Notes under the pieces: model-generated
Seen by the model: only the letters and a program-made list of their open reading frames with translations
Database searches by the model: none
Told to the model about the DNA's origin: nothing
Translations under genes and position numbers: made by a program
Assembly: GCA_938084585.1 (NCBI GenBank)
Contig: CALKFF010000041.1
Location: 20,720-84,719, forward strand
Length of the DNA: 64,000 nucleotides
Direction: 5' to 3'
From: an uncultured Flavobacteriales bacterium
Lineage (GTDB): Bacteria > Bacteroidota > Bacteroidia > Flavobacteriales_D > Sanyastnellaceae
In this document: positions 1 through 64,000 of the stretch, piece after piece
Layout of the letters: the number at the start of each line of letters is the position of its first letter
How positions within the stretch are numbered: the first letter of the stretch is position 1

Positions 1-1
1 G

Positions 2-166
2 ATAGAAGTGGGGAAGGGCAAGCGGTCTCCAGACGACCTGCCGGCCATCTTGGCGGCCGGGGACCGAAGCGCCGCGGGCAAGAGCGTGTTGGGGTGCGGC
101 TTGTACCTCAACCACGTGACGTACCCCGCAGACGTCTTCAGCCCGAAGGCCACGGGATATCTTTGA
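2..166 (+). CDS. truA: tRNA pseudouridine(38-40) synthase TruA, C-terminal fragment (gene begins upstream of window)
   Basis: Frame is open from the window edge to TGA 164-166. The tail GKGKRSPDDLPAILAAGDRSAAGKSVLGCGLYLNHVTYPADVF fits the remembered TruA C-terminal pattern (LAAxDRxxAG ... GLYLxxVxYP). It is absent from the ORF track because no start codon lies inside the window. Confidence 0.6.
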   Translation: MEVGKGKRSPDDLPAILAAGDRSAAGKSVLGCGLYLNHVTYPADVFSPKATGYL

Positions 167-169
167 ACC

Positions 170-1951
170 ATGGCGGAATCCTCCAAGGCGGGTAAAGTGT
201 TTGACTGGGAGACGGTCCGTCAAATCTTGGGCGAGGTCCGTCCGTACAGGCGCCGCTTCACCTGGACCGGCGTCATGGTGGTGCTCTTGTCGAGCCTGGT
301 GTGGATTCGTCCTGCGTTGATCCGCGAGGCCGTGGACGTCCACATCGCCGCCGGCGACATGCAAGGCCTCTTGCGGGTGTTCCTCACGGTGGTGGGGGTG
401 TTGCTGGTCGAGGCCTTGGTGCAATACAGGGTCACGTTTTTGGCGAATTGGGTGGCGCAGAGCGTGAGTTTGGACTTGCGCGCCAAGCTCTACCGCCACG
501 TGTCCCGCTTCCCATTGAAGTACTTCGACAAGACGCCGGTCGGAACGCTGGTGACCCGCCACGTGAGCGACATCGACGGCGTGGCCAACGTGTTCAGCAA
601 CGGCATCCTCAACGCCGTGGGCGACCTGCTGTCCTTGGTGGTGGTCATGGGAGCCATGTTGTACATCGACACCTCCCTGACCTTGATTGTGCTTCTGCCG
701 ATTCCGGTGCTGCTCGCCGCCACGCGGGTGTTCCAGCGTCACATCAAGAGCGCCTTTGTGGATGTGCGCAACCGGGTGGCCCAAATCAACGAGTTCGTCC
801 AAGAGCACGTGACGGGCATGCACATTGTCCAGGCCTTCAACCGCCAGGAATCTGAAGCCAAGGCCTTCTCAGACATCAACGCCGCCCACCGCGACGCCAA
901 CATTCGGTCGATTTGGGCGTTCAGTGTGTTTTTTCCTGTGGTGGAATTGCTCAGCGCAACGAGCGTGGGCCTGCTGCTTTGGTTGGGCACGGGCCAGGTC
1001 GTGCGCGACACGTTGACCTTGGGCGTGGTCTTGCAGTTCATCCTGTACGTCTTCATGTTGTACCGCCCCATCCGCCAGCTGGCCGACCGTTTCAATGTGT
1101 TGCAGATGGGCATCGTGAACGCCGACCGTGTGTTCAACCTGTTGGCCAAGGATGAGCGTTTGGCGGCGCCGACCCATCCCCAGTCGCCCTCGTGGCGCGG
1201 CGAGATCCGGTTTGAAGGCGTGTGGTTCGCCTACGTGGACAAGGAGGACGGGGAGCCCGATTGGGTGCTTCGCGACGTGAACCTTCACATCCGCCCAGGA
1301 GAGCGGGTGGCCTTCGTGGGCGCCACCGGCGCAGGCAAGAGTTCCATTGTCAACCTCATTTCCAGACTCTACGAATTCCAGCGGGGCCAAATCACCATGG
1401 ACGGGGTGGACATTCGGGAGATCCCGCTCGAAGAGCTGCGTGCCCGCGTGGGCGTCGTGCTCCAGGACGTGTTCTTGTTCAGCGGATCCTTGCGTGAGAA
1501 CATCCGACTGCATGATTCGGCCAAAGGGGACGATGCCATTTGGGCGGCCATCGAGGCGGTCGGGGCCAAGCGTGTGGTGGACCGGTTGCCTGAGGGCCTC
1601 GACCACGACGTGCGCGAACGAGGCGCCACGTTGAGTGTGGGGCAGCGCCAATTGATTGCCTTCGTACGTGCGTACCTGAGCAACCCGCACATTTTGATCT
1701 TGGACGAAGCCACCTCAAGCATCGACAGCGAAAGCGAGCAATGGATCCAGCGCGCCACTGAGACGCTCACCCAAGGCAGGACTTCGCTGCTGGTGGCCCA
1801 CAGGCTCAACACGGTGCGTGACGCCGACCGCATTGTCGTGCTCCAAGACGGCGCCATCGCCGAACAAGGCACCCACGACGAGTTGGTGGCCCAAGGCGAG
1901 ATCTACCACGGGCTCTTCGAAAAGCAGTTTCAGTCGATGAACCTCAAGTGA
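170..1951 (+). CDS. ABC exporter, fused permease/ATPase (MsbA/MdlB-like)
   Basis: 593 aa. N-terminal six-helix exporter TMD, then an NBD with Walker A GATGAGKSS, signature LSVGQRQ, Walker B ILILDEATS and H-loop VAHRL. ATG lies 3 nt after the truA stop. Confidence 0.9.
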   Translation: MAESSKAGKVFDWETVRQILGEVRPYRRRFTWTGVMVVLLSSLVWIRPALIREAVDVHIAAGDMQGLLRVFLTVVGVLLVEALVQYRVTFLANWVAQSVSLDLRAKLYRHVSRFPLKYFDKTPVGTLVTRHVSDIDGVANVFSNGILNAVGDLLSLVVVMGAMLYIDTSLTLIVLLPIPVLLAATRVFQRHIKSAFVDVRNRVAQINEFVQEHVTGMHIVQAFNRQESEAKAFSDINAAHRDANIRSIWAFSVFFPVVELLSATSVGLLLWLGTGQVVRDTLTLGVVLQFILYVFMLYRPIRQLADRFNVLQMGIVNADRVFNLLAKDERLAAPTHPQSPSWRGEIRFEGVWFAYVDKEDGEPDWVLRDVNLHIRPGERVAFVGATGAGKSSIVNLISRLYEFQRGQITMDGVDIREIPLEELRARVGVVLQDVFLFSGSLRENIRLHDSAKGDDAIWAAIEAVGAKRVVDRLPEGLDHDVRERGATLSVGQRQLIAFVRAYLSNPHILILDEATSSIDSESEQWIQRATETLTQGRTSLLVAHRLNTVRDADRIVVLQDGAIAEQGTHDELVAQGEIYHGLFEKQFQSMNLK

Positions 1952-1960
1952 GCTTGGCGC

Positions 1961-2374
1961 TCACCAGGTCTTGGACATCTTGTAGCCGGTGGCGGTCAGC
2001 CAAGCCACGCGCGCACCCTCTTGGTTGGTGACTTCGACGTCGACGTGGGCGATGCGGCCACCATCCGCCCGGGGAATGGCCCTGGCGGTCAATACGTCGT
2101 CCACCTTCACTGGGGCCAAATGCTGGATGGTGCTCGTCACGCTGACGGCGTGCTGCCCTTGGGCATTCACGGCAAACGCAAGCGTGCTGTCGGCCAAGGC
2201 ATAGGTGATGGCGCCGTGGGCGATGCCAAACCCGTTGACCATGTCGGCGCGCACCGTCATGCGGCAAAGGCACGCGCCCGGTCTGCTTTCCACCACGTCT
2301 AGGCCCAGCCATTGACTGAAGGCGTCACGGTCCATCATTTGGGCCACAATCGGGTGCATGTCGGCGTCACTCAT
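1961..2374 (-). CDS. paaI: hydroxyphenylacetyl-CoA thioesterase PaaI (hotdog fold)
   Basis: 137 aa. Contains the PaaI-type motif NGFGIAHGAITYALADST. It is the last gene of the co-directional paaABCD string. Confidence 0.8.
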   Translation of the reverse strand: MSDADMHPIVAQMMDRDAFSQWLGLDVVESRPGACLCRMTVRADMVNGFGIAHGAITYALADSTLAFAVNAQGQHAVSVTSTIQHLAPVKVDDVLTARAIPRADGGRIAHVDVEVTNQEGARVAWLTATGYKMSKTW

Positions 2375-2390
2375 GGACGGAAGGTACGTG

Positions 2391-2885
2391 TCAGATGCAC
2401 TTGAAATGCTCGAACGGCTCCAGGCAGGCGTTGCACTTGAAGTGTGCCTTGCAGGCGGTGCTTCCGAAGGCGGACACCATGGTCGTCTGGTCGGACTTGC
2501 ACGAAGGGCAGGGGACGACCTTGCCTTGTCCTGTCAAGAAGGCCCGGTCTGCGCTCTTGCCCTGGGGCGGGGCGATGCCGTTGACCTTCATTTTCTCGTG
2601 GGCGGAGGGGAGCAGCCAGTCGGTCGTCCAAGCAGGGCTCAAGACCACTTCCACACGGGCGTCGGCTTCCAAGGCCTGCACGGCGGTGGTGATGTCTTCG
2701 GCGATGACGTCGGTGGCAGGGCACCCAGAATACGTGGGGGTGATGGTTACCACGAGTTGTCCATCCTCCACACGCAAGCCTCGGACCATGCCCATTTCTT
2801 CCACAGTCAAGTAGGGGATCTCTGGGTCGTTGACGGACCGGACTTGCACCCAGGCTTGGGCGATGCGCTCCTGGTCAGTCACCAC
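2391..2885 (-). CDS. paaD: phenylacetate-CoA oxygenase subunit PaaD (PaaJ)
   Basis: The ORF-track entry 2391-3044 extends into paaC. A GTG at 2885 (or 2882) overlaps the paaC TGA and gives about 165 aa. DUF59-like N-domain (NDPEIPYLTVEEMGMV) plus a C-terminal Cys cluster (CPSC ... C ... FKCNAC). Confidence 0.8.
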   Translation of the reverse strand: MVTDQERIAQAWVQVRSVNDPEIPYLTVEEMGMVRGLRVEDGQLVVTITPTYSGCPATDVIAEDITTAVQALEADARVEVVLSPAWTTDWLLPSAHEKMKVNGIAPPQGKSADRAFLTGQGKVVPCPSCKSDQTTMVSAFGSTACKAHFKCNACLEPFEHFKCI

Positions 2886-3637
2886 GTGGCGTCGGGGTAC
2901 GTTCGGGGCAGCACTTGCATCTCGGCGAGCATGTAGCTCAGGTGCTCGCTGTGCACGCCTTGCTTGCCGCCACGGTGCGCCCATCCATCCTCGGGCACCC
3001 GCAGGGTCGCCCGTTCCAAGCACGCGACCACCTTGTCGCGCCAAGTGCTTTGGAGCTTGTGAAGGTCAGGCATCAAGCCGGCCTCGGCACAGGCCGTGTC
3101 GACATCGTCGGGCGTGAACAGCTCTCCGGTGTAGGCCCAAAGCTGGTCCACGCTGTCTTGCACCTTTTGGTGACTTTCAGGGGTGCCGTCGCCGAGTCGA
3201 ATGACCCATTGCGCGGCGTGCTCCCAATGGTAGTGCAGTTCCTTGACCGCTTTGGCGGCGATGCCCGCCACGTCCGCATTCACGGTTTGGCGCGCCAAGA
3301 AAGCGCAACGGTCCAGCGCGAAGGCGCTGAAGAACATTTGACGCACCACGGTGTCGCCGAAGTGCCCGTTGGGCTGCTCCACCAGCAGGTGGTTTTGGAA
3401 CTCACGGTCAGAGCGGAAGTACGCCAACGCGTCTTCGTCGCGCCCCTGGTTTTCCAACTGGCCGGCCAGGGTGAAGAAGTTTCGCGCTTGGCCAATCAAG
3501 TCCAACGCGATGTTCGACAACGCGATGTCTTCCTCCAAGATGGGACCATGGCCGCACCATGCGGACAAACGTTGACCCAGCACCAGGGCGTCGTCGCCCA
3601 ACCGCAAAACGGCTGCGAAGTGTTGCGATTCCGTCAT
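2879..3637 (-). CDS. paaC: phenylacetate-CoA oxygenase subunit PaaC (PaaI-type ferritin-like, non-catalytic)
   Basis: 252 aa helical ferritin-like protein located between paaB and paaD. ATG at 3637 lies 3 nt after the paaB stop. Confidence 0.8.
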   Translation of the reverse strand: MTESQHFAAVLRLGDDALVLGQRLSAWCGHGPILEEDIALSNIALDLIGQARNFFTLAGQLENQGRDEDALAYFRSDREFQNHLLVEQPNGHFGDTVVRQMFFSAFALDRCAFLARQTVNADVAGIAAKAVKELHYHWEHAAQWVIRLGDGTPESHQKVQDSVDQLWAYTGELFTPDDVDTACAEAGLMPDLHKLQSTWRDKVVACLERATLRVPEDGWAHRGGKQGVHSEHLSYMLAEMQVLPRTYPDATW

Positions 3638-3640
3638 GGC

Positions 3641-3934
3641 TCACATGTTGTTGACCTCGTCGGGCAACTTGTAGAAGGTGGGGTGACGGTACACTTTGTC
3701 GTTGGCCGGATCAAACAAGACGTCCTTGTCGTCCGGGCTCGAAGCGGTGATGGCTTCTGCCGGCACCACCCAAATGCTCACGCCTTCCTGACGGCGAGTG
3801 TAGACGTCACGCGCGTTCTGGATGGCCATTTGGGCGTCGGCCGCGTGAAGCGAACCGGCATGTTTGTGACCGAGGCCTTGACGGCTCCGAATGAACACTT
3901 CCCAGAGGGGCCACTCGTGCTTGGATTCGCTCAT
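3641..3934 (-). CDS. paaB: phenylacetate-CoA oxygenase subunit PaaB
   Basis: 97 aa. Conserved PaaB core [42 protein letters not shown] overlap with the paaA stop. Confidence 0.85.
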
Positions 3935-4899
3935 GCCGCGTGGGTGGAGGCGTTGGCGTTCTTCTGGCGGGCGGCTTCTTTGGTGGCGTAGGCGTTCGCC
4001 GCGTCACGCACCCAAGCGCCGTCTTCGTAGGCTTTGACCCGCGCGCCGAGGCGCTCCTTATTGCATGGGCCGTTGCCCTTGATCACGTTGTAGAATTCGT
4101 CCCAGTTGATTGCGCCGAAGTCGTAGTGTCCGCGTTCCTCGTTCCACTTCAAGTCGGGGTCTGGCAGGGTCAAGCCCAGCAATTCCGACTGCGGCACGGT
4201 CATGTCGACAAACCGCTGACGCAGCTCGTCGTTGGAGAACCGCTTGATGTTCCACTTCATGCTTTGGGCCGAGTGCGGAGAATCTGCGTCGCTCGGACCA
4301 AACATCATCAACGACGGCCACCACCACCGGTTCAACGCGTCTTGCGCCATGGCTTTTTGCTCGGGCGTGCCTTGGGCGAGGTTCAACATGACCTGGAACC
4401 CTTGACGCTGGTGGAAGCTCTCCTCCTTGCACACACGCACCATGGCGCGGGCATACGGGCCGTAGCTGCACTTGCAGAGGGGAACTTGATTCATGATCGC
4501 GGCGCCATCGACCAGCCACCCCACGGCACCCATGTCGGCCCAGGTGAGGGTGGGGTAGTTGAAGATGGAGCTGTACTTCGCCTTTCCGGCGTGGAGGTCC
4601 TGCAGCATTTGGTCCCGGGTGACCCCAAGAGTTTCCGCAGCCGAGTAGAGGTAGAGTCCATGGCCTGCTTCGTCCTGGACCTTGGCCAGCAAGATGGCCT
4701 TGCGCTTCAGGGACGGCGCCCGGGAAATCCAGTTTCCTTCAGGCAGCATACCGACAATTTCGCTGTGGGCGTGTTGGCTGATTTGACGGATCAACGTCTT
4801 GCGGTAAGCGTCGGGCATCCAGTCTTTGGGCTCGATCTTTTTCTCTTCCGCAACGTAGGCGTCAAAGCGTGCTTCCAGGTTCATTTCTACAGGACTCAT
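3931..4899 (-). CDS. paaA: phenylacetate-CoA oxygenase catalytic subunit PaaA (diiron)
   Basis: Ferritin-like diiron protein ([18 protein letters not shown]). I start it at ATG 4899 ([15 protein letters not shown]). The ORF-track start at 4974 would run over the promoter box at 4915-4922. Confidence 0.85.
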
Positions 4900-4914
4900 G
4901 CGCGCGATTTTTCT

Positions 4915-4922
4915 CAAAGTTA
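4915..4922 (-). promoter_or_regulatory. Bacteroidota -7 promoter box TAACTTTG for the paaABCDI operon
   Basis: Perfect TAnnTTTG on the minus strand, 15 nt upstream of the paaA ATG. A GTGAcaaTCAC palindrome lies about 25 nt further upstream in the paaA/paaE divergent spacer. Confidence 0.4.
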
Positions 4923-4996
4923 CGCTGAGTCGTGTGTGCGTCGTTTGGTGACAATCACAATGTGCCCAAACCATGGTGTGGACTACTTTCGCCTTT

Positions 4997-6061
4997 ATGC
5001 CGACGTTTCACGACATCCAAGTCCAAAGCGTGCACCGCGAGACCGCCGAATCGGTGGTGGTGGCCCTGGACATCCCCGACGCATTGCGTGCCGACTTTCA
5101 GTTTGCGGCGGGCCAGTATTTGACCCTGCGCACGACCATCGACGGCGAAGACATCCGCCGCAGCTATTCGCTCTGTTCGTCGCCCGGTGACGGGGCGTGG
5201 CACGTGGGCATCAAGAAGGTGCCCGGGGGCAAGTTCTCGACCTACGCAAACGACGTGCTCAAGGCAGGGGACACCTTGCAAGTGATGGACCCCCAAGGCC
5301 GCTTCGTCTTGGCCGAGGGCGCCGGCAAGCACCACGTGGGCTTCGCGGCGGGCTCTGGCATCACGCCGATCCTTAGCCAAATCAAGGACGTTCTGAGCAC
5401 AGACCCCGCCTCCAGCTACACGCTGTTTTACGCCAACAAGACTGCCGCGAGCACCATGTTCCGCGAAGCGATCCAAGACCTCAAGGACCGTCACCTCGAC
5501 CGTTTGCGGGTGTTTTACCTCCTGACGCGCGAGCCTGTGGACGCCACGTTGTTGTCCGGGCGCTTGGACCAAGCGCGTTGCGCTGATCTGATGAGGGAAT
5601 TCTGCAGCGGCACCGCTGTGGACGCAGCGTACCTCTGTGGCCCCGAGTCGATGATTTTGGGGTGCAAGGAGGCCTTGCTCGCTTTTGGGTTGACAGAAGA
5701 CCAAATCAAGTTTGAACTGTTCACCTCCGCAGGCGCGGCCAAACCCGCTGCCCCGCGCACTGAAGTGGCCGCCGGGGCCGGCGTCCCCATGCAAATTGTG
5801 TTGGACGGCGTCACCACCAGCGTGTCTCTCGACAAGGAGAAAAACATGCTCGATGCCGCGTTGGACGCGGGCCTCGACGCTCCGTACAGCTGCCTTGGCG
5901 GCGTGTGCTGCACCTGCCGCGCGAAGCTGGTCAAGGGAAAGGCCACGATGAACGTGAACTTCGCTTTGGAACCTTCGGAGGTGGAGCGTGGCTACGTCTT
6001 GACCTGCCAGGCCCACGTCGACGGAGACGAGGACGTGGTGCTGGACTTCGACCAGCAATAA
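4997..6061 (+). CDS. paaE: phenylacetate-CoA oxygenase reductase PaaE (FNR-like plus plant-type 2Fe-2S ferredoxin)
   Basis: N-terminus [27 protein letters not shown] parallels E. coli PaaE. RSYS flavin motif, NAD-binding GSGITP, and a C-terminal [13 protein letters not shown] 2Fe-2S cluster. Alternative ATG at 4973. Confidence 0.85.
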
Positions 6062-6081
6062 GCTTTCCGATTGCGGACATG

Positions 6082-6115
6082 AAAAAAGGGCTGCCTCGAA
6101 AGGCAGCCCTTTTTC
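6082..6115. terminator. bidirectional rho-independent terminator between paaE and the giant T9SS cargo gene
   Basis: Perfect 10-bp stem AGGGCTGCCT / AGGCAGCCCT (6087-6096 and 6101-6110), loop CGAA, flanked by an A-run (6082-6087) and a T-run (6110-6114). Confidence 0.8.
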
Positions 6116-6136
6116 ATGCGTGTCAAGTCAAGATCT

Positions 6137-9100
6137 TCAGCGGACTTTGATCCAAGGGAGTTGACGCGTGGTGCCGAGCTGCGTCACATGCACGATGTAC
6201 ATGCCAGGCGTCCACGACGTCGCATCGAGAATCCAATCGCCGTCCACACCGCGTGTGTCGTTTGTGGCATCCATCACCATCCGACCGTCGGCGTTGAACA
6301 CCACCACGGTTGGCGCCGCGTCGGTGCCGCTGTGTTGGCTTCGGATGGTCAAATGGTCTTGTCCTGGGTTGGGGAAGAGCTCCAAAGTCCACTCGCTTGC
6401 GGATGGGTCGCCGAGGCTTGCGGTGCCGTCGCCGTCACCTCCGTTGTCAGGGGTCTCGCACTCCATGCCGACGCCCACCACACGAAGTTCGTAGTCGCCT
6501 TCTTCGAGGGTCATGGTGCCTGCAGACTCTCCGTCCACAAACAGCTCGGCCATCGCGCCGTTCCATCCGTCGCCGAAGGTGTCCAACATTTCCACGGTGT
6601 AGCATCCTGCGGGCACACATCCCACTGAAGACCCGGTGTAGCCGTCCATCTCCATGAGCACATCACCTTCGTCGTTCGACACATTCAAGCCCACTTCGTC
6701 AGGCATCAAACCGCCGTCCAACACAAACTCCACCTCAAACATGCCGTCGCACAAGTTGTCGAAGATGCAAGAGCCGTCGTTGATCAAGGCGTCAGGGTTG
6801 TAGTTGGTCGCCACGGGGTCGGTGCAGCCGAGGTACGAGTCCAAGTCGAAATCGCCTTCTTCGCAGATGTTGCCCAAGCTGAATTGAACCACCCAAGTGT
6901 CTTCCCCGGTGGGCCATTCGGCGTAGGCCAAGTCTTCAAAGGCGGTGTTCACCCCAAACAGGCCGTCGTTCCACTCCAGCTCGCCGTCCCACGCACCGGT
7001 CACCATAGCCGTGTAGCACACGCCAGGTTCGATGCAGACCTCGCCGTACACCCCTCCGAAGTTGAACACGTCCTGCTCGGAGAAGACCAAGTCGCCCGCT
7101 TCCGAAACGATGTTCAACGTGGTGGACGGGAGGGACGTGTAGAGGTACACGTAGCCCACCTCGCCGTTCTCGCACACGAAGGGGTATTGGCATGACCCGT
7201 CGTCCACCGTGGCGGAAGGATGGTAGTTCAACGCTTCAGGATCGGTGCATCCCGGGATCGTGACTTCACAGCCGTCGGTGTTCACACCGAGCGCAAACAC
7301 CGCGCTGTATTCGTCCGCCGGCACGGAGTAGGAGGTGGACACCCCGTCAAGGATGACCTCGGCGCTGCCTGCGCCTGGAATCCATCCGTAGTCGTTGAGG
7401 TAGAAGTTGTAACATCCGTCTGCGACACATCCGTAGGAGACGGTGGAGAACTCATCGTAGTCGTACACCAAGTTGATGTGCTGGCCCAAATCTGTGGTGA
7501 GTGTCCAGTACAGCGACACAAACCCGCCAAACTCGTCCAACGAATCGGTGGCCATGGTCTGGATGACAACCTCTGTTTCCCCGGCGCCGCACACAGGGAT
7601 GAAGGCGCATGAGCCGTCGTCGTCGGTGGCGTCAGGGTTGTAGTTCAACGCCTCCGGGTCGGTGCATCCGTAAATCGGCTGGTCTGCGCAATCGCCGTCC
7701 CACACGATCCACGCGTTCCAGCACTCGGCCTCACACGCGTTGTTGAAGGTCACATAGTCGCCCACGAAGGAGTCGTACGCGCACACAGGGTCGTAGATCT
7801 CCGGACATTCGCAAGGGTAGAGGCAGTACCCGTCGTCGATGTTCGCGTCGGGGTTGTAGTTCATGGCCTCGCTGTCCATGCATCCGTACACAGGGATGAA
7901 GAGCTCGCAGTCTTCCGTGTTGACCCCAATGGCGTAAGCGGCCTCAAACTGCCCTTCGGGGATGGTGTACGTGGTGGTCTCGTCGCCCAAGGTGATGTCC
8001 ACGCTGGTCAACCCAGGCTCCCATCCGTAGTCATACATGAAGAAGTTGTAGCAGCCGTCGGCCAAACAACCGTAGGCGTTGGCAGCTTCCCACTGGCTGT
8101 AGTCGTACACCAAATCCACGTGCACACCCGCCGCATCGGTCAAGGTCCAGTACAAGGAGTAGTAGAACCCAAGGTCGACCAACGAGTCGTTGCCGTTCAC
8201 TTCAATCGTCACGGCAGTTTCGTCGTCCGCACATGTCGGAATGGTGACGCACGATCCGTCGTCGGCCGTGGCGTCGGGGTTGTAGTTCACCGCTTCCTCG
8301 TCGGTGCATCCGTAGATCGGCTGGTCTGCGCAATCGCCTTCCCACACGATGTACGCTTGGGCGCAAGACGCTTCGCACGCGTTGTTGAAGGTCACGTACT
8401 CTCCGGTGAGGTAGTCGTAGCCGCACACGGGATCGTAGACGTCGTCGCACTCACACTCGTAAGAACAAGAACCGTCGTCCACCGTGGCGTAGGGATCGTA
8501 GTTGAACGCGTAAGGGTCGGTGCAACCCGCGGTCTCCACAATTTGGGTCTCGCACTCGAGACCAAATGAAACCGTCTGGTGGTAACCCTCCTCCAATGAG
8601 AAGGTGCCCAAAGACACCCCCAAATCGGGGATGCTCACTTCCAGCGACGCGCCGTTCCATCCGTCGCCAAAGCTGTCAATCATGTCCAGCTCGAGGCAAC
8701 CTGCACTGTCGCTCAAACAGAACGAGGCGTAGGCCATGTCGTAGTCGTTCAAGCCTTGCCCTTCGGCCAACACGCCGTTGTCGTCGGACAAGATGAAGCT
8801 CACTTCGCCGCCCCACATCTCCGTCTGGAGCGTCAACAAGACGGTCACTTCGTCGCTGCCGCACTCCAACGTGCCCACACAGGAGCCGTCGTCGATGTTC
8901 GCGTCGGGGTTGTAGTTGAGGGCATCCTCGTCGGTGCAACCGTACACGGGCAATTCGTCGCAGTCGCCCTCGGCGATCACCCAAGCCTGGGCGCACTCCG
9001 CTTCGCACGCGTTGGGGAAGGTGGTGTACTCGCCAGTGATGTGGTTGAAGGCGCAAACAGGCTCGTCGATGTCCTCACATTCGCAGTCGTACGAGCACGA

Positions 9101-10189
9101 GCCGTCGTCCACGGTGGCTGTCGGGTCGTAGTTGAAGGCGAAGGGGTCGGTGCATCCTTCGATTTGGACTTCTCCCGTCTCACAATCCACCCCAAAGATG
9201 ATGGCCTGGAACGACCCTTCTGCCAGCGTGAACGTGCCGAGGTCCAGATCCTCGGAGGGCACAGTCACGGTCAGCGTCGCGCCGTTCCATCCGTCGCCGA
9301 AGCTGTCCACCATGGTCAGCACGAGGCAACCCGCAGTGTTGTTCAAGCAGAAGTAGCCTTCGGTTGTGGCGTAGTCAGTGAAGCCTTGGCCTTCCAACAA
9401 CACGCCAGCGTCGTCGGACAAGGAGAAGCTGACTTCTCCACCCCATGAGGCGGTCGTCAACGTGGCCACGGCCAACATTTGGTCGTCGCCACACTCGGGA
9501 ACCACCACACACGAGCCGTCGTCGTCGGTGGCGTCGGGGTTGTAGTTGACTGCGTTTTCGTCGGTGCATCCGTACACGGGCTGTGCGGCGCAATCGCCCT
9601 CAGACACAATCCACGCTTGGGCGCATTCGGCCTCGCACGCGTTGTCGTAAGTCGTGTAGGTCCCTGTCAAATAGTTGTACCCGCACACCGGTGCATCGAC
9701 GTCTTCGCATTCGCAGTCGTAGGAGCACGTCCCGTCGTCCACGGTGGCGTAAGGATCGTAGTTGAACGCGGTGGGGTCGGTGCACCCTTCCACCTCCACA
9801 ATCTCCACGTCGCATCCCACGCCAAAGGACATGGACTGGAAGTCTCCCTCCTCGAGGGTGAAGCTGCCCAAGGACACGCCCAACGCGGGAACGGTGATGT
9901 CCAAGAAGGCATCGTTCCAACCGTCGCCGAAACTGTCGGTCATTTCCAACACCAGACATCCTTCCACGTTGTCGACGCAGAAGAGCTCGGTGTAGGTGCT
10001 GAAGTCTCCGAAATCTTGTCCGGAGACCAACACGCCGTTGTCGTCAGAAATGGTGTAGGAAATTTCACCGCCCCACATCTGGGTGGTGAGGGTGGCCAAG
10101 ACTTCCGTGCTGCAATCTTGGGCTTGGGAAGTGGATCCCCATGCAAGCATGGCGATCGCCAGAAGAGAAGAAAGGAATGTGGGTTTCAT
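6137..10189 (-). CDS. giant secreted modular Cys-rich protein: four Kazal-like domains, GDGW-type modules, ten GCTDxxAxNYNPxAxxDDGSC mini-repeats, T9SS type-A C-terminal sorting domain
   Basis: Start taken at ATG 10189 (MKPTFLSSLLAIAMLAWGSTSQAQ signal peptide). About 1350 aa, very acidic, with an even Cys count per module. C-terminus LELFPNPGQDHLTIRS ... GMYIVHVTQLGTTRQLPWIKVR matches the T9SS CTD pattern. See findings for module coordinates. Confidence 0.8.
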   Translation of the reverse strand: MKPTFLSSLLAIAMLAWGSTSQAQDCSTEVLATLTTQMWGGEISYTISDDNGVLVSGQDFGDFSTYTELFCVDNVEGCLVLEMTDSFGDGWNDAFLDITVPALGVSLGSFTLEEGDFQSMSFGVGCDVEIVEVEGCTDPTAFNYDPYATVDDGTCSYDCECEDVDAPVCGYNYLTGTYTTYDNACEAECAQAWIVSEGDCAAQPVYGCTDENAVNYNPDATDDDGSCVVVPECGDDQMLAVATLTTASWGGEVSFSLSDDAGVLLEGQGFTDYATTEGYFCLNNTAGCLVLTMVDSFGDGWNGATLTVTVPSEDLDLGTFTLAEGSFQAIIFGVDCETGEVQIEGCTDPFAFNYDPTATVDDGSCSYDCECEDIDEPVCAFNHITGEYTTFPNACEAECAQAWVIAEGDCDELPVYGCTDEDALNYNPDANIDDGSCVGTLECGSDEVTVLLTLQTEMWGGEVSFILSDDNGVLAEGQGLNDYDMAYASFCLSDSAGCLELDMIDSFGDGWNGASLEVSIPDLGVSLGTFSLEEGYHQTVSFGLECETQIVETAGCTDPYAFNYDPYATVDDGSCSYECECDDVYDPVCGYDYLTGEYVTFNNACEASCAQAYIVWEGDCADQPIYGCTDEEAVNYNPDATADDGSCVTIPTCADDETAVTIEVNGNDSLVDLGFYYSLYWTLTDAAGVHVDLVYDYSQWEAANAYGCLADGCYNFFMYDYGWEPGLTSVDITLGDETTTYTIPEGQFEAAYAIGVNTEDCELFIPVYGCMDSEAMNYNPDANIDDGYCLYPCECPEIYDPVCAYDSFVGDYVTFNNACEAECWNAWIVWDGDCADQPIYGCTDPEALNYNPDATDDDGSCAFIPVCGAGETEVVIQTMATDSLDEFGGFVSLYWTLTTDLGQHINLVYDYDEFSTVSYGCVADGCYNFYLNDYGWIPGAGSAEVILDGVSTSYSVPADEYSAVFALGVNTDGCEVTIPGCTDPEALNYHPSATVDDGSCQYPFVCENGEVGYVYLYTSLPSTTLNIVSEAGDLVFSEQDVFNFGGVYGEVCIEPGVCYTAMVTGAWDGELEWNDGLFGVNTAFEDLAYAEWPTGEDTWVVQFSLGNICEEGDFDLDSYLGCTDPVATNYNPDALINDGSCIFDNLCDGMFEVEFVLDGGLMPDEVGLNVSNDEGDVLMEMDGYTGSSVGCVPAGCYTVEMLDTFGDGWNGAMAELFVDGESAGTMTLEEGDYELRVVGVGMECETPDNGGDGDGTASLGDPSASEWTLELFPNPGQDHLTIRSQHSGTDAAPTVVVFNADGRMVMDATNDTRGVDGDWILDATSWTPGMYIVHVTQLGTTRQLPWIKVR
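6140..6385 (-). other. T9SS (Por secretion) type-A C-terminal sorting domain of the giant protein
   Basis: Last 82 aa. LxLFPNPxxxxLxI N-motif and a GxYxVxV ... K(V/I)(R/K) C-motif, as remembered for TIGR04183. Confidence 0.7.
7175..8233 (-). repeat. two diverged copies of a variant super-module (YDYGW-type instead of DSFGDGWNG-type)
   Basis: Residues 669-882 and 883-1021 share LYWTLT, LVYDY, GC(L/V)ADGCYNF and DYGW motifs. The second copy lacks the Kazal-like unit. Confidence 0.7.
7670..7813 (-). other. Kazal-like domain 4
   Basis: CECPEIYDPVCAYDSFVGDYVTFNNACEAECWNAWIVWDGDC. Confidence 0.55.
8312..8455 (-). other. Kazal-like domain 3
   Basis: CECDDVYDPVCGYDYLTGEYVTFNNACEASCAQAYIVWEGDC. Confidence 0.55.
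8942..9085 (-). other. Kazal-like domain 2
   Basis: CECEDIDEPVCAFNHITGEYTTFPNACEAECAQAWVIAEGDC. Confidence 0.55.
9572..9715 (-). other. Kazal-like domain 1
   Basis: CECEDVDAPVCGYNYLTGTYTTYDNACEAECAQAWIVSEGDC. Six Cys, PVCG, and the TYxNxC hallmark. Confidence 0.55.
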
Positions 10190-10261
10190 GGTAGACCTTG
10201 AGGTTGGGTATTGGAGTTCGAACCTAGAACACCTCAAGGCCCAGAAGGTTGCCTCAGGGAA

Positions 10262-12139
10262 TCAACTGCGCTCCGAAAGTTCCAGCCACCTCATTTCGGC
10301 CTCTTCCAATTCCTCGGCAACTTGTCCGAGTTCTTCTCCAAGGCGGGTCAAGGTGTCCAAGTCTTGCTCACCCTGGAGGGCTGCGGAAAGCTCGTTGCGT
10401 CGGGCTTCCAACTTGGGGATGGCCTTGTCAAGCGCCTCAAACTCCAGCTTCTCCTTGTAACTGAGCCGCTGGGAATAGTCGCCACGCACTTCGACAGGGG
10501 CGTCGGCCGCTTTGGCCGCCGCTGCGATGGCCGCTTTTTCTGCTTGGGCACGTTTCTGCGACTCGGCACGTGCCGCGCGGTATTGGCTGTAGTTGCCGGG
10601 GTAGTCGCGAATAGAGGTGGCCCCGTCTTCGGCCACCACCCAGACGTGGTCCACGAGCTTGTCCATGAAGTACCTGTCGTGCGACACGACCACCAGACAA
10701 CCTGAGAAGTCCATCAAGAACTCCTCCAGCACGGACAGCGTGAAAATGTCCAAGTCGTTGGTGGGCTCGTCCATCACCAAGAAATTGGGGTTGCGCATGA
10801 GCACCCTGAGCAAGTGAAGGCGCTTGCGCTCGCCGCCGCTCAGCAACTGAATGTGCTGATGGTGCATGGCGTGGGGGAAGAGGAACCGTTCCAGCAATTG
10901 GGCTGCCGTGAGTTTGGCGCCGCCTTTGAGCGGAATCCAATCGGCGATGTCCCGCACAGCATCGATCACTTTCCAGTCGGGGTTGAATTGCCCACCCTCT
11001 TGGTTGTAGTGCCCGAACACCACCGTTTCTCCGACCACCACTTTTCCTGCGTCCGGTTCCGCCAACCCCAAGATGAGTTGAAGCAGGCTGGATTTGCCGG
11101 AGCCGTTTTGGCCCACCAGCCCGATGCGTTCTCCCCGTTTGAAGTGGTGGGTGAGGCCCTCAAACAACACGCGTTCGTCGAAGGCGCGTTTCACCTTGTG
11201 CAACTCCACCACTTTGCCACCCAGCCGCTCGGGAATGACCGTGAGGTGAAGAGGATCTTCTTGCAGACGCTTGGCCGCGGCTTTTTTCAAATCTTGAAAG
11301 CGGTCGAGCCGGCTTTTGCTCTTGGTTGTTCGGGCAGAAGGGGTGGCGCGCACCCATTCTAGCTCGCGCTTCATGTGGGACCGGGCACGCTCTTGAACCG
11401 CTTGGGCGTTGGCCCTGCGTTCGGCACGCTTTTCCAAGAAATAGCTGAAGTTGCCGTGGTAGCTGTGCAGGGTGTGGTCTTCCAGCTCCAGGATGCGGTC
11501 GCACACGTTTTCCAGGAAGTAACGGTCGTGCGTGACCATCAGGAGCGTTGTGCCCATCGAGGCGAGCCGTTGTTCCAGCCAGGCAATCATGTCAAGGTCC
11601 AAGTGGTTGGTCGGCTCGTCGAGGATCAAGAAGTCCGGCGATTCCAACAACACCTGAGCCAACGCCACCCTTCGTTTCTCTCCACCGCTCAATTGGCCCA
11701 CCGGCCGTTGGAGGTCGTGCAGGTTGAGTTTGCCCAAGATTTCTCGCGCCCGAGCCTCGAAGTTCCACCCTTCCTGGGCGTCCATCGCGTCGTAGGCCCG
11801 TTGCAAGTCGTCTCCCTCATGTCCTTCGGCGAGCGCCCGTTCATAGGCACGCATCGCTTGGACTGTGGGGCTGTCTCCAATGTACAGGGTGTCCAAAATC
11901 GTGGCACCCGCTTCCAGTTCTAGGTCTTGGCGCAAATGGGCGTGTCTCACCCCAGACGAAAACACCACCCTGCCGTCGTCGGCAGGCTCCTGTCCTGAAA
12001 TGGCCCGGAGCAGGGTGGACTTTCCAGACCCGTTCCTCGCCACCAGCGCCACGCGCTCCCCCTCTTGCACGCCGAAGGTGAGCCTTTCAAACAGCGTTCG
12101 CTCCCCGTAAGTCTTGGTCAGGTCCTCGACGGACAGCAT
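10262..12139 (-). CDS. ABC-F family ATPase (Uup/YheS-like; two NBDs plus C-terminal coiled coil)
   Basis: Walker A GRNGSGKST and GQNGSGKSS. Signatures LSGGEKRR and LSGGERKR. No membrane domain. Acidic/basic coiled-coil tail. Start at ATG 12139 (MLSVEDLTKTYG), alternative ATG 12154. The ORF-track start at 12205 lies upstream of the promoter box. Confidence 0.9.
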   Translation of the reverse strand: MLSVEDLTKTYGERTLFERLTFGVQEGERVALVARNGSGKSTLLRAISGQEPADDGRVVFSSGVRHAHLRQDLELEAGATILDTLYIGDSPTVQAMRAYERALAEGHEGDDLQRAYDAMDAQEGWNFEARAREILGKLNLHDLQRPVGQLSGGEKRRVALAQVLLESPDFLILDEPTNHLDLDMIAWLEQRLASMGTTLLMVTHDRYFLENVCDRILELEDHTLHSYHGNFSYFLEKRAERRANAQAVQERARSHMKRELEWVRATPSARTTKSKSRLDRFQDLKKAAAKRLQEDPLHLTVIPERLGGKVVELHKVKRAFDERVLFEGLTHHFKRGERIGLVGQNGSGKSSLLQLILGLAEPDAGKVVVGETVVFGHYNQEGGQFNPDWKVIDAVRDIADWIPLKGGAKLTAAQLLERFLFPHAMHHQHIQLLSGGERKRLHLLRVLMRNPNFLVMDEPTNDLDIFTLSVLEEFLMDFSGCLVVVSHDRYFMDKLVDHVWVVAEDGATSIRDYPGNYSQYRAARAESQKRAQAEKAAIAAAAKAADAPVEVRGDYSQRLSYKEKLEFEALDKAIPKLEARRNELSAALQGEQDLDTLTRLGEELGQVAEELEEAEMRWLELSERS

Positions 12140-12162
12140 GTTTCGTTTTTCCATGGCCGGAC

Positions 12163-12170
12163 CAAAGATA
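12163..12170 (-). promoter_or_regulatory. -7 promoter box TATCTTTG for the ABC-F gene
   Basis: Perfect TAnnTTTG, 23 nt upstream of ATG 12139 and 8 nt upstream of ATG 12154. Confidence 0.4.
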
Positions 12171-12358
12171 CCCTGCCGCCAAGTGGAATTCATGGACATT
12201 TTCACGCGGAACGGTCATCAGTAGGTTGTTTTCAAAGCACTGAAAAAGAGCATGTTGAGTTGGTTATGCACATAAGCATGTTTGCGACAATTCAAACAGG
12301 ATGTGTCCCTGAGACACGATGTGTCCGTGGTTTGCAACGAACCTTTAAAACAGTTCTT

Positions 12359-12796
12359 ATGAAAAAAGTTGTTCTTTCATTTTTCGCAGCTGCGGTTGCG
12401 TTCGTGAGCTTTGGTCAAGATGCAAGCCAGCCTCAGGGCTCTTGGTACTTGGGATCCGGTGATGCCACCACCTTGTTGAACATTTTCTCCACGGGCGTGG
12501 ACATGCACGCCACCGTGGGCTATGCGGTTGCCGATGACATTGTGGTCACCGCCATGACTGGATTCGGTGGGGCATTGGACTCACTTAACCTTTCTCTTGG
12601 AGGCCAGTACTTCATGGGGGCTTACTACGTTGGATTGCAACTCCATGATCCAATCAACAATTTCGACGTTGGTCTGAACGCAGGTCGTTACATCGATTTC
12701 AAGGATGTGTTGTACATCACGCCACAGCTCAACATTGACATGTTGGCCACTGAGCCACAATTGGGCATCTCCATTGGCGTCGGCGCACGCTTCTGA
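12359..12796 (+). CDS. small secreted protein, probable small outer-membrane beta-barrel (hypothetical)
   Basis: 145 aa from ATG 12359 (MKKVVLSFFAAAVAFVSFGQ signal peptide). Alternating Gly/aromatic beta-strand pattern. C-terminal ...GVGARF ends in Phe, as OMP barrels often do. The ORF-track N-terminal extension from 12065 is spacer. Confidence 0.6.
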   Translation: MKKVVLSFFAAAVAFVSFGQDASQPQGSWYLGSGDATTLLNIFSTGVDMHATVGYAVADDIVVTAMTGFGGALDSLNLSLGGQYFMGAYYVGLQLHDPINNFDVGLNAGRYIDFKDVLYITPQLNIDMLATEPQLGISIGVGARF

Positions 12797-12817
12797 TCAC
12801 TCAATGACAGAGACTTG

Positions 12818-12842
12818 AAAAGGGGCTGCGGCCCCTTTTTTC
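12818..12842 (+). terminator. rho-independent terminator after the small OMP gene
   Basis: Stem AGGGGC / GCCCCT (12821-12826 and 12831-12836), loop TGCG, followed by a T6 run. Flanking A-run. Confidence 0.75.
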
Positions 12843-12849
12843 ATGCCCG

Positions 12850-12857
12850 TACCTTTG
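12850..12857 (+). promoter_or_regulatory. -7 promoter box TACCTTTG for the GNAT gene
   Basis: Perfect TAnnTTTG only 4 nt before ATG 12862, which implies a leaderless or near-leaderless mRNA. Confidence 0.4.
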
Positions 12858-12861
12858 GTCC

Positions 12862-13338
12862 ATGGAGACTGGCCTGACTTGGAAAGCCAAACCGTGGTCG
12901 CAGTTGGATCGCGACGAGTTGCACGCGCTCTTGCGCCTGCGCATCGACGTGTTTGTGCTGGAGCAAGACTGCCCGTACAGCGAACTGGACGGCAAGGATT
13001 TGAGAAGCATCCACGTGTGGGCTACGGACGCGGATGAGGACAAGGGCGGCGCGGCTGCGTGCTGCACACGCGTTCTGGCGCCAGGGGTCAGTTACAAGGA
13101 GCCAAGCATCGGCCGTGTGGCGACGCGCAGCGATTTGCGTGGCACGGGCTTGGGCAAGGATTTGATGCACCGTAGCTTGGACGTCTGCGAGCAAGAATGG
13201 CCAGGGCTGGCCGTCCGGATTTCAGCGCAATGTTACCTCGAGCGGTTTTACCGCGACCTCGGGTTTGTGCCGTGCGGGGAGACGTACCTCGAAGACGGCA
13301 TCCCGCATGTGGAGATGCTGAGGCCAGGTCAACGTTGA
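12862..13338 (+). CDS. elaA: GNAT family N-acetyltransferase, ElaA-like
   Basis: 158 aa. N-terminus W..L..DELHALLRLRIDVFVLEQDCPYSELDGKD fits the ElaA pattern. Acetyl-CoA loop RGTGLGKDLM. Confidence 0.7.
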   Translation: METGLTWKAKPWSQLDRDELHALLRLRIDVFVLEQDCPYSELDGKDLRSIHVWATDADEDKGGAAACCTRVLAPGVSYKEPSIGRVATRSDLRGTGLGKDLMHRSLDVCEQEWPGLAVRISAQCYLERFYRDLGFVPCGETYLEDGIPHVEMLRPGQR

Positions 13339-13342
13339 TTCC

Positions 13343-15031
13343 TCAGCCTTGGGCTGAATTCGCCGCGACGTCTTGCGACGCCGAGCGCACCATGGCGGCC
13401 TCCACGAAGGACACGAACAGGGGGTGTGGGTTGAGCACCGTGCTGGCGTATTCCGGGTGGAATTGAGAGGCCACGAAATACGGGTGTGACGGAATCTCCA
13501 CAATCTCCACCAAATCGTTGTCGGGGTTGATGCCAGTGGCGATCATCCCTGCCTCTTCGAATTGGTTGCGGTACGTGCTGTTGAATTCGTAACGGTGTCG
13601 GTGACGTTCGTCCACCAAGTCCGCTGCGCCGTACGCCGCGTGGGCCTTCGACCCGGCCTGAAGCGCGCAGGGGTATTCTCCGAGGCGCATGGTCCCGCCC
13701 ATGTTGGTGATGCTCTTTTGCTCGGCCATCATGTCGATGACGGGGTGGGGGGTGTACTCTTTGATCTCCGCGGAATGGGCCTCGTCCAAGTGAAGGGCGT
13801 TGCGCGCAAATTCCACCACCGCGCACTGCATCCCCAGGCAAATGCCAAAGAAGGGGGTGCCTGTGGTGCGGGCATGTTCCACCGCAAGCAACTTGCCATC
13901 GATGCCGCGGGACCCGAAGCCAGGCGCCACCAAGATGGCGTCGAGGCCAGAAAGACGGGCGGAGACGTTGTCGCTGGTCAATTGCTCGCTGTGGATCCAG
14001 TCCAGGTCGATGCTGGTTTCCAGCTTGGCGCCGGCATGGTCCAACGCTTCGGCAATGCTCTTGTAGCTGTCCTTGAGTTCGACGTATTTCCCGACCAAGC
14101 CCACCTTGACGGAGCGCTTGGGGTTTTTGTAACGGCTGAGGAAGTCACGCCATTCGTGGAGGTTGGCCGACGTGTCTGCGGCGTCCATGCCCAGCTTGCG
14201 GAGCACCACTTCGTCGAACTTTTCCTCTTGCATCAGCAGGGGCACGTCGTAGATGGAGTCTGCGTCGATGCTTTCAATCACGGCGTCCGTCCCGACGTTG
14301 CAGAAACGCGCCAGCTTGGTGCGCACGTTGGCAGGCAACGGGTGTTCGGTGCGGCAGACCAAGATGTCCGCTTGCACCCCAAATTCAAGCAATTGCTTGA
14401 CCGAGTGCTGGGTGGGTTTGGTCTTCAATTCGCCTGCGGCCGACAAGTAGGGCACCAAGGTCAGGTGCACCACCAAGGTGTCCTCGGGGCTTTCCCACTT
14501 CATTTGACGCACAGCCTCGATGTAGGGCAGGGATTCAATGTCCCCCACGGTGCCACCGATTTCTGTGATCACGAAGTCGTAATCCTTCTTGGAGCCCAGA
14601 ATTTGGACACACCGCTTGATCTCGTCGGTGATGTGCGGGATGATTTGAACGGTCTTGCCCAGGTATTCCCCGCGACGTTCCTTGTCGATGACGCTCTGGT
14701 AGATGCGTCCAGTGGTGATGTTGTTGGCTTGGGTGGTTTGAACGTTGAGAAAACGCTCGTAGTGGCCCAAATCCAAATCGGTCTCCGCACCGTCGACCGT
14801 CACGTAGCACTCTCCGTGCTCGTACGGGTTCAGCGTGCCGGGGTCCACGTTGATGTACGGGTCCAATTTTTGGATGGTCACGGAGTACCCGCGCGCCTGA
14901 AGCAACTTGGCCAATGAGGCACTGACAATGCCCTTGCCCAGACTGCTGCTCACACCGCCAGTGACAAAAATGTACCGGCTGTTCCGGCCGCTGGCCAGGG
15001 TGTCGGTGGAAGAAGAAGTTGGAGTAGACAT
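13343..15031 (-). CDS. pyrG: CTP synthase
   Basis: YIFVTGGVSSSLGKG, GGTVGDIES, and glutaminase GICLGMQ ... HRHRYE. ATG at 15031 is preferred (ATG 15040 is the alternative) given the -7 box at 15051-15058. Confidence 0.95.
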   Translation of the reverse strand: MSTPTSSSTDTLASGRNSRYIFVTGGVSSSLGKGIVSASLAKLLQARGYSVTIQKLDPYINVDPGTLNPYEHGECYVTVDGAETDLDLGHYERFLNVQTTQANNITTGRIYQSVIDKERRGEYLGKTVQIIPHITDEIKRCVQILGSKKDYDFVITEIGGTVGDIESLPYIEAVRQMKWESPEDTLVVHLTLVPYLSAAGELKTKPTQHSVKQLLEFGVQADILVCRTEHPLPANVRTKLARFCNVGTDAVIESIDADSIYDVPLLMQEEKFDEVVLRKLGMDAADTSANLHEWRDFLSRYKNPKRSVKVGLVGKYVELKDSYKSIAEALDHAGAKLETSIDLDWIHSEQLTSDNVSARLSGLDAILVAPGFGSRGIDGKLLAVEHARTTGTPFFGICLGMQCAVVEFARNALHLDEAHSAEIKEYTPHPVIDMMAEQKSITNMGGTMRLGEYPCALQAGSKAHAAYGAADLVDERHRHRYEFNSTYRNQFEEAGMIATGINPDNDLVEIVEIPSHPYFVASQFHPEYASTVLNPHPLFVSFVEAAMVRSASQDVAANSAQG

Positions 15032-15050
15032 GTCCCGCATATACGGGATT

Positions 15051-15058
15051 CAAAGGTA
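15051..15058 (-). promoter_or_regulatory. -7 promoter box TACCTTTG for pyrG
   Basis: Perfect TAnnTTTG, 10 nt from ATG 15040 and 19 nt from ATG 15031. It is preceded by two short hairpins after the upstream gene's stop. Confidence 0.4.
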
Positions 15059-15112
15059 GACCAAAGTGACACCACCGGTCACCGTCTGACGGTGCATTTC
15101 ATCAACAATTCT

Positions 15113-16213
15113 TCACCCTGCATTCACATCCCCTTGATCCGGGGAATCCATGCGTTGCGTGAGGGCCTGCACCCATGGAACTTCCTCCAGGAATTCCCGG
15201 GCCACGATACGGATGAGGGTGTAGCCGGGGATGGCGAGCACCATGCCCATGGGCCCCGCAAGGCTGCCCGCCACAGACACCACGATGAAAATCTCGAGCG
15301 GATGTGCAAACACACGCTTGGCGAAGACCACAGGTTGTGTGAACACGTTGTCGATGGCTTGGGCCGCCGCGAACATGGCCAACCCCCACCCAAGCGTGCC
15401 GCCGTCGACGCCGCTCGACACCATCACCACCAGGCCCACAAGCACCCCGGCGATGGGGCCGAGGTAAGGGATCAAGTTGAACAACCCTGCCAACAAACCC
15501 AGCAGAAGACCGTGCGGCACCCCGATGACGGTCAGACCGAGTCCCACCACCGTCGTGACGATGCTCACTTGAATGACCAAGCCGCCGAAATAGCGTGTCA
15601 ACAATTCTCCAGACCGGGACATGATGCGCTCTGCCGACGCTTGATGTGAAGGTGGGGTGAGCCCCAATACCAACCGATGGAAGAGGTCGGGCTCCCGCAT
15701 CAAGAAGAAGGCCATGAACATGACGGAGAATCCGGCGACAAACACGTTGCCCAGCGAGGAAAGCAAACCGGTCAACAGGCCGCTCAGCGCGTCCACGGGA
15801 ACCATGTGGGTGAGTTGGTCTGCGAGGTAAGTGCTGTTCGCCACGCCTTGGCCGCTCAAATCCACCCAAGTGGTGTACCGGTCAACCATTTTCAAAAGGT
15901 CGTTCCAGGCTTGGATGAGCTGCTCTGAATCGACTTGGGACAACGTGGCGGCTTGTTGGGCGAGGAGCGGGGTGAAGAGCAGGACCACCCCTGTCAGCAG
16001 GGCCACCATCAAGGCGAGGGTGGTGGCGGCACCCAAGCCGTGGCCCAAGGTTTTGGACCCCACGCGGCGGGAGGCGATCCAGCGCACGACAGGCCGACCC
16101 GCAAAACTCAGGGCAATGGCGCCCAAGAGGTAGGATGCGAGTTGCCCGAACCGCCAAAGGAACAAGACGAGCAACGCCGCCAACACCCACCATCCTGCGT
16201 TGGACCGGGTCAT
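15113..16213 (-). CDS. AI-2E family transporter (PerM/YdiK-like permease)
   Basis: About 366-aa polytopic membrane protein with the C-terminal FNLIPYLGP motif. ATG 16213 forms an ATGA overlap with the sixA stop. Confidence 0.8.
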   Translation of the reverse strand: MTRSNAGWWVLAALLVLFLWRFGQLASYLLGAIALSFAGRPVVRWIASRRVGSKTLGHGLGAATTLALMVALLTGVVLLFTPLLAQQAATLSQVDSEQLIQAWNDLLKMVDRYTTWVDLSGQGVANSTYLADQLTHMVPVDALSGLLTGLLSSLGNVFVAGFSVMFMAFFLMREPDLFHRLVLGLTPPSHQASAERIMSRSGELLTRYFGGLVIQVSIVTTVVGLGLTVIGVPHGLLLGLLAGLFNLIPYLGPIAGVLVGLVVMVSSGVDGGTLGWGLAMFAAAQAIDNVFTQPVVFAKRVFAHPLEIFIVVSVAGSLAGPMGMVLAIPGYTLIRIVAREFLEEVPWVQALTQRMDSPDQGDVNAG

Positions 16214-16704
16214 GGGCACAACGACGATTTGGGGGTGAACAGACCGCGCAAGCGGCCGACACCGGCGAAGGCCGCATCCCAATGGTCGATTTGAAGTTCA
16301 ACCTCAGCCATGCCGCAGGTGGGCAGCCAGACCGGTTGTTCAGTCAACCGCTCCACGAGCTCGCTCAGCCCAGGATTGTGCCCCACGATCCAAGCTTGGT
16401 CGTGGAGGTTGTCGAGTGCGTTGATCCAGCCGAGCCATGCCCGGTCGCTCGCCAAATACCCTTCTTCCAGCACGGTGATGGCCGTTTCGTCGGCCTGCCA
16501 TGCTTCCCGCAGCAGTGCGGTGGTTTGGGTGGTGCGAACCGCCGCGCTCGTCAGGACCGGGCTGCCCAACCCATGGGCGCCTCGACTCCATTGACCGAGC
16601 GACTCGGCGTCGCGCGCGCCGCGTGGGCTCAAGGCACGGTGAAAGTCCCCGTCTGGGTGTTTGGCTTCCGCCTTGCCATGTCGGACCACGAACAATCGCT
16701 TCAT
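16210..16704 (-). CDS. sixA: phosphohistidine phosphatase SixA (histidine phosphatase superfamily)
   Basis: 164 aa. N-terminal RHG motif (LFVVRHGKAE) and GHNPG motif. Confidence 0.75.
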   Translation of the reverse strand: MKRLFVVRHGKAEAKHPDGDFHRALSPRGARDAESLGQWSRGAHGLGSPVLTSAAVRTTQTTALLREAWQADETAITVLEEGYLASDRAWLGWINALDNLHDQAWIVGHNPGLSELVERLTEQPVWLPTCGMAEVELQIDHWDAAFAGVGRLRGLFTPKSSLCP

Positions 16705-16733
16705 GTCACGAATGTCGTGAATATCTTGCGTCC

Positions 16734-17558
16734 ATGATGGAAGGGTTGATTGCGTGGATGGAGTCCATGGGGCCGGTCAAGGCCGCTTTGGTGGGAACCT
16801 TGTTCACATGGGCCATGACGGCGGCTGGCGCTGCGCTTGTGTTTCCGTTCAAAAGCATGAACCGCAAGTGGTTTGACGGCATGTTGGGGTTCACGGGCGG
16901 GGTGATGGTGGCGGCCAGCTTTTGGTCGTTGTTGGCGCCCGCCATCGAAATGACAGGGGGCGAGGGCTTCGAGAAAGTGGGGCCGCCTGCGATTGGCTTC
17001 GCGTTTGGCGCCTTGTTCATTTACATGCTGGACAAGTTCACGCCCCACCTGCACATCAATTTCAAGAAAGAGGAGGCGGAAGGACCCAAGACGGATTGGC
17101 ACCGCACGACGTTGTTGGTGTTGGCCATCACCCTTCACAACATCCCGGAGGGGCTGGCCGTGGGGGTGTTGTTCGGCGGGGCGGCCTTGGGGTTGGATGG
17201 CGCGACCACCGCAGGGGCAGTGGCCCTGGCCATCGGAATTGGCATCCAGAATTTCCCAGAAGGCTTGTCGGTCAGCATGCCCTTGCGGCGCGACGGTGTG
17301 AGCAGGGGCAGGGCCTGGTGGTTTGGACAACTGTCGGCTGTGGTGGAGCCCGTGGCCGCCGTGATTGGTGCTGTGGCGGTGATGGCCATGCGCCCCATTT
17401 TACCCTACGCGTTGGCGTTTGCAGCGGGAGCCATGATTTACGTGGTCATCGAGGAAGTCATCCCAGAAACCCAGCGGGACAAGTACACCGACATCGCCAC
17501 CCTCGGCTTCATCGGTGGCTTCATTGTCATGATGTCGCTGGACGTGGGGTTGGGCTGA
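16734..17558 (+). CDS. zupT: ZIP family zinc/metal transporter
   Basis: 274 aa from ATG 16734 (MMEGLIAWME). Motifs HNIPEGLAVG and IQNFPEGL. The ORF-track 5' extension from 16500 is antisense to sixA. Confidence 0.85.
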   Translation: MMEGLIAWMESMGPVKAALVGTLFTWAMTAAGAALVFPFKSMNRKWFDGMLGFTGGVMVAASFWSLLAPAIEMTGGEGFEKVGPPAIGFAFGALFIYMLDKFTPHLHINFKKEEAEGPKTDWHRTTLLVLAITLHNIPEGLAVGVLFGGAALGLDGATTAGAVALAIGIGIQNFPEGLSVSMPLRRDGVSRGRAWWFGQLSAVVEPVAAVIGAVAVMAMRPILPYALAFAAGAMIYVVIEEVIPETQRDKYTDIATLGFIGGFIVMMSLDVGLG

Positions 17559-18900
17559 GGTTGGCGCCCCCGAACCGGCCGCTGCTCATCAACAGCAAAA
17601 CGTGGTTTTGGCTGGGCACTTCGGCCAGCCTGGCTTCCAGGGCACGCACAGAGGTCACCACTTCCAAGTCGTGCCGGCCGAAGCAATCCTTGACAAACCC
17701 AGCATCCAGCTCGGGGAGACGCTTGTGCGCCACCACGTCAGGGTCGAAAAACACCACGGCTCGATCTGCCGCGTCCATGGCGGCCTGGTACTGGGGCAAG
17801 AAGGCTTTGTTCAGGCTGCTGAACGTGTGAAGCTCAAACACCGCCGTGACCTCGCGGTCTGGGAATTGCCCAACCACTGAAGCTTGGGTGGCACGAAGCT
17901 TGGACGGGGCGTGGGCGAAATCGCGAAACGCCGTGAATGCACGGCCGGCGTCTTCCTGGGCCACTTCAAGGCGTCGGGCCGCCCCCGTGAAACTGGCCAT
18001 GTTGCGGTCGAACGTCTCGTGGGACAGCCCCATGGCGTGGCACGCTTGTCGCGCTGCAGCCAAGTTTTGCATGTTGTGCGTGCCGAGAAGTTTCATGTCC
18101 AAGAACCCCTTGTCCCAACGCACTTCGCTGCCCGTGGCTGTGGGCCTGTGCTCAGGGGTGTGGTAGGGGATCCAGTGGATGTCAGGGCGTTCAGGCTTCA
18201 CCTCAGCCACGACGTGGCACACCTTGGCATCCTCTTCGCAATACACCACCACACCATCCGACTGGACTGTGCGGAGGTAGGCTGAGAATTGGGATACGTA
18301 ATCATCTTCTGTGGGGAACACGTTGACGTGGTCCCAAGCAATGCCCGTCAAGATGGTCACGTGGGGCCCGTACCAAAGAAACTTGGGGCGGCGGTCGATG
18401 GGGGAGCTCAAGTATTCGTCTCCTTCAATCACGGCCCATTCGTGCCGATCGTCGAGGTCCACCATCCGGTCGAACCCTTCCAACTGCGCCCCCACCATGA
18501 GGTCGGTGCGCATGCCAGCGCCGTGCAGCGCGTGCAGGACCATGGAGGTGACGGTGGTTTTGCCATGGCTTCCGGCCACGACCATCCGCTTTTTCTTCTC
18601 TGTCGCGAAGCGCAGGAATTCTGGGTAGCTCTGGATGGTCAAACCGAGTTCCTGGGCGCGCAGGAGCTCAGGGTTGTCCTGACGCGCGTGCATGCCGAGG
18701 ATGACCACGTCCAGATCGGCGGTGATGTTCGACGGATCCCAGCCTTCTTTGGCCGGGAGCAGCCCCGCCTTGTCCAACCGTCCGCGGCTGGGCTCGAAGA
18801 TTTGGTCGTCGCTCCCAGTCACATGGTGGCCCGCATGGTCCAGCGCCAAGGCAAAATTGTGCATGGCGCTTCCGCCCACGGCAATCAGGTGAATTCGCAT
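17527..18900 (-). CDS. Mur ligase family protein (Mpl-like murein peptide ligase, annotated peptidoglycan synthetase in Bacteroidota)
   Basis: Start at ATG 18900 (MRIHLIAVGGSAMHNFALAL). ATP-binding GSHGKTT. MurC/Mpl-type domain order. Confidence 0.8.
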   Translation of the reverse strand: MRIHLIAVGGSAMHNFALALDHAGHHVTGSDDQIFEPSRGRLDKAGLLPAKEGWDPSNITADLDVVILGMHARQDNPELLRAQELGLTIQSYPEFLRFATEKKKRMVVAGSHGKTTVTSMVLHALHGAGMRTDLMVGAQLEGFDRMVDLDDRHEWAVIEGDEYLSSPIDRRPKFLWYGPHVTILTGIAWDHVNVFPTEDDYVSQFSAYLRTVQSDGVVVYCEEDAKVCHVVAEVKPERPDIHWIPYHTPEHRPTATGSEVRWDKGFLDMKLLGTHNMQNLAAARQACHAMGLSHETFDRNMASFTGAARRLEVAQEDAGRAFTAFRDFAHAPSKLRATQASVVGQFPDREVTAVFELHTFSSLNKAFLPQYQAAMDAADRAVVFFDPDVVAHKRLPELDAGFVKDCFGRHDLEVVTSVRALEARLAEVPSQNHVLLLMSSGRFGGANLSPTPRPATS

Positions 18901-18968
18901 GTGGGGAAGTTCACATCTTTCCGCAGCAAGACTTGGCAGGCGCCCGTGCATTTTCTCACATTCGCAAC

Positions 18969-19721
18969 ATGACAAACCTCACTTGGTGGCAAGCCCACCG
19001 TCAGGCCTGGGCATGGCTTCGTGGGCCGTTGCGCATGTGGTTCCTTCCAGCCACTGGGGTGGCGGTCGCGCTGTCGGCCCTTGGGTGGTGGGGCATTTCT
19101 TGGGTCGCGTCAGACGTGGCCAACCGCGTGGTCGACGCGCTGGGGGTGGAACGAGGTGAAGGTTGGATTCAATCCCTGACCCAAGGCTTGGTGTCCCTGG
19201 TGTTGCTGGTGGTCAAGCTCAAACTCACGAAGCACCTCGTCTTGGTGTGCATGGGCCCCATTCTGGCCATGGCAAGTGAAGCCGCGGAAGTTCGCCTTAC
19301 GGGAAGGGAATTGCCGTTTTCATGGCGTCGGGCATGGAAGGACGCTTGGCGCGGGCTGCGTTCAGCCTTGTTGCTCGCCGCGTTCGAGTGGGGTGTGTTG
19401 CTGCTCTGTTGGTTGGCGACATTGATGTCGCCCGTGCTCGCCCCCGTGTGGGTGGCGATGACGTGGGCCTTTGGGGTGTGGGTGTACGGCGCGTCGATGT
19501 TGGATTACGTCTGGGAGCGTGAAGCGTTGGGCGGACGCGACGGGTTGCGCAAGAGCCTGCGCGCCTGGAAAACGGCCCTGGGCGTGGGGCTGCCCTTTTG
19601 GGCGTGGATGTCCATGCCTGTGTTGGCGTGGACGGTCGGTCCGGTGTTTGGCGGGTTGACAGGGGCGATTTCCGCGGTGCTCATGACCCGGACCCCCAAG
19701 CCTCACTTGGCCACCACCTGA
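18969..19721 (+). CDS. EI24/CysZ-like integral membrane protein (hypothetical)
   Basis: About 250-aa Trp-rich polytopic membrane protein from ATG 18969 (MTNLTWWQAH). The family assignment is tentative. Confidence 0.55.
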   Translation: MTNLTWWQAHRQAWAWLRGPLRMWFLPATGVAVALSALGWWGISWVASDVANRVVDALGVERGEGWIQSLTQGLVSLVLLVVKLKLTKHLVLVCMGPILAMASEAAEVRLTGRELPFSWRRAWKDAWRGLRSALLLAAFEWGVLLLCWLATLMSPVLAPVWVAMTWAFGVWVYGASMLDYVWEREALGGRDGLRKSLRAWKTALGVGLPFWAWMSMPVLAWTVGPVFGGLTGAISAVLMTRTPKPHLATT

Positions 19722-20995
19722 ATCGAAACCCCGAGCGATTCGAGGTCGTCGAAGAAGGCAGGGTAGCTCTTGGCCACGCACTCAGCGTTCACGATTTCCA
19801 CGGGGGCGCCAGCCGCCCCGAGAATCGCCGCGGCCATGGCCATGCGGTGGTCTCCACGAGGGTCGATGCGTCCCGATTGGGGTTTGGCAGGGTGCACGCG
19901 AAGGGTGTCGTTGGTTTCGTCGAGTTCCACCTTCACGCCGAGTTTGGCCCATTCCTCTTGAATCGCCAGGCCGCGGTTGGATTCTTTGTTGTCCAAACGG
20001 TGCAAGCCCTTGAGGGTGCTTGGCTTTTTGGCGAAAACGGCCATGGCTGCAAGCGGGGGGAACAGATCCGGGCAATCGGTCAAGTCCACTTGAAACGCCT
20101 TGGGCTTTCCTGCAAACACTTGAATGCCGTCGTCCACGCCGGCCAGTCGGCACCCGCTGAACAACAGGGCGCCTTTGATGGCCTCGTCCGCTTGGGTGAC
20201 GCTGCTGGCCAACCCTTCAATGGTCAGTGAGTGAGGGGCGCACAGAAGGCCCAGACCCAACAGGAAGGCCGCGCCAGACCAATCTCCATCCACCGTCATG
20301 TCCACAGCCTTGGCGCGTTGGTGTCCTGGAATGTTCAGGACCCAGGTTCGGCTGTCCTCCACTTGGTGCGCGTCGACTTGGAGTCCAAAGTCCTCCATCA
20401 TCTCCAACGTCATCTCCATGTAGGGGGCGCTGACCACGTTGTGAAGGGTCAGTTTGGAATCGTCCTCCAGCAAGGGAAGGCTGCACAACAACCCGGTGAT
20501 GACCTGGCTGGTTCCGTTTGCGTCCAGTTCGTACGCCCCGGGTTGAAGCGGTCCTTGGACCGACAGACTTTGCCCGGGTTCTTGGCCATCCACCATGGCG
20601 CCGCACGCACGCAACGCCGTGGCCCAACCTTGGAATGAGCGCGCCGCCAACGTGCCCTCGCGTTCCAACGCAAGGGGCTGGTTGTGCAACGCAGCAAGGG
20701 TGCCGAAGGTGCGCGCCCCGAGTCCAGATTCTCCTGGGGTTAGGGTGTCGGTGCGGGGTGCGGGGCGTGCCACGCCGTGGATGGCCACCGCGTCGTCGCC
20801 CAGCTCCAAGGTGGCGCCGAGTTGGGCGCTCATCATCATGGCCTGGGTGCAGTCGTCCGATTCGGAGGGGCGGCGCAACATGGTGGTGCCCTCCGCAAAC
20901 GTCGCCAGGGCCAAGGCCCGTTGCATGATGCTCTTGCTGGGCGGCGCCCAGACGTTGTCCCCGGACAACGTGCTGGGGAGGACCTTCAGGATCAT
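19703..20995 (-). CDS. aroA: 3-phosphoshikimate 1-carboxyvinyltransferase (EPSP synthase)
   Basis: 430 aa from ATG 20995 (MILKVLPSTLSGDNVWAPPSKSIMQRAL), with an ATGA overlap with the ubiE stop. C-terminal GDHRMAMA motif. Confidence 0.9.
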   Translation of the reverse strand: MILKVLPSTLSGDNVWAPPSKSIMQRALALATFAEGTTMLRRPSESDDCTQAMMMSAQLGATLELGDDAVAIHGVARPAPRTDTLTPGESGLGARTFGTLAALHNQPLALEREGTLAARSFQGWATALRACGAMVDGQEPGQSLSVQGPLQPGAYELDANGTSQVITGLLCSLPLLEDDSKLTLHNVVSAPYMEMTLEMMEDFGLQVDAHQVEDSRTWVLNIPGHQRAKAVDMTVDGDWSGAAFLLGLGLLCAPHSLTIEGLASSVTQADEAIKGALLFSGCRLAGVDDGIQVFAGKPKAFQVDLTDCPDLFPPLAAMAVFAKKPSTLKGLHRLDNKESNRGLAIQEEWAKLGVKVELDETNDTLRVHPAKPQSGRIDPRGDHRMAMAAAILGAAGAPVEIVNAECVAKSYPAFFDDLESLGVSIQVVAK

Positions 20996-21738
20996 GCCGT
21001 CTGCGGGTTGCGCCCAATGTACACTGTGGCGATGCCCCCGGTCAATGGACGGGCCTTCAGGTCCACGTACCCCGCTTTGCGCATTTCTTCCAGGAAGTCC
21101 TGCCCCTCTGGAAACGCGTCGACGCTTTCTGGGAGGTAGGTGTAAGCCGCAGGGTCTTTGCTCACCCACCGTCCCACGGTGGGCATGATGTGTTTGAAGT
21201 AGAGCCCAAACACCTGCTTGATCGGGAACACCCGAGGCTTGGAGAACTCGAGCACGAGGCCAAGTCCACCAGGCTTCAACACACGACGCATGTCTTGCAA
21301 CCCGCCTTGCAGGTTCTCAAAATTCCGCACGCCAAAGGCGACGGTGTAGGCGTCGAAGTGGCCGTCGTTGAAAGGGAGCCTGACCGAGTCGGCTTGGATC
21401 AATTCAATGCGGTCGTTCCATCCCCGGGCCGCCACTTTTTTACGCCCTACGTCCAGCATGCCGGCGCTGATGTCCACCCCCGAGACATGCACGTCGAGCC
21501 CCATGCGAACAGCTTCGATCGCGAAGTCTGCGGTCCCGGTGGCCACGTCCAAGAGTTTGGCGGGCGACTCCTTGCGGAGGATGCGGATGCAGGTCTTGCG
21601 CCACAACACGTCGATGCCCAACGAGAAGAAGTGGTTGAGGAAATCGTACCTGTGGGCGATGCCGTCGAACATGCGCTCGACTTGGTTCTTCTTGGCTTCG
21701 TCGTCGGAACTGACGTAGGGTGTGATTTTCGTGCCCAT
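20992..21738 (-). CDS. ubiE: demethylmenaquinone methyltransferase (UbiE/MenG)
   Basis: 248 aa. VERMFDGIAHRYDFLNHFFSLGID and SAM motif LDVATGTADFA. Confidence 0.9.
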   Translation of the reverse strand: MGTKITPYVSSDDEAKKNQVERMFDGIAHRYDFLNHFFSLGIDVLWRKTCIRILRKESPAKLLDVATGTADFAIEAVRMGLDVHVSGVDISAGMLDVGRKKVAARGWNDRIELIQADSVRLPFNDGHFDAYTVAFGVRNFENLQGGLQDMRRVLKPGGLGLVLEFSKPRVFPIKQVFGLYFKHIMPTVGRWVSKDPAAYTYLPESVDAFPEGQDFLEEMRKAGYVDLKARPLTGGIATVYIGRNPQTA

Positions 21739-21756
21739 GGGGAAAGGGTGAAGGGG

Positions 21757-23580
21757 TCACCCGACCAGCGTGTGCCCGTCGGGGTATTTGAAATGGGACT
21801 GCAAGGTTCGGCCACCGACGGCAAACGCCACCGTCAAGGTGCCCACACGTCCCACAAACATGGCCGCAGAAAGCACCATTTTGCCTGCGGTGGACATCAT
21901 CGGGGTGATGCCTGTGCTCAAGCCGACGGTGCCCATGGCACTCACGTGCTCGAAGGCCAAATCAAAAAAGTTGCAGGCGTTGGCGGTCAACATCGCGGAT
22001 TCTGTCAAAGTCAACAGAAAAACCCCGACGAGGTTTCCGACCAAGAAGAACAGCAGCACGCTGTACGCCCGAGAGCGAAGCACGTCGTTGATGGTTCGTT
22101 TGAAAATCTGAACGTGGTCGGCCCCACGCACCGTCCGTGCCACGTCCGCCAGGACGATGGCGAAGGTGCTCGTCTTGATGCCGCCACCTGTCGAGCTGGA
22201 GGATGCGCCAATGAACATCAGCACCAAGAGCAAGAACAACATGGGCATGCCCACCGCACCAATGTCGACCGTGTTGAAGCCGCTGGTGCGCGTCACGCTT
22301 TGGAACACTGCAGTGGTGAACTTCCCAAACCACGACATGCCCTCCAGGGTGCCGTGCCATTCCAAGGCGCCGTACGCCACCCCACCAAACACCACCAGCC
22401 CGGTCGAGAAGTACAGGGCGATTTTGGTGGGGAAGGAAATGGTCTTCCAGGGTTGCATCATGCGCTCCCGAAGTTTGGACACGTCAAACAGGTCAAACAT
22501 GGCGATCATGCCCAGCGCCCCCAAGAACACCAGCGCGGTGATGACCCAGTGGACCAGCCAGTTCGTGGCCACCCAGGGGTGGGCCAGTCCGTCCGTGAAC
22601 AGAGTGATGCCGGCGTTGTTGAAGGCCGAGACGCTGTGAAACACCGACGAGAACGCGCGGTCCGTCCATCCCGAGAACGGCACATCTGGGCTCCACAGCG
22701 CCATGAGCGCCACCGCGCCCAACAGCTCGAGGCCAAGGCACCACATCACCACCTTGCTCAGGGTTCTACTGCTCCCCAATAAGTTGTCCGTGTTCACGAA
22801 GTCCTCGATGACGTCGTGCTGCTTCACCGCCACGCCAAACTTGGACGCCAAGGCCAAGAAGGACCCGAACGCGATGAAATTCAACCCGCCCAATTGGATG
22901 AGCACCAGAAGCACCCAGTGTCCTTTGTGGGTGAAGTACGTCATGGTGTCCACGCTCATCAGCCCCGTCACGCAGGTCGCGCTCGTGGCGGTGAACAAGG
23001 CATCTGCCCAAGGCATGCCGCCTTCCTCCGTGGTCATTTGGGGCATGCTCAGGAGCCATGTGCCTGCTGCGATCAACACGAGGAAGCTCATGATGAACAC
23101 CATGGCGGGGTGCACCTTGACGCGGGGCAAACGCGACCCAGGCCGCATCCACTCCGTGAGGATGGCCACAAGGAGGTAGCCCTGCACCACAAACGTGCTG
23201 AGGTCGGTGGCGTTGGGCAGGATGGTGCTCACGGCAGATCCCAAGAGGGGCATGCCCAGAAACAGGTCGCCGGCGCCTTCCACGGCAAGCAACGCCATCA
23301 AGAGCCCTTCCGCCCAAGTCTCTCGGAAGAAGGTTTTGGGGTGAAAGTGGTACAGCACCCGAACCAGGTAATGCAGCACGTAGAATCCGAAACTGAATTT
23401 GACCACCCCAAACAGCTGACCCGCTGTTTCTGCCGAGTGGTCGTACCCGTAATACACGGCGAGCGACACGAGCGCCGACAAGTTCACAACGAGGTTCAGC
23501 CATTGAAACAAGCCGAGGGCTCGGTCTTTGCTGTCGTAGAGCCACACGTTGGCCCGCTCACGAAATTCTTGCCAGCTCAA
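21757..23580 (-). CDS. trkH: TrkH family potassium uptake protein
   Basis: Polytopic protein with repeated TrkH/KtrB M1-P-M2 units (TGGGIKTST etc.). No in-frame ATG lies near the expected N-terminus. TTG 23580 (LSWQEFRERANVWLYDSK) overlaps the upstream stop as TTGA. The ORF-track 5' part (23581-23718) lies inside the upstream kinase gene. Confidence 0.8.
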   Translation of the reverse strand: MSWQEFRERANVWLYDSKDRALGLFQWLNLVVNLSALVSLAVYYGYDHSAETAGQLFGVVKFSFGFYVLHYLVRVLYHFHPKTFFRETWAEGLLMALLAVEGAGDLFLGMPLLGSAVSTILPNATDLSTFVVQGYLLVAILTEWMRPGSRLPRVKVHPAMVFIMSFLVLIAAGTWLLSMPQMTTEEGGMPWADALFTATSATCVTGLMSVDTMTYFTHKGHWVLLVLIQLGGLNFIAFGSFLALASKFGVAVKQHDVIEDFVNTDNLLGSSRTLSKVVMWCLGLELLGAVALMALWSPDVPFSGWTDRAFSSVFHSVSAFNNAGITLFTDGLAHPWVATNWLVHWVITALVFLGALGMIAMFDLFDVSKLRERMMQPWKTISFPTKIALYFSTGLVVFGGVAYGALEWHGTLEGMSWFGKFTTAVFQSVTRTSGFNTVDIGAVGMPMLFLLLVLMFIGASSSSTGGGIKTSTFAIVLADVARTVRGADHVQIFKRTINDVLRSRAYSVLLFFLVGNLVGVFLLTLTESAMLTANACNFFDLAFEHVSAMGTVGLSTGITPMMSTAGKMVLSAAMFVGRVGTLTVAFAVGGRTLQSHFKYPDGHTLVG

Positions 23581-24608
23581 CGTGGGTCTGAAATGTGGGC
23601 GTGGACGCGGGGCAGTTCCGCTTGCAAGTCTGCCTTGGAGATGGGCACGACGCCGACGCGTTCGCACACCCAACCGCCAGCGAGGTTGGACACCTGTGCA
23701 ATGGCACGGGCGTCGCATCCGGAAGCCAACAACAGGGCGGCCACAGAGATCACGGTGTCGCCTGCGCCGCTGACGTCCATCACTTCACGCGGCACCGCCG
23801 GGATGTGAAGGTGGTCGATGCCTTCTTGGGGCGCATGAATCCAAGTGCCATGCTCGCCCAGGGTCACCATCACACGCGCGCACCCGAGGTCGGCTTGCAA
23901 CCGTTCCACGGCCTGGGCCATGTCCGCCTGGCGTTGAGGGTGCACGGGTTCTGTCAACCCAAGGCCTTCGTTCAGCTCTTTCAAGTTGGGCTTGAAAAGG
24001 GCCACACCTTGGTACGCATGGAAGCGCTTGAGCTTGGGGTCCACAGCCACAGGAATGCCTGCATCTTGACAAGCCGCAAGCAAGCCGGAAACGGTGTCCT
24101 CGGTGAGCAAGCCCTTGTCGTAGTCCTCAAGAATCACCACGTCCGGGCGGTTGGCGCCCTCAATCAACGTTTTGAATGTGTTCAGGACGTCTTGTCCCAC
24201 TGCGGCGGCCACATCCTCGGTGGACTCCTCGTCCACGCGAACGACGTGTTGTCCTCCGCTGATTACGCGGGTCTTCACCGTGGTGGGGCGCGACGTGTCC
24301 ACGACCAGGTGCGGCGAACACACATCTTCCAGCAATGTGGTCAAATCAGCGCCAGAAACGTCCTGGCCAACGACGCTGACCAACGTCACCTCCGCCCCCA
24401 GGGCATGCAGGTTTTTCACCACGTTGCCCGCGCCACCTGCCCGGATTTCTCGACGCGTCACATCCACAACGGGCACAGGGGCCTCAGGGCTGACGCGGCT
24501 CACGCGACCCCACATGTAGGCGTCGACCATGACGTCTCCCACAACACACACCTTGGGGCGGTCCCACGGAAGGACGTCGAAGGGAAGGGGGGAATCCACC
24601 TTGCTCAT
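23577..24608 (-). CDS. PfkB-family sugar kinase, RfaE domain-I-like (D-glycero-beta-D-manno-heptose-7-phosphate kinase-like)
   Basis: 343 aa. N-terminal VCVVGDVMVDAY and C-terminal DVSGAGDTV ribokinase-family motifs. No adenylyltransferase domain. Confidence 0.75.
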   Translation of the reverse strand: MSKVDSPLPFDVLPWDRPKVCVVGDVMVDAYMWGRVSRVSPEAPVPVVDVTRREIRAGGAGNVVKNLHALGAEVTLVSVVGQDVSGADLTTLLEDVCSPHLVVDTSRPTTVKTRVISGGQHVVRVDEESTEDVAAAVGQDVLNTFKTLIEGANRPDVVILEDYDKGLLTEDTVSGLLAACQDAGIPVAVDPKLKRFHAYQGVALFKPNLKELNEGLGLTEPVHPQRQADMAQAVERLQADLGCARVMVTLGEHGTWIHAPQEGIDHLHIPAVPREVMDVSGAGDTVISVAALLLASGCDARAIAQVSNLAGGWVCERVGVVPISKADLQAELPRVHAHISDPR

Positions 24609-24626
24609 GCCGACAAAGGTCGGACT

Positions 24627-25823
24627 TTACGCCAAACGCGCGCAGGCTTTTTGAATCCGTGACACCGCCTCTTCAAGCACCACGTCGGCGGCGGCGTAGG
24701 ACAAGCGAATGCACTCAGGCGTGCCAAACGCCGCGCCAGAAACGGAAGCCACCTGGGCTTGTTCAAGCAAGAAGAAGGCCACGTCGTCCGAATTCTCCAG
24801 GGTTTTCCCTTCAAACGTTTTGCCGAACAACGCGCTCACATCGGGGAACACGTAAAACGCGCCCATGGGCTGGTTGACCTTGAACCCAGGCACTTGGCTG
24901 AGTCCCTCGACCATGAGGGCCCTGCGACGACGGAAGGCCGCCACCATGTCGCCCGTCACGCTGGGGTCTGCTTCAAGCGCCGCCGCGGCCGCGGCCTGGG
25001 TGATGCTGGAAGGGGCGGACGTGAATTGCCCTTGGATTTTGGTGCACGCGGCTGCAATCCACTTGGGCGCGCCGATGTACCCCAAACGCCAGCCTGTCAT
25101 GGCGAATCCTTTGGAAATCCCGTTCACCGTCACCGTGCGCTCCAACATGCCTGGCTGGGCGGCCATGCTCGCGTGCTTGTCGGTGAAGTTGATGAGCTCG
25201 TAGATCTCATCGCTGACAGTGATGATGCGGTCGTGCTTGCGGAGGACGTCGGCCAAGGCGGCTGTTTCGTCGTGGGTGTAGACGGAGCCTGAGGGGTTGC
25301 ATGGGGAGGAGTACATCACCAAACGCGTTTTGTCGGTGATGGCGGCTTCCAACGCTTCGGGTTGGACTTTGTAATCGTCGTCGATGCTCGTCGGCAAAAT
25401 GACGGGGGTGCCGCCGGCGACTTTGACCAACTCCTCGTAGCTGACCCAAAACGGCGCGGGCAAGATGACTTCGTCTCCTGGATCGACGAGCGACAGCACC
25501 ACATTGGCCAGGCTTTGCTTGGCGCCGGTGCTGACAACCACCTCGTCCATGCTGTAGGTCAAGCCGTTGTCCCGCTTGAATTTCTCCACGATGGCCCTCC
25601 GCACGCGAGGGGTGCCTGGCACAGGGGTGTAGTGGGTTTCGTTGGCTTCGATGGCCTCGATGCCTGCTTGCTTCATGGCGTCAGGCGTGTCGAAGTCGGG
25701 CTCGCCCAACGACAGGGAGATGACGTCGATGCCTTGGTCTTTCAATTCGCGGGCCTTGCGAGACATGGCAATGGTGGCCGATTCGCTCAGGCGCTGAAGC
25801 AGTTTGGACGTGGTGTGTTCCAT
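24627..25823 (-). CDS. pyridoxal-phosphate-dependent aminotransferase, class I (aspartate aminotransferase-like)
   Basis: 398 aa from ATG 25823 (MEHTTSKLLQRLSESATIAM). GEPDFDTP, NPSG, and PLP-lysine context SKGFAMTGWRLGY. Confidence 0.85.
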   Translation of the reverse strand: MEHTTSKLLQRLSESATIAMSRKARELKDQGIDVISLSLGEPDFDTPDAMKQAGIEAIEANETHYTPVPGTPRVRRAIVEKFKRDNGLTYSMDEVVVSTGAKQSLANVVLSLVDPGDEVILPAPFWVSYEELVKVAGGTPVILPTSIDDDYKVQPEALEAAITDKTRLVMYSSPCNPSGSVYTHDETAALADVLRKHDRIITVSDEIYELINFTDKHASMAAQPGMLERTVTVNGISKGFAMTGWRLGYIGAPKWIAAACTKIQGQFTSAPSSITQAAAAAALEADPSVTGDMVAAFRRRRALMVEGLSQVPGFKVNQPMGAFYVFPDVSALFGKTFEGKTLENSDDVAFFLLEQAQVASVSGAAFGTPECIRLSYAAADVVLEEAVSRIQKACARLA

Positions 25824-25848
25824 CTTGGCTGAAGAAATTTTTGCAGCC

Positions 25849-25856
25849 CAAAAGTA
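25849..25856 (-). promoter_or_regulatory. -7 promoter box TACTTTTG for the aminotransferase gene
   Basis: Perfect TAnnTTTG, 25 nt upstream of ATG 25823. It lies inside the ORF-track N-terminal extension, which supports the trimmed start. Confidence 0.4.
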
Positions 25857-25873
25857 CACCTCGCTTTGAGGTG
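25857..25873 (-). terminator. short hairpin after the SSF symporter gene, abutting the next promoter
   Basis: CACCTC aaagc GAGGTG on the minus strand, followed by TACTTTTG. The 6-bp stem is weak. Confidence 0.3.
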
Positions 25874-25880
25874 AACGGCG

Positions 25881-27347
25881 TCAGGTGCGCTCAGATATGA
25901 ACCAGAGTCCACAGGCTGTCAACAACCCGTTGACAGGGAGCAACGCAAACCCAAAGCTGAAGTCCACCCACGTGGTCAGCGCTTGCTCCAGGCCGTACCC
26001 CACGACGGGTGCGAGCACACAGGCCCATGGAATCCATCGCTCGCGCGGTTGAAGCAATGTGAACATGCCCACCCCGAAGAGGCCCAACAGCGGGCCGTAG
26101 GTGTAATTGGCCACAGTGAACAGGGCCGCCACCACCGAGGTGTCGTTGACCGCGTTGAACGCCACGATGACCAGCCAAAGCAGGACCGCCAGCCCCAAGT
26201 GCACCCGTTTCCGGATGCGGGAAGCCTCCTCGGACGTTTTGGAGGGGGTGTCGATGAGGTCGATGCACGTGGAGGTGGTCAGGGCGGTGAGGGCAGAATC
26301 GGCCGAGCTGAAGGCCGACGCCAACAGCCCCACCAAAAAGGCCACCCCCAAGGCAGGCCCCAACGATCCGCCCAGCGCAACAAGGGGGTACAACTTGTCG
26401 GTGGCCTCAGGAAGGGCCATGTCGATGCGGCCTGCATGCATCCAAAGCAGCGCGCCCATGCTGAGGAACAGCAGGTTGGCGGCCACCAAGATGACGGTGA
26501 ACGCCCACATGTTCTTTTGGGCGTCGCGCAACGAGCGGCACGCCAAATTCTTTTGCATCATGTCCTGATCCAGTCCAGTCATGGCGACCGTCACGAACAT
26601 CCCTGCCAAGATGTGCTTGAGCCAATGGTTGCTCGCCCTCCAATCGTCGGTGACCCAAATTTGGGTCAGGCCGGTGTCGGCCAATGCCGAAGGCAAGTCC
26701 AACCAGCCTTGACCTCCGGCGTGCAAGATGCCGCCGACGGTCATGACCACCGCCAAGAGCATGCAGGCGGTTTGAAGGGTGTCCGTCCAAATCACGGTGC
26801 CCATGCCGCTTCGGCGTGTGTAGGCGTAGATGACCGCCAAGATGGCGGCCGTGGTGCCTGCAAACCACGAACCCGGAACATCGCCCCCGGCCAAGGGTTC
26901 CAGCACGAGAACTTCGAGGACCAAGGCCACCAGAAACAGCCTGAACGACGCGCCGACCACCCGGCTCAGCAGGAAAAATGCCGACCCTGTTTTGCGGGCT
27001 TCTGTCCCGAACCGCTTCCCCAAAAAACTGTAGATGCTGGTCAGTCCCATCTTGTAGTACAAGGGCAACAAGACAGTCGCAACAATCAGGTAGCCAATGC
27101 AGTAGCCAAACACCATTTGCATGTACGTCCATTCCTGGTCGCGCACCCATCCCGGGATGCTCAAGAACGTCACTCCCGAGAGGGAGGCGCCGACCATGCC
27201 AAACGCCACCAGGGGCCAAGGGGCACTTTTTTTGGCCACAAAGAAGACGTCTTCCTCGGAACCGGCCCGTCGAGTTGACCAACGAGACACGGCCAACAAC
27301 ACGCCGACATAGGCGAGGGAAATGCAAAGCGCGAGGGTGGGGGTCAT
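25881..27347 (-). CDS. sodium:solute symporter family (SSF) transporter
   Basis: 488 aa with about 13 TM helices and an SSF-type N-terminal region. Substrate unknown. Confidence 0.8.
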   Translation of the reverse strand: MTPTLALCISLAYVGVLLAVSRWSTRRAGSEEDVFFVAKKSAPWPLVAFGMVGASLSGVTFLSIPGWVRDQEWTYMQMVFGYCIGYLIVATVLLPLYYKMGLTSIYSFLGKRFGTEARKTGSAFFLLSRVVGASFRLFLVALVLEVLVLEPLAGGDVPGSWFAGTTAAILAVIYAYTRRSGMGTVIWTDTLQTACMLLAVVMTVGGILHAGGQGWLDLPSALADTGLTQIWVTDDWRASNHWLKHILAGMFVTVAMTGLDQDMMQKNLACRSLRDAQKNMWAFTVILVAANLLFLSMGALLWMHAGRIDMALPEATDKLYPLVALGGSLGPALGVAFLVGLLASAFSSADSALTALTTSTCIDLIDTPSKTSEEASRIRKRVHLGLAVLLWLVIVAFNAVNDTSVVAALFTVANYTYGPLLGLFGVGMFTLLQPRERWIPWACVLAPVVGYGLEQALTTWVDFSFGFALLPVNGLLTACGLWFISERT

Positions 27348-27352
27348 GGCGC

Positions 27353-27360
27353 CAAATGTA
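27353..27360 (-). promoter_or_regulatory. -7 promoter box TACATTTG for the SSF gene
   Basis: Perfect TAnnTTTG only 5 nt before ATG 27347 (leaderless configuration). Confidence 0.35.
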
Positions 27361-27370
27361 ACTTCGCACC

Positions 27371-27976
27371 ATGCAATTGCCCTCGAGGTTGATCGAATCC
27401 GCCGTGGACCAAATGGCGAGCCTTCCGGGCATTGGACGACGCACTGCGTTGCGCCTCGTGCTTCACATGTTGGCCCGCGACGAAGAGCGTGTGAGCGACT
27501 TTGCCGAGAGCATGGTGGCGATGCGCCAGGGCGTCAAGCCTTGCACCACGTGCCACAACCCCACTGAAGACGGGGTGTGCAACATTTGCGCCAACCCCCA
27601 CCGCGACAGCTCGACGCTGTGCGTGGTGGAGGACATCCGTGACCTCTTGGCCTTGGAGTCGGTCGGAGAGTACCGCGGTTTGTACCACATCTTGGGCGGC
27701 GTGATCAGCCCCATGGATGGGGTGGGGCCGGTCGACCTGACGGTGGAATCGTTGGTCACTCGGGTGCAGTCGACCGAGGTGAAGGAGGTCATTTTGGCCT
27801 TGCCGGCTTCGATGGAAGGGGACACGACCGCGTTCTACCTGGCCAAACGCATCCAGGCCCACGACATTTTGCTCACCACCATTGCGCGCGGTGTGTCCGT
27901 GGGGGAAGCGTTGCAGTACGCCGACGAGGCGACGTTGTCCAGCTCGTTGTTGAACCGCTTGCCCTACAAAGGATGA
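27371..27976 (+). CDS. recR: recombination protein RecR
   Basis: 201 aa. HhH N-terminus (LPGIGRRTALRL), C4 zinc finger CTTCHNPTEDGVCNIC, and a Toprim domain. Confidence 0.95.
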   Translation: MQLPSRLIESAVDQMASLPGIGRRTALRLVLHMLARDEERVSDFAESMVAMRQGVKPCTTCHNPTEDGVCNICANPHRDSSTLCVVEDIRDLLALESVGEYRGLYHILGGVISPMDGVGPVDLTVESLVTRVQSTEVKEVILALPASMEGDTTAFYLAKRIQAHDILLTTIARGVSVGEALQYADEATLSSSLLNRLPYKG

Positions 27977-29916
27977 CCGACCTGAGCGTCGTGATTGTCA
28001 GCTACAACGTTCGGGCGTTCCTCGAGCAATGTTTGGTGTCCGTGGAACGGGCCGCCAAAGGGCTTGACGTGGAAGTGTGGGTGGTGGACAACAAGAGTGT
28101 TGACGGCTCGGTGGACATGGTCAAGCGCCGATTCCCCTGGGTCAAGCTCATTGCCAACGAAGACAACGTGGGGTTCTCCGTGGCCAACAACCAGGCCATT
28201 CGAAAGTCTTCTGGCAAGCACGTGCTTCTGCTGAATCCTGACACGGTGGTGCGGGAGGACACCTTCGCCAAAGGCCTCGAGCACATGGAGGCCCACCCCA
28301 ACGTCGGGGGCATGGGGGTGCCGATGTACGACGGGACGGGGCAGTACCTCCCAGAGTCCAAGCGCGGCTTGCCCACACCTTGGGTGGCGTTCTGCCGGAT
28401 GGCTGGGCTGCACCGCTTCGCACCCACATCAGAGAAATTCAACGCCTACTACGCCGGCCACCTCGGGGAGCACGACACAGGACCCGTCGACATCCTCGCT
28501 GGCGCCTACATGTGGATGCGCAAGGAGGCCCTGGATGAGGTGGGCTTGCTTGACGAGCAATTCTTCATGTACGGGGAAGACATCGACTTGAGCTGGCGTT
28601 TGGTCCTCGGTGGATGGGAAAACCATTACTGCGCAAACACAAGCATCATCCACTACAAGGGTGAAAGCACGAAAAAAGGAAGCCTGAACTACGTCATGGT
28701 GTTTTACAACGCCATGCTGTTGTTCGCGGCCAAACACTACGAAGGCCGTCAAGCGCGGGCGTTTTCATGGATGATTCGGGTGGCCATTTATGGACGCGCC
28801 GCGTTGGCGGTGGTGCGTCGCGTGCTTTCCAGGTGGGGAGATTTGATTCGTGTGGCTGTGCTGACGCTCGTGGCGTTTGGCGCATGGCTTTGGGCCCTGG
28901 ACGGCTTGGGAGAACGCCAATTCACTTGGTCCGACGTCCTGTGGCAAGGGGGCTTGCTGTGGGCCCTCCAAACTGCTGCGCTGACGATGTTCGGCGGACA
29001 TGCGGAGCCAAGCCGCTTGCATTCGCGGTTCCGTCCGTGGTCGGCCTGGGTGGCCGCCTCTTCGTTGACCATCATCGTGTACAGCCTGTGGCCTGAAGGG
29101 TGGAGGTTCAGCCGCTCGGGTGTCTTGGGGCTCGTCCTTTTTCAGGGCGCCATTCATGCTGCTGTGGCCCACCGGCGTTGGAAGCGCTCGGGCAACCCCA
29201 GGATGATTCGCCGCGTGTTGGTGGCGGCCCAGGATTTGCCTGCGGTGGTGGATTTGCTGCGCAAAACGGAGGGGGTCCAACAAAAGCAACAGGCCCATGC
29301 GTTGTGGGCGCACGAGACCCTCGGTCCAGACGTGGTGCGACCGTCCATTCAGGCCATTCCATGGGTGGGCACGGTGCGCGACTTGTCCGACGCCCTGCAG
29401 ATTCACAACGTGCAAGAGGTGGTGTTCAGTGGGAGAGATATCAAGGCCGACCACATTGTGAAGGCGCTGCCTGAGCTCGGCAAACGAGGCGTGCATTGCC
29501 GCATCGCATGGACGGATGCGGGAGATTTGATGGCCAGCGGAGGTGCGGCACGCCCGTCGTTCGTGGATTTTCAGCGTGGCTTGCACCGCCCTGAAATGGC
29601 CTTGGCCAAGCGCCGTTTTGACGTGACGTCCGCTGCGTTGCTGGTGTTGCTCGCTCCTGGGCTGGCGATGCTTGGACGCGCTGCCTGGGTGGGGCAGGCA
29701 TGGCATGTGCTGTGGGGTTCCAAGACGTGGGTCAGTCCGGGTTCTTTGGACATGGAAAAGCCCCATGTGCTTGATTTGAAGGACGGTTTGGGGGACCGCG
29801 CGGCGCAACGAAAATCCTTCACGCACACCCAGGACTACCATTGGAAAAAGGACCTTTCGGTGGTCGTGGATGCCCTATTTTCGCGTCGAGCAATTATCTC
29901 TCATGGCCATCATTGA
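27973..29916 (+). CDS. family-2 glycosyltransferase fused to a polyprenyl-phosphate glycosyl-phosphotransferase-like membrane/CoA-binding-like scaffold that lacks the catalytic domain
   Basis: ATGA overlap with recR. N-terminal GT2 (VVIVSYNVRAFLEQCL, VVDNKSVDGS, YGEDIDLSWR). The C-terminal half has TM helices, a Rossmann-like segment (RRVLVAAQDL ... VQEVVFSG) and the KRRFDVTSAALLVLLAPGLAML entry helix of Bac_transf. No GPVxFxQxRxG / KFRTM catalytic core follows. Confidence 0.7.
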   Translation: MTDLSVVIVSYNVRAFLEQCLVSVERAAKGLDVEVWVVDNKSVDGSVDMVKRRFPWVKLIANEDNVGFSVANNQAIRKSSGKHVLLLNPDTVVREDTFAKGLEHMEAHPNVGGMGVPMYDGTGQYLPESKRGLPTPWVAFCRMAGLHRFAPTSEKFNAYYAGHLGEHDTGPVDILAGAYMWMRKEALDEVGLLDEQFFMYGEDIDLSWRLVLGGWENHYCANTSIIHYKGESTKKGSLNYVMVFYNAMLLFAAKHYEGRQARAFSWMIRVAIYGRAALAVVRRVLSRWGDLIRVAVLTLVAFGAWLWALDGLGERQFTWSDVLWQGGLLWALQTAALTMFGGHAEPSRLHSRFRPWSAWVAASSLTIIVYSLWPEGWRFSRSGVLGLVLFQGAIHAAVAHRRWKRSGNPRMIRRVLVAAQDLPAVVDLLRKTEGVQQKQQAHALWAHETLGPDVVRPSIQAIPWVGTVRDLSDALQIHNVQEVVFSGRDIKADHIVKALPELGKRGVHCRIAWTDAGDLMASGGAARPSFVDFQRGLHRPEMALAKRRFDVTSAALLVLLAPGLAMLGRAAWVGQAWHVLWGSKTWVSPGSLDMEKPHVLDLKDGLGDRAAQRKSFTHTQDYHWKKDLSVVVDALFSRRAIISHGHH

Positions 29917-31234
29917 CATTCTCCTGCCCAAGATGGGCGAAAGTGTGGCGGAAGCCACCATCACCAAACTTGTCGTGGATGCCGGCTCCGAAGTGGAGGC
30001 CGACGACCCCATCGTCGAAATTGCGACGGACAAGGTGGACTCTGAGGTCCCTGCCCCTGAAGATGGCACGTTGGTGGAGTGGTGTGTGGCCGAGGGAGAC
30101 GTGGTTCAAGTGGGGGCTGTGATTGCCCGTTACGATGTGGGTGGCGAAGGGGCTGACACGGCCACTGCACCGGCTGCTGCCGCCGCTCCAGCACCTGCGC
30201 CTGCCGAAGCGATTGCGCCGTCTGCGGCCGTCGTGGATGAGGTGATGGCGCCTCTGGAAGGCGGTCCCGCCAGAAAGGGACCCTCTGGCCGTTTTTACTC
30301 GCCGTTGGTGCGCAGCATCGCCGAGAAAGAAGGCATTTCCATGGCCGAGCTCGAGTCCATTCCTGGCACGGGTGCTGAAGGCCGGGTGACCAAGAAAGAC
30401 ATCCTCTCGTTCGTCAAAGGGCGCGGCCAGGCCGCACCGAAGGCCACTCCGGCGCCCACGCCGGCTCTGGCTCCTGCGCCTGTGGCCAAGGCGGCTCCAG
30501 TTGCGACCAGCGTGGACGGGGCGTACGACATTGTGGAAATGGACCGGATGCGCAAGATGATTGCGGACCACATGGTGCGCAGCGTCCAAACCAGTCCCCA
30601 CGTCACCTCGTTTGTGGAAGCCGATGTGACCAACTTGGTCCAATGGCGCAACGCCAACAAAAAGGCGTTCCAAGAGAAATACGGGGAGAAGCTCACGTTC
30701 ACCCCGCTCATCGCTGAAGCCATTGTCAAGGCGATCCGCGATTTCCCAGGCATCAACGCCAGTGTGGACGGAGACCGAATCTTGATCCACAAGAACATCC
30801 ACCTCGGCATGGCCGCCGCGTTGCCCTCGGGCAACTTGATTGTGCCTGTGATCAAGCACGCCGACCAGTACAACTTGCAAGGGCTTGCGCGTCAAGTGAA
30901 CGACCTCGCGGCACGCGCGCGTGCAGGGAAGTTGACCCCGGACGACATCGCCGGCGGCACCTACACCATGAGCAACGTGGGAACCTTTGGCAACGTGATG
31001 GGCACGCCCATCATCAACCAGCCGCAGGTGGGCATTTTGGCCTTGGGTGCCATTCGCAAGCGTCCTGCGGTCTTGGAGACAGAGCAAGGCGACGTCATCG
31101 CCGTGCGAAGCATGATGTTCCTCAGCCACAGCTACGACCACCGCGTGGTGGACGGCATGCTTGGAGGCAGCTTTGTGCGCCGTGTGGCCGACTACTTGGA
31201 AGGGTTCGACCCCAACCGTCCGATCGAGGGCTGA
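29903..31234 (+). CDS. 2-oxo acid dehydrogenase E2 component (dihydrolipoyllysine-residue acyltransferase)
   Basis: Start at ATG 29903 (MAIIDILLPKMGESVAEATI). Lipoyl-lysine TDKV. Ala/Pro linkers. Subunit-binding domain (YSPLVRSIAEKEGI). Catalytic SYDHRVVDG. No E1 or E3 gene adjacent. Confidence 0.9.
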   Translation: MAIIDILLPKMGESVAEATITKLVVDAGSEVEADDPIVEIATDKVDSEVPAPEDGTLVEWCVAEGDVVQVGAVIARYDVGGEGADTATAPAAAAAPAPAPAEAIAPSAAVVDEVMAPLEGGPARKGPSGRFYSPLVRSIAEKEGISMAELESIPGTGAEGRVTKKDILSFVKGRGQAAPKATPAPTPALAPAPVAKAAPVATSVDGAYDIVEMDRMRKMIADHMVRSVQTSPHVTSFVEADVTNLVQWRNANKKAFQEKYGEKLTFTPLIAEAIVKAIRDFPGINASVDGDRILIHKNIHLGMAAALPSGNLIVPVIKHADQYNLQGLARQVNDLAARARAGKLTPDDIAGGTYTMSNVGTFGNVMGTPIINQPQVGILALGAIRKRPAVLETEQGDVIAVRSMMFLSHSYDHRVVDGMLGGSFVRRVADYLEGFDPNRPIEG

Positions 31235-31254
31235 TTCCCCTAGCTTAGAGCGTC

Positions 31255-32094
31255 ATGATGGAATTGGTGAAGAAGCTACACTTGAAGCGGCCATTGGTGT
31301 TTTTTGACCTTGAGACGACTGGGACCAAGGTGGGGGTGGATCGGATCGTGGAGATGGCCATGGTCAAACTCATGCCCGACGGCACGGTGATCAAGAAGCC
31401 TGAGGCTCCTGGCAAGGAACACCGCATTTTGGTCAATCCGGAAATGCCCATTCCGCTTGAGAGCAGCTTGGTGCATGGCGTGTACGACGAGGATGTCGCC
31501 GACGCTCCGACGTTTGGCCGCATTGCCCCGGGGCTGCTCAAGTGGCTACATGGTTGCGATTTGGGCGGCTTCAACAGCAACCGATTCGACGTGCCCATGT
31601 TGGCCGAGGAATTCTTGCGTGTGGGCATCGACTTTGGATTGGAGGGGCGGCACTTGGTTGACGTCCAAAACATCTTCCACAAAATGGAGCAGCGCACCCT
31701 GCGTGCGGCCTACGATTTCTACTGCGGCAAAGCATTGGAAGGCGCGCACGAAGCGCTTCCTGACACGCTCGCGACGGTGGACGTGTTCTTGGCGCAATTG
31801 GAACGGTACAAAGACCACACGGTCCTCAACAGCCGCGGCGAGACGGTTGGGCCTGTGCCTTCGGAGGTGGAAGCCTTGGCGGAATTCTGCCGAATGCGCA
31901 ACAACGCCGACCTCATGGGACGCCTGGTGTACGACGACGATGGAGAGGTGGTGTTCCAGTTTGGCAAGCACACCGGCAAGCGCGTCAAAGATGTACTTGC
32001 CAAGGACCCCGGTTATTTCGGCTGGATGATGCAGGGGGATTTCCCTCGTTACACCAAGCGTGTTCTCCAAAAGGTGAAAGACGGCGAGCTGTGA
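31255..32094 (+). CDS. DEDDh 3'-5' exonuclease (DnaQ-like) with a DUF3820-like C-terminal domain
   Basis: FFDLETTG (Exo I), GFNSNRFDVPML (Exo II), HEALPDT (Exo III). The C-terminal FGKHTGKRVKDVLAKDPGYFGWMMQGDFPRYTK resembles DUF3820 as I remember it. Confidence 0.8.
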   Translation: MMELVKKLHLKRPLVFFDLETTGTKVGVDRIVEMAMVKLMPDGTVIKKPEAPGKEHRILVNPEMPIPLESSLVHGVYDEDVADAPTFGRIAPGLLKWLHGCDLGGFNSNRFDVPMLAEEFLRVGIDFGLEGRHLVDVQNIFHKMEQRTLRAAYDFYCGKALEGAHEALPDTLATVDVFLAQLERYKDHTVLNSRGETVGPVPSEVEALAEFCRMRNNADLMGRLVYDDDGEVVFQFGKHTGKRVKDVLAKDPGYFGWMMQGDFPRYTKRVLQKVKDGEL

Positions 32095-33242
32095 CGGCCC
32101 GCAAACGGGTGGCCGTCTGGGTCTCCAACGACTTGAATTTTGACCAGCGGGTGGCCAAGACGTGCCAAACGTTGAAGGACGCAGGCTGGGACCCGCACCT
32201 CGTGGGACGCAACATGCCCAACTCAGTGCCTTATGCAGGCCCATTCTCCGCAGAAAGGCTGTCGTTGGGCGCCCAAGGTGGCGTCCGTTTCTATGCCCAA
32301 TTGCAAGTCGCCTTGTGGCGATGGATCCAGGCCCATGGAAGGGGATTTGACGCCATTTGGTGCAACGACTTGGACACCTTGGCCCCCGCGGTGGCGTGGG
32401 GCAAGTTGCCCGTCATGTACGACAGCCACGAGTACTTCACCGAGGCGGCCGGGCTGACGGGGCACCCGTTCAAGAAGGCCGTGTGGCGCCTCCTGGAGCG
32501 TTGGGCCTTTCGGAAGCTGCCTTGCATGATCACCGTCAACGACAGCATCGCGGGAGCCTACCGCACTGCGTACGGAATCGACGTGCGCGTGGTGCGCAAC
32601 ATGCCCCGACGTCAGCCCAGGCCCATGGTGGAGGGCCGGCAAGCGTTTTTGGAACACGGGGTCCCCGTGGACTTGCCCATTGCCTTGATGCAGGGTGCGT
32701 ACATGGACCGGGACCGTGGGGCTGCCGAGGCGGTGTCGGCGCTTCCTGACATGAAAGGGGTGCGGCTCGTGCTCGTCGGCGCCGGGGTTGAGTGGGAAGA
32801 GGCGCGCGCGGCCATGGACCATCCGCGTTTTGAGGGCCGGCTTCACTGCATCCCCAAGCTTCCCTTTGAAAAGTTGCGCTTGCTGACCGCGAGCGCCGAT
32901 GTGGGGCTGAGTCTGGACAAGGCGGGCCACGGGAATTACGAGATGAGTTTGCCCAACAAGCTCTTCGATTTCATGCACGCGGGCCTTCCCATGGTCGTGA
33001 CTGCCCGGAAAGAAGTGGCGGCCATTGTGTGCGCCCACGGCTTGGGGGAGGTTGTGGAGGAGGCGACTCCGGCCGCACTGCGAGAAGCGGTGCAGGCTGT
33101 CCTGGCGAAGGACAAAGCCTCTTGGTCCCAGGCCTTGCAATTGGCCAGCGACCAGTTTCACTGGGGCGTGGACGAGCCTCAGATTCTGGCCACGGTGGAC
33201 ACTTGCTTGAACGCCCATTTGGCCACCAGCCACAGGGGCTGA
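32091..33242 (+). CDS. glycosyltransferase family 4 (GT-B, GT1/RfaG-like)
   Basis: 383 aa from GTG 32091 (GTGA overlap with the exonuclease stop). GT-B C-terminal region contains LPNKLFDFMHAGLPMV (an E/N-x7-E-like motif region). Confidence 0.75.
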   Translation: MTARKRVAVWVSNDLNFDQRVAKTCQTLKDAGWDPHLVGRNMPNSVPYAGPFSAERLSLGAQGGVRFYAQLQVALWRWIQAHGRGFDAIWCNDLDTLAPAVAWGKLPVMYDSHEYFTEAAGLTGHPFKKAVWRLLERWAFRKLPCMITVNDSIAGAYRTAYGIDVRVVRNMPRRQPRPMVEGRQAFLEHGVPVDLPIALMQGAYMDRDRGAAEAVSALPDMKGVRLVLVGAGVEWEEARAAMDHPRFEGRLHCIPKLPFEKLRLLTASADVGLSLDKAGHGNYEMSLPNKLFDFMHAGLPMVVTARKEVAAIVCAHGLGEVVEEATPAALREAVQAVLAKDKASWSQALQLASDQFHWGVDEPQILATVDTCLNAHLATSHRG

Positions 33243-33934
33243 GCCCAACGCCGAGGACCCCGAAGTCGTGCCTTTTTCATACGCCACTCTTCCTGGTACA
33301 AGACGGCATTGAACTTCCTGGACAACCCAGCTGGCGCGACATGACACAGGGTGCGCTCGGAATGGCAAGTGACAAGGTGCCCTTTGTTTCGCCATTCAAG
33401 CATTTGGGCATAGTCACCCAGGATGTTCAAGGAGGTGTCGAAGGGGTGACGCTCCAGCCAGACCTTGGGGGCCACCAAACCTTGGTGGTGCATGGTGTTT
33501 CTCCAAGTCAGCGCCTCGCCCCAATCGGGTTCAAACCGTGCGGGCACCCCCGCTTCCACGGGGGGCAAGGGGGCGACTGGCCAGGCGTGCGCCTTGGGCG
33601 AGGGGTCTGCGGTCAAGACGTCCATGGCGTGCGCCAGGCCTTCTGCGTCGGGGATGTCCCCAGCCCCAACCACCCACACGTGGCTTCCTGAGGCGCAAGC
33701 CATGCCCAGGTTCATCGCGTCGTACACCCCGCGGTCAGGCCTGGAAGACACATGGCGCAACAGGTCGACGTGCGCCGACAAGACGTCCAAAGTGTGGTCG
33801 CTGGAGGCGCCGTCGGACACGACGACGTCGAGCCTGTCTTTCAGTTCTGTGGGAAGCGAGGCGAACGCCGCCAGGGTGACTGAGAGGGCCTCCGCGTCGT
33901 TCCAAGTTGGAATCAGGACCGTGAGGTCACACAT
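33179..33934 (-). CDS. glycosyltransferase family 2
   Basis: Start at ATG 33934 ([17 protein letters not shown]), VVSDGASSDHT, DAMNLG. The 3' end overlaps the convergent GT4 gene by 64 nt. Confidence 0.75.
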   Translation of the reverse strand: MCDLTVLIPTWNDAEALSVTLAAFASLPTELKDRLDVVVSDGASSDHTLDVLSAHVDLLRHVSSRPDRGVYDAMNLGMACASGSHVWVVGAGDIPDAEGLAHAMDVLTADPSPKAHAWPVAPLPPVEAGVPARFEPDWGEALTWRNTMHHQGLVAPKVWLERHPFDTSLNILGDYAQMLEWRNKGHLVTCHSERTLCHVAPAGLSRKFNAVLYQEEWRMKKARLRGPRRWAQPLWLVAKWAFKQVSTVARI

Positions 33935-34607
33935 GTTGGTCGTGGACAACGCCGTCTTGACATCTCCAAACACGCCCTGGACGCTGGTTCATGGAAGCCC
34001 AGTCGTGGGTGGCCATGACCAACGATTTTCCTTGGCCAGGAAGCGCATGAAGCAAATTCAAAATGTCTTCCGTGGTGTCGGGATCCAAGTTGCCTGTTGG
34101 CTCGTCGGCCAGCAAGAGGGGCGGATCGTTGAGCAAGGCCCGTGCGATCGCCACCCGTTGCTGCTCTCCGCCGCTCAACTCGTAAGGCAACTTGTAGCCC
34201 TTGTGCTCGAGCCCCACCGCGGTCAGGACTTCTTCGATGCGTCGACGTTTGGCCTTGCTGTCCGTCCACCCTGTGGCATTCAGCGCAAACAACAAATTGT
34301 CGTCGACGCTTCGGTCTTCCAACAGCCCAAAATCCTGGAACACCATGCCCAGTTTGCGGCGCAGGACATGGACGTTGCGGGGGGTGACCATCTTCAAGTC
34401 CACGTCGCACACCCGGCATTCACCGGAGCTCAGGGACAAATCCCCGTAAAGCGTCCTCAGAAGGCTGGACTTGCCACTGCCTGTTCGGCCCACGAGGTAG
34501 ACCAATTCACCGGGGCGCACTTCGAGGTGAATGTCCGACAACACGACATGTTCGTGGTGCCGGACATCCAATCCGGAGAGTTGAATCAAGGGTGCCCCGT
34601 GGTCCAC
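33927..34607 (-). CDS. ftsE: cell division ATP-binding protein FtsE (ABC ATPase)
   Basis: 226 aa from GTG 34607. Walker [10 protein letters not shown], signature LSGGEQQR, Walker [13 protein letters not shown]. No ftsX in the window. Confidence 0.8.
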
Positions 34608-34609
34608 GT

Positions 34610-36715
34610 TCAGTCTAGCTGGAAGATGCTGTCGTCCAATTCAACGTCGAAGGTCACCCGCACGGTGCGCTGGTGAATGGGTTGGCCGTCCACCACCGAC
34701 TTTCGGCTGGAAGCCACCTTCAAACCTTTCTCGCCGTGGGGGAGGTACAAATCCAAACGCTCCACCAGGAACGTGCCGTCGCCTGCGGGCTTCTTCGATT
34801 GGATCATCAACCCATCTTCGTTGCTGAACCAGAACGTCTCTGCCACGTCGTCGCGGGTGAATTCCACGAGGGTGCATGGAATGCCGTCCAAGGCTTCCAC
34901 CCCGAGAATGCGGCTGCTGTACCCTTCCTTTTCCAAGCCCCACAACCGGACCGGAGACAGGTCAGCCAGCTGCAGCGCAAGCTCGTCGGCGTCCATCGCG
35001 TTGGTTTCACCCATCGCCGATTGGCTTCCCGCCGATTCAGTCACGAGTTGGACCATCACCGGCTGGTTGGACATGAGCATTTCGGTGCGCTTGGCACGGT
35101 TGCCTTTTTCCAGGCGGATGGATTCTCGGAATTGGAGGTTCAAGCCCACCCCGAATTCGGCAGAGCCTTCGGCCACGATGGTTTTCACCTTGCCCCAAGC
35201 TTTCTTGCCTCCGATGGCTTCGAAGTGACGCTTGAGCACGTCGTTCACGGTCAGGTCTGCAGGGGCGTCCTGACGAGGCACTTGGCGTCGTCCGAACGCG
35301 TCGTATAGGTCGATGCCCTGGTGGTTGTCGAACACTTCCAGTTTCTCCATGACTTCCGGCGCCCCCACCACACAGATGTTGACGTTGTTGAATCGGATCA
35401 TGTCCTGGGCCACCCGCTGGACGTCTTCTGCTGTCACCGCCTCCAAGCGGGCGAGGTACGTCTGGTAGTAGTCCTCTGGCAGATGGTAGCGAGACGTGTT
35501 GAGTGCGAACCGCGCCACGGTGCCGGGGCTCTCCAACGAGCGTGCAAAGCCCCCGGCCAACGAGGCCTTCGCCGTGAACATCTCGGTGGAGTCTGGCTGC
35601 GTGTTGCGGATGCGGGCGATCTCGTACAAGAACTCCACCACCGCGCTGTCGGTCACTTCTGTGCGGACATCTGCGTAGGCCGAGAATTGGCCCATCACCG
35701 GGTCGGTCCGCAAGCTGGAGCGGGCGCCGTAGGTGAAGGCTTTGTCCTCACGAAGGTTCTGCATGAGGCGTCCGCTGAACACCCCACCGCCGAGGATGGA
35801 GTTGGCCACTTGTGCCGCTGCCGCATCGGGGTGTCCCGGAGGGAAGGGGATGGCGTGGGTCACGTTGATCGTGCTCTGCACCGCACCTTCCACAGGGGCG
35901 AAGTGGACCTCCATGCCCTTGGGCATGGCAGGTGGCAACACACGCTCGAAGGGAATGTTGCTCCGCCGCCATGTGCCGAAGTGCTTGTTGGCCTTCGCCT
36001 GGGCTTCTTCAGGGGTGATGTCTCCGATCGCGATGAGGTACGCAACGTTGGGGCGGAAGTACTTCCTGTGGTAGGCTTGAAGGTCTTCTCGGGCGATGGC
36101 CTTCAAGCTTCCCTCGGTCATGACTTCGCCGTAGGGGTGAAGCTCGCCGTAGTTGACGGCAGCCACCAGGTTGGCGGAGATTTCGCCAGGAGAGGTGCCG
36201 ATGTTGGCCAAGTTGGAGCCCATTTGGGTCTTCACCTTGTCCAGTTCCTCTTGGGGGAAGGTGGGGTTCAGGACGGCGTCTGCCACAATCTCGAGCAAGG
36301 TGTCCGTGTGCTTGGACAAGGAGCGCGCAGAAAATCCTGTGGCGGAGGCGTTGAACGACGCCCCGAGGAATTCAATCTCCTCGGCGATCTCCGCTTTGGT
36401 GCGGGATTCAGTGCCGCTGGACATCATGGCGCTGGCCACGTCCATCATGCCGGCCTTGTCGCCCTCCTGGAACGGCTGGAACTCCAGGGTCATGCTCCAA
36501 TAGACAGACGGGGTCTTGTGGTTTTCCACCACGATCAACGTCATGCCGTTGGCGAGTTTGACTTCGGTGCTTGTGCCGATGTTCAACTCAGGCGCTGGGC
36601 CAGGCTCTGGGGCTGTGCTTCGGTCGATTTGGGCAGAAGCGGTGAAGCCCACGGCCCACAACATCAAGACCTGGGCGAGGCCTGCGAAAGAAATTCGGGA
36701 AGGAATGCAGTTCAT
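34610..36715 (-). CDS. M16 (pitrilysin) family protein, non-catalytic subunit type, with a roughly 230-aa C-terminal extension
   Basis: 701 aa with a signal peptide. Two M16 half-domains but no HxxEH motif. Extra C-terminal domain (residues about 470-701). Confidence 0.8.
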   Translation of the reverse strand: MNCIPSRISFAGLAQVLMLWAVGFTASAQIDRSTAPEPGPAPELNIGTSTEVKLANGMTLIVVENHKTPSVYWSMTLEFQPFQEGDKAGMMDVASAMMSSGTESRTKAEIAEEIEFLGASFNASATGFSARSLSKHTDTLLEIVADAVLNPTFPQEELDKVKTQMGSNLANIGTSPGEISANLVAAVNYGELHPYGEVMTEGSLKAIAREDLQAYHRKYFRPNVAYLIAIGDITPEEAQAKANKHFGTWRRSNIPFERVLPPAMPKGMEVHFAPVEGAVQSTINVTHAIPFPPGHPDAAAAQVANSILGGGVFSGRLMQNLREDKAFTYGARSSLRTDPVMGQFSAYADVRTEVTDSAVVEFLYEIARIRNTQPDSTEMFTAKASLAGGFARSLESPGTVARFALNTSRYHLPEDYYQTYLARLEAVTAEDVQRVAQDMIRFNNVNICVVGAPEVMEKLEVFDNHQGIDLYDAFGRRQVPRQDAPADLTVNDVLKRHFEAIGGKKAWGKVKTIVAEGSAEFGVGLNLQFRESIRLEKGNRAKRTEMLMSNQPVMVQLVTESAGSQSAMGETNAMDADELALQLADLSPVRLWGLEKEGYSSRILGVEALDGIPCTLVEFTRDDVAETFWFSNEDGLMIQSKKPAGDGTFLVERLDLYLPHGEKGLKVASSRKSVVDGQPIHQRTVRVTFDVELDDSIFQLD

Positions 36716-36718
36716 GGC

Positions 36719-38050
36719 TCAGTTGTCTTGGTAGAGAAAGTAAAGGGTGACGCGCTGCTCAGGCACGTAGTATTTCTGCGCCACCCGTTGGATGTCCTCT
36801 GGGGTGACGGCGAGGTAGCGCTCCACCTCGGTGTTGATGAGGTTGGCGTCCCCGAAGTAGGTGTGGTAGTTGGCCAAGCTCTCGGCGATGCCTGCCATGC
36901 TTTGGTTGCCCGTGGCGGCGTTGAACTCAATTTGGTTCTTGAGTTTTTGAAGTTCGCGGTCGCCAATGGGCTCCGCCTTCATGCGTTCCACTTCGTCGTT
37001 CATGGCACCTTCCACTTGGCTCGGATCCACGCCCATGTTGCACATGGCAAATGCCAAAGTCAATCCGGGATCCTCCAAGCCAAAGCTGAACGCGCCACAG
37101 TACAACGCCAATTGGTCCTGTTCCACCACGCGCTTGTTGAGGCGCGAGCTCTCACCTCCGCTCAACACTTGGTTGAGGAGGTCCACGGCGTAGTAGTCTG
37201 GAGTGCCCTGGGCAGGGATGGGGTAGGCCTGCAACACCATGGGCAGCCGGTCCTTGCCCCACACCGTGTCACGGACTTCGGCGGTGCGCAGGGGCTCCAC
37301 AATGTCCGGACGTGGGATGTCCCGTCCGCCGCGTGGGATGTCGGCGAAGTATGCCTCGACCAGTTCTTTGGCCTCGTCCACATTCAAGTCTCCGGCGATG
37401 CTCAAGGTCGCGTTTTCTGGCACGTAGAATGTCTCGTAGAAATCCATGAAGTCGGCGTGCGTGGCCGCGTCCAAATGTGCCATGGAGCCGATGGGCGTCC
37501 ACTGGTAGGGGTGCTCCTTGTAGGCGGCCTCCATCGTCTTGGGCAGCAACTGGCCGTAGGGCTGGTTGTCGTACCGCTGGCGCTTTTCTTCTTTCACCAC
37601 CTCATTTTGCGTGTCGATGCCGATCTGTTCAATCTTGGCGTGCAACATGCGCTCCGACTCGAGCCACAACCCGAGCTCGAGCTGGTTGCTCGGCAAAAGC
37701 TCGTAGTAGAAGGTGCGGTCCATGGAGGTGTTGGCGTTGAGGACGCCACCTGCATTTTCGACGTACGTGTCAAACTCCCCACGGCCGATGTGCTCGCTCC
37801 CTTCGAAGAGCAAGTGCTCGAAGAAGTGGGCCATCCCCGTGCGGGTGGGGTCCTCGTTTTTGGAACCGACGTGGTACAAGACGGTCACGGCCACCAAGGG
37901 GGTGGAGTGGTCTTCGTGCAGGATGACGTGCAAGCCGTTGTCCAAATCGAATTCGGTGAACTCAATTTGACGGGCTTCGCTTTGGGCCGAGAGCGACGAC
38001 GTCAGGGCCAACCCCATTGTTGCCAACAGCCAAGAAGGAGATAATCTCAT
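36719..38050 (-). CDS. M16 family zinc peptidase, catalytic subunit type
   Basis: Start at ATG 38050 (MRLSPSWLLATMGLALTSSLSAQ). Inverted zinc motif HFFEHLLFEG (HxxEH). Its stop lies 3 nt before the partner M16 gene's start. Confidence 0.85.
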   Translation of the reverse strand: MRLSPSWLLATMGLALTSSLSAQSEARQIEFTEFDLDNGLHVILHEDHSTPLVAVTVLYHVGSKNEDPTRTGMAHFFEHLLFEGSEHIGRGEFDTYVENAGGVLNANTSMDRTFYYELLPSNQLELGLWLESERMLHAKIEQIGIDTQNEVVKEEKRQRYDNQPYGQLLPKTMEAAYKEHPYQWTPIGSMAHLDAATHADFMDFYETFYVPENATLSIAGDLNVDEAKELVEAYFADIPRGGRDIPRPDIVEPLRTAEVRDTVWGKDRLPMVLQAYPIPAQGTPDYYAVDLLNQVLSGGESSRLNKRVVEQDQLALYCGAFSFGLEDPGLTLAFAMCNMGVDPSQVEGAMNDEVERMKAEPIGDRELQKLKNQIEFNAATGNQSMAGIAESLANYHTYFGDANLINTEVERYLAVTPEDIQRVAQKYYVPEQRVTLYFLYQDN

Positions 38051-38068
38051 GTGGGAAAATTGAGCCTG

Positions 38069-38094
38069 CAAGATAGGCGCATAGGGGTATCTTG
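38069..38094. promoter_or_regulatory. 7-bp inverted repeat CAAGATA-N12-TATCTTG in the M16 / hutH divergent spacer
   Basis: Each arm reads as a near-consensus -7 box (TATCTTGC minus strand, TATCTTGT plus strand) pointing at its own gene. It could equally be an operator. Confidence 0.3.
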
Positions 38095-38099
38095 TCGGC

Positions 38100-39623
38100 A
38101 TGGAACGAAGCCCGAGCAAACGCCGAGAAGTCCTGCCTGAGGGCTGGTGGAGCGCAGAGACTTGCTGGTCGTTGGACCCGGATGAATGCACGTTTGACTT
38201 GTCGGACGAAGCGAAGTCCAGGATTGAAGCCTGCCATGGTTTTCTCTTGTCGAAGGCTGGCCAAGGCGAGGTGATCTACGGCATCAACACGGGGTTCGGA
38301 GATTTGGCCACCACAGTGGTGGACGACCTGCACGGCTTGCAGCGAAACTTGTTGATTTCGCATGCCTGCGGCGTGGGGGAACCCCTCCCTCAAGATGTCG
38401 TGCGCATGATGCTCTTGCTCAAGGTGAAGGGGCTGTCCCAGGGTCATTCTGGCGTGGCCTTGACCACGGTGCAACGCTTGTTGGACCATTGGAACGCCAA
38501 GGTGCTGCCGGTGGTTCCTGAGCAAGGGTCGTTGGGGGCCTCGGGCGATTTGGCGCCCCTGGCGCACATGGTGTTGCCCTTGATTGGCCTGGGCGAGGTG
38601 ACCATGCCTGACGGGCGTCGTTTGCCGTCTGGCGAGGCGCTTGCAGAGCTCGGGTGGGAACCCCTTGAGTTGGGGCCCAAAGAGGGGCTCGCGTTGATCA
38701 ACGGAACCCAAATGATGTTGGGCGTGGGCATGGTGGCTTTGCAACGCATTGAACGGCTCGCCAGTTGGGCTGACGCTGTGGGTGCGTGGTCGTTGGAAGC
38801 GTGGAACGGCTTGGAAGCCGCCATGCACTCCTCCATCCATGCGGTGCGCAACCACGCTGGGGCCATCCTCTCGGCCCACAACATCCGAGCTTGGGTCGCA
38901 GGCAGCGCACGCGTGGCGCAGCCCAGGTCGTACGTGCAAGACCCGTATTCGTTCCGGTGCATGCCCCAAGTCCATGGCGCGTCGCGGGATGTGATGGAAG
39001 GGGTGAGGACGGTGTTTGAGGCGGAGATGAACGCGGTCACCGACAACCCGTTGGTGTTTCCTGAAGAAGATTTGATTGTGAGTGGGGGCAACTTCCACGG
39101 CCAACCGTTGGCGTTGGCCATGGACCGTTTGGCCTTGGCGGTCCACGAATGGGCCAGCATGTCCGAGCGGCGCACCTTCAAGATGTTGAGTGGCCAGCGC
39201 GGCCTGCCGGCGTTCTTGGCGGCCGACCCGGGCCTGAATTCGGGGTACATGATTCCACAGTACACGGCGGCGAGTTTGGTCTCCCACAACAAACAGCTGT
39301 GCACTCCCTCCAGCGCCGACAACGCCGACAGCAGCAACGGCCAAGAGGACCACGTGAGCATGGGGGCCAACGGCGCCTTGAAAATGTGGAAGGTTCTTGG
39401 CCATGCAGAGCAAGTTGTGGCCATCGAGGCCATGTGCGCGGCCCAGGCCAGCGATTTCAGGAAGTCAGACGTCGCCATGGCGCCAGCGCTGTCGGGCCTG
39501 CAGACCTCATTCCGTGAGGTGGTGCCCTTCTTGGAGAAAGACGCGGTGATGGCCCCTTTGATGGCCGCGGCCAAAACGTGGATCGTGTCGAACGATCCCC
39601 ATCAAGTTGGCACCCCATGTTGA
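38100..39623 (+). CDS. hutH: histidine ammonia-lyase
   Basis: 507 aa. MIO-forming GSLGASGDLAPLAH. Aromatic amino acid lyase fold motifs. Confidence 0.9.
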   Translation: MERSPSKRREVLPEGWWSAETCWSLDPDECTFDLSDEAKSRIEACHGFLLSKAGQGEVIYGINTGFGDLATTVVDDLHGLQRNLLISHACGVGEPLPQDVVRMMLLLKVKGLSQGHSGVALTTVQRLLDHWNAKVLPVVPEQGSLGASGDLAPLAHMVLPLIGLGEVTMPDGRRLPSGEALAELGWEPLELGPKEGLALINGTQMMLGVGMVALQRIERLASWADAVGAWSLEAWNGLEAAMHSSIHAVRNHAGAILSAHNIRAWVAGSARVAQPRSYVQDPYSFRCMPQVHGASRDVMEGVRTVFEAEMNAVTDNPLVFPEEDLIVSGGNFHGQPLALAMDRLALAVHEWASMSERRTFKMLSGQRGLPAFLAADPGLNSGYMIPQYTAASLVSHNKQLCTPSSADNADSSNGQEDHVSMGANGALKMWKVLGHAEQVVAIEAMCAAQASDFRKSDVAMAPALSGLQTSFREVVPFLEKDAVMAPLMAAAKTWIVSNDPHQVGTPC

Positions 39624-40369
39624 GGGATGAACTGGTCCTTCGGGGCAATTCGCTGTTCCGTTGGCGGAGTTTCTTGCCCCTAGCCTTGGTGCCGCCGGCG
39701 CTTTGGATGGGGTGGGAGGCCCCGGATTGGGCGCATGCCCAGGCTTGGCAGGTCTTGTGCTGGGGGGTGGGGCTGATTGGCCTCGGGGTTCGTGCCAAAA
39801 CCATCGGTCATGTTCCTCCCGGCACTTCAGGCAGAAACACCTCTGAAGGCCAAGTGGCCGAATCTCTGAACACCCGAGGGATGTACAGCTTGGTGCGCCA
39901 TCCCTTGTACTTGGGCAACTACCTGATGTGGATGGGTTTGGTGCTGGCGACGGGAAGGATGGACTTCGCCCTGGTGGTCACCCTGCTCTACATGATGTAC
40001 TACCTGCGGATTGCCATGGCAGAGGAGGCCTTTTTGGAGGGCAAATTCGGGGAGGCCTACGCCGAGTGGTCGCAACGTGTGCCCGCCTTTGTGCCGGGCC
40101 GATGGGGCGCCCGAAGGAGTGCATGGACGCCGGCGGGCAACGCCATCTCGTGGCGGCACGTGCTTAAGCGGGAATACAACGGCACGTATGCGCTCGTCCT
40201 TGGCTACTTCGCATTGGACGCAGTTCGCTCTGCAGGGGCCGGGGAACCGTCCCACTTGACCACGGGGTGGCAGGCTGGGTTGGCCGGGTGCACCTTGGCG
40301 TTTTTGGTATTGAGGTTCTTGAAGAAGCGCACCCAAGTCCTTCACGTGGAAGGACGGGAGTTCACGTGA
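39617..40369 (+). CDS. isoprenylcysteine carboxyl methyltransferase (ICMT)/phospholipid methyltransferase-like membrane protein
   Basis: ATG 39617 overlaps the hutH end (ATGTTGA). TM protein with GMYSLVRHPLYLGNYLMWMG and EEAFLEGKFGEAY motifs typical of the ICMT/PEMT superfamily. Confidence 0.7.
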   Translation: MLRDELVLRGNSLFRWRSFLPLALVPPALWMGWEAPDWAHAQAWQVLCWGVGLIGLGVRAKTIGHVPPGTSGRNTSEGQVAESLNTRGMYSLVRHPLYLGNYLMWMGLVLATGRMDFALVVTLLYMMYYLRIAMAEEAFLEGKFGEAYAEWSQRVPAFVPGRWGARRSAWTPAGNAISWRHVLKREYNGTYALVLGYFALDAVRSAGAGEPSHLTTGWQAGLAGCTLAFLVLRFLKKRTQVLHVEGREFT

Positions 40370-41159
40370 CTGCCGCCCGCCGCATGATGCGGCGAAGCAC
40401 GCCTGGCGCGAACCGCTTCAAGCACACAGCGAGGAGTTCTGTGCGGCCAATCAACGCTTGGGCTTGGTTGCGCTCCACGGCTCGGATCATTTTGGCGGCG
40501 CATGCCTCAGGAGACATGCCGGCGCCTGTTTTCGCATCCATGGTGCCTTGCTGAGAGCCGTCGCCGACCACGGCGTTCATGCTGATGTTGGTGTGGATGA
40601 ACCCGGGACACACCATGGTGACCTTGACGTTGTCGTCGTGGTGTTCCGCCCTCAGGGATTCGAAAAATCCGTGCAACGCGTGCTTTGCCCCGCAGTAACC
40701 TGAACGAAGGGGAGAGGAGAACAAGCCCATCAAGCTGGTCACCACCACGAAGTGGCCTTGCTTGCGTTCAACCATCTTGGGCAACAAGGCCTTGGTGAGG
40801 GCCAAGGTGCCGAAGTAGTCGATTTCCATCACACGTCGGTCCACCTCAAGCGTGGTGTCGAGCACCTTGGAACGCTGGCTGATGCCGCCACAATGGACCA
40901 TCACATCCACGGGGCCGTGGGTCGACTCCACGTGCGCCGCCACGCCGGACAAGCTGTCTGAGTCGGCCAAATCCAAGGTCACCACGTGGACCTCACAGCC
41001 CTCCGCTCGAAGCGGTTGGGCCACAGCCTCCAGAGCGTCTTGCTTGCGAGAGGAAAGCACCACTTTGGCGCCTTTCCTGGCCCACGCCTCGGCGCAGGCT
41101 TTTCCGATGCCGCTGCTGGCGCCGGTGACCCATACCAGTCTGTTGTTCCAAGTTGACAT
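40362..41159 (-). CDS. SDR family oxidoreductase
   Basis: Start at ATG 41159 (MSTWNNRLVWVTGASSGIGKA). TGxxxGxG, NNAG-like segment, and catalytic YCGAK. Confidence 0.85.
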   Translation of the reverse strand: MSTWNNRLVWVTGASSGIGKACAEAWARKGAKVVLSSRKQDALEAVAQPLRAEGCEVHVVTLDLADSDSLSGVAAHVESTHGPVDVMVHCGGISQRSKVLDTTLEVDRRVMEIDYFGTLALTKALLPKMVERKQGHFVVVTSLMGLFSSPLRSGYCGAKHALHGFFESLRAEHHDDNVKVTMVCPGFIHTNISMNAVVGDGSQQGTMDAKTGAGMSPEACAAKMIRAVERNQAQALIGRTELLAVCLKRFAPGVLRRIMRRAAVT

Positions 41160-41164
41160 GTGCT

Positions 41165-43909
<2,745 letters not shown>

Positions 43910-43928
43910 ACAAGGAATGTGGACAGCG

Positions 43929-45680
43929 TCAGAAGGCGTATTGCACGCCGCCAAGCACTTGAAATCCTTGCACCGGGTGCCCGCCCCACACGCTGTACCT
44001 CGTGTTGGCCAAGTTGGCCAGCGTCAGCCAGGCGCCCAAGCGGTCGTTGTATCGGTAATTGGTGGTCAGGTTGACGTCGAAATAACCTGGAAGTGCAAGT
44101 TGGTAATTGCCGTTGTCCAAGGGCTCAGGGTTGCCGTAGTTGGGGTCTTTGCTCAAGGCGTAGCGCTCACCGACGTATTGCACGTCTGCCTGGACGACAA
44201 GCCCTTCAATGACTTGGTAGGACACCGCGGCATCCCAGAGGAGGGTGGGGAGGTGCCATGCCTGGTCTTCGTTCCGCAGTTTGTAGCTGTTCAGGGTCAA
44301 GCTCCCTTTCAATTCAAACCGCTTTCCCAACGACAAGCCAACTTCACCTCCCAACGTGCGCACGTTCACGGTGTCGTACACCGCTTCAAACGAGGCGTAG
44401 GACGCGGTGTCGTTCACGACGGTGGAGGGCTTGAACAGCAAGAAATCCTCGTGCTGCGCCGAACTCGCGTGCCCATGGAACCGGAAATGTTCGGTCACGG
44501 TGCCGCGCACACCGCCGGCAAACGCCAGTCGCTTGTTCGTCGAGCGGAAGCCCGAGGCTTGGATGGTTTGGCTGTTCAACACCACCGGGCTGTCGAGGTG
44601 GTCGGGCGCAAAGAAGGGGTTGAGTTCCAAGGCGTCGTGCAGGTTGTTGGCCAAAAGTCCCCCGCCCACCTTCGCGTAGGGCACAAAGAGGTTGCGGAAC
44701 AAATTGACAGAGACCTCAGCACGCGGGTACACGTGCACAACGTCTCCAATTTCATCCCGGGTGGGTTGGTCCGCATCCAAGGCCACCCCAAGGCCCACCG
44801 TCGCGCGCCAGGGGCCTTTTTCTGTGGAGAGCTTGGGGTTCAACTGCACGATGGCCTGGTTGTAGGTCCGCGCGGTGTCCAATTGCGTGCGGTCCAGCTG
44901 GGCTTCCACCCCGATGTCCAACCGTTTGCCCCCCACATGGCGATGAAGGTTCAATTCGCCCTTGACGTGCCGTTCTGCGAGCCCGAGGTTGTTGGTCAGG
45001 TAATCGAACGCCGTGTTGAATTCGTGGTTGAACGCCGTGCTGTCCTTGCGGTGGCTTTTCAGCTGCAGGGCGGCACCAGCATGTCTCCATCGCAGGGCAG
45101 TCGCATCCACCGAGATGCTGTCCACAAACGTGCTGTCAAACCCAAACATCCGTGTTTTGTGCTGACCGACTTGGGCGTTGAAGGAGACCTTTTCCTGCCC
45201 GACAAAGCGCGAGTTCCACGCGTTGAACGTGTTTTCGTGAATCCTGCCAGAAAGCAGGTTGGATGGAGAGGAGGTGGAGGCATGGTGCAACGACGTGCCC
45301 CAACTGCCTTCACGGGACCGGAGATCCGTGTAGCTCGCGTCCAACAAGCTCGTGCCTCTGCTTCCGCCCCCGGCGCGAACGTGACCTCTGTAGAGGCGGG
45401 AGAGGGACGCGTCCACCCTCAGGCGCGTGGCCTCCACTGGGGTCATGGTGGGCTCGAATTGAAGCCGCTTCGAAAGCAGGTCGTAGCTCAATGTGGGCTT
45501 CTCGGAAGAGAGAGGCCTGGCCATGGGCCAGGAGCTCAACTTCACGGCGTCCCGCACTTCCATGGTGCGCTTGCCCACAAAGGTGACGTCCATGTCCAGG
45601 GAGTCCTGCTGGGTCAGTCCAGCCAGCGGCAGGAGGGCCCAACACACGAGGGACAATGCGAGGTGATTCGGCTGCTTCAT
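43929..45680 (-). CDS. large outer-membrane beta-barrel protein (hypothetical porin-like)
   Basis: 583 aa. Signal peptide MKQPNHLALSLVCWALLPLAGLTQQ. Alternating beta-strand pattern throughout. C-terminal GGVQYAF (terminal Phe). ATGA overlap with the TPR gene's stop. Confidence 0.7.
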   Translation of the reverse strand: MKQPNHLALSLVCWALLPLAGLTQQDSLDMDVTFVGKRTMEVRDAVKLSSWPMARPLSSEKPTLSYDLLSKRLQFEPTMTPVEATRLRVDASLSRLYRGHVRAGGGSRGTSLLDASYTDLRSREGSWGTSLHHASTSSPSNLLSGRIHENTFNAWNSRFVGQEKVSFNAQVGQHKTRMFGFDSTFVDSISVDATALRWRHAGAALQLKSHRKDSTAFNHEFNTAFDYLTNNLGLAERHVKGELNLHRHVGGKRLDIGVEAQLDRTQLDTARTYNQAIVQLNPKLSTEKGPWRATVGLGVALDADQPTRDEIGDVVHVYPRAEVSVNLFRNLFVPYAKVGGGLLANNLHDALELNPFFAPDHLDSPVVLNSQTIQASGFRSTNKRLAFAGGVRGTVTEHFRFHGHASSAQHEDFLLFKPSTVVNDTASYASFEAVYDTVNVRTLGGEVGLSLGKRFELKGSLTLNSYKLRNEDQAWHLPTLLWDAAVSYQVIEGLVVQADVQYVGERYALSKDPNYGNPEPLDNGNYQLALPGYFDVNLTTNYRYNDRLGAWLTLANLANTRYSVWGGHPVQGFQVLGGVQYAF

Positions 45681-48600
45681 TCTTGGTTGGGTTCAGTGGT
45701 TGCGGCTTCCAACGCGTCGATTTCAAGGAGAAGGTCGGAGACGGCCTCTTGCACCTCGGCGACTTGCACGTTGGCGAGGATGGAATTGGCGGTGGCACGG
45801 GCTTGGAACAAGTCGTTCATACCGATGTAAGCCTTGACCAACAGCAAGAATCCTTTGTTTTTCCAGGCGTCTTGGTTGTAGAACTGCTCAATCAGTCCAA
45901 ACAGCTTTTCCTCACAAGCGTCATAGGCGCCGGCGTTGTGGTCGTGTTCTGCCAAGAGGTACTGGGCTTCCGCCCCCGCACTGCCGCCAAAGGTGACGAG
46001 GGTGGCCAAATCCTCCAGGACTGTGCTGTGCTCGCCCCGGTTGCACGCGATGCGCGCGTTCCAAAGTTGGGCGGTTCGTTGGATGTCGTCCGGCGTGGCA
46101 GGATCGTACATCACGCGCGCGGCAAAGTTGGCCGCTTCGTCCTCCTGGCCCAGAAGGTAGTGGCAGCGCATTTGGCCGATGGCCGCTTCCAAGCGGTTCG
46201 ACTGCAGGGCGGCAAGCTCTTCCAGCGTCTCGTAATGCCCCAATGCTTCGCGGTGCTGTCCGTTGTTCCACGCGATGGTGGCGGCCCCGAGGGCGGCGGC
46301 TTCGCTGAAGTCTCCCGCGGGCAGGGCGAGCACCGACACGTACGACACGTACGCCGAGTCAGGGAGGTTTTGGTCAAAGAGGCAATTCGCCAAGTAGAAT
46401 TGCGCTTCTGCCATGTGTGTGCCCCCTGGGTACTGGCGCATGTACTCCGACAAACGCGGAATCGCTTCAGCGCAGCGATCTTCCAGCGCCAGGTACGAGG
46501 CCGATTCGAAGAACCGTTGCTCGATCTCGGCCCCGTCCAAGCCCACCGCAGGAGGGAGGTTGTCCAACAAGCCCCGCTGAATCAACAGAGGCTCCACGAT
46601 GTTGTACGCGTCGGCGGCCACGTTGTCGTTGCCGTAGTTGGTCCGGATGTTGTCCCAAAGGCTCAGCACCTTGTCGTCCTCGCCTTGTTTGACGTGGACC
46701 AAGCACAACTCCACGAGCGCCTCCTTGGCGCGAGGTGTGGCAGAATAGGATTGAATCAGGGTGTTCAGCTTGTCTTCAGCTGCGGCAAGCGCACCCTCTT
46801 CGATGTGGGTGCGGGAAGCTTGGAACAGCGCTTCCACCACCAAGCGGCTTTCTGGGAAATCGGCCAGCAGCTGCTCCAAACGCTTGACTTGCGCCCCAGG
46901 GTCCTCGTTGAGTTTGGCGGCCATGGCGCTTTGGAACAAGGCGTAATCCATGGGCTTGACGCCCCGTGCCAAAACCCGGTCGTAGTACTCGCCGGCTTGC
47001 TCAAACGACTTCAAGGCGTAGAAGCAGTCGGCGGTGCGCAGCTCTGCGTCGCGCATGCGGGAAGGGTCGCCCTGGGGGCCGGTTTCCAAGTAGGACCGGA
47101 ATGCCGACAAGGCGTCGGTGTACTTCTCGCTCTTGAAGTGGGCGTACCCACGGGCGTAATCGGCGTCGTTGTGGAGTTCGCTCAAGTAGCTGCCCGGGGT
47201 GGTGCTGAACTTGGCAAACGCTGCGGCAGCAGGTGTGAACTTCCCTTGGTTGTACAGAATCTCACCTTCCCAGTAGAACGTCTCGGCGTGCATTTGCGGG
47301 TCCACGTTGTTGGATCGGCTCTTGCGGAAGAAGACCAGCGCGCGGTCGAGCTGCTTGTTCTGGTACAACTCCACCGCGCGGTTGAAGGCCAGCACCTGGG
47401 CAGCCGCCATGACGGTTTGGTCTGGCTCGGAGATGTTGTCCAGCACCCCCAACGCCCTTTCGTAGTCTCGGCTGGTCATGTGCACTTGCAGCAGGAACCG
47501 GTAGGCCTCGTCGCGCCTGGGGGAGGCGGGGAACTGGGTCAAGTACGACTCGAACGCCACAATGGCGTCGTCGAAGGGGTTGAAGGACAGCTCGAAGGCC
47601 AGCTTGGCGTAGTGGAAGAACGCGTCTTCCTGAATGTCCAAGTCGAAGTCTGGCAGTGAAGCGGTTCGGAAGGCTTGCTTCGCCCTGGCGCGGTCGCCAA
47701 GCTCGAGGTAGCAGTCTGCCATGTGGTACGCCGCGTTTTGGGCCAACTCGTCTTCGCCGTAGGTCGCCAGAGGGAGGCAGTCCAACGCGCCACGCCATTC
47801 TCCCAAGCGGTAGCGGGTGTAGCCCATCTGGTAGGCGAATTCAGGACCTCGGCCAGGTCCGTCGGTGCCTTCCCAGGCCAACTCCAGGTACGGCGAGGCG
47901 GTCTCGAACGCGCCGTCTCTGTACCATGCGTCGCCCAAGAGGTGGGCCACTTCCGCCACACTCTCTTCATCCAGTCCACTCGACTCGTCAAGGAGCGGTG
48001 GGGCGTATTCCTTGAGTCGGTCGAATTGTCCTGTGGCGTGCAATAGTTGGGCGATGTACAACGGGACCAACTCCGCGAAGGCAGGGTGGTCGGCGATGCG
48101 TTCGAAGCCGTCCAAGGCCACCTGAGGCTGGCCATTGAGGTAGGCGATGTGACTGAAGTAGTACTGGGCCGGGGCTTGGAATTCGCCCTCCACGTCCAAG
48201 ACGTCGTACAGGTACACGCGGGCCTTCTCGAATGCTTCACGCTCGAACAAGCAGTGTCCCAATTTGAAGCGGAGCTCGTCGCGCTTGGGCTTGGCCAAAT
48301 CTCGAATCCGGATGCCCATGAACTCCTCGGACGCCCTTGAGTAATTCTTCCGCTTGTAGTGGTAATTCGCGAGCTCCCAGTGGGCCTGAAGGGCCAGCGG
48401 GCTTTCTGGGAAGTCGGCCATGAACCCCTTCACCCGAACCACCGCATCCTTGTGGTACAACGCCAAGGCGCTCATGGCCGCATGGTAGCTCGCGTCGACG
48501 AAATCGTTCGATTCGACGTTGTCCGCGTCGTCAATCCACGATTCGAAGGCGTAAAGGGCCAAGGCGTAACGTTGCTGATTGAACGCTTCTTTCGCACGTG

Positions 48601-48733
48601 CCAACTCTGTGGCGCGGTGGTCTGTGGCTTGGGTCCATTGGGCCGAGGCCTCGTGTCCAACAGCGCATGCGGCGGTCAAGCCGATGGCCAAGGTCACTGG
48701 GGCCAAATGAGAACGAAGGGGGAGGTAGGGCAT
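45677..48733 (-). CDS. giant tetratricopeptide-repeat (TPR) protein, exported (possible lipoprotein)
   Basis: 1018 aa. Signal peptide with ...LTAAC. Helical TPR-like repeats (A..Y..A......Y..A...F) run across the whole length. Confidence 0.75.
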   Translation of the reverse strand: MPYLPLRSHLAPVTLAIGLTAACAVGHEASAQWTQATDHRATELARAKEAFNQQRYALALYAFESWIDDADNVESNDFVDASYHAAMSALALYHKDAVVRVKGFMADFPESPLALQAHWELANYHYKRKNYSRASEEFMGIRIRDLAKPKRDELRFKLGHCLFEREAFEKARVYLYDVLDVEGEFQAPAQYYFSHIAYLNGQPQVALDGFERIADHPAFAELVPLYIAQLLHATGQFDRLKEYAPPLLDESSGLDEESVAEVAHLLGDAWYRDGAFETASPYLELAWEGTDGPGRGPEFAYQMGYTRYRLGEWRGALDCLPLATYGEDELAQNAAYHMADCYLELGDRARAKQAFRTASLPDFDLDIQEDAFFHYAKLAFELSFNPFDDAIVAFESYLTQFPASPRRDEAYRFLLQVHMTSRDYERALGVLDNISEPDQTVMAAAQVLAFNRAVELYQNKQLDRALVFFRKSRSNNVDPQMHAETFYWEGEILYNQGKFTPAAAAFAKFSTTPGSYLSELHNDADYARGYAHFKSEKYTDALSAFRSYLETGPQGDPSRMRDAELRTADCFYALKSFEQAGEYYDRVLARGVKPMDYALFQSAMAAKLNEDPGAQVKRLEQLLADFPESRLVVEALFQASRTHIEEGALAAAEDKLNTLIQSYSATPRAKEALVELCLVHVKQGEDDKVLSLWDNIRTNYGNDNVAADAYNIVEPLLIQRGLLDNLPPAVGLDGAEIEQRFFESASYLALEDRCAEAIPRLSEYMRQYPGGTHMAEAQFYLANCLFDQNLPDSAYVSYVSVLALPAGDFSEAAALGAATIAWNNGQHREALGHYETLEELAALQSNRLEAAIGQMRCHYLLGQEDEAANFAARVMYDPATPDDIQRTAQLWNARIACNRGEHSTVLEDLATLVTFGGSAGAEAQYLLAEHDHNAGAYDACEEKLFGLIEQFYNQDAWKNKGFLLLVKAYIGMNDLFQARATANSILANVQVAEVQEAVSDLLLEIDALEAATTEPNQE

Positions 48734-48752
48734 GGGTCTCGCGTGTTCTTTT

Positions 48753-48760
48753 CAAAGCTA
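48753..48760 (-). promoter_or_regulatory. -7 promoter box TAGCTTTG for the TPR and beta-barrel gene pair
   Basis: Perfect TAnnTTTG, 19 nt upstream of ATG 48733, in the 105-nt spacer after the OmpA-family gene. Confidence 0.4.
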
Positions 48761-48838
48761 CCGTCGCCCCCAGGCCATGGCCGGGGCTTGGAACTTGTTT
48801 TTCAACGCGAAGGCGTGGGGATTTCGTGCCCGTTGGGC

Positions 48839-50848
48839 TCAATCCCGCCAGCTGAATTCGGTGCGTCGGTTGACCGACCGACCGGCGTCTGAATTGTTGT
48901 CGGTCTTGGGCCTTGATTCCCCAAAACCGGCTGCGCTCAACCGGTTCGACTCGACCCCGTGGGAAGTCAAGAAGTCCTTCACCGCGTTTGCCCGTGCCAC
49001 GCTCAAGGCCAAGTTGTCGTTCGACGATCCCACGTCGTCGGTGTGCCCTTCAATGTCCAACGTGGCGCCTGGTTGCCGTTCCATGCGGTTGGCCAGGGCT
49101 TGAAGCATGACTTCAGCCTTGGGGCTCAATTGGCTCTTCTTGGTGGCAAATTGCACGTCTTCCAGCTCGAACGGAGCCCCTTCGGCGACCGGCTCAATGT
49201 CCAAACCCATGTTGAAGCTGGCGCCCAATGGGTCGCCCTGCATGTGCACCACTTGGCTGTTGTACCCCACGGTTTCTCCTTCCACCGTCAACACCACGTC
49301 CTCGCCCTCGGGCAACCGAACGACCTGGGCGAACGTGCCGTCTTCCCGCGAGACTTCAATTTGTTCCACCCGCTTGCTTTGCACGTACTCAATGCTGACC
49401 GTGAACTCCCCTTCGGGCAGGGGCCATCCCAGGTCCCCTTTCACCACGGTCACCGCCTCAGGCTTGAGGGTGTCGGGCAAATGGTAGGCGCACAGGTCCA
49501 GCCCTTGGGTGCCTCGCCGACGCGAAGCGAAAATCGCTTGGGTGCCGTCCGTGCTGACCACCAAACCGTGCTCGTCCCCACTTGAATTCAAGGGCAGCCC
49601 CATGTTGACGGGCGTCGACCAACGTCCGGTGGAATCACGTTGGGTGCGCCATACGTCGAATCCACCCCCGCCAGGGGTTCGGTTGCTGGAGAAATACAGT
49701 GTCTTGCCGTCCGGGTGGAGAAAGGGGGATTTGTCCTGCGCGTCGGAATTCAGGGGAGAGGGCAGCTTCTCGGCAGGGGACCAACTCCCGTCGGCAGCCT
49801 TTCGAGACAGGAACAAATCCATGGTCAAGTTGCCATTTCGGTCCGGGGTGGATTCCGCCCGCGCGCCTGCGAAGAGGAGGGTCTGTCCGTCTCCACTGAT
49901 GCTGGGCTGGGCTTCCCAACCCAGGGGGCTGTTCACGCCAGGTCCCAACGGCGTCAACTCCGACCACATGTACACGGCCTTTCCGGACGCGTCCCGGTAG
50001 TCGAACTCGTAGGTGACCTGAAAGAGGTCGATGTTGTTGGGGTTCTCGCGCACGGGGTTCAGGGCGGCAATCACCATGGTCTTGTTGTCCACGGACAGGG
50101 ACGCTCCCCCGTAGTTCGCACCTGAATTGAAGGGATGTTCCATGGCGGTGCCGCTGTCGTACGCTCCTGAAGTCTGATTCAAATGGGACACCGTGAACCG
50201 TTCTCGACGGGTCGTGGTCACGTCGCCCTTCGCTTTGAAGGCTTCGATGCGCGTGTAGAACAGCATGGTCCCGTCGGGCGCCAGCATGGGCAGGTATTCG
50301 TCCACGCTTTGGCTCACATGCGGAATGGGCAGGGGTGGGGGAAGGTCTTCGTGCCGGTGGTAGTCGACCAAAAAGGCCAAATCGTCCAAGATGCCCAGGG
50401 CGTCTTTGCGCCGAGAGGCGCGCGTGAGGCTTTCGTCCACTGCGAGGTAGTCCTGAAAGCCGCTCAGGGCCTCTGCATGGTCTTCTTGGCTGTAATGAAA
50501 TGCGGCCCGCATGTACGTCGCTTCAGGGGTGCCCTCCGGACACAACTCTTCCAAGGCGCGGAGCGATTCAAGTACATTCTCCCAAGTGAGGCGTCCGCGG
50601 CGAAGCGCCTTGAATTGGAACTCCGCCAGCATCATCCAGGCCTCGGCGTCGTCCGGGTGGAGCTCAAGGGCCTCTTGGACGGCCGCCATGCGATCCTCCA
50701 AACTGTCCTTGGCTTTGGGGGACTTGGCCCGTTCCAGCCACTTTTCGGCTTTGGCGGACCTAGGTTCTTCCAGGGTGCATTGGCTGTGCGCCGAGAACGC
50801 GAATGCCCAGCACAGGCCGCCCAACACCGCCAGTCGACCAAGGACCAT
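48839..50848 (-). CDS. OmpA-family peptidoglycan-binding protein with N-terminal TPR region and TolB-like (PD40) beta-propeller repeats
   Basis: Start at ATG 50848 (MVLGRLAVLGGLCWAFAFSAHSQ). PD40-like repeats (PDGKTLYFSSNRTPGGGGFDVW etc.). C-terminal OmpA domain (GHTDDVGSSNDNLALSVARANAV ... NRRTEF). Confidence 0.8.
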   Translation of the reverse strand: MVLGRLAVLGGLCWAFAFSAHSQCTLEEPRSAKAEKWLERAKSPKAKDSLEDRMAAVQEALELHPDDAEAWMMLAEFQFKALRRGRLTWENVLESLRALEELCPEGTPEATYMRAAFHYSQEDHAEALSGFQDYLAVDESLTRASRRKDALGILDDLAFLVDYHRHEDLPPPLPIPHVSQSVDEYLPMLAPDGTMLFYTRIEAFKAKGDVTTTRRERFTVSHLNQTSGAYDSGTAMEHPFNSGANYGGASLSVDNKTMVIAALNPVRENPNNIDLFQVTYEFDYRDASGKAVYMWSELTPLGPGVNSPLGWEAQPSISGDGQTLLFAGARAESTPDRNGNLTMDLFLSRKAADGSWSPAEKLPSPLNSDAQDKSPFLHPDGKTLYFSSNRTPGGGGFDVWRTQRDSTGRWSTPVNMGLPLNSSGDEHGLVVSTDGTQAIFASRRRGTQGLDLCAYHLPDTLKPEAVTVVKGDLGWPLPEGEFTVSIEYVQSKRVEQIEVSREDGTFAQVVRLPEGEDVVLTVEGETVGYNSQVVHMQGDPLGASFNMGLDIEPVAEGAPFELEDVQFATKKSQLSPKAEVMLQALANRMERQPGATLDIEGHTDDVGSSNDNLALSVARANAVKDFLTSHGVESNRLSAAGFGESRPKTDNNSDAGRSVNRRTEFSWRD

Positions 50849-50850
50849 GG

Positions 50851-52260
50851 TCAGGATTGGGGGTGCAACTCTCCCTCCGATTGGGCCACCAGCGCAGAGA
50901 CGGTTCCGTCGCCCGTGACGTTCACCACCGTGCGGCACATGTCCAAGATGCGGTCAATGGGGAAGATCAAGGCGATCCATGCTGGGTTTAGCCCGACACT
51001 CTCAAGCACGATGATCATCAAGACCAATCCCGCGCTTGGGATGGCGGCGGCACCCACCGACGCCAGGGTGGCGGTCAGCACGATGACAGCCTGTTGCGCC
51101 AGGCTCAAGTCCACCATGTGGAATTGCGCCAGGGCGACCACGGCCACAGCCTGGTACAGGCTTGTGCCATCCATGTTCACGGTGGCGCCAATGGGCAGGA
51201 CAAAGCTTGTCGTGCGCTCGCTCACCCCAATGTTTTCCTGCACGCATTTCATGGTGACGGGCAAGGTGGCCACCGAGGACGAGGTGGAGAATGCGGTGAT
51301 TTGGGCGTCGCGCATGGCCGCCAAGAACCGGCGCGGCGTCATGCCCCGGATGCCCGCGCTGGCCAGCAAGGGGTACACCACGAAAATCATGAGCGCCAAC
51401 CCCAGCACCACCACCAAACCGTACCTCAACAAGAAGCTGAGCAGCTCTTGGAATTTCTCAGGGTCCGTGCCGGCCGCCTTGACAATTTGGCCTGCCATGA
51501 GGGCAAACACAAACACAGGCATGGCCTTCATCACCATCCACACCATGCCTACGAACACGTCGTTCAACCCGTCGACAGCCTTCAAAAGCGCCCCTCGTTT
51601 GGGTTCTTCCACTTGCACGAGGACAATGCCAAAAAACACGGCAAAGAAAATGATCTGCAGCATCGCCATGTCGCTCAGCGCCCGGAAGATGTTCTTGGGC
51701 ACCACGTCGACCAAGGGCTGCAAGGGGCCGCTTTGGGAGGCGTTGTCTGCCTTGTTCAGCTTGTCTTCCACCCACGCGTTCAAGCCTTCTTGTTGGCCAC
51801 GGATGTCGCGCACCACCGCCGCATTCTCTGGGGCGGCCGAGAGTTGGAGGTCGTCCAGCACCTCGATGCCGTTGGCGTCCCGCCAAAGTTCATAGCGGAT
51901 TCGGTTGGAGGTTTTCAGCGATTCACTCGCGCCTGCGCCTGGTTGGAAAAGGTTCACCAGCACCAAGCCAAGCGTAACGGCGAAGAAGGTGGTCAACAGG
52001 TAAAGCCCCAAGGTTTTGGCCCCCAGACGGCCGAGCTTCTTCACGTCGCCCAAGGACGCCACCCCGCCTATGATGCTGAACAACACGAGCGGGACAGCAA
52101 TCAGTTTGAGGATGTTGATGAAGATGTCGCCCAACGGTTGGATGTAGTCGAGGGTGAAGTCGTTCCAACCAAACCGAATGCTTGCCCAGGCGTACGCCAC
52201 GCCCAGCGCGAGGCCAATCAGGACCTGCCAATGCAGGGCCAAACGAGATGAGGTGCTCAT
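50851..52260 (-). CDS. dicarboxylate/amino acid:cation symporter (DAACS, GltP-like)
   Basis: 469 aa. Motifs SSSVATLP and AGLVLMIIVL..VGL, plus DRILDMCRTVVNVTGD typical of the family. Confidence 0.85.
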   Translation of the reverse strand: MSTSSRLALHWQVLIGLALGVAYAWASIRFGWNDFTLDYIQPLGDIFINILKLIAVPLVLFSIIGGVASLGDVKKLGRLGAKTLGLYLLTTFFAVTLGLVLVNLFQPGAGASESLKTSNRIRYELWRDANGIEVLDDLQLSAAPENAAVVRDIRGQQEGLNAWVEDKLNKADNASQSGPLQPLVDVVPKNIFRALSDMAMLQIIFFAVFFGIVLVQVEEPKRGALLKAVDGLNDVFVGMVWMVMKAMPVFVFALMAGQIVKAAGTDPEKFQELLSFLLRYGLVVVLGLALMIFVVYPLLASAGIRGMTPRRFLAAMRDAQITAFSTSSSVATLPVTMKCVQENIGVSERTTSFVLPIGATVNMDGTSLYQAVAVVALAQFHMVDLSLAQQAVIVLTATLASVGAAAIPSAGLVLMIIVLESVGLNPAWIALIFPIDRILDMCRTVVNVTGDGTVSALVAQSEGELHPQS

Positions 52261-53360
52261 GCCCCGAAGGTAAGGCGTGCTGCGCGCTGACGCAGGGCGT
52301 GGTCGGCCAACACGAGGCAGGCCATCGCTTCCACCATGGGCACGGCGCGGGGCAACACGCAGGCGTCATGCCTTCCGCGTCCTTGGACCTCGACCGGTTC
52401 GCCAGCCCGGTTCACCGATTGGCCTGGCGACATGACCGTGGCCACGGGCTTGAACCCGACCCGCAAGACGATGTCCTCGCCGTTGCTGATGCCGCCTTGG
52501 ATGCCGCCGCTTCGGTTGGTGGCGGTGCCGATTCGGTCGCCTCGGTTCACGAAGGCGTCGTTGTGCTCCGTGCCGCGCATCAAGGTGCCGCTCAGGCCCG
52601 AGCCCAATTCCAAGGATTTGGTGGCGGGCAGCGACCACATGGCTTTGGCCAAATCGGCGTGGAGCCGGTCAAACACCGGTTCTCCCCAACCCGCTGGCAC
52701 GCCCCGCGCCACGAGCACCACGGCGCCTCCCACGGTGTCGCCTGCCTGGCGCATTTCCTCGATGCGCTCGGCCATCCGGCGCGCTGTGTCAGGGTGCGGG
52801 CACCGGACTGGGTGGGCGTCCACCTCGTCTCGATTGTGGAACGACGGGGGCAAGGGCATGCTGATGTCTTGCACCCGCTCCACGTAGGCCCCGACCTCGA
52901 CGCCGAGCGTCGCCAGGAATTGCCGGGCCACGCTGCCTGCCACCACCCTCGATGCCGTCTCTCGGGCCGAAGCTCGCCCACCTCCTGCGACTTCCCGCAA
53001 GCCGTATTTGGCCTCGTACGTGAAGTCGGCGTGGGAAGGGCGGAAGGTGTTCTCCAGGTGGCTGTAGTCGGAAGGCTTGGCGTTGTCGTTGCGCAGGATG
53101 AACCCAAGGGGTGCGCCTGTGGTGGTGGGGCCCGCATCACGGGTGGTGATGCCAGAAAGGACCTCGACCAGGTCCGATTCCTTTCGTGGCGTGGTGAGCT
53201 TGGATTGGCCGGGTTTGCGCCGGTCCAATTCCCGCTGGATCGAGTCCACGCGGAGCACGAGTCCCGCTGGACATCCATCCACGATGCCCCCCAATGCAGG
53301 GCCGTGTGACTCTCCAAAGGTGGTCACGCGAAACAAGTTGCCGAAGGTGTTGCCCGCCAT
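52257..53360 (-). CDS. aroC: chorismate synthase
   Basis: Start at ATG 53360 (MAGNTFGNLFRVTTFGESHG). GGRASARET. ATGA overlap with the DAACS start. Confidence 0.95.
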   Translation of the reverse strand: MAGNTFGNLFRVTTFGESHGPALGGIVDGCPAGLVLRVDSIQRELDRRKPGQSKLTTPRKESDLVEVLSGITTRDAGPTTTGAPLGFILRNDNAKPSDYSHLENTFRPSHADFTYEAKYGLREVAGGGRASARETASRVVAGSVARQFLATLGVEVGAYVERVQDISMPLPPSFHNRDEVDAHPVRCPHPDTARRMAERIEEMRQAGDTVGGAVVLVARGVPAGWGEPVFDRLHADLAKAMWSLPATKSLELGSGLSGTLMRGTEHNDAFVNRGDRIGTATNRSGGIQGGISNGEDIVLRVGFKPVATVMSPGQSVNRAGEPVEVQGRGRHDACVLPRAVPMVEAMACLVLADHALRQRAARLTFGA

Positions 53361-53367
53361 TCTTGCG

Positions 53368-53379
53368 AAGGTATACCTT
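53368..53379. promoter_or_regulatory. perfect 12-bp palindrome AAGGTATACCTT in the 26-nt aroC / hutI divergent spacer
   Basis: Each half contains a near-consensus -7 box (TACCTTGC toward hutI, TACCTTCG toward aroC), 5-7 nt from the respective ATG. Confidence 0.3.
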
Positions 53380-53386
53380 GCGTGGC

Positions 53387-54664
53387 ATGCGTGCACTGCT
53401 CAAAAACATCAAGGGACTGGTCGGGGCGTTTGAGGACGTGCCGCGGCATGTGGCCGGGGGAGAGATGGCGAAGTTCCCGGTGTTGGAAGACGCATGGCTG
53501 GCGGTGGAGGATGGCATGGTGGTGGACTTTGGGGAGATGTCTTCGTTTCCTGGCATTGCAGATTGGTCGGGCTTGACCATTGTGGATGCCCAGGGACGCT
53601 ACGTGATTCCTTCCTGGTGCGACAGCCACACCCACTCGGTGTTTGCCAAAGACCGGTCGGAGGAGTTTCTGATGCGGCTGGAGGGGGCGACGTACCAAGA
53701 GATCGCGGAGCGCGGCGGCGGCATCCTGAATTCGGCCAAAGCGCTCCAATCCATGTCTGAGGACGCGCTCTTCGAAGACGCCTTGGTCCGCATTCACGCA
53801 GTCATGGCCCAGGGTGTGGGCGCGTTGGAAATCAAATCTGGGTACGGCTTGACCTTCGAGGCAGAGCGCAAGATGCTTCGTGTGGTGGCCAGGTTGAAGG
53901 AAGTTCTTCCCATCCCGGTGAAGGCCACGTTCCTGGGGTGCCATGCGGTGCCCCCTGGGTTCCCCGATGCCATGGCGTACACCCAGCATGTGGTGAACGA
54001 CATGCTTCCGGCGCTGGCGTCCGAGGGGTTGGTGGATTACGTCGATGCCTTTTGCGAGAAGGGATACTTCGGCGTGGCAGAAACAGAACTGCTGTTGGAC
54101 GCTTCAGACTCTCTTGGTTTGAAGTCCAAAATTCATGTCAATCAGTTCAATGAGATTGGTGGTGTGAACCTTTGCGTCAAGAAGAGAAGTTTGTCTGCGG
54201 ACCACCTGGAGGTGTGTGGCTCAGAGGCCATTCAGGCGCTGATTGAAGGGGTGGAAGCGGGTGTCCTAGAGGAATCTCACCCCACGTATCCGGTGGCGTT
54301 GCCTGGGTGCAGTCATTTTTTGGGCATTCCCTTCACGCCCGCCAGGTCTTTGATTGACGCTGGGTTGCCCCTCGTCTTGGCGACTGACCACAATCCTGGA
54401 TCTGCCCCGAGCGGGGACATGGGCATGGCGGTCCGCTTGGGCAGTTTGAAGATGGGCATGACCCCGTTGGAAGCCATTGCAGCCGCCACACTGAACGGGG
54501 CGGCAGCGATGGAATTGTCCCACGAAGTGGGGGCGCTCGGACGAGGGCACCGCGCCAATTTCATCTTGACCAAGCCGCTGGAGGGCCTCCAAGAGTTGGC
54601 CTATCGGTTCACAGACCCGTATGTGGATAAGGTGTTCGTGAACGGTGAAATCTGGGAGGCCTAA
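53387..54664 (+). CDS. hutI: imidazolonepropionase
   Basis: Start at ATG 53387 (MRALLKNIKGL). Amidohydrolase motifs CDSHTHSVF and ADHLE ... ATDHNPGS. Confidence 0.9.
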   Translation: MRALLKNIKGLVGAFEDVPRHVAGGEMAKFPVLEDAWLAVEDGMVVDFGEMSSFPGIADWSGLTIVDAQGRYVIPSWCDSHTHSVFAKDRSEEFLMRLEGATYQEIAERGGGILNSAKALQSMSEDALFEDALVRIHAVMAQGVGALEIKSGYGLTFEAERKMLRVVARLKEVLPIPVKATFLGCHAVPPGFPDAMAYTQHVVNDMLPALASEGLVDYVDAFCEKGYFGVAETELLLDASDSLGLKSKIHVNQFNEIGGVNLCVKKRSLSADHLEVCGSEAIQALIEGVEAGVLEESHPTYPVALPGCSHFLGIPFTPARSLIDAGLPLVLATDHNPGSAPSGDMGMAVRLGSLKMGMTPLEAIAAATLNGAAAMELSHEVGALGRGHRANFILTKPLEGLQELAYRFTDPYVDKVFVNGEIWEA

Positions 54665-54704
54665 GTCCAAACCACTCGGCCAGGGTCCACGCTACTTTGG
54701 CTTC

Positions 54705-56396
54705 ATGCAAAGATTGATTGAATGCGTCCCCAACGTCAGCGAGGGACGGCGCCCTGAAGTGATTCAGGCTGTGGCCTCCGTGGTGGAAACGGTGGAAGGC
54801 TGCAAGCTGCTGGACGTCGACCCAGGCAAGAGCACCAACCGCACGGTCATCACGTTTGTGGGCCCGCCCGAGACGGTGGGAGAAGCGGCGTTCCGCTTGA
54901 TCAAGAAGGCCTCAGAGTTGATTGACATGTCCAAACACACGGGGGAGCACCCGCGCATGGGCGCGACCGATGTGTGTCCGTTCGTGCCGGTGGCGGGCGT
55001 GACCATGGACGAGTGCATCGACGTGGCCCGTGCGGTCGGGGAACGTGTGGGGAAGGAGCTCGGCATCCCTGGCTACTTCTACGAGTCTGCCGCGAAGCGC
55101 CCAGAGCGCAAGAACCTGGCGGTGTGCCGTCAGGGACAGTACGAGGGACTCGCCAAGTTGGCGACGGAGGACGGGGCGCCGGACTTTGGCCCTGCCGAAT
55201 TCAACGACCACGCCAAAAAGACCGGAGCCACTGCCGTTGGCGCCCGGGATTTTCTCATCGCCTACAACATCAACTTGAACACGACCTCCAGCCGGAGGGC
55301 CAACGCCATCGCGTTCGACATTCGCGAGGCGGGGCGCATCAAAAAGCGCGACGGCATCACCGGACCGGCCGTCCTCGACGACGCAGGGAACCCCGTGCGC
55401 ATCCCCGGGTCGCTGAAGGCCGTGAAGGGCATCGGCTGGTACATCGAGGAGTACGGCATTGCCCAGCTTTCGCTGAATCTCACCGACATCCATGTTACAC
55501 CGGTCCACGTGGCCTTTGACGAGGCGTCTGCCAAGGCGCAGGCCCGCGGCATTCGTGTGACAGGGTCTGAACTTGTCGGGTTGTTGCCGTTGCGCGTGTT
55601 GTTGGACGCGGCCGACCACTACTTGAGGAAGCAACAGCGTTCGCTCGGAATCAGCGAGGCGGAGAAGGTCAAGATTGCTGTGAAGTCTCTGGGCTTGGAC
55701 GATTTGGCGCCCTTCGACGCCCAAAAGCGCGTCATCGAGTACATCATCGCCGACCAGGGCAGCGCGCCGCTTGTCGGCATGACCCTGACCCAATTCGCCA
55801 ACACCACGTCATCTGAGGCGCCTGCCCCTGGGGGCGGATCCATCTCGGCCTACGCAGGCGCATTGGGTGCCGCGCTGACCACCATGGTGGGGAACCTCAG
55901 CGCCCACAAGCGGGGCTGGGACGACCGTTGGGAAATGTTCAGCCAACATGCCGAGCAGGGATTGGCGTTTCAGAACGACCTGTTGGCGCTTGTCGACGCA
56001 GACACCGCGGCTTTCGACGCGATCATGGCGGCGTACGGCATGCCCAAAGGCACTGATGCTCAGAAGGCAAAGCGCCATCAGGCCATCCAGGACGCGACGT
56101 TGAACGCCATTGACATTCCATTGAAAGTGGCCCAATTGGCGCACGACGCCCTGCCATTGGCGGCGGCCATGGCAAAGAATGGCAACCCCAACAGCGTCAC
56201 CGACGCGGGGGTGGGCGCCATGTGCTTGCGCACGGCGGTCATGGGGGCGGTGCTCAACGCGCGCATCAACTGCGGCGATTTGGAAGACCATGCCAAAGCG
56301 GCTGAGGTGCAAGCAACGTGCGCCCGACTGGTGGCGAGTGCTCAGGCTCAAGAAGCCGACATCCTTCGTGCGGTGGACGAGGTGATGGCGAAGTGA
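54705..56396 (+). CDS. ftcD: bifunctional glutamate formimidoyltransferase / formimidoyltetrahydrofolate cyclodeaminase
   Basis: Start at ATG 54705 (MQRLIECVPNVSEGRR, the classic FT N-terminus). About 325-aa FT domain, then a helical cyclodeaminase domain (SSEAPAPGGGSISAYAGALGAAL). Confidence 0.85.
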   Translation: MQRLIECVPNVSEGRRPEVIQAVASVVETVEGCKLLDVDPGKSTNRTVITFVGPPETVGEAAFRLIKKASELIDMSKHTGEHPRMGATDVCPFVPVAGVTMDECIDVARAVGERVGKELGIPGYFYESAAKRPERKNLAVCRQGQYEGLAKLATEDGAPDFGPAEFNDHAKKTGATAVGARDFLIAYNINLNTTSSRRANAIAFDIREAGRIKKRDGITGPAVLDDAGNPVRIPGSLKAVKGIGWYIEEYGIAQLSLNLTDIHVTPVHVAFDEASAKAQARGIRVTGSELVGLLPLRVLLDAADHYLRKQQRSLGISEAEKVKIAVKSLGLDDLAPFDAQKRVIEYIIADQGSAPLVGMTLTQFANTTSSEAPAPGGGSISAYAGALGAALTTMVGNLSAHKRGWDDRWEMFSQHAEQGLAFQNDLLALVDADTAAFDAIMAAYGMPKGTDAQKAKRHQAIQDATLNAIDIPLKVAQLAHDALPLAAAMAKNGNPNSVTDAGVGAMCLRTAVMGAVLNARINCGDLEDHAKAAEVQATCARLVASAQAQEADILRAVDEVMAK

Positions 56397-56422
56397 ATGG
56401 GGAGAACGAAAGTTCCAAGCAC

Positions 56423-56453
56423 AAAAAAGCCAACCCAATGGGTTGGCTTTTTT
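56423..56453. terminator. bidirectional rho-independent terminator between ftcD and rplS
   Basis: Perfect 9-bp stem AGCCAACCC / GGGTTGGCT (56428-56436 and 56440-56448), loop AAT, with A6 upstream and T6 downstream. Confidence 0.8.
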
Positions 56454-56472
56454 GATGCGGTGAACCGTCGGT

Positions 56473-56826
56473 TCAACGCGCGACGCGACGCTCCTTGATG
56501 CGGGCCGACTTGCCGGTGCGCTCACGCAAGTAGTAAATGCGGGCGCGACGGACCTTGCCCCGCTTGTTCACCACGATGCTGTCCAAGGAAGGAGAGGAGA
56601 TGGGGAAGATGCGCTCGACGCCCACGCCGCTGGCCATCTTGCGAACGGTGAACGTTTCTGTCGTTCCAGATCCACGGCGTTGCAGGACCACGCCTTGGAA
56701 TGCCTGAAGGCGTTCCTTGTTGCCTTCCTTAATCTTCAACGTCACGGTGACGGTGTCGCCGGTGGCGAACTCAGGCCAATCCTTGGTTTCGACCAACTTG
56801 GCGGTGATGTCTTTGATGCGGTCCAT
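56473..56826 (-). CDS. rplS: 50S ribosomal protein L19
   Basis: Start at ATG 56826 ([28 protein letters not shown]). 117 aa. Confidence 0.95.
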
Positions 56827-56988
56827 GGTATGCTGGTTGCTTTTTGAAAGAGGGCTCCTCCAGTGAGGTTTGTCCATTTCGGGGTGCAATATTACGGAAA
56901 TTCCTGGAGTCAGCGTTGCTTTCTCTCAAGAATAATGGCCAGTTGTCCACCTGCAGCTGTGAACGAATCTGGACCTGGGGTTGGCAGA

Positions 56989-57675
56989 TCAGCCTTCTCG
57001 TCCTTCCAACAGGTCGGGGCGGCGTGCCTTGGTTCTGGCCAGCGCCTGCGCTTCTTGCCACGCATCGATGGCCGCGTGGTTCCCGCTGAGCAGCACGTCG
57101 GGCACCTTCCACCCGTTGTACTCCGCAGGCCTTGTGTAGACTGGTGGAGCCAACAGACCGTCTTGAAAGCTGTCGCTCAACGCGCTGGTCTCGTCCCCAA
57201 TCACACCAGGCACCAACCGAACCAAGGCGTCGGTCAGCACGGCCGCGGCCAATTCGCCACCGCTCAACACGTAATCGCCGATGCTCAACTCGAGGGTGAT
57301 CACGTGGTCGCGCAGACGCTGGTCGATGCCTTTGTAGTGCCCGCAGATGAGCATCAGGTTGCCCGAGAGCGAAAGTTGGTTGACCCGTGGTTGGGCCAAA
57401 GTCTCGCCATCTGGGGTCAAAAAGATCACCTCGTCGTACACCCGTTGCGACTGCAAGTCGGTGATGGCGTCGTGCAAGGGCTGCATGGCCAACACCATCC
57501 CTGCGGCGGTGCCGAAAGGCGCGTCGTCCACTTTGTTGTGCTTGTTGGTGCTCCAGTCTCGAAGGTTGTGCACGTGCACTTCCACAAGGCCCTTCTCGAT
57601 GCCTCGCTTCACAATGCTTTCGTCAAAGGGCCCTTTCAAGAGCCCGGGCAACACAGTCACGATGTCGATGCGCAT
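56989..57675 (-). CDS. trmD: tRNA (guanine37-N1)-methyltransferase
   Basis: 228 aa from ATG 57675 ([21 protein letters not shown]). [22 protein letters not shown]. This is the 3' quarter of the 992-aa ORF-track entry; the rest is a shadow ORF antisense to ppc. Confidence 0.95.
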
Positions 57676-57680
57676 GGTTT

Positions 57681-57688
57681 CAAAAGTA
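57681..57688 (-). promoter_or_regulatory. -7 promoter box TACTTTTG for trmD
   Basis: Perfect TAnnTTTG, 5 nt before ATG 57675. Confidence 0.4.
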
Positions 57689-57693
57689 CGGGG

Positions 57694-57701
57694 TAATTTT
57701 G
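57694..57701 (+). promoter_or_regulatory. -7 promoter box TAATTTTG for ppc
   Basis: Perfect TAnnTTTG, 7 nt before ATG 57709. It sits back-to-back with the trmD box, 5 nt apart. Confidence 0.4.
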
Positions 57702-57708
57702 CCGAATC

Positions 57709-60273
57709 ATGCGTGAAAAGAGGGATTATCGGTCGGTGGTGAGTCACCCGTATCAGGTGTTCAACGGCATCTTTTTGACCTTGCCGTTGGATGGCATTCG
57801 TCAGACAGGACTGCGTGTGCCGCTGCTGCAAGAGGCTTGTGAAATTGGATTGGAGCGCGGCGACGCGCCGCACGACATCCTGGAGGGCTTTTTGTCCAGC
57901 CAGGGAAGCCCTTCGACCGAGGCGGCGGCGGCGTTGTTGTTTCGCATCATCCAATACATCGAGCGTCAAGTTGTGCTTGTGGACGCGCTCGAAGACGCCC
58001 GATACGCCCAGCTGAACGACATGGGCGGGGCAGAGTCGTTGCAGAGTTTGATGCAACGTGTGCGTCGTCATGGCTTGGAAAAAGAGATGCGGGACATGTT
58101 GGCAGAGTACGCCGTCCGCGTGGTGCTCACATCTCACCCAACCCAATTCTACCCGGGTAACGTCTTGGCCATCATCACCGACTTGGCCTTGGCCATGGAA
58201 GACAACGACTTGGTCAACATCCGCAAACGGTTGCACCAACTCGGGCTGACGCCGTTCTTCCAAAGCGAGCCTCCCACACCTTACGAGGAGGCCATCCGAC
58301 AGATTTGGTACCTCGAGAACGTGTTTTTCGAAGCCTGTTCGGCGCTGGGAGCACGTGTCGCCAACGCGTTGGGACGCCCCAACGGCGAGGGCTTGAACAT
58401 GGGCATGTTGCGCATCGGGTTTTGGCCTGGAGGCGACCGAGACGGCAATCCGTACGTCGGCGCGGACACCACGTTGCGCGTGGCCCGCAAGTTGAAGTTG
58501 ACGTTGTTGCGATGCTACCGCAAGGAGCTGCGGGAAATGCGGCGCCTCGTGACCTTCAAAGGGCTTGAGGGTGAATTGGACATGTTGCAAAGCATGATCG
58601 AGGAAGCCATCTTCAATTCCAGCGATTTGTCGTTGAAGCAAGAGGTGTTGTTGGAAGGCTTGGGCAGGTTGGAGCGCCGAGTGGAGGAGGAGTTCAACGG
58701 ATTGTATTTGGACCAAATCCGCCAGCTCATGTTCAAGGTGCGCATGTTTGGGATGCACTTCGCGTCGCTGGACATCCGCCAAGACGCCCGGGTGGTGAAA
58801 AAAGCTTTCTTGGCGTTGCTCGAAGCGCAATCCGGAACCGCTGCTGTGGAGGCCTTTGAGTCGATGTCGGAGGCCGAGGCGTTGGACTTTTTGTTTGCCT
58901 ACAACCAACCTCACAACGGCGCGCTTGAGGAAGACCGTCACCAAGACGTGTTGGACAGCCTCCGGGCCATGCAGGAGATTCAGCGGCACAACGGAGAAGC
59001 GGGGTGTCACCGGTTCATCCTCAGCAACTGCGCTGGGGCGTTGGACATCGCCATCCTTCACGCCATGGTCAAAGCCAGCGGATGGGAAGGGCCGATGACG
59101 TTGGACCTCGTGCCGCTCTTCGAGTCCATCCAAGACCTCGACGGGGCCAAGGCCGAGATGGCCAAGCTCTACACGCACCCTGTGTACGCAGCCCACCTGG
59201 ACACACGCGCCGGCGACCAAACCGTCATGCTCGGTTTTTCGGACGGCACCAAGGATGGAGGCTACCTCCGGGCCAACTGGGCGATTTACCGGGCCAAGCA
59301 AAGCCTGACCGACATCAGCCGCGAACACGTACGCACGGTGATGTTCTTCGACGGTCGTGGCGGTCCGCCTGCCCGAGGTGGCGGCAACACCCACCGCTTC
59401 TACGCGTCGTTGGGTCGCGACATCGAAAACCGAGAAATCCAAACGACCATTCAAGGACAGACCATCTCGTCCAACTTTGGCATCCCGAAGTCGGCTGGTT
59501 TCAACCTGGAATTGCTGTTCACGGCCGGGGTGAAGAACCGTCTGTTTGACGAGGAGGAGACCCAGATTTCGGCGGCCGACGCGGCCCTTCTTGATGAGCT
59601 TGGGGAGACGTCCCATGCCCATTACTTGGCCTTGAGGAACCGGCCTGAGTTCACGGAGTACTTGGCCACCTTCGGCACCCTGAAGTATTACGGCGCCACC
59701 AACATCGGCAGCCGGCCCACGTCGCGGGCGAAGGACGGGGCCATCAACTTTGGCGACCTGCGGGCCATCCCGTTTGTGGGGTCGTGGTCGCAGTTGAAGC
59801 AAAACGTGCCAGGCTACTTTGGTCTGGGCACGGCCTTGGAAGCGCTCGACCGCAAAGGCCGTCTTGATGAGGCTGCTGGGTTGTACCGGCGCAACGCCTT
59901 CTTCCGGACGCTCGTGGAGAACTCCATGCAATCCATGACCAAGTGCGATTTCCGTCTCACGGCGCACCTCTCAGACCACCCCACATTTGGAGGGTTGTGG
60001 AACACGGTGCACGAGGAATTCGAGCGCACCCGTGTGCTTGTGCTGGCCATCACCGGTCAGGCCGACCTCATGGAAACGGTGCCCGCCATCAAGGAGAGCA
60101 TCCGTCTCCGCGACAGCATCATTCAGCCGCTGTTGGTCATCCAGCAGTTCGCCTTGACAGAAATGGACCGGCAGGTGAGGGGAGAGTCGTCGTCTTGGAG
60201 TCCTGACATGTTGCGCAAGCTGATCATCCGGACGATGTACGGCATTGTGAACGCCAGCCGCAACGCGGTTTAA
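57709..60273 (+). CDS. ppc: phosphoenolpyruvate carboxylase
   Basis: 854 aa. [18 protein letters not shown]-like [24 protein letters not shown], and a C-terminal ...NASRNAV-type tail. Confidence 0.93.
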
Positions 60274-60289
60274 CCCGAACGCCAGACAC

Positions 60290-60322
60290 AAAAAAGCCCG
60301 AACCAATGGGTCCGGGCTTTTT
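60290..60322. terminator. bidirectional rho-independent terminator between ppc and the S46 peptidase gene
   Basis: Stem AGCCCGAACC / GGTCCGGGCT (one mismatch), loop AATG, with A-run upstream and T-run downstream. Confidence 0.7.
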
Positions 60323-60339
60323 CATTCGTGCCATCATGG

Positions 60340-62553
60340 TCACTTGTCGTTGGCAGGATCGCTGATTTGGGCTTCTTGAGAGGCAGGGTCTTCAACTTCC
60401 TCAGAGGCGTAGACGAAGTCCATCTCCTCGATGAGGTTGGTGCATCCGGCGTACTTGTCGAGGATCCACATCACGTAGCGGATGTCCACAGAAATGGTGC
60501 GCTGGAGACGTGGCTCGAAGGCGATGTCGCCGCTCATGGCTTCCCAGTTGCCGTCGAAGGCCAAACCGATCAAGTCGCCGTTGGCATTCATCACTGGGCT
60601 TCCTGAGTTTCCACCTGTGATGTCGGTGCCGTGGATGAAACACACCACCAGGTCGCCGCGGTCGTTGGCGTACGGGCCGAAGTCGCGTGCCTTGATGAGC
60701 TCTTCCAAGCGCTCTGGCACGACAAACTCGGGGTTGCTGTTGTCCTTCTTCTCCAAGATGCCGTTGGCGGTGGTCACAAAGTCGTAGTACACGGCGTCGG
60801 CGGGCTTGTATTCGCCCACAGGTCCGTAGGTCAAACGCATGGTCGAGTTGGCATCAGGGTAGTAAGCCTTGTTGGGCATCAACTCACGCAAGCCGCGCAC
60901 GAACAAGCGGTAACCGCGGTCAAACTTCTCCTGAATCTCCGGAGAGGTGCCCTGGCTGTAGCGTTCGTAGATGCTCATCGCCATGCTGATGGCCAAGTCG
61001 TTGTCGAACGTCTTCTCCTTGGGGTTGTCCAAAAACGCTGCAAAAGCTTCCGCCGTGCGCAGGGGCGACTTGCTGTAGATCTTGGCGGCATACGCGCCGA
61101 AGTCGCCTTTGTACTTGTCTTCCACCACTTGAAATTCGCGGGGCCACAATTCTGGGGCGATGTCGTCGCGGTACTTGGTCAACATCTTCACGAAGAGCTC
61201 GCGGTCTGTGTCTTGGTCGTAGTCCTTGAAGTGGGCGTCGGCCAAGCCTTGGAGCATCTCCTTGGTGGCTTCAGCTGCGCCTTCGTCCTCCCCGAACAAC
61301 CCCGCACCGCGGAAGCCCACACGCAGTCCAAACAAGACGATGTCGCTGCCCAACAGGCCAGCCTCACGCGCGTAGACCTCGCCACGCACCGTGGCGTCGG
61401 TGGCCGCGTAATATTCTTCGATCAATCCGAGGGCCTCGCCATATGTGCCTTGGCGGTCGGGGGTGCTCACGGCCCAGCGGTTGAAGAGGTCCTCCAACTT
61501 TTCTTTTTGGGCTTGGACTTCAAGGCGCTTGAGGCCTTTGGTTTGGCCGATGTAGTACTTCCAGTAGTTCGCAGTCTGTGCGTACTTGGCGGCGTACTTG
61601 ATGCGCACGGCCTTGTCGGCGTCCATGTGGCTCTTCATCGTCTTGAGCTTCAAGTCGCGGCAATCCACCACAGAAGGGTTGTACAGGTTGATGGCCTGCT
61701 CAACACCCCAGCTGCTGAGGAAACGGTCGGTGCTGCCTGGGTAGCCCATCACCATGGTGAAGTCGCCCTGCTTGACGCCTTCCATGCTGATTTTGAGGTG
61801 ACGCTTGGGGGTGTAAGGCACGTTGTCTTCGCTGTACGCTGCGGGGTTGTTGTCCGCGTCTGCGTAGATGCGCACCATGCTGAAGTCGCCGGTGTGGCGT
61901 GGCCACATCCAGTTGTCGGTGTCGCCACCGTACTTGCCCACGCTCTCGGGTGGGGCCGCCACCAAGCGAACGTCGTTGTAGTCGCGGTAGGTGAAGACGT
62001 AGTACTCGTTGCCGTAATACATGGACTTGACGTCGTAGCTCAACGAAGCGTCGGCCTCTGTGTATTCAGCTTGAATTGCCTTGATTTCCTCCGCCACAGC
62101 GGCAGCGCGTTCGGCTTCAGGCATGTCGTCGTTGACCTTGGCCAAGATGCGTTCTGTCACGTCGTCGATGCGCTCCAAGAAGCTCACGTAGAAGTCGTCG
62201 ATGTGCATTTCTTGGTCCTTGCTCTTGGCCCAGAATCCGTCCGTCAAGTAGTCGCTCTCGGGGGTGCTGAAGCTCTGGATGGCGCCGTACGCACAGTGGT
62301 GATTGGTCAACACCAAACCCTGGCTGGAGATGACCTCCGCAGTGCAGCTTCCTCCGTTCAGCCGAACAATGGCGTCCTTGAGCGAGGCGTTGTTGATGTC
62401 GTAGATGTCCTGGGCGGAGAGGCGCAAGCCAGACTTTTGCATGTCGGCTTCGTTGATGCGTTGCAGCATGTGCAGCAACCACATCCCCTCGTCGGCGCGG
62501 GCGGTGTTCAGCAGGAGCAAGAAGAGCGCCCCCAAAGTGGTGAATCGTGTCAT
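60340..62553 (-). CDS. S46 family dipeptidyl-peptidase (DPP7-like)
   Basis: Start at ATG 62553 (MTRFTTLGALFLLLLNTARADEGMWLL). The ORF-track start at 62583 is a TTG. Catalytic TNHHCA, GGNSGSPV. The FDGNWE segment carries Gly where DPP11 has Arg. Confidence 0.85.
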   Translation of the reverse strand: MTRFTTLGALFLLLLNTARADEGMWLLHMLQRINEADMQKSGLRLSAQDIYDINNASLKDAIVRLNGGSCTAEVISSQGLVLTNHHCAYGAIQSFSTPESDYLTDGFWAKSKDQEMHIDDFYVSFLERIDDVTERILAKVNDDMPEAERAAAVAEEIKAIQAEYTEADASLSYDVKSMYYGNEYYVFTYRDYNDVRLVAAPPESVGKYGGDTDNWMWPRHTGDFSMVRIYADADNNPAAYSEDNVPYTPKRHLKISMEGVKQGDFTMVMGYPGSTDRFLSSWGVEQAINLYNPSVVDCRDLKLKTMKSHMDADKAVRIKYAAKYAQTANYWKYYIGQTKGLKRLEVQAQKEKLEDLFNRWAVSTPDRQGTYGEALGLIEEYYAATDATVRGEVYAREAGLLGSDIVLFGLRVGFRGAGLFGEDEGAAEATKEMLQGLADAHFKDYDQDTDRELFVKMLTKYRDDIAPELWPREFQVVEDKYKGDFGAYAAKIYSKSPLRTAEAFAAFLDNPKEKTFDNDLAISMAMSIYERYSQGTSPEIQEKFDRGYRLFVRGLRELMPNKAYYPDANSTMRLTYGPVGEYKPADAVYYDFVTTANGILEKKDNSNPEFVVPERLEELIKARDFGPYANDRGDLVVCFIHGTDITGGNSGSPVMNANGDLIGLAFDGNWEAMSGDIAFEPRLQRTISVDIRYVMWILDKYAGCTNLIEEMDFVYASEEVEDPASQEAQISDPANDK

Positions 62554-62579
62554 GTGTTTGAAGATTGGATGTTCAGGTT

Positions 62580-63068
62580 TCAACGTGCGTCTTCGGCTGT
62601 GGCTTGCCAGTCCATTCGGCCCACCAACCGTTCGATGCGCGTGTAAATTTCATTCAAGTTGGGTCCACCGTAGCGGTTCATCACCGACCAGTCGTGGATG
62701 GTCAGGGTGGTCGAAGGCAAGTCCATCACCCTAGGGTCGTCGTAGCGCGCGGCCAACGTGTCGAAGCCCATGGCCCGGGCCTCGTCGGCCACCAAGCCCC
62801 AGACGCCCACATCGACCTGCGCGGTGTGTCGCCCTTGCGACAGCGAACGGCCGAATGCTTCGTCGCAGAACCGTCCGACGTCCAAGGTCGCTCGGCCGTC
62901 GCTCAGCACACGCAGAGAATACACAGGGCAACGGCCGTGGCAGGGGGTGCGCTCCAAGCCCACCAACACCGCGTCAGAAGTCCCGCTGGAAATCGTGTCC
63001 TGGGTGGATCCGCAAGACCACGCAAGGCATCCCAGCGCCACAAACCACGTCGACAACACCCCTCGCAT
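62580..63068 (-). CDS. small lipoprotein, DUF6438-like (hypothetical)
   Basis: Lipobox LGCLAWSC. ERTPCHGRCPVYSL motif as I remember for DUF6438. ATG 63068 shares one base with the yidC stop (TGATG). GTG 63071 is the alternative start. Confidence 0.6.
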   Translation of the reverse strand: MRGVLSTWFVALGCLAWSCGSTQDTISSGTSDAVLVGLERTPCHGRCPVYSLRVLSDGRATLDVGRFCDEAFGRSLSQGRHTAQVDVGVWGLVADEARAMGFDTLAARYDDPRVMDLPSTTLTIHDWSVMNRYGGPNLNEIYTRIERLVGRMDWQATAEDAR

Positions 63069-64000
63069 CACTTCTTTTTGCGCTTGGCCCGGGTGTCGTT
63101 CTTCTTGCGCTCGGTTTCCTTTTGCTTTTTCTCCGCTTCTTTCGCCGCCTCCTGAAGGCGTTCCATGAAGCTGGGTTTGGTGCGGGCACCGGCCTTGGAC
63201 CGGTTGTTGTCAATCTTCGCGCGGATTTTGTCCTCGTTGATGAAGAACCGCTTGATGGTCAACATTTGGCCGATGCTGACCATGTTGGCGGTGAAGTAGT
63301 ACATGCTCAACCCAGAGGCAAACCCATTGAAGAAGAACAACATGGTGAAAGGCATGATGGTCTGAATGGTCTTCATGTCGGGCATGCCCGGTTGGGTAGG
63401 CATGCTTTGGTTGGCCATGGACATGCGCATGTAGACGAACATCGAAGCCGCCATCAACAAGGTGAAGCCGCTGACATGTGCGCCGTAGAAGGGGATGCTG
63501 AAGGGCAAGGTCAACAGGCTGTCGAAGGCCCCCAGGTCGTCGGCCCACAGGAACGATTGACCGCGGAGGTCAATGTTGGAGGGGAAGAACCTGAACATCG
63601 CGTAGAGGATGGGCATCTGGAGCAAGCCTGGCAGACATCCCGCCATCGGGTTGACCCCGGTCTTGCGGTAGAGCTCCATGGTTTCCTTTTGGCGCTCCAT
63701 GGCGTCTTCCTTGTGACGCTCGTTGATTTCGTTGAGCTCGGGCCGCAGCACCCGCATCTTCGCCGAGCTCATGTAGTTTTTCCATGTGACGGGAAAGAGC
63801 GCGCTCTTGATGACCAGCGTCAAGACCAGGATGATCAGTCCCATGTTGCCGATGTAGTTGGCCACGAAGCCGTACACCGGGAGGATGACGTTTCGGTTGA
63901 CCCAACCAAAGATCCACCACCCGTAGTCGATGATGCGTCCGACCTCCTCAAACCCAGTGGTTTCCAGCGAGGCCAAGTCGTTGGGGCCAAAGTAGAAGTG
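63068..64000 (-). CDS. yidC: membrane protein insertase YidC, C-terminal part (gene continues beyond window end)
   Basis: Frame is open to position 64000 (HFYFGPNDLASLE...). Conserved 60-kDa insertase core (GLIILVLTLVIKSALFPVT, GCLPGLLQMPILYAMF) and a Lys-rich tail. Confidence 0.9.
   Translation of the reverse strand, partial: HFYFGPNDLASLETTGFEEVGRIIDYGWWIFGWVNRNVILPVYGFVANYIGNMGLIILVLTLVIKSALFPVTWKNYMSSAKMRVLRPELNEINERHKEDAMERQKETMELYRKTGVNPMAGCLPGLLQMPILYAMFRFFPSNIDLRGQSFLWADDLGAFDSLLTLPFSIPFYGAHVSGFTLLMAASMFVYMRMSMANQSMPTQPGMPDMKTIQTIMPFTMLFFFNGFASGLSMYYFTANMVSIGQMLTIKRFFINEDKIRAKIDNNRSKAGARTKPSFMERLQEAAKEAEKKQKETERKKNDTRAKRKKK

What the first reader, a model, noticed from the sequence alone, without database searches (positions are those of the whole stretch)
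6137..10189. Giant T9SS cargo built from four Kazal-like domains, GDGW-type modules and ten acidic Cys-clamped mini-repeats
Reading the 1350-aa translation shows a strictly modular protein.

- **Signal peptide.**
- **Module A**, about 110 aa, with invariant WGGE(I/V)S and DSFGDGWNG motifs and 4 Cys.
- **Mini-repeat**, 24-26 aa, GCTDxxAxNY(N/D)PxAxxDDGSC. There are ten copies with DxDDG-like acidic loops, possibly Ca-binding.
- **Kazal-like unit**, 48 aa: C-x-C-x7-C(PVCG/A)-x15-C(TYxNxC)-x3-C-x10-C. This carries the Kazal hallmarks PVC-G and T-Y/F-x-N-x-C. There are four copies.
- **Type-A T9SS sorting domain** at the C-terminus.

Kazal domains are overwhelmingly eukaryotic. A bacterial surface or secreted protein displaying four of them would be a multi-headed protease inhibitor or decoy. 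Possible roles are protection against grazer or host proteases, or control of the cell's own secreted peptidases. The A module matches no family that I can name. This is the least ordinary gene in the window.
Basis: partly seen in the sequence, partly recalled or inferred. Interest (0 to 1): 0.7.

Follow-up and report, generated by a model that had tools for sequence, protein, structure and literature searches.

The report
Bacterial secreted protein with four Kazal domains
A marine Flavobacteriales bacterium encodes a 1350-residue, extremely acidic, almost lysine/arginine-free protein exported by the type IX secretion system. It strings together four genuine Kazal-type protease-inhibitor domains, seven copies of a large uncharacterised beta-sandwich domain and ten small disulfide-clamped connectors, and no member of its family has been studied.

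Summary
Window 6137..10189 (minus strand) is one 1350-aa gene: signal peptide, ten mini-repeats, four Kazal-like units and a type-A T9SS tail that passes curated cutoffs.

The Kazal call holds. Single units fall below Pfam's cutoff. A 69-unit family profile hits leech tryptase inhibitor (LDTI) at E=6.5e-8, and all 33 PDB hits are Kazal domains. The AF2 model superposes on LDTI (TM 0.74-0.83). The units are non-classical group II Kazals with a 5-residue insertion.

- **Reactive loop:** conserved and acidic, C-[ED]-[DE]-[VI]-Y-[ED]-P-V-C. This matches published subtilisin-specific Kazal heads.
- **Mini-repeat:** homologous to the "EGF-like" connector of perforin-2/MPEG1 (E=8e-6). Calcium binding was not tested.
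- **GDGW module:** a confident beta-sandwich absent from Pfam and PDB, with 9,337 cluster representatives, nearly all T9SS cargo.
- **Composition:** the mature passenger has 245 Asp+Glu and 1 Lys/Arg, a family-wide trait. Relatives fuse the same modules to a trypsin-like protease.

My best reading is a protease-resistant exoprotein with four subtilase-inhibitor heads. Inhibition is inferred, not shown. I rate it a new variant of a known kind, interest 0.6.

The parts
6137..10189 (-). Whole gene, 1350 codons plus stop at 6137-6139
   Evidence: The orthologue P0001 is 97% identical and has the same length.
10124..10189 (-). Sec-type signal peptide, aa 1-22 (MKPTFLSSLLAIAMLAWGSTSQ, then A/QDC)
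   Evidence: Read from the sequence. Not run through a predictor.
9794..10120 (-). GDGW beta-sandwich module 1, aa 24-132
   Evidence: Family HMM E=5e-32. AF2 model pLDDT 91.8 with nine strands.
9725..9793 (-). Mini-repeat 1, aa 133-155 (perforin-2-type connector)
9590..9715 (-). Kazal unit 1, aa 159-200, loop C-E-D-V-D-A-P-V-C
9509..9577 (-). Mini-repeat 2, aa 205-227
9164..9496 (-). GDGW module 2, aa 232-342
   Evidence: Family HMM E=1.5e-31.
9095..9163 (-). Mini-repeat 3, aa 343-365
8960..9085 (-). Kazal unit 2, aa 369-410, loop C-E-D-I-D-E-P-V-C
   Evidence: Kazal_2 E=0.004; family profile.
8879..8947 (-). Mini-repeat 4, aa 415-437
8534..8866 (-). GDGW module 3, aa 442-552
   Evidence: Family HMM E=2.8e-32.
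8465..8533 (-). Mini-repeat 5, aa 553-575
8330..8455 (-). Kazal unit 3, aa 579-620, loop C-D-D-V-Y-D-P-V-C
   Evidence: Kazal_2 E=0.003. Its positional orthologues are 69-88% identical.
8249..8317 (-). Mini-repeat 6, aa 625-647
7892..8236 (-). GDGW-family module 4 (DYGW variant), aa 652-766
   Evidence: Family HMM E=1e-15; alignment.
7823..7891 (-). Mini-repeat 7, aa 767-789 (GCMD variant)
7688..7813 (-). Kazal unit 4, aa 793-834, loop C-P-E-I-Y-D-P-V-C
   Evidence: Kazal_2 E=0.009 and Kazal_1 E=0.02. Its positional orthologues are 74-95% identical.
7607..7675 (-). Mini-repeat 8, aa 839-861
7259..7594 (-). GDGW-family module 5 (DYGW variant), aa 866-977
   Evidence: Family HMM E=1.3e-9.
7190..7258 (-). 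Mini-repeat 9, aa 978-1000
6836..7180 (-). GDGW-family module 6 (divergent, GAWDGELEWNDG), aa 1004-1118
   Evidence: Family HMM E=1.9e-7.
6767..6835 (-). Mini-repeat 10, aa 1119-1141
6437..6754 (-). GDGW module 7 (DTFGDGWNG), aa 1146-1251
   Evidence: Family HMM E=2.6e-31.
6140..6379 (-). T9SS type-A C-terminal sorting domain, aa 1271-1350. It holds 6 of the protein's 8 Lys/Arg.
   Evidence: TIGR04183 30.7 bits (cutoff 23); PF18962 29.9 bits (cutoff 27). Lys/Arg positions.

Best explanation
The gene encodes a T9SS-exported exoprotein, either surface-attached or released. It is built from 21 small disulfide-stabilised modules:
- seven GDGW beta-sandwiches, probably binding or spacer modules;
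- ten 23-residue Cys-clamped connectors of the kind that bridges the MACPF and P2 domains in perforin-2;
- four non-classical (group II, LDTI-like) Kazal domains.

I think the Kazal domains most likely act as standard-mechanism (canonical-loop) inhibitors of subtilisin-like (S8) serine proteases. Their loop, C-[ED]-[DE]-[VI]-Y-[ED]-P-V-C, combines an acidic P1 with a P2' Tyr, as in published subtilisin-specific Kazal heads. The near-total absence of Lys and Arg from the mature part would make the protein a poor substrate for trypsin-like proteases. That includes the Asp189-type S1 proteases that relatives fuse to the same modules.

Shown: the domain identities, the secretion signal, the composition, and the size and habitat of the family.
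Inferred: inhibition, the target protease class, the protective role of Lys/Arg avoidance, and a binding role for the GDGW modules.
For: **Kazal identity**
- The unit profile hits LDTI at E=6.5e-8, rhodniin at 1.5e-5, the Anemonia elastase inhibitor at 5e-5 and RECK at 6e-5. All 33 PDB hits are Kazal domains.
- 58 of 69 units hit Pfam Kazal_2 at E<=0.1. Relatives P0053 and P0107 exceed the Pfam cutoff.
- The AF2 model (pLDDT 89.6) superposes on LDTI with TM 0.74-0.83, rmsd 1.9-3.0 A and 40-42% identity.
- Six Cys, Pro-Val before C3 and the spacer Asn are invariant.
- The Cys-x3-Cys spacing defines non-classical group II (PMC3082530).

**Target class**
- P1 is Asp in 124 and Glu in 28 of 153 units, and P2' is Tyr in 122.
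- PMC3082530 reports that Glu at P1 makes Kazal heads subtilisin-specific. In CrSPI-1 domain 2 (C-T-E-E-Y, Ki 2.5 nM) the P2' Tyr stacks on subtilisin.

**Inhibitor-like evolution**
- More distant relatives keep the scaffold but change P1 to Met, Ala, Gln, Ser or Asn.

**Secretion**
- The CTD passes two curated cutoffs.

**Composition**
- Residues 23-1270 have 245 Asp+Glu and 1 Lys/Arg, against 9-13% Lys+Arg in neighbouring proteins.
- 114 of 120 family members have at most 3 Lys/Arg in the passenger.
- P0076 and P0115 carry a full Trypsin domain (E about 1e-52) with Asp at the 189-equivalent position, followed by near Lys/Arg-free GDGW/mini tails.

**Conservation**
- Kazal units 3 and 4 are conserved position by position among orthologues.
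Against: - No biochemical data exist for any family member.
- The query's own units are below Pfam's gathering score.
- Foldseek E-values for the Kazal match are only about 0.05, because the domain is small.
- Natural Kazal inhibitors typically have hypervariable contact residues (PMC1236909). Within this subfamily the loop is strongly conserved.
- The protein is acidic throughout, so acidic loop residues may partly reflect overall composition.
- Units 1 and 2 have Asp, not Tyr, at P2'.
- The 5-residue insertion between C3 and C4 has no characterised counterpart.
- No S8 protease or other partner is encoded nearby, and the neighbours are housekeeping genes.
- Many Kazal-like modules in eukaryotes are not inhibitors. 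Follistatin-type, SLCO-transporter and RECK modules also appear among the profile hits.
Confidence: 0.45

Rival explanations
1. The protein is a polyanionic adhesin or cation-binding surface protein. In this reading the Kazal-like units are only rigid disulfide-rich structural or ligand-binding modules, as in follistatin, agrin, RECK or SLCO proteins, with no protease inhibition. The GDGW sandwiches do the binding, and the extreme negative charge binds Ca2+, Mg2+, metals or cationic surfaces.
For: - The loop is conserved rather than hypervariable (rule in PMC1236909).
- The whole passenger is hyper-acidic (245 Asp+Glu).
- Kazal units are optional in the family: 0-4 per protein, and only 4 of 130 further GDGW representatives have any.
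- GDGW modules co-occur with adhesin-type domains: PKD, SprB, Ig_7 and discoidin.
- Weak fold resemblance to Ca-dependent CBM60 and the LecB lectin, TM about 0.3-0.45.
- Non-inhibitory Kazal modules (RECK, SLCO) are among the profile hits.
Against: - Every residue that holds a canonical inhibitory loop is kept: P3 Cys, the spacer Asn, Pro-Val, and Tyr at P2' in units 3 and 4.
- The closest relatives by sequence and by fold are active inhibitors: LDTI, rhodniin and silk protease inhibitor 2.
- P1 varies among distant relatives on an unchanged scaffold.
- No significant structural match to any lectin or CBM was found.
Confidence: 0.3
2. The protein is a self-directed regulator. The Kazal heads inhibit the lineage's own secreted S1 trypsin-family proteases, which are paralogues carrying the same GDGW and mini modules, to limit self-damage at the cell surface.
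For: - Family members P0076 and P0115 fuse a complete Trypsin domain to the same modules.
- The closest solved Kazal, LDTI, is a trypsin/tryptase inhibitor.
Against: - Those proteases have Asp at the 189-equivalent position, which implies Lys/Arg specificity.
- The Kazal P1 is Asp or Glu in 152 of 153 units. By established P1-S1 complementarity, an acidic P1 binds a trypsin-type pocket poorly.
- The Lys/Arg-free composition excludes a basic P1.
- No such protease lies in the window.
Confidence: 0.07
3. The Kazal heads target Glu/Asp-specific serine endopeptidases (glutamyl endopeptidase type) from competitors, grazers or phage, rather than subtilases.
For: - P1 is acidic in 152 of 153 units.
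- From established knowledge, Glu-specific S1 enzymes prefer an acidic P1.
Against: - The published precedent for acidic-P1 Kazal heads is subtilisin inhibition (PMC3082530).
- Asp, not Glu, dominates P1 here.
- No candidate enzyme was identified.
Confidence: 0.1

Closest known systems
Leech-derived tryptase inhibitor (LDTI), rhodniin and bdellin B-3: non-classical group II Kazal inhibitors
   Same: All six Cys align and the Cys-x3-Cys helix motif is shared. The C1-x-C2 and C2-x7-C3 spacings match, as do PVCG and T-Y-x-N-x-C. Identity is 40-42% and TM is 0.74-0.83 (classification from PMC3082530).
   Different: These units have a 5-residue insertion between C3 and C4. P1 is Asp/Glu where LDTI has Lys. 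They are bacterial, embedded in a 1350-aa T9SS cargo, and fall below the Pfam cutoff when scanned alone.
CrSPI-1 (horseshoe crab), SPIPm2 (shrimp) and EPI1/EPI10 (Phytophthora): Kazal inhibitors of subtilisin-family proteases
   Same: All combine an acidic P1 with a P2' Tyr in a canonical loop and have multi-headed arrangements. In EPI1, a microbe secretes the inhibitor to block extracellular subtilases (PMC3082530, PMC1236909, PMC9904509).
   Different: Those proteins are eukaryotic, small (2-5 heads with no other domains) and biochemically proven. CrSPI-1 belongs to group I, not group II. Here the function is only inferred.
[quoted passage not shown]
   Same: The mini-repeat profile matches MPEG1 residues 330-353 ([24 protein letters not shown]) at E=8e-6. 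The local structural match covers 27 columns at 48% identity and rmsd 1.9 A. In both proteins the element sits between globular domains (PMC9713709).
   Different: MPEG1 has one copy in a metazoan pore-forming protein. This protein has ten copies, and relatives have up to 18. No MACPF domain is present.
Modular T9SS type-A cargo of Bacteroidota (large repetitive surface proteins and adhesins)
   Same: An N-terminal signal peptide, a long repetitive passenger of small beta-rich modules and a TIGR04183 C-terminal domain. Relatives combine the same modules with PKD, SprB and Ig_7 domains.
   Different: The module set (GDGW, perforin-2-type connector, Kazal) and the near-zero Lys/Arg content are not described for characterised cargo in any paper found.
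Ecotin, the best-known bacterial serine-protease inhibitor
   Same: A bacterial protein that protects against exogenous serine proteases (PMC9904509).
   Different: Ecotin has an unrelated fold, is a periplasmic dimer, and has broad specificity through a different mechanism of loop presentation.

Membership tests
Kazal-type serine protease inhibitor domain (MEROPS I1; Pfam PF00050/PF07648) | Score above Pfam's curated gathering cutoff | tested here: not met
   The four query units score 14.1-18.1 bits against Kazal_2 (cutoff 22.8), and the whole protein gives no Kazal hit. Relatives P0053 (25.3) and P0107 (25.8) do pass.
Kazal-type serine protease inhibitor domain (MEROPS I1; Pfam PF00050/PF07648) | Significant profile-level homology to proven Kazal inhibitors | tested here: met
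   The 69-unit profile hits LDTI at 6.5e-8, rhodniin at 1.5e-5 and the Anemonia elastase inhibitor at 5.4e-5. All 33 PDB hits at E<=1 are Kazal domains. 58 of 69 units hit Kazal_2 at E<=0.1.
Kazal-type serine protease inhibitor domain (MEROPS I1; Pfam PF00050/PF07648) | Six conserved Cys, the PVCG-type motif and T-Y-x-N-x-C with the conserved (P15'-type) Asn | tested here: met
   C3, C5, P11, C13, N27, C29, C33 and C44 are invariant in 69 units, and V12, T24 and G42 are at least 90% conserved. All six Cys align with those of LDTI.
Kazal-type serine protease inhibitor domain (MEROPS I1; Pfam PF00050/PF07648) | Kazal fold (short helix packed on a small beta-sheet) | tested here: met
   AF2 pLDDT is 89.6, with strand-strand-helix-strand elements. 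The top Foldseek hits are LDTI (1ldt, 2kmo, 1an1) with prob 1.00, TM(target) 0.74-0.83 and rmsd 1.9-3.0 A, followed by silk protease inhibitor 2 and complement C6 FIM. The E-values are weak (0.05-0.4).
Kazal-type serine protease inhibitor domain (MEROPS I1; Pfam PF00050/PF07648) | Disulfide connectivity 1-5/2-4/3-6 | not testable with these tools
   Model coordinates are not exposed. The connectivity is inferred only from the one-to-one Cys alignment and the superposition on LDTI. The pattern itself is stated in PMC1236909.
Kazal-type serine protease inhibitor domain (MEROPS I1; Pfam PF00050/PF07648) | Hypervariable contact residues around a conserved scaffold (Laskowski rule) | tested here: inconclusive
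   Within the subfamily the loop is conserved: P1 is Asp/Glu in 152 of 153 units and P2' is Tyr in 122 of 153. More distant relatives vary P1 to Met, Ala, Gln, Ser or Asn on the same scaffold.
Kazal-type serine protease inhibitor domain (MEROPS I1; Pfam PF00050/PF07648) | Tight-binding inhibition of a serine protease | not testable with these tools
   This needs a biochemical assay.
Non-classical group II Kazal (LDTI, rhodniin, bdellin) | Cystine-stabilised helix motif Cys-x3-Cys, and C1 adjacent to C2 (C-x-C) | tested here: met
   The spacing 1,7,15,3,10 occurs in 142 of 179 distinct units. The definition comes from PMC3082530.
T9SS type-A cargo (TIGR04183 / PF18962 C-terminal domain) | C-terminal sorting domain above the curated cutoffs, at the extreme C-terminus | tested here: met
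   TIGR04183 scores 30.7 bits (cutoff 23) over aa 1271-1348. PF18962 scores 29.9 bits (cutoff 27).
T9SS type-A cargo (TIGR04183 / PF18962 C-terminal domain) | N-terminal Sec signal peptide | tested here: inconclusive
   A typical n-h-c pattern, MKPTFLSSLLAIAMLAWGSTSQA/Q, is seen by eye. No signal-peptide predictor was available.
T9SS type-A cargo (TIGR04183 / PF18962 C-terminal domain) | The host encodes the T9SS machinery, and export depends on it | tested here: inconclusive
   All close relatives are Flavobacteriales MAGs. The window's PorE-like and PorW-like ORFs score below the NCBIfam cutoffs: 162 against 600, and 52 against 250. Dependence on T9SS needs an experiment.
Perforin-2/MPEG1 'EGF-like' bridging element | Sequence and local structural match to MPEG1 residues 330-353 | tested here: met
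   hmmsearch E=8e-6, 28.7 bits, full-length match. Foldseek hit 6u2k_B covers 27 columns at 48% identity and rmsd 1.9 A. The segment is named in PMC9713709.
   No Pfam hit to TSP_3, dockerin or EF-hand-type families at E<=10. Ion binding cannot be assessed here.

The most novel reading that the evidence does not exclude
Marine Flavobacteriales may practise a form of 'self/non-self' extracellular proteolysis. A whole branch of their T9SS exoproteins, thousands of GDGW/mini-repeat proteins, has purged Lys and Arg from the mature secreted part, so that the guild's own Asp189 trypsin-like exoproteases cannot cut them. Those proteases carry the same Lys/Arg-free stalk. In addition, some members, this one included, carry built-in Kazal heads with an acidic P1 that neutralise the other major class of environmental proteases, the subtilases. 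The protein would then be protease-proof surface armour, not just an inhibitor.
Probability: 0.2. Interest if true: 0.8.

Novelty: new variant of a known kind. Interest (0 to 1): 0.6.

Why it matters
- **An unstudied bacterial Kazal lineage.** Kazal inhibitors are textbook eukaryotic proteins. Here a large marine bacterial family (over 4,100 database relatives of the whole protein) carries up to four Kazal domains on T9SS cargo. If they inhibit subtilases, they give a handle on how abundant ocean Flavobacteriales survive in, and shape, the extracellular protease milieu that drives particle and protein degradation.
- **A major uncharacterised domain.** The GDGW module has 9,337 representatives at 50% clustering and no Pfam or PDB relative. 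It now has a confident model to work from.
- **A possible evolutionary trace.** The perforin-2 connector has abundant bacterial homologues, which may bear on the origin of that metazoan immune protein.
- **A testable composition signature.** A passenger with 245 acidic residues and one basic residue, shared family-wide and with trypsin-like paralogues, may reflect selection for protease resistance.

Tried and rejected
- **Whole-protein Pfam and NCBIfam scans** gave only the T9SS tail. Kazal signal appeared only when single units or a profile were used.
- **PHROGs** gave only a weak match to a family of unknown function (phrog_5270, E=1.3e-4).
- **GDGW profile against PDB sequences** found nothing. 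Foldseek against the PDB gave only generic sandwiches at E>=0.012: MmpS5, PLAT/C2, CBM60 and LecB. I therefore rejected calling the module a CBM or a lectin.
- **The search for homologous proteins with the 46-aa Kazal profile** was uninformative, with only 8 candidates. With the 100-aa mini-Kazal-mini profile it returned mostly short mini-repeat arrays.
- **Literature searches** for Kazal+T9SS, Kazal+Flavobacteria, and the GDGW and mini-repeat motifs found nothing relevant. PMC1176446 is not held.
- **Genomic context** shows no conserved functional partner. The neighbours are a paaA/C/K-like cluster, an ABC-F ATPase, CTP synthase and transporters.
- **My first reading of the acidic P1** was that it argues against inhibition. 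I revised this after reading PMC3082530.
- **Nitrogen saving** as the explanation for Lys/Arg loss was considered and judged unlikely, because Asn (4.5%) and Trp (2%) are not depleted.
- **Artefact or non-coding** was rejected: orthologues at 49-97% identity lie in syntenic loci of at least five MAGs.

Full report
**1. The observation**

The window has a single long ORF on the minus strand, 6137..10237 from a TTG. The ATG at 10189 gives 1350 aa, the same length as the 97%-identical orthologue P0001.

Pattern searches on the translation confirm:
- ten mini-repeats (GC[TM]D..A.NY.P.A..DDG.C, fixed C-x18-C);
- four units with spacing C-x-C-x7-C-x15-C-x3-C-x10-C;
- four modules with D[ST]FGDGWN.

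An alignment and a family HMM add three divergent copies of the same ~110-aa module: two DYGW variants and one with GAWDGELEWNDG. The protein therefore has seven such modules.

The architecture is: signal peptide, then [GDGW-mini-Kazal-mini] x3, then GDGW'-mini-Kazal-mini, GDGW'-mini, GDGW''-mini, GDGW, a short linker and the CTD. The 72 Cys are exactly 10x2 + 4x6 + 7x4.

HMMs for each module score this ORF, and no other of the window's 390 ORFs, at 1e-89 to 3e-148. The C-terminal domain passes both curated cutoffs: TIGR04183 scores 30.7 against 23, and PF18962 scores 29.9 against 27.

**2. Are the 42-residue units Kazal domains?**

The whole protein gives no Kazal hit. Isolated units hit Kazal_2 at 14-18 bits (E 0.003-0.05), below the 22.8-bit cutoff. 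The best PDB sequence match of a single unit is leech-derived tryptase inhibitor (LDTI), E=0.006, with all six Cys aligned and one 5-residue insertion.

I collected 179 distinct units from 120 homologues. Of these, 142 share the exact Cys spacing. A profile of 69 diverse units (A1) hits LDTI at E=6.5e-8, rhodniin at 1.5e-5, the Anemonia elastase inhibitor at 5e-5 and RECK at 6e-5. Every one of the 33 PDB hits is a Kazal domain.

Further support:
- 58 of 69 units hit Kazal_2 at E<=0.1.
- Two relatives, P0053 and P0107, pass the Pfam cutoff.
- An AF2 model of mini-Kazal-mini (pLDDT 89.6) has LDTI as its top Foldseek hits, with prob 1.00, TM normalised to the target 0.74-0.83, rmsd 1.9-3.0 A and 40-42% identity. 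Silk protease inhibitor 2 and complement C6 FIM modules follow.

The Foldseek E-values are weak (0.05), as expected for a 42-residue domain inside a 100-residue query. Disulfide geometry could not be measured.

The C-x-C start and the Cys-x3-Cys motif place the units in the 'non-classical group II' class with LDTI, rhodniin and bdellin (definition in PMC3082530). The Kazal call is supported, as a divergent bacterial variant.

**3. The reactive loop**

Taking P3 as C2, the loop is C-[ED]-[DE]-[VI]-Y-[ED]-P-V-C. Among 153 units, P1 is Asp in 124 and Glu in 28, and P2' is Tyr in 122. The spacer Asn two residues before C4 is invariant.

| Unit | Loop |
|---|---|
| 1 | C-E-D-V-D-A-P-V-C |
| 2 | C-E-D-I-D-E-P-V-C |
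| 3 | C-D-D-V-Y-D-P-V-C |
| 4 | C-P-E-I-Y-D-P-V-C |

Natural Kazal inhibitors usually have hypervariable contact residues (PMC1236909), which is not the case here.

I first read the acidic P1 as evidence against inhibition. PMC3082530 changed that. It states that Kazal heads with Glu at P1 (CrSPI-1 domain 2, SPIPm2, EPI1) are subtilisin-specific. In CrSPI-1 domain 2 (C-T-E-E-Y, Ki 2.5 nM) the P2' Tyr stacks on subtilisin.

More distant relatives keep the scaffold but have Met, Ala, Gln, Ser or Asn at P1, some without the insertion. That is the pattern expected of canonical inhibitors.

Units 3 and 4 are conserved with their positional orthologues (69-95% identity) more than with their paralogues (57-74%). 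The copies are therefore old and individually maintained.

**4. The mini-repeat**

Neither Pfam nor PHROGs recognises it. A 20-sequence profile hits one thing in the PDB: residues 330-353 of perforin-2/MPEG1 ([24 protein letters not shown]), E=8e-6. The same chain appeared in the Foldseek list, with 27 columns, 48% identity and rmsd 1.9 A.

[quoted passage not shown] Here the repeat sits between every pair of globular modules, which fits a connector role.

Arrays of the repeat alone are common in Tara Oceans proteins. Calcium binding was not tested.

**5. The GDGW module**

AF2 gives a confident nine-strand beta-sandwich, pLDDT 91.8 and pTM 0.83. The profile finds nothing in PDB sequences. Foldseek against the PDB gives only generic sandwiches at E>=0.012 and TM<=0.51.

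In the viral structure library it matches at TM 0.67-0.70 and E about 1e-5. The targets are domains in a giant-virus 'caspase', a 'putative peptidase' and a T9SS-tailed protein from uncultured viruses.

An exhaustive HMMER scan finds 9,337 cluster representatives at E<=1e-3 and 2,140 at E<=1e-10. The ones sampled are nearly all T9SS cargo with PKD, SprB, Ig_7, discoidin or M64-like domains. The module is a large undescribed domain family whose function remains unknown.

**6. Composition**

Residues 23-1270 contain 245 Asp+Glu and a single Lys/Arg (R1236). Six of the eight Lys/Arg in the protein lie in the CTD, which in characterised T9SS cargo is removed on export (established knowledge of the pathway, not tested here). 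Neighbouring proteins have 9-13% Lys+Arg.

114 of 120 relatives have at most 3 Lys/Arg in the passenger. In the wider GDGW family, depletion tracks the presence of mini-repeats.

Relatives P0076 and P0115 begin with a complete Trypsin domain (E about 1e-52). It has Asp at the 189-equivalent position (GGEDACQGDSGGP), followed by 1,500-2,000 residues of GDGW/mini modules with only 6-14 Lys/Arg. Avoiding trypsin-like cleavage is an attractive explanation, but it is inferred only.

**7. Context and distribution**

Close relatives come from uncultured Flavobacteriales MAGs. One record is labelled Comamonadaceae and is probably misbinned. Many hits are from Tara Oceans.

Synteny is conserved in five loci, but the neighbours are housekeeping genes: a paaA/C/K-like cluster, an ABC-F ATPase and CTP synthase. 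At the same locus the orthologue varies in length, so module number changes in place. No source gives a functional name, and no paper links Kazal domains with T9SS or describes the motifs.

**8. Verdict**

The gene encodes a T9SS exoprotein carrying four genuine, divergent Kazal domains. The most likely mechanism is canonical inhibition of subtilisin-like proteases by a protease-resistant, hyper-acidic modular scaffold (confidence 0.45). The main rival is a non-inhibitory structural or binding role in a polyanionic adhesin (0.3).

It is a new variant of a known kind: known domain types (Kazal, T9SS CTD, perforin-2 connector) in a new bacterial architecture, together with a large unknown domain. 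Interest is 0.6.

Noticed in passing
window 6767-9793 (ten mini-repeats); PDB 6u2j/6u23 residues 330-353: The 23-residue Cys-clamped mini-repeat is homologous (E=8e-6) to the 'EGF-like' element that bridges the MACPF and P2 domains of metazoan perforin-2/MPEG1. Arrays of it are common in Tara Oceans bacterial proteins. Whether bacterial MACPF proteins carry it, which would bear on the origin of MPEG1, was not examined.
   Followed up: partly
window 6380-10120 (mature passenger, aa 23-1270): The passenger has 245 Asp+Glu, 1 Lys/Arg and 5 His, while the CTD (80 aa) holds 6 Lys/Arg. The depletion is family-wide (114 of 120 members) and tracks the presence of mini-repeats in the wider GDGW family.
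   Followed up: partly
proteins P0076 and P0115 (relatives, not in the window): A complete S1 trypsin-family domain, with Asp at the 189-equivalent position, is fused to 8-11 GDGW modules and mini-repeats that are themselves nearly Lys/Arg-free.
   Followed up: partly
window 48839-50938 (-) and 45677-48733 (-): An adjacent PD40+OmpA protein and a 1018-aa TPR protein resemble the T9SS components PorE and PorW/SprE. Both score below the NCBIfam cutoffs: 162 bits against 600, and 52 bits against 250. The TPR protein also has YbgF-like repeats above that model's cutoff (159.7 bits against 90.1).
   Followed up: partly
window 60340-62583 (-): An S46 dipeptidyl-peptidase: Pfam Peptidase_S46 E=7e-238, and Dpp7-like at 782 bits, below the equivalog cutoff of 1200. 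It is a serine exopeptidase and I saw no obvious link to the Kazal protein.
   Followed up: no
L011 6001-8436, compared with window 6137-10189: At the same syntenic locus the orthologue is much shorter and only 49% identical. Module number at this locus changes between related genomes.
   Followed up: partly
loci L004 and L007 (contigs CAZGQI010000104.1 and CAZGQI010000007.1): These records are labelled 'uncultured Comamonadaceae bacterium'. They carry the Flavobacteriales-type T9SS gene and the same syntenic neighbours, so the bin is probably mislabelled or contaminated.
   Followed up: no
window 2879-6061: A phenylacetate-catabolism-like cluster lies immediately downstream of the gene: two PaaA/PaaC-family proteins and a PaaK-type ferredoxin reductase. 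It is convergent with the gene.
   Followed up: no
BFVD entries A0A7D3UU47, A0A218ML01, A0A218MM41 and A0A7S9XDT1: The best structural matches of the GDGW module (TM 0.67-0.70) are domains in proteins annotated as viral: a Fadolivirus 'caspase', a 'putative peptidase' and a T9SS-tailed protein. Some of these may be bacterial contigs misassigned as viral.
   Followed up: no
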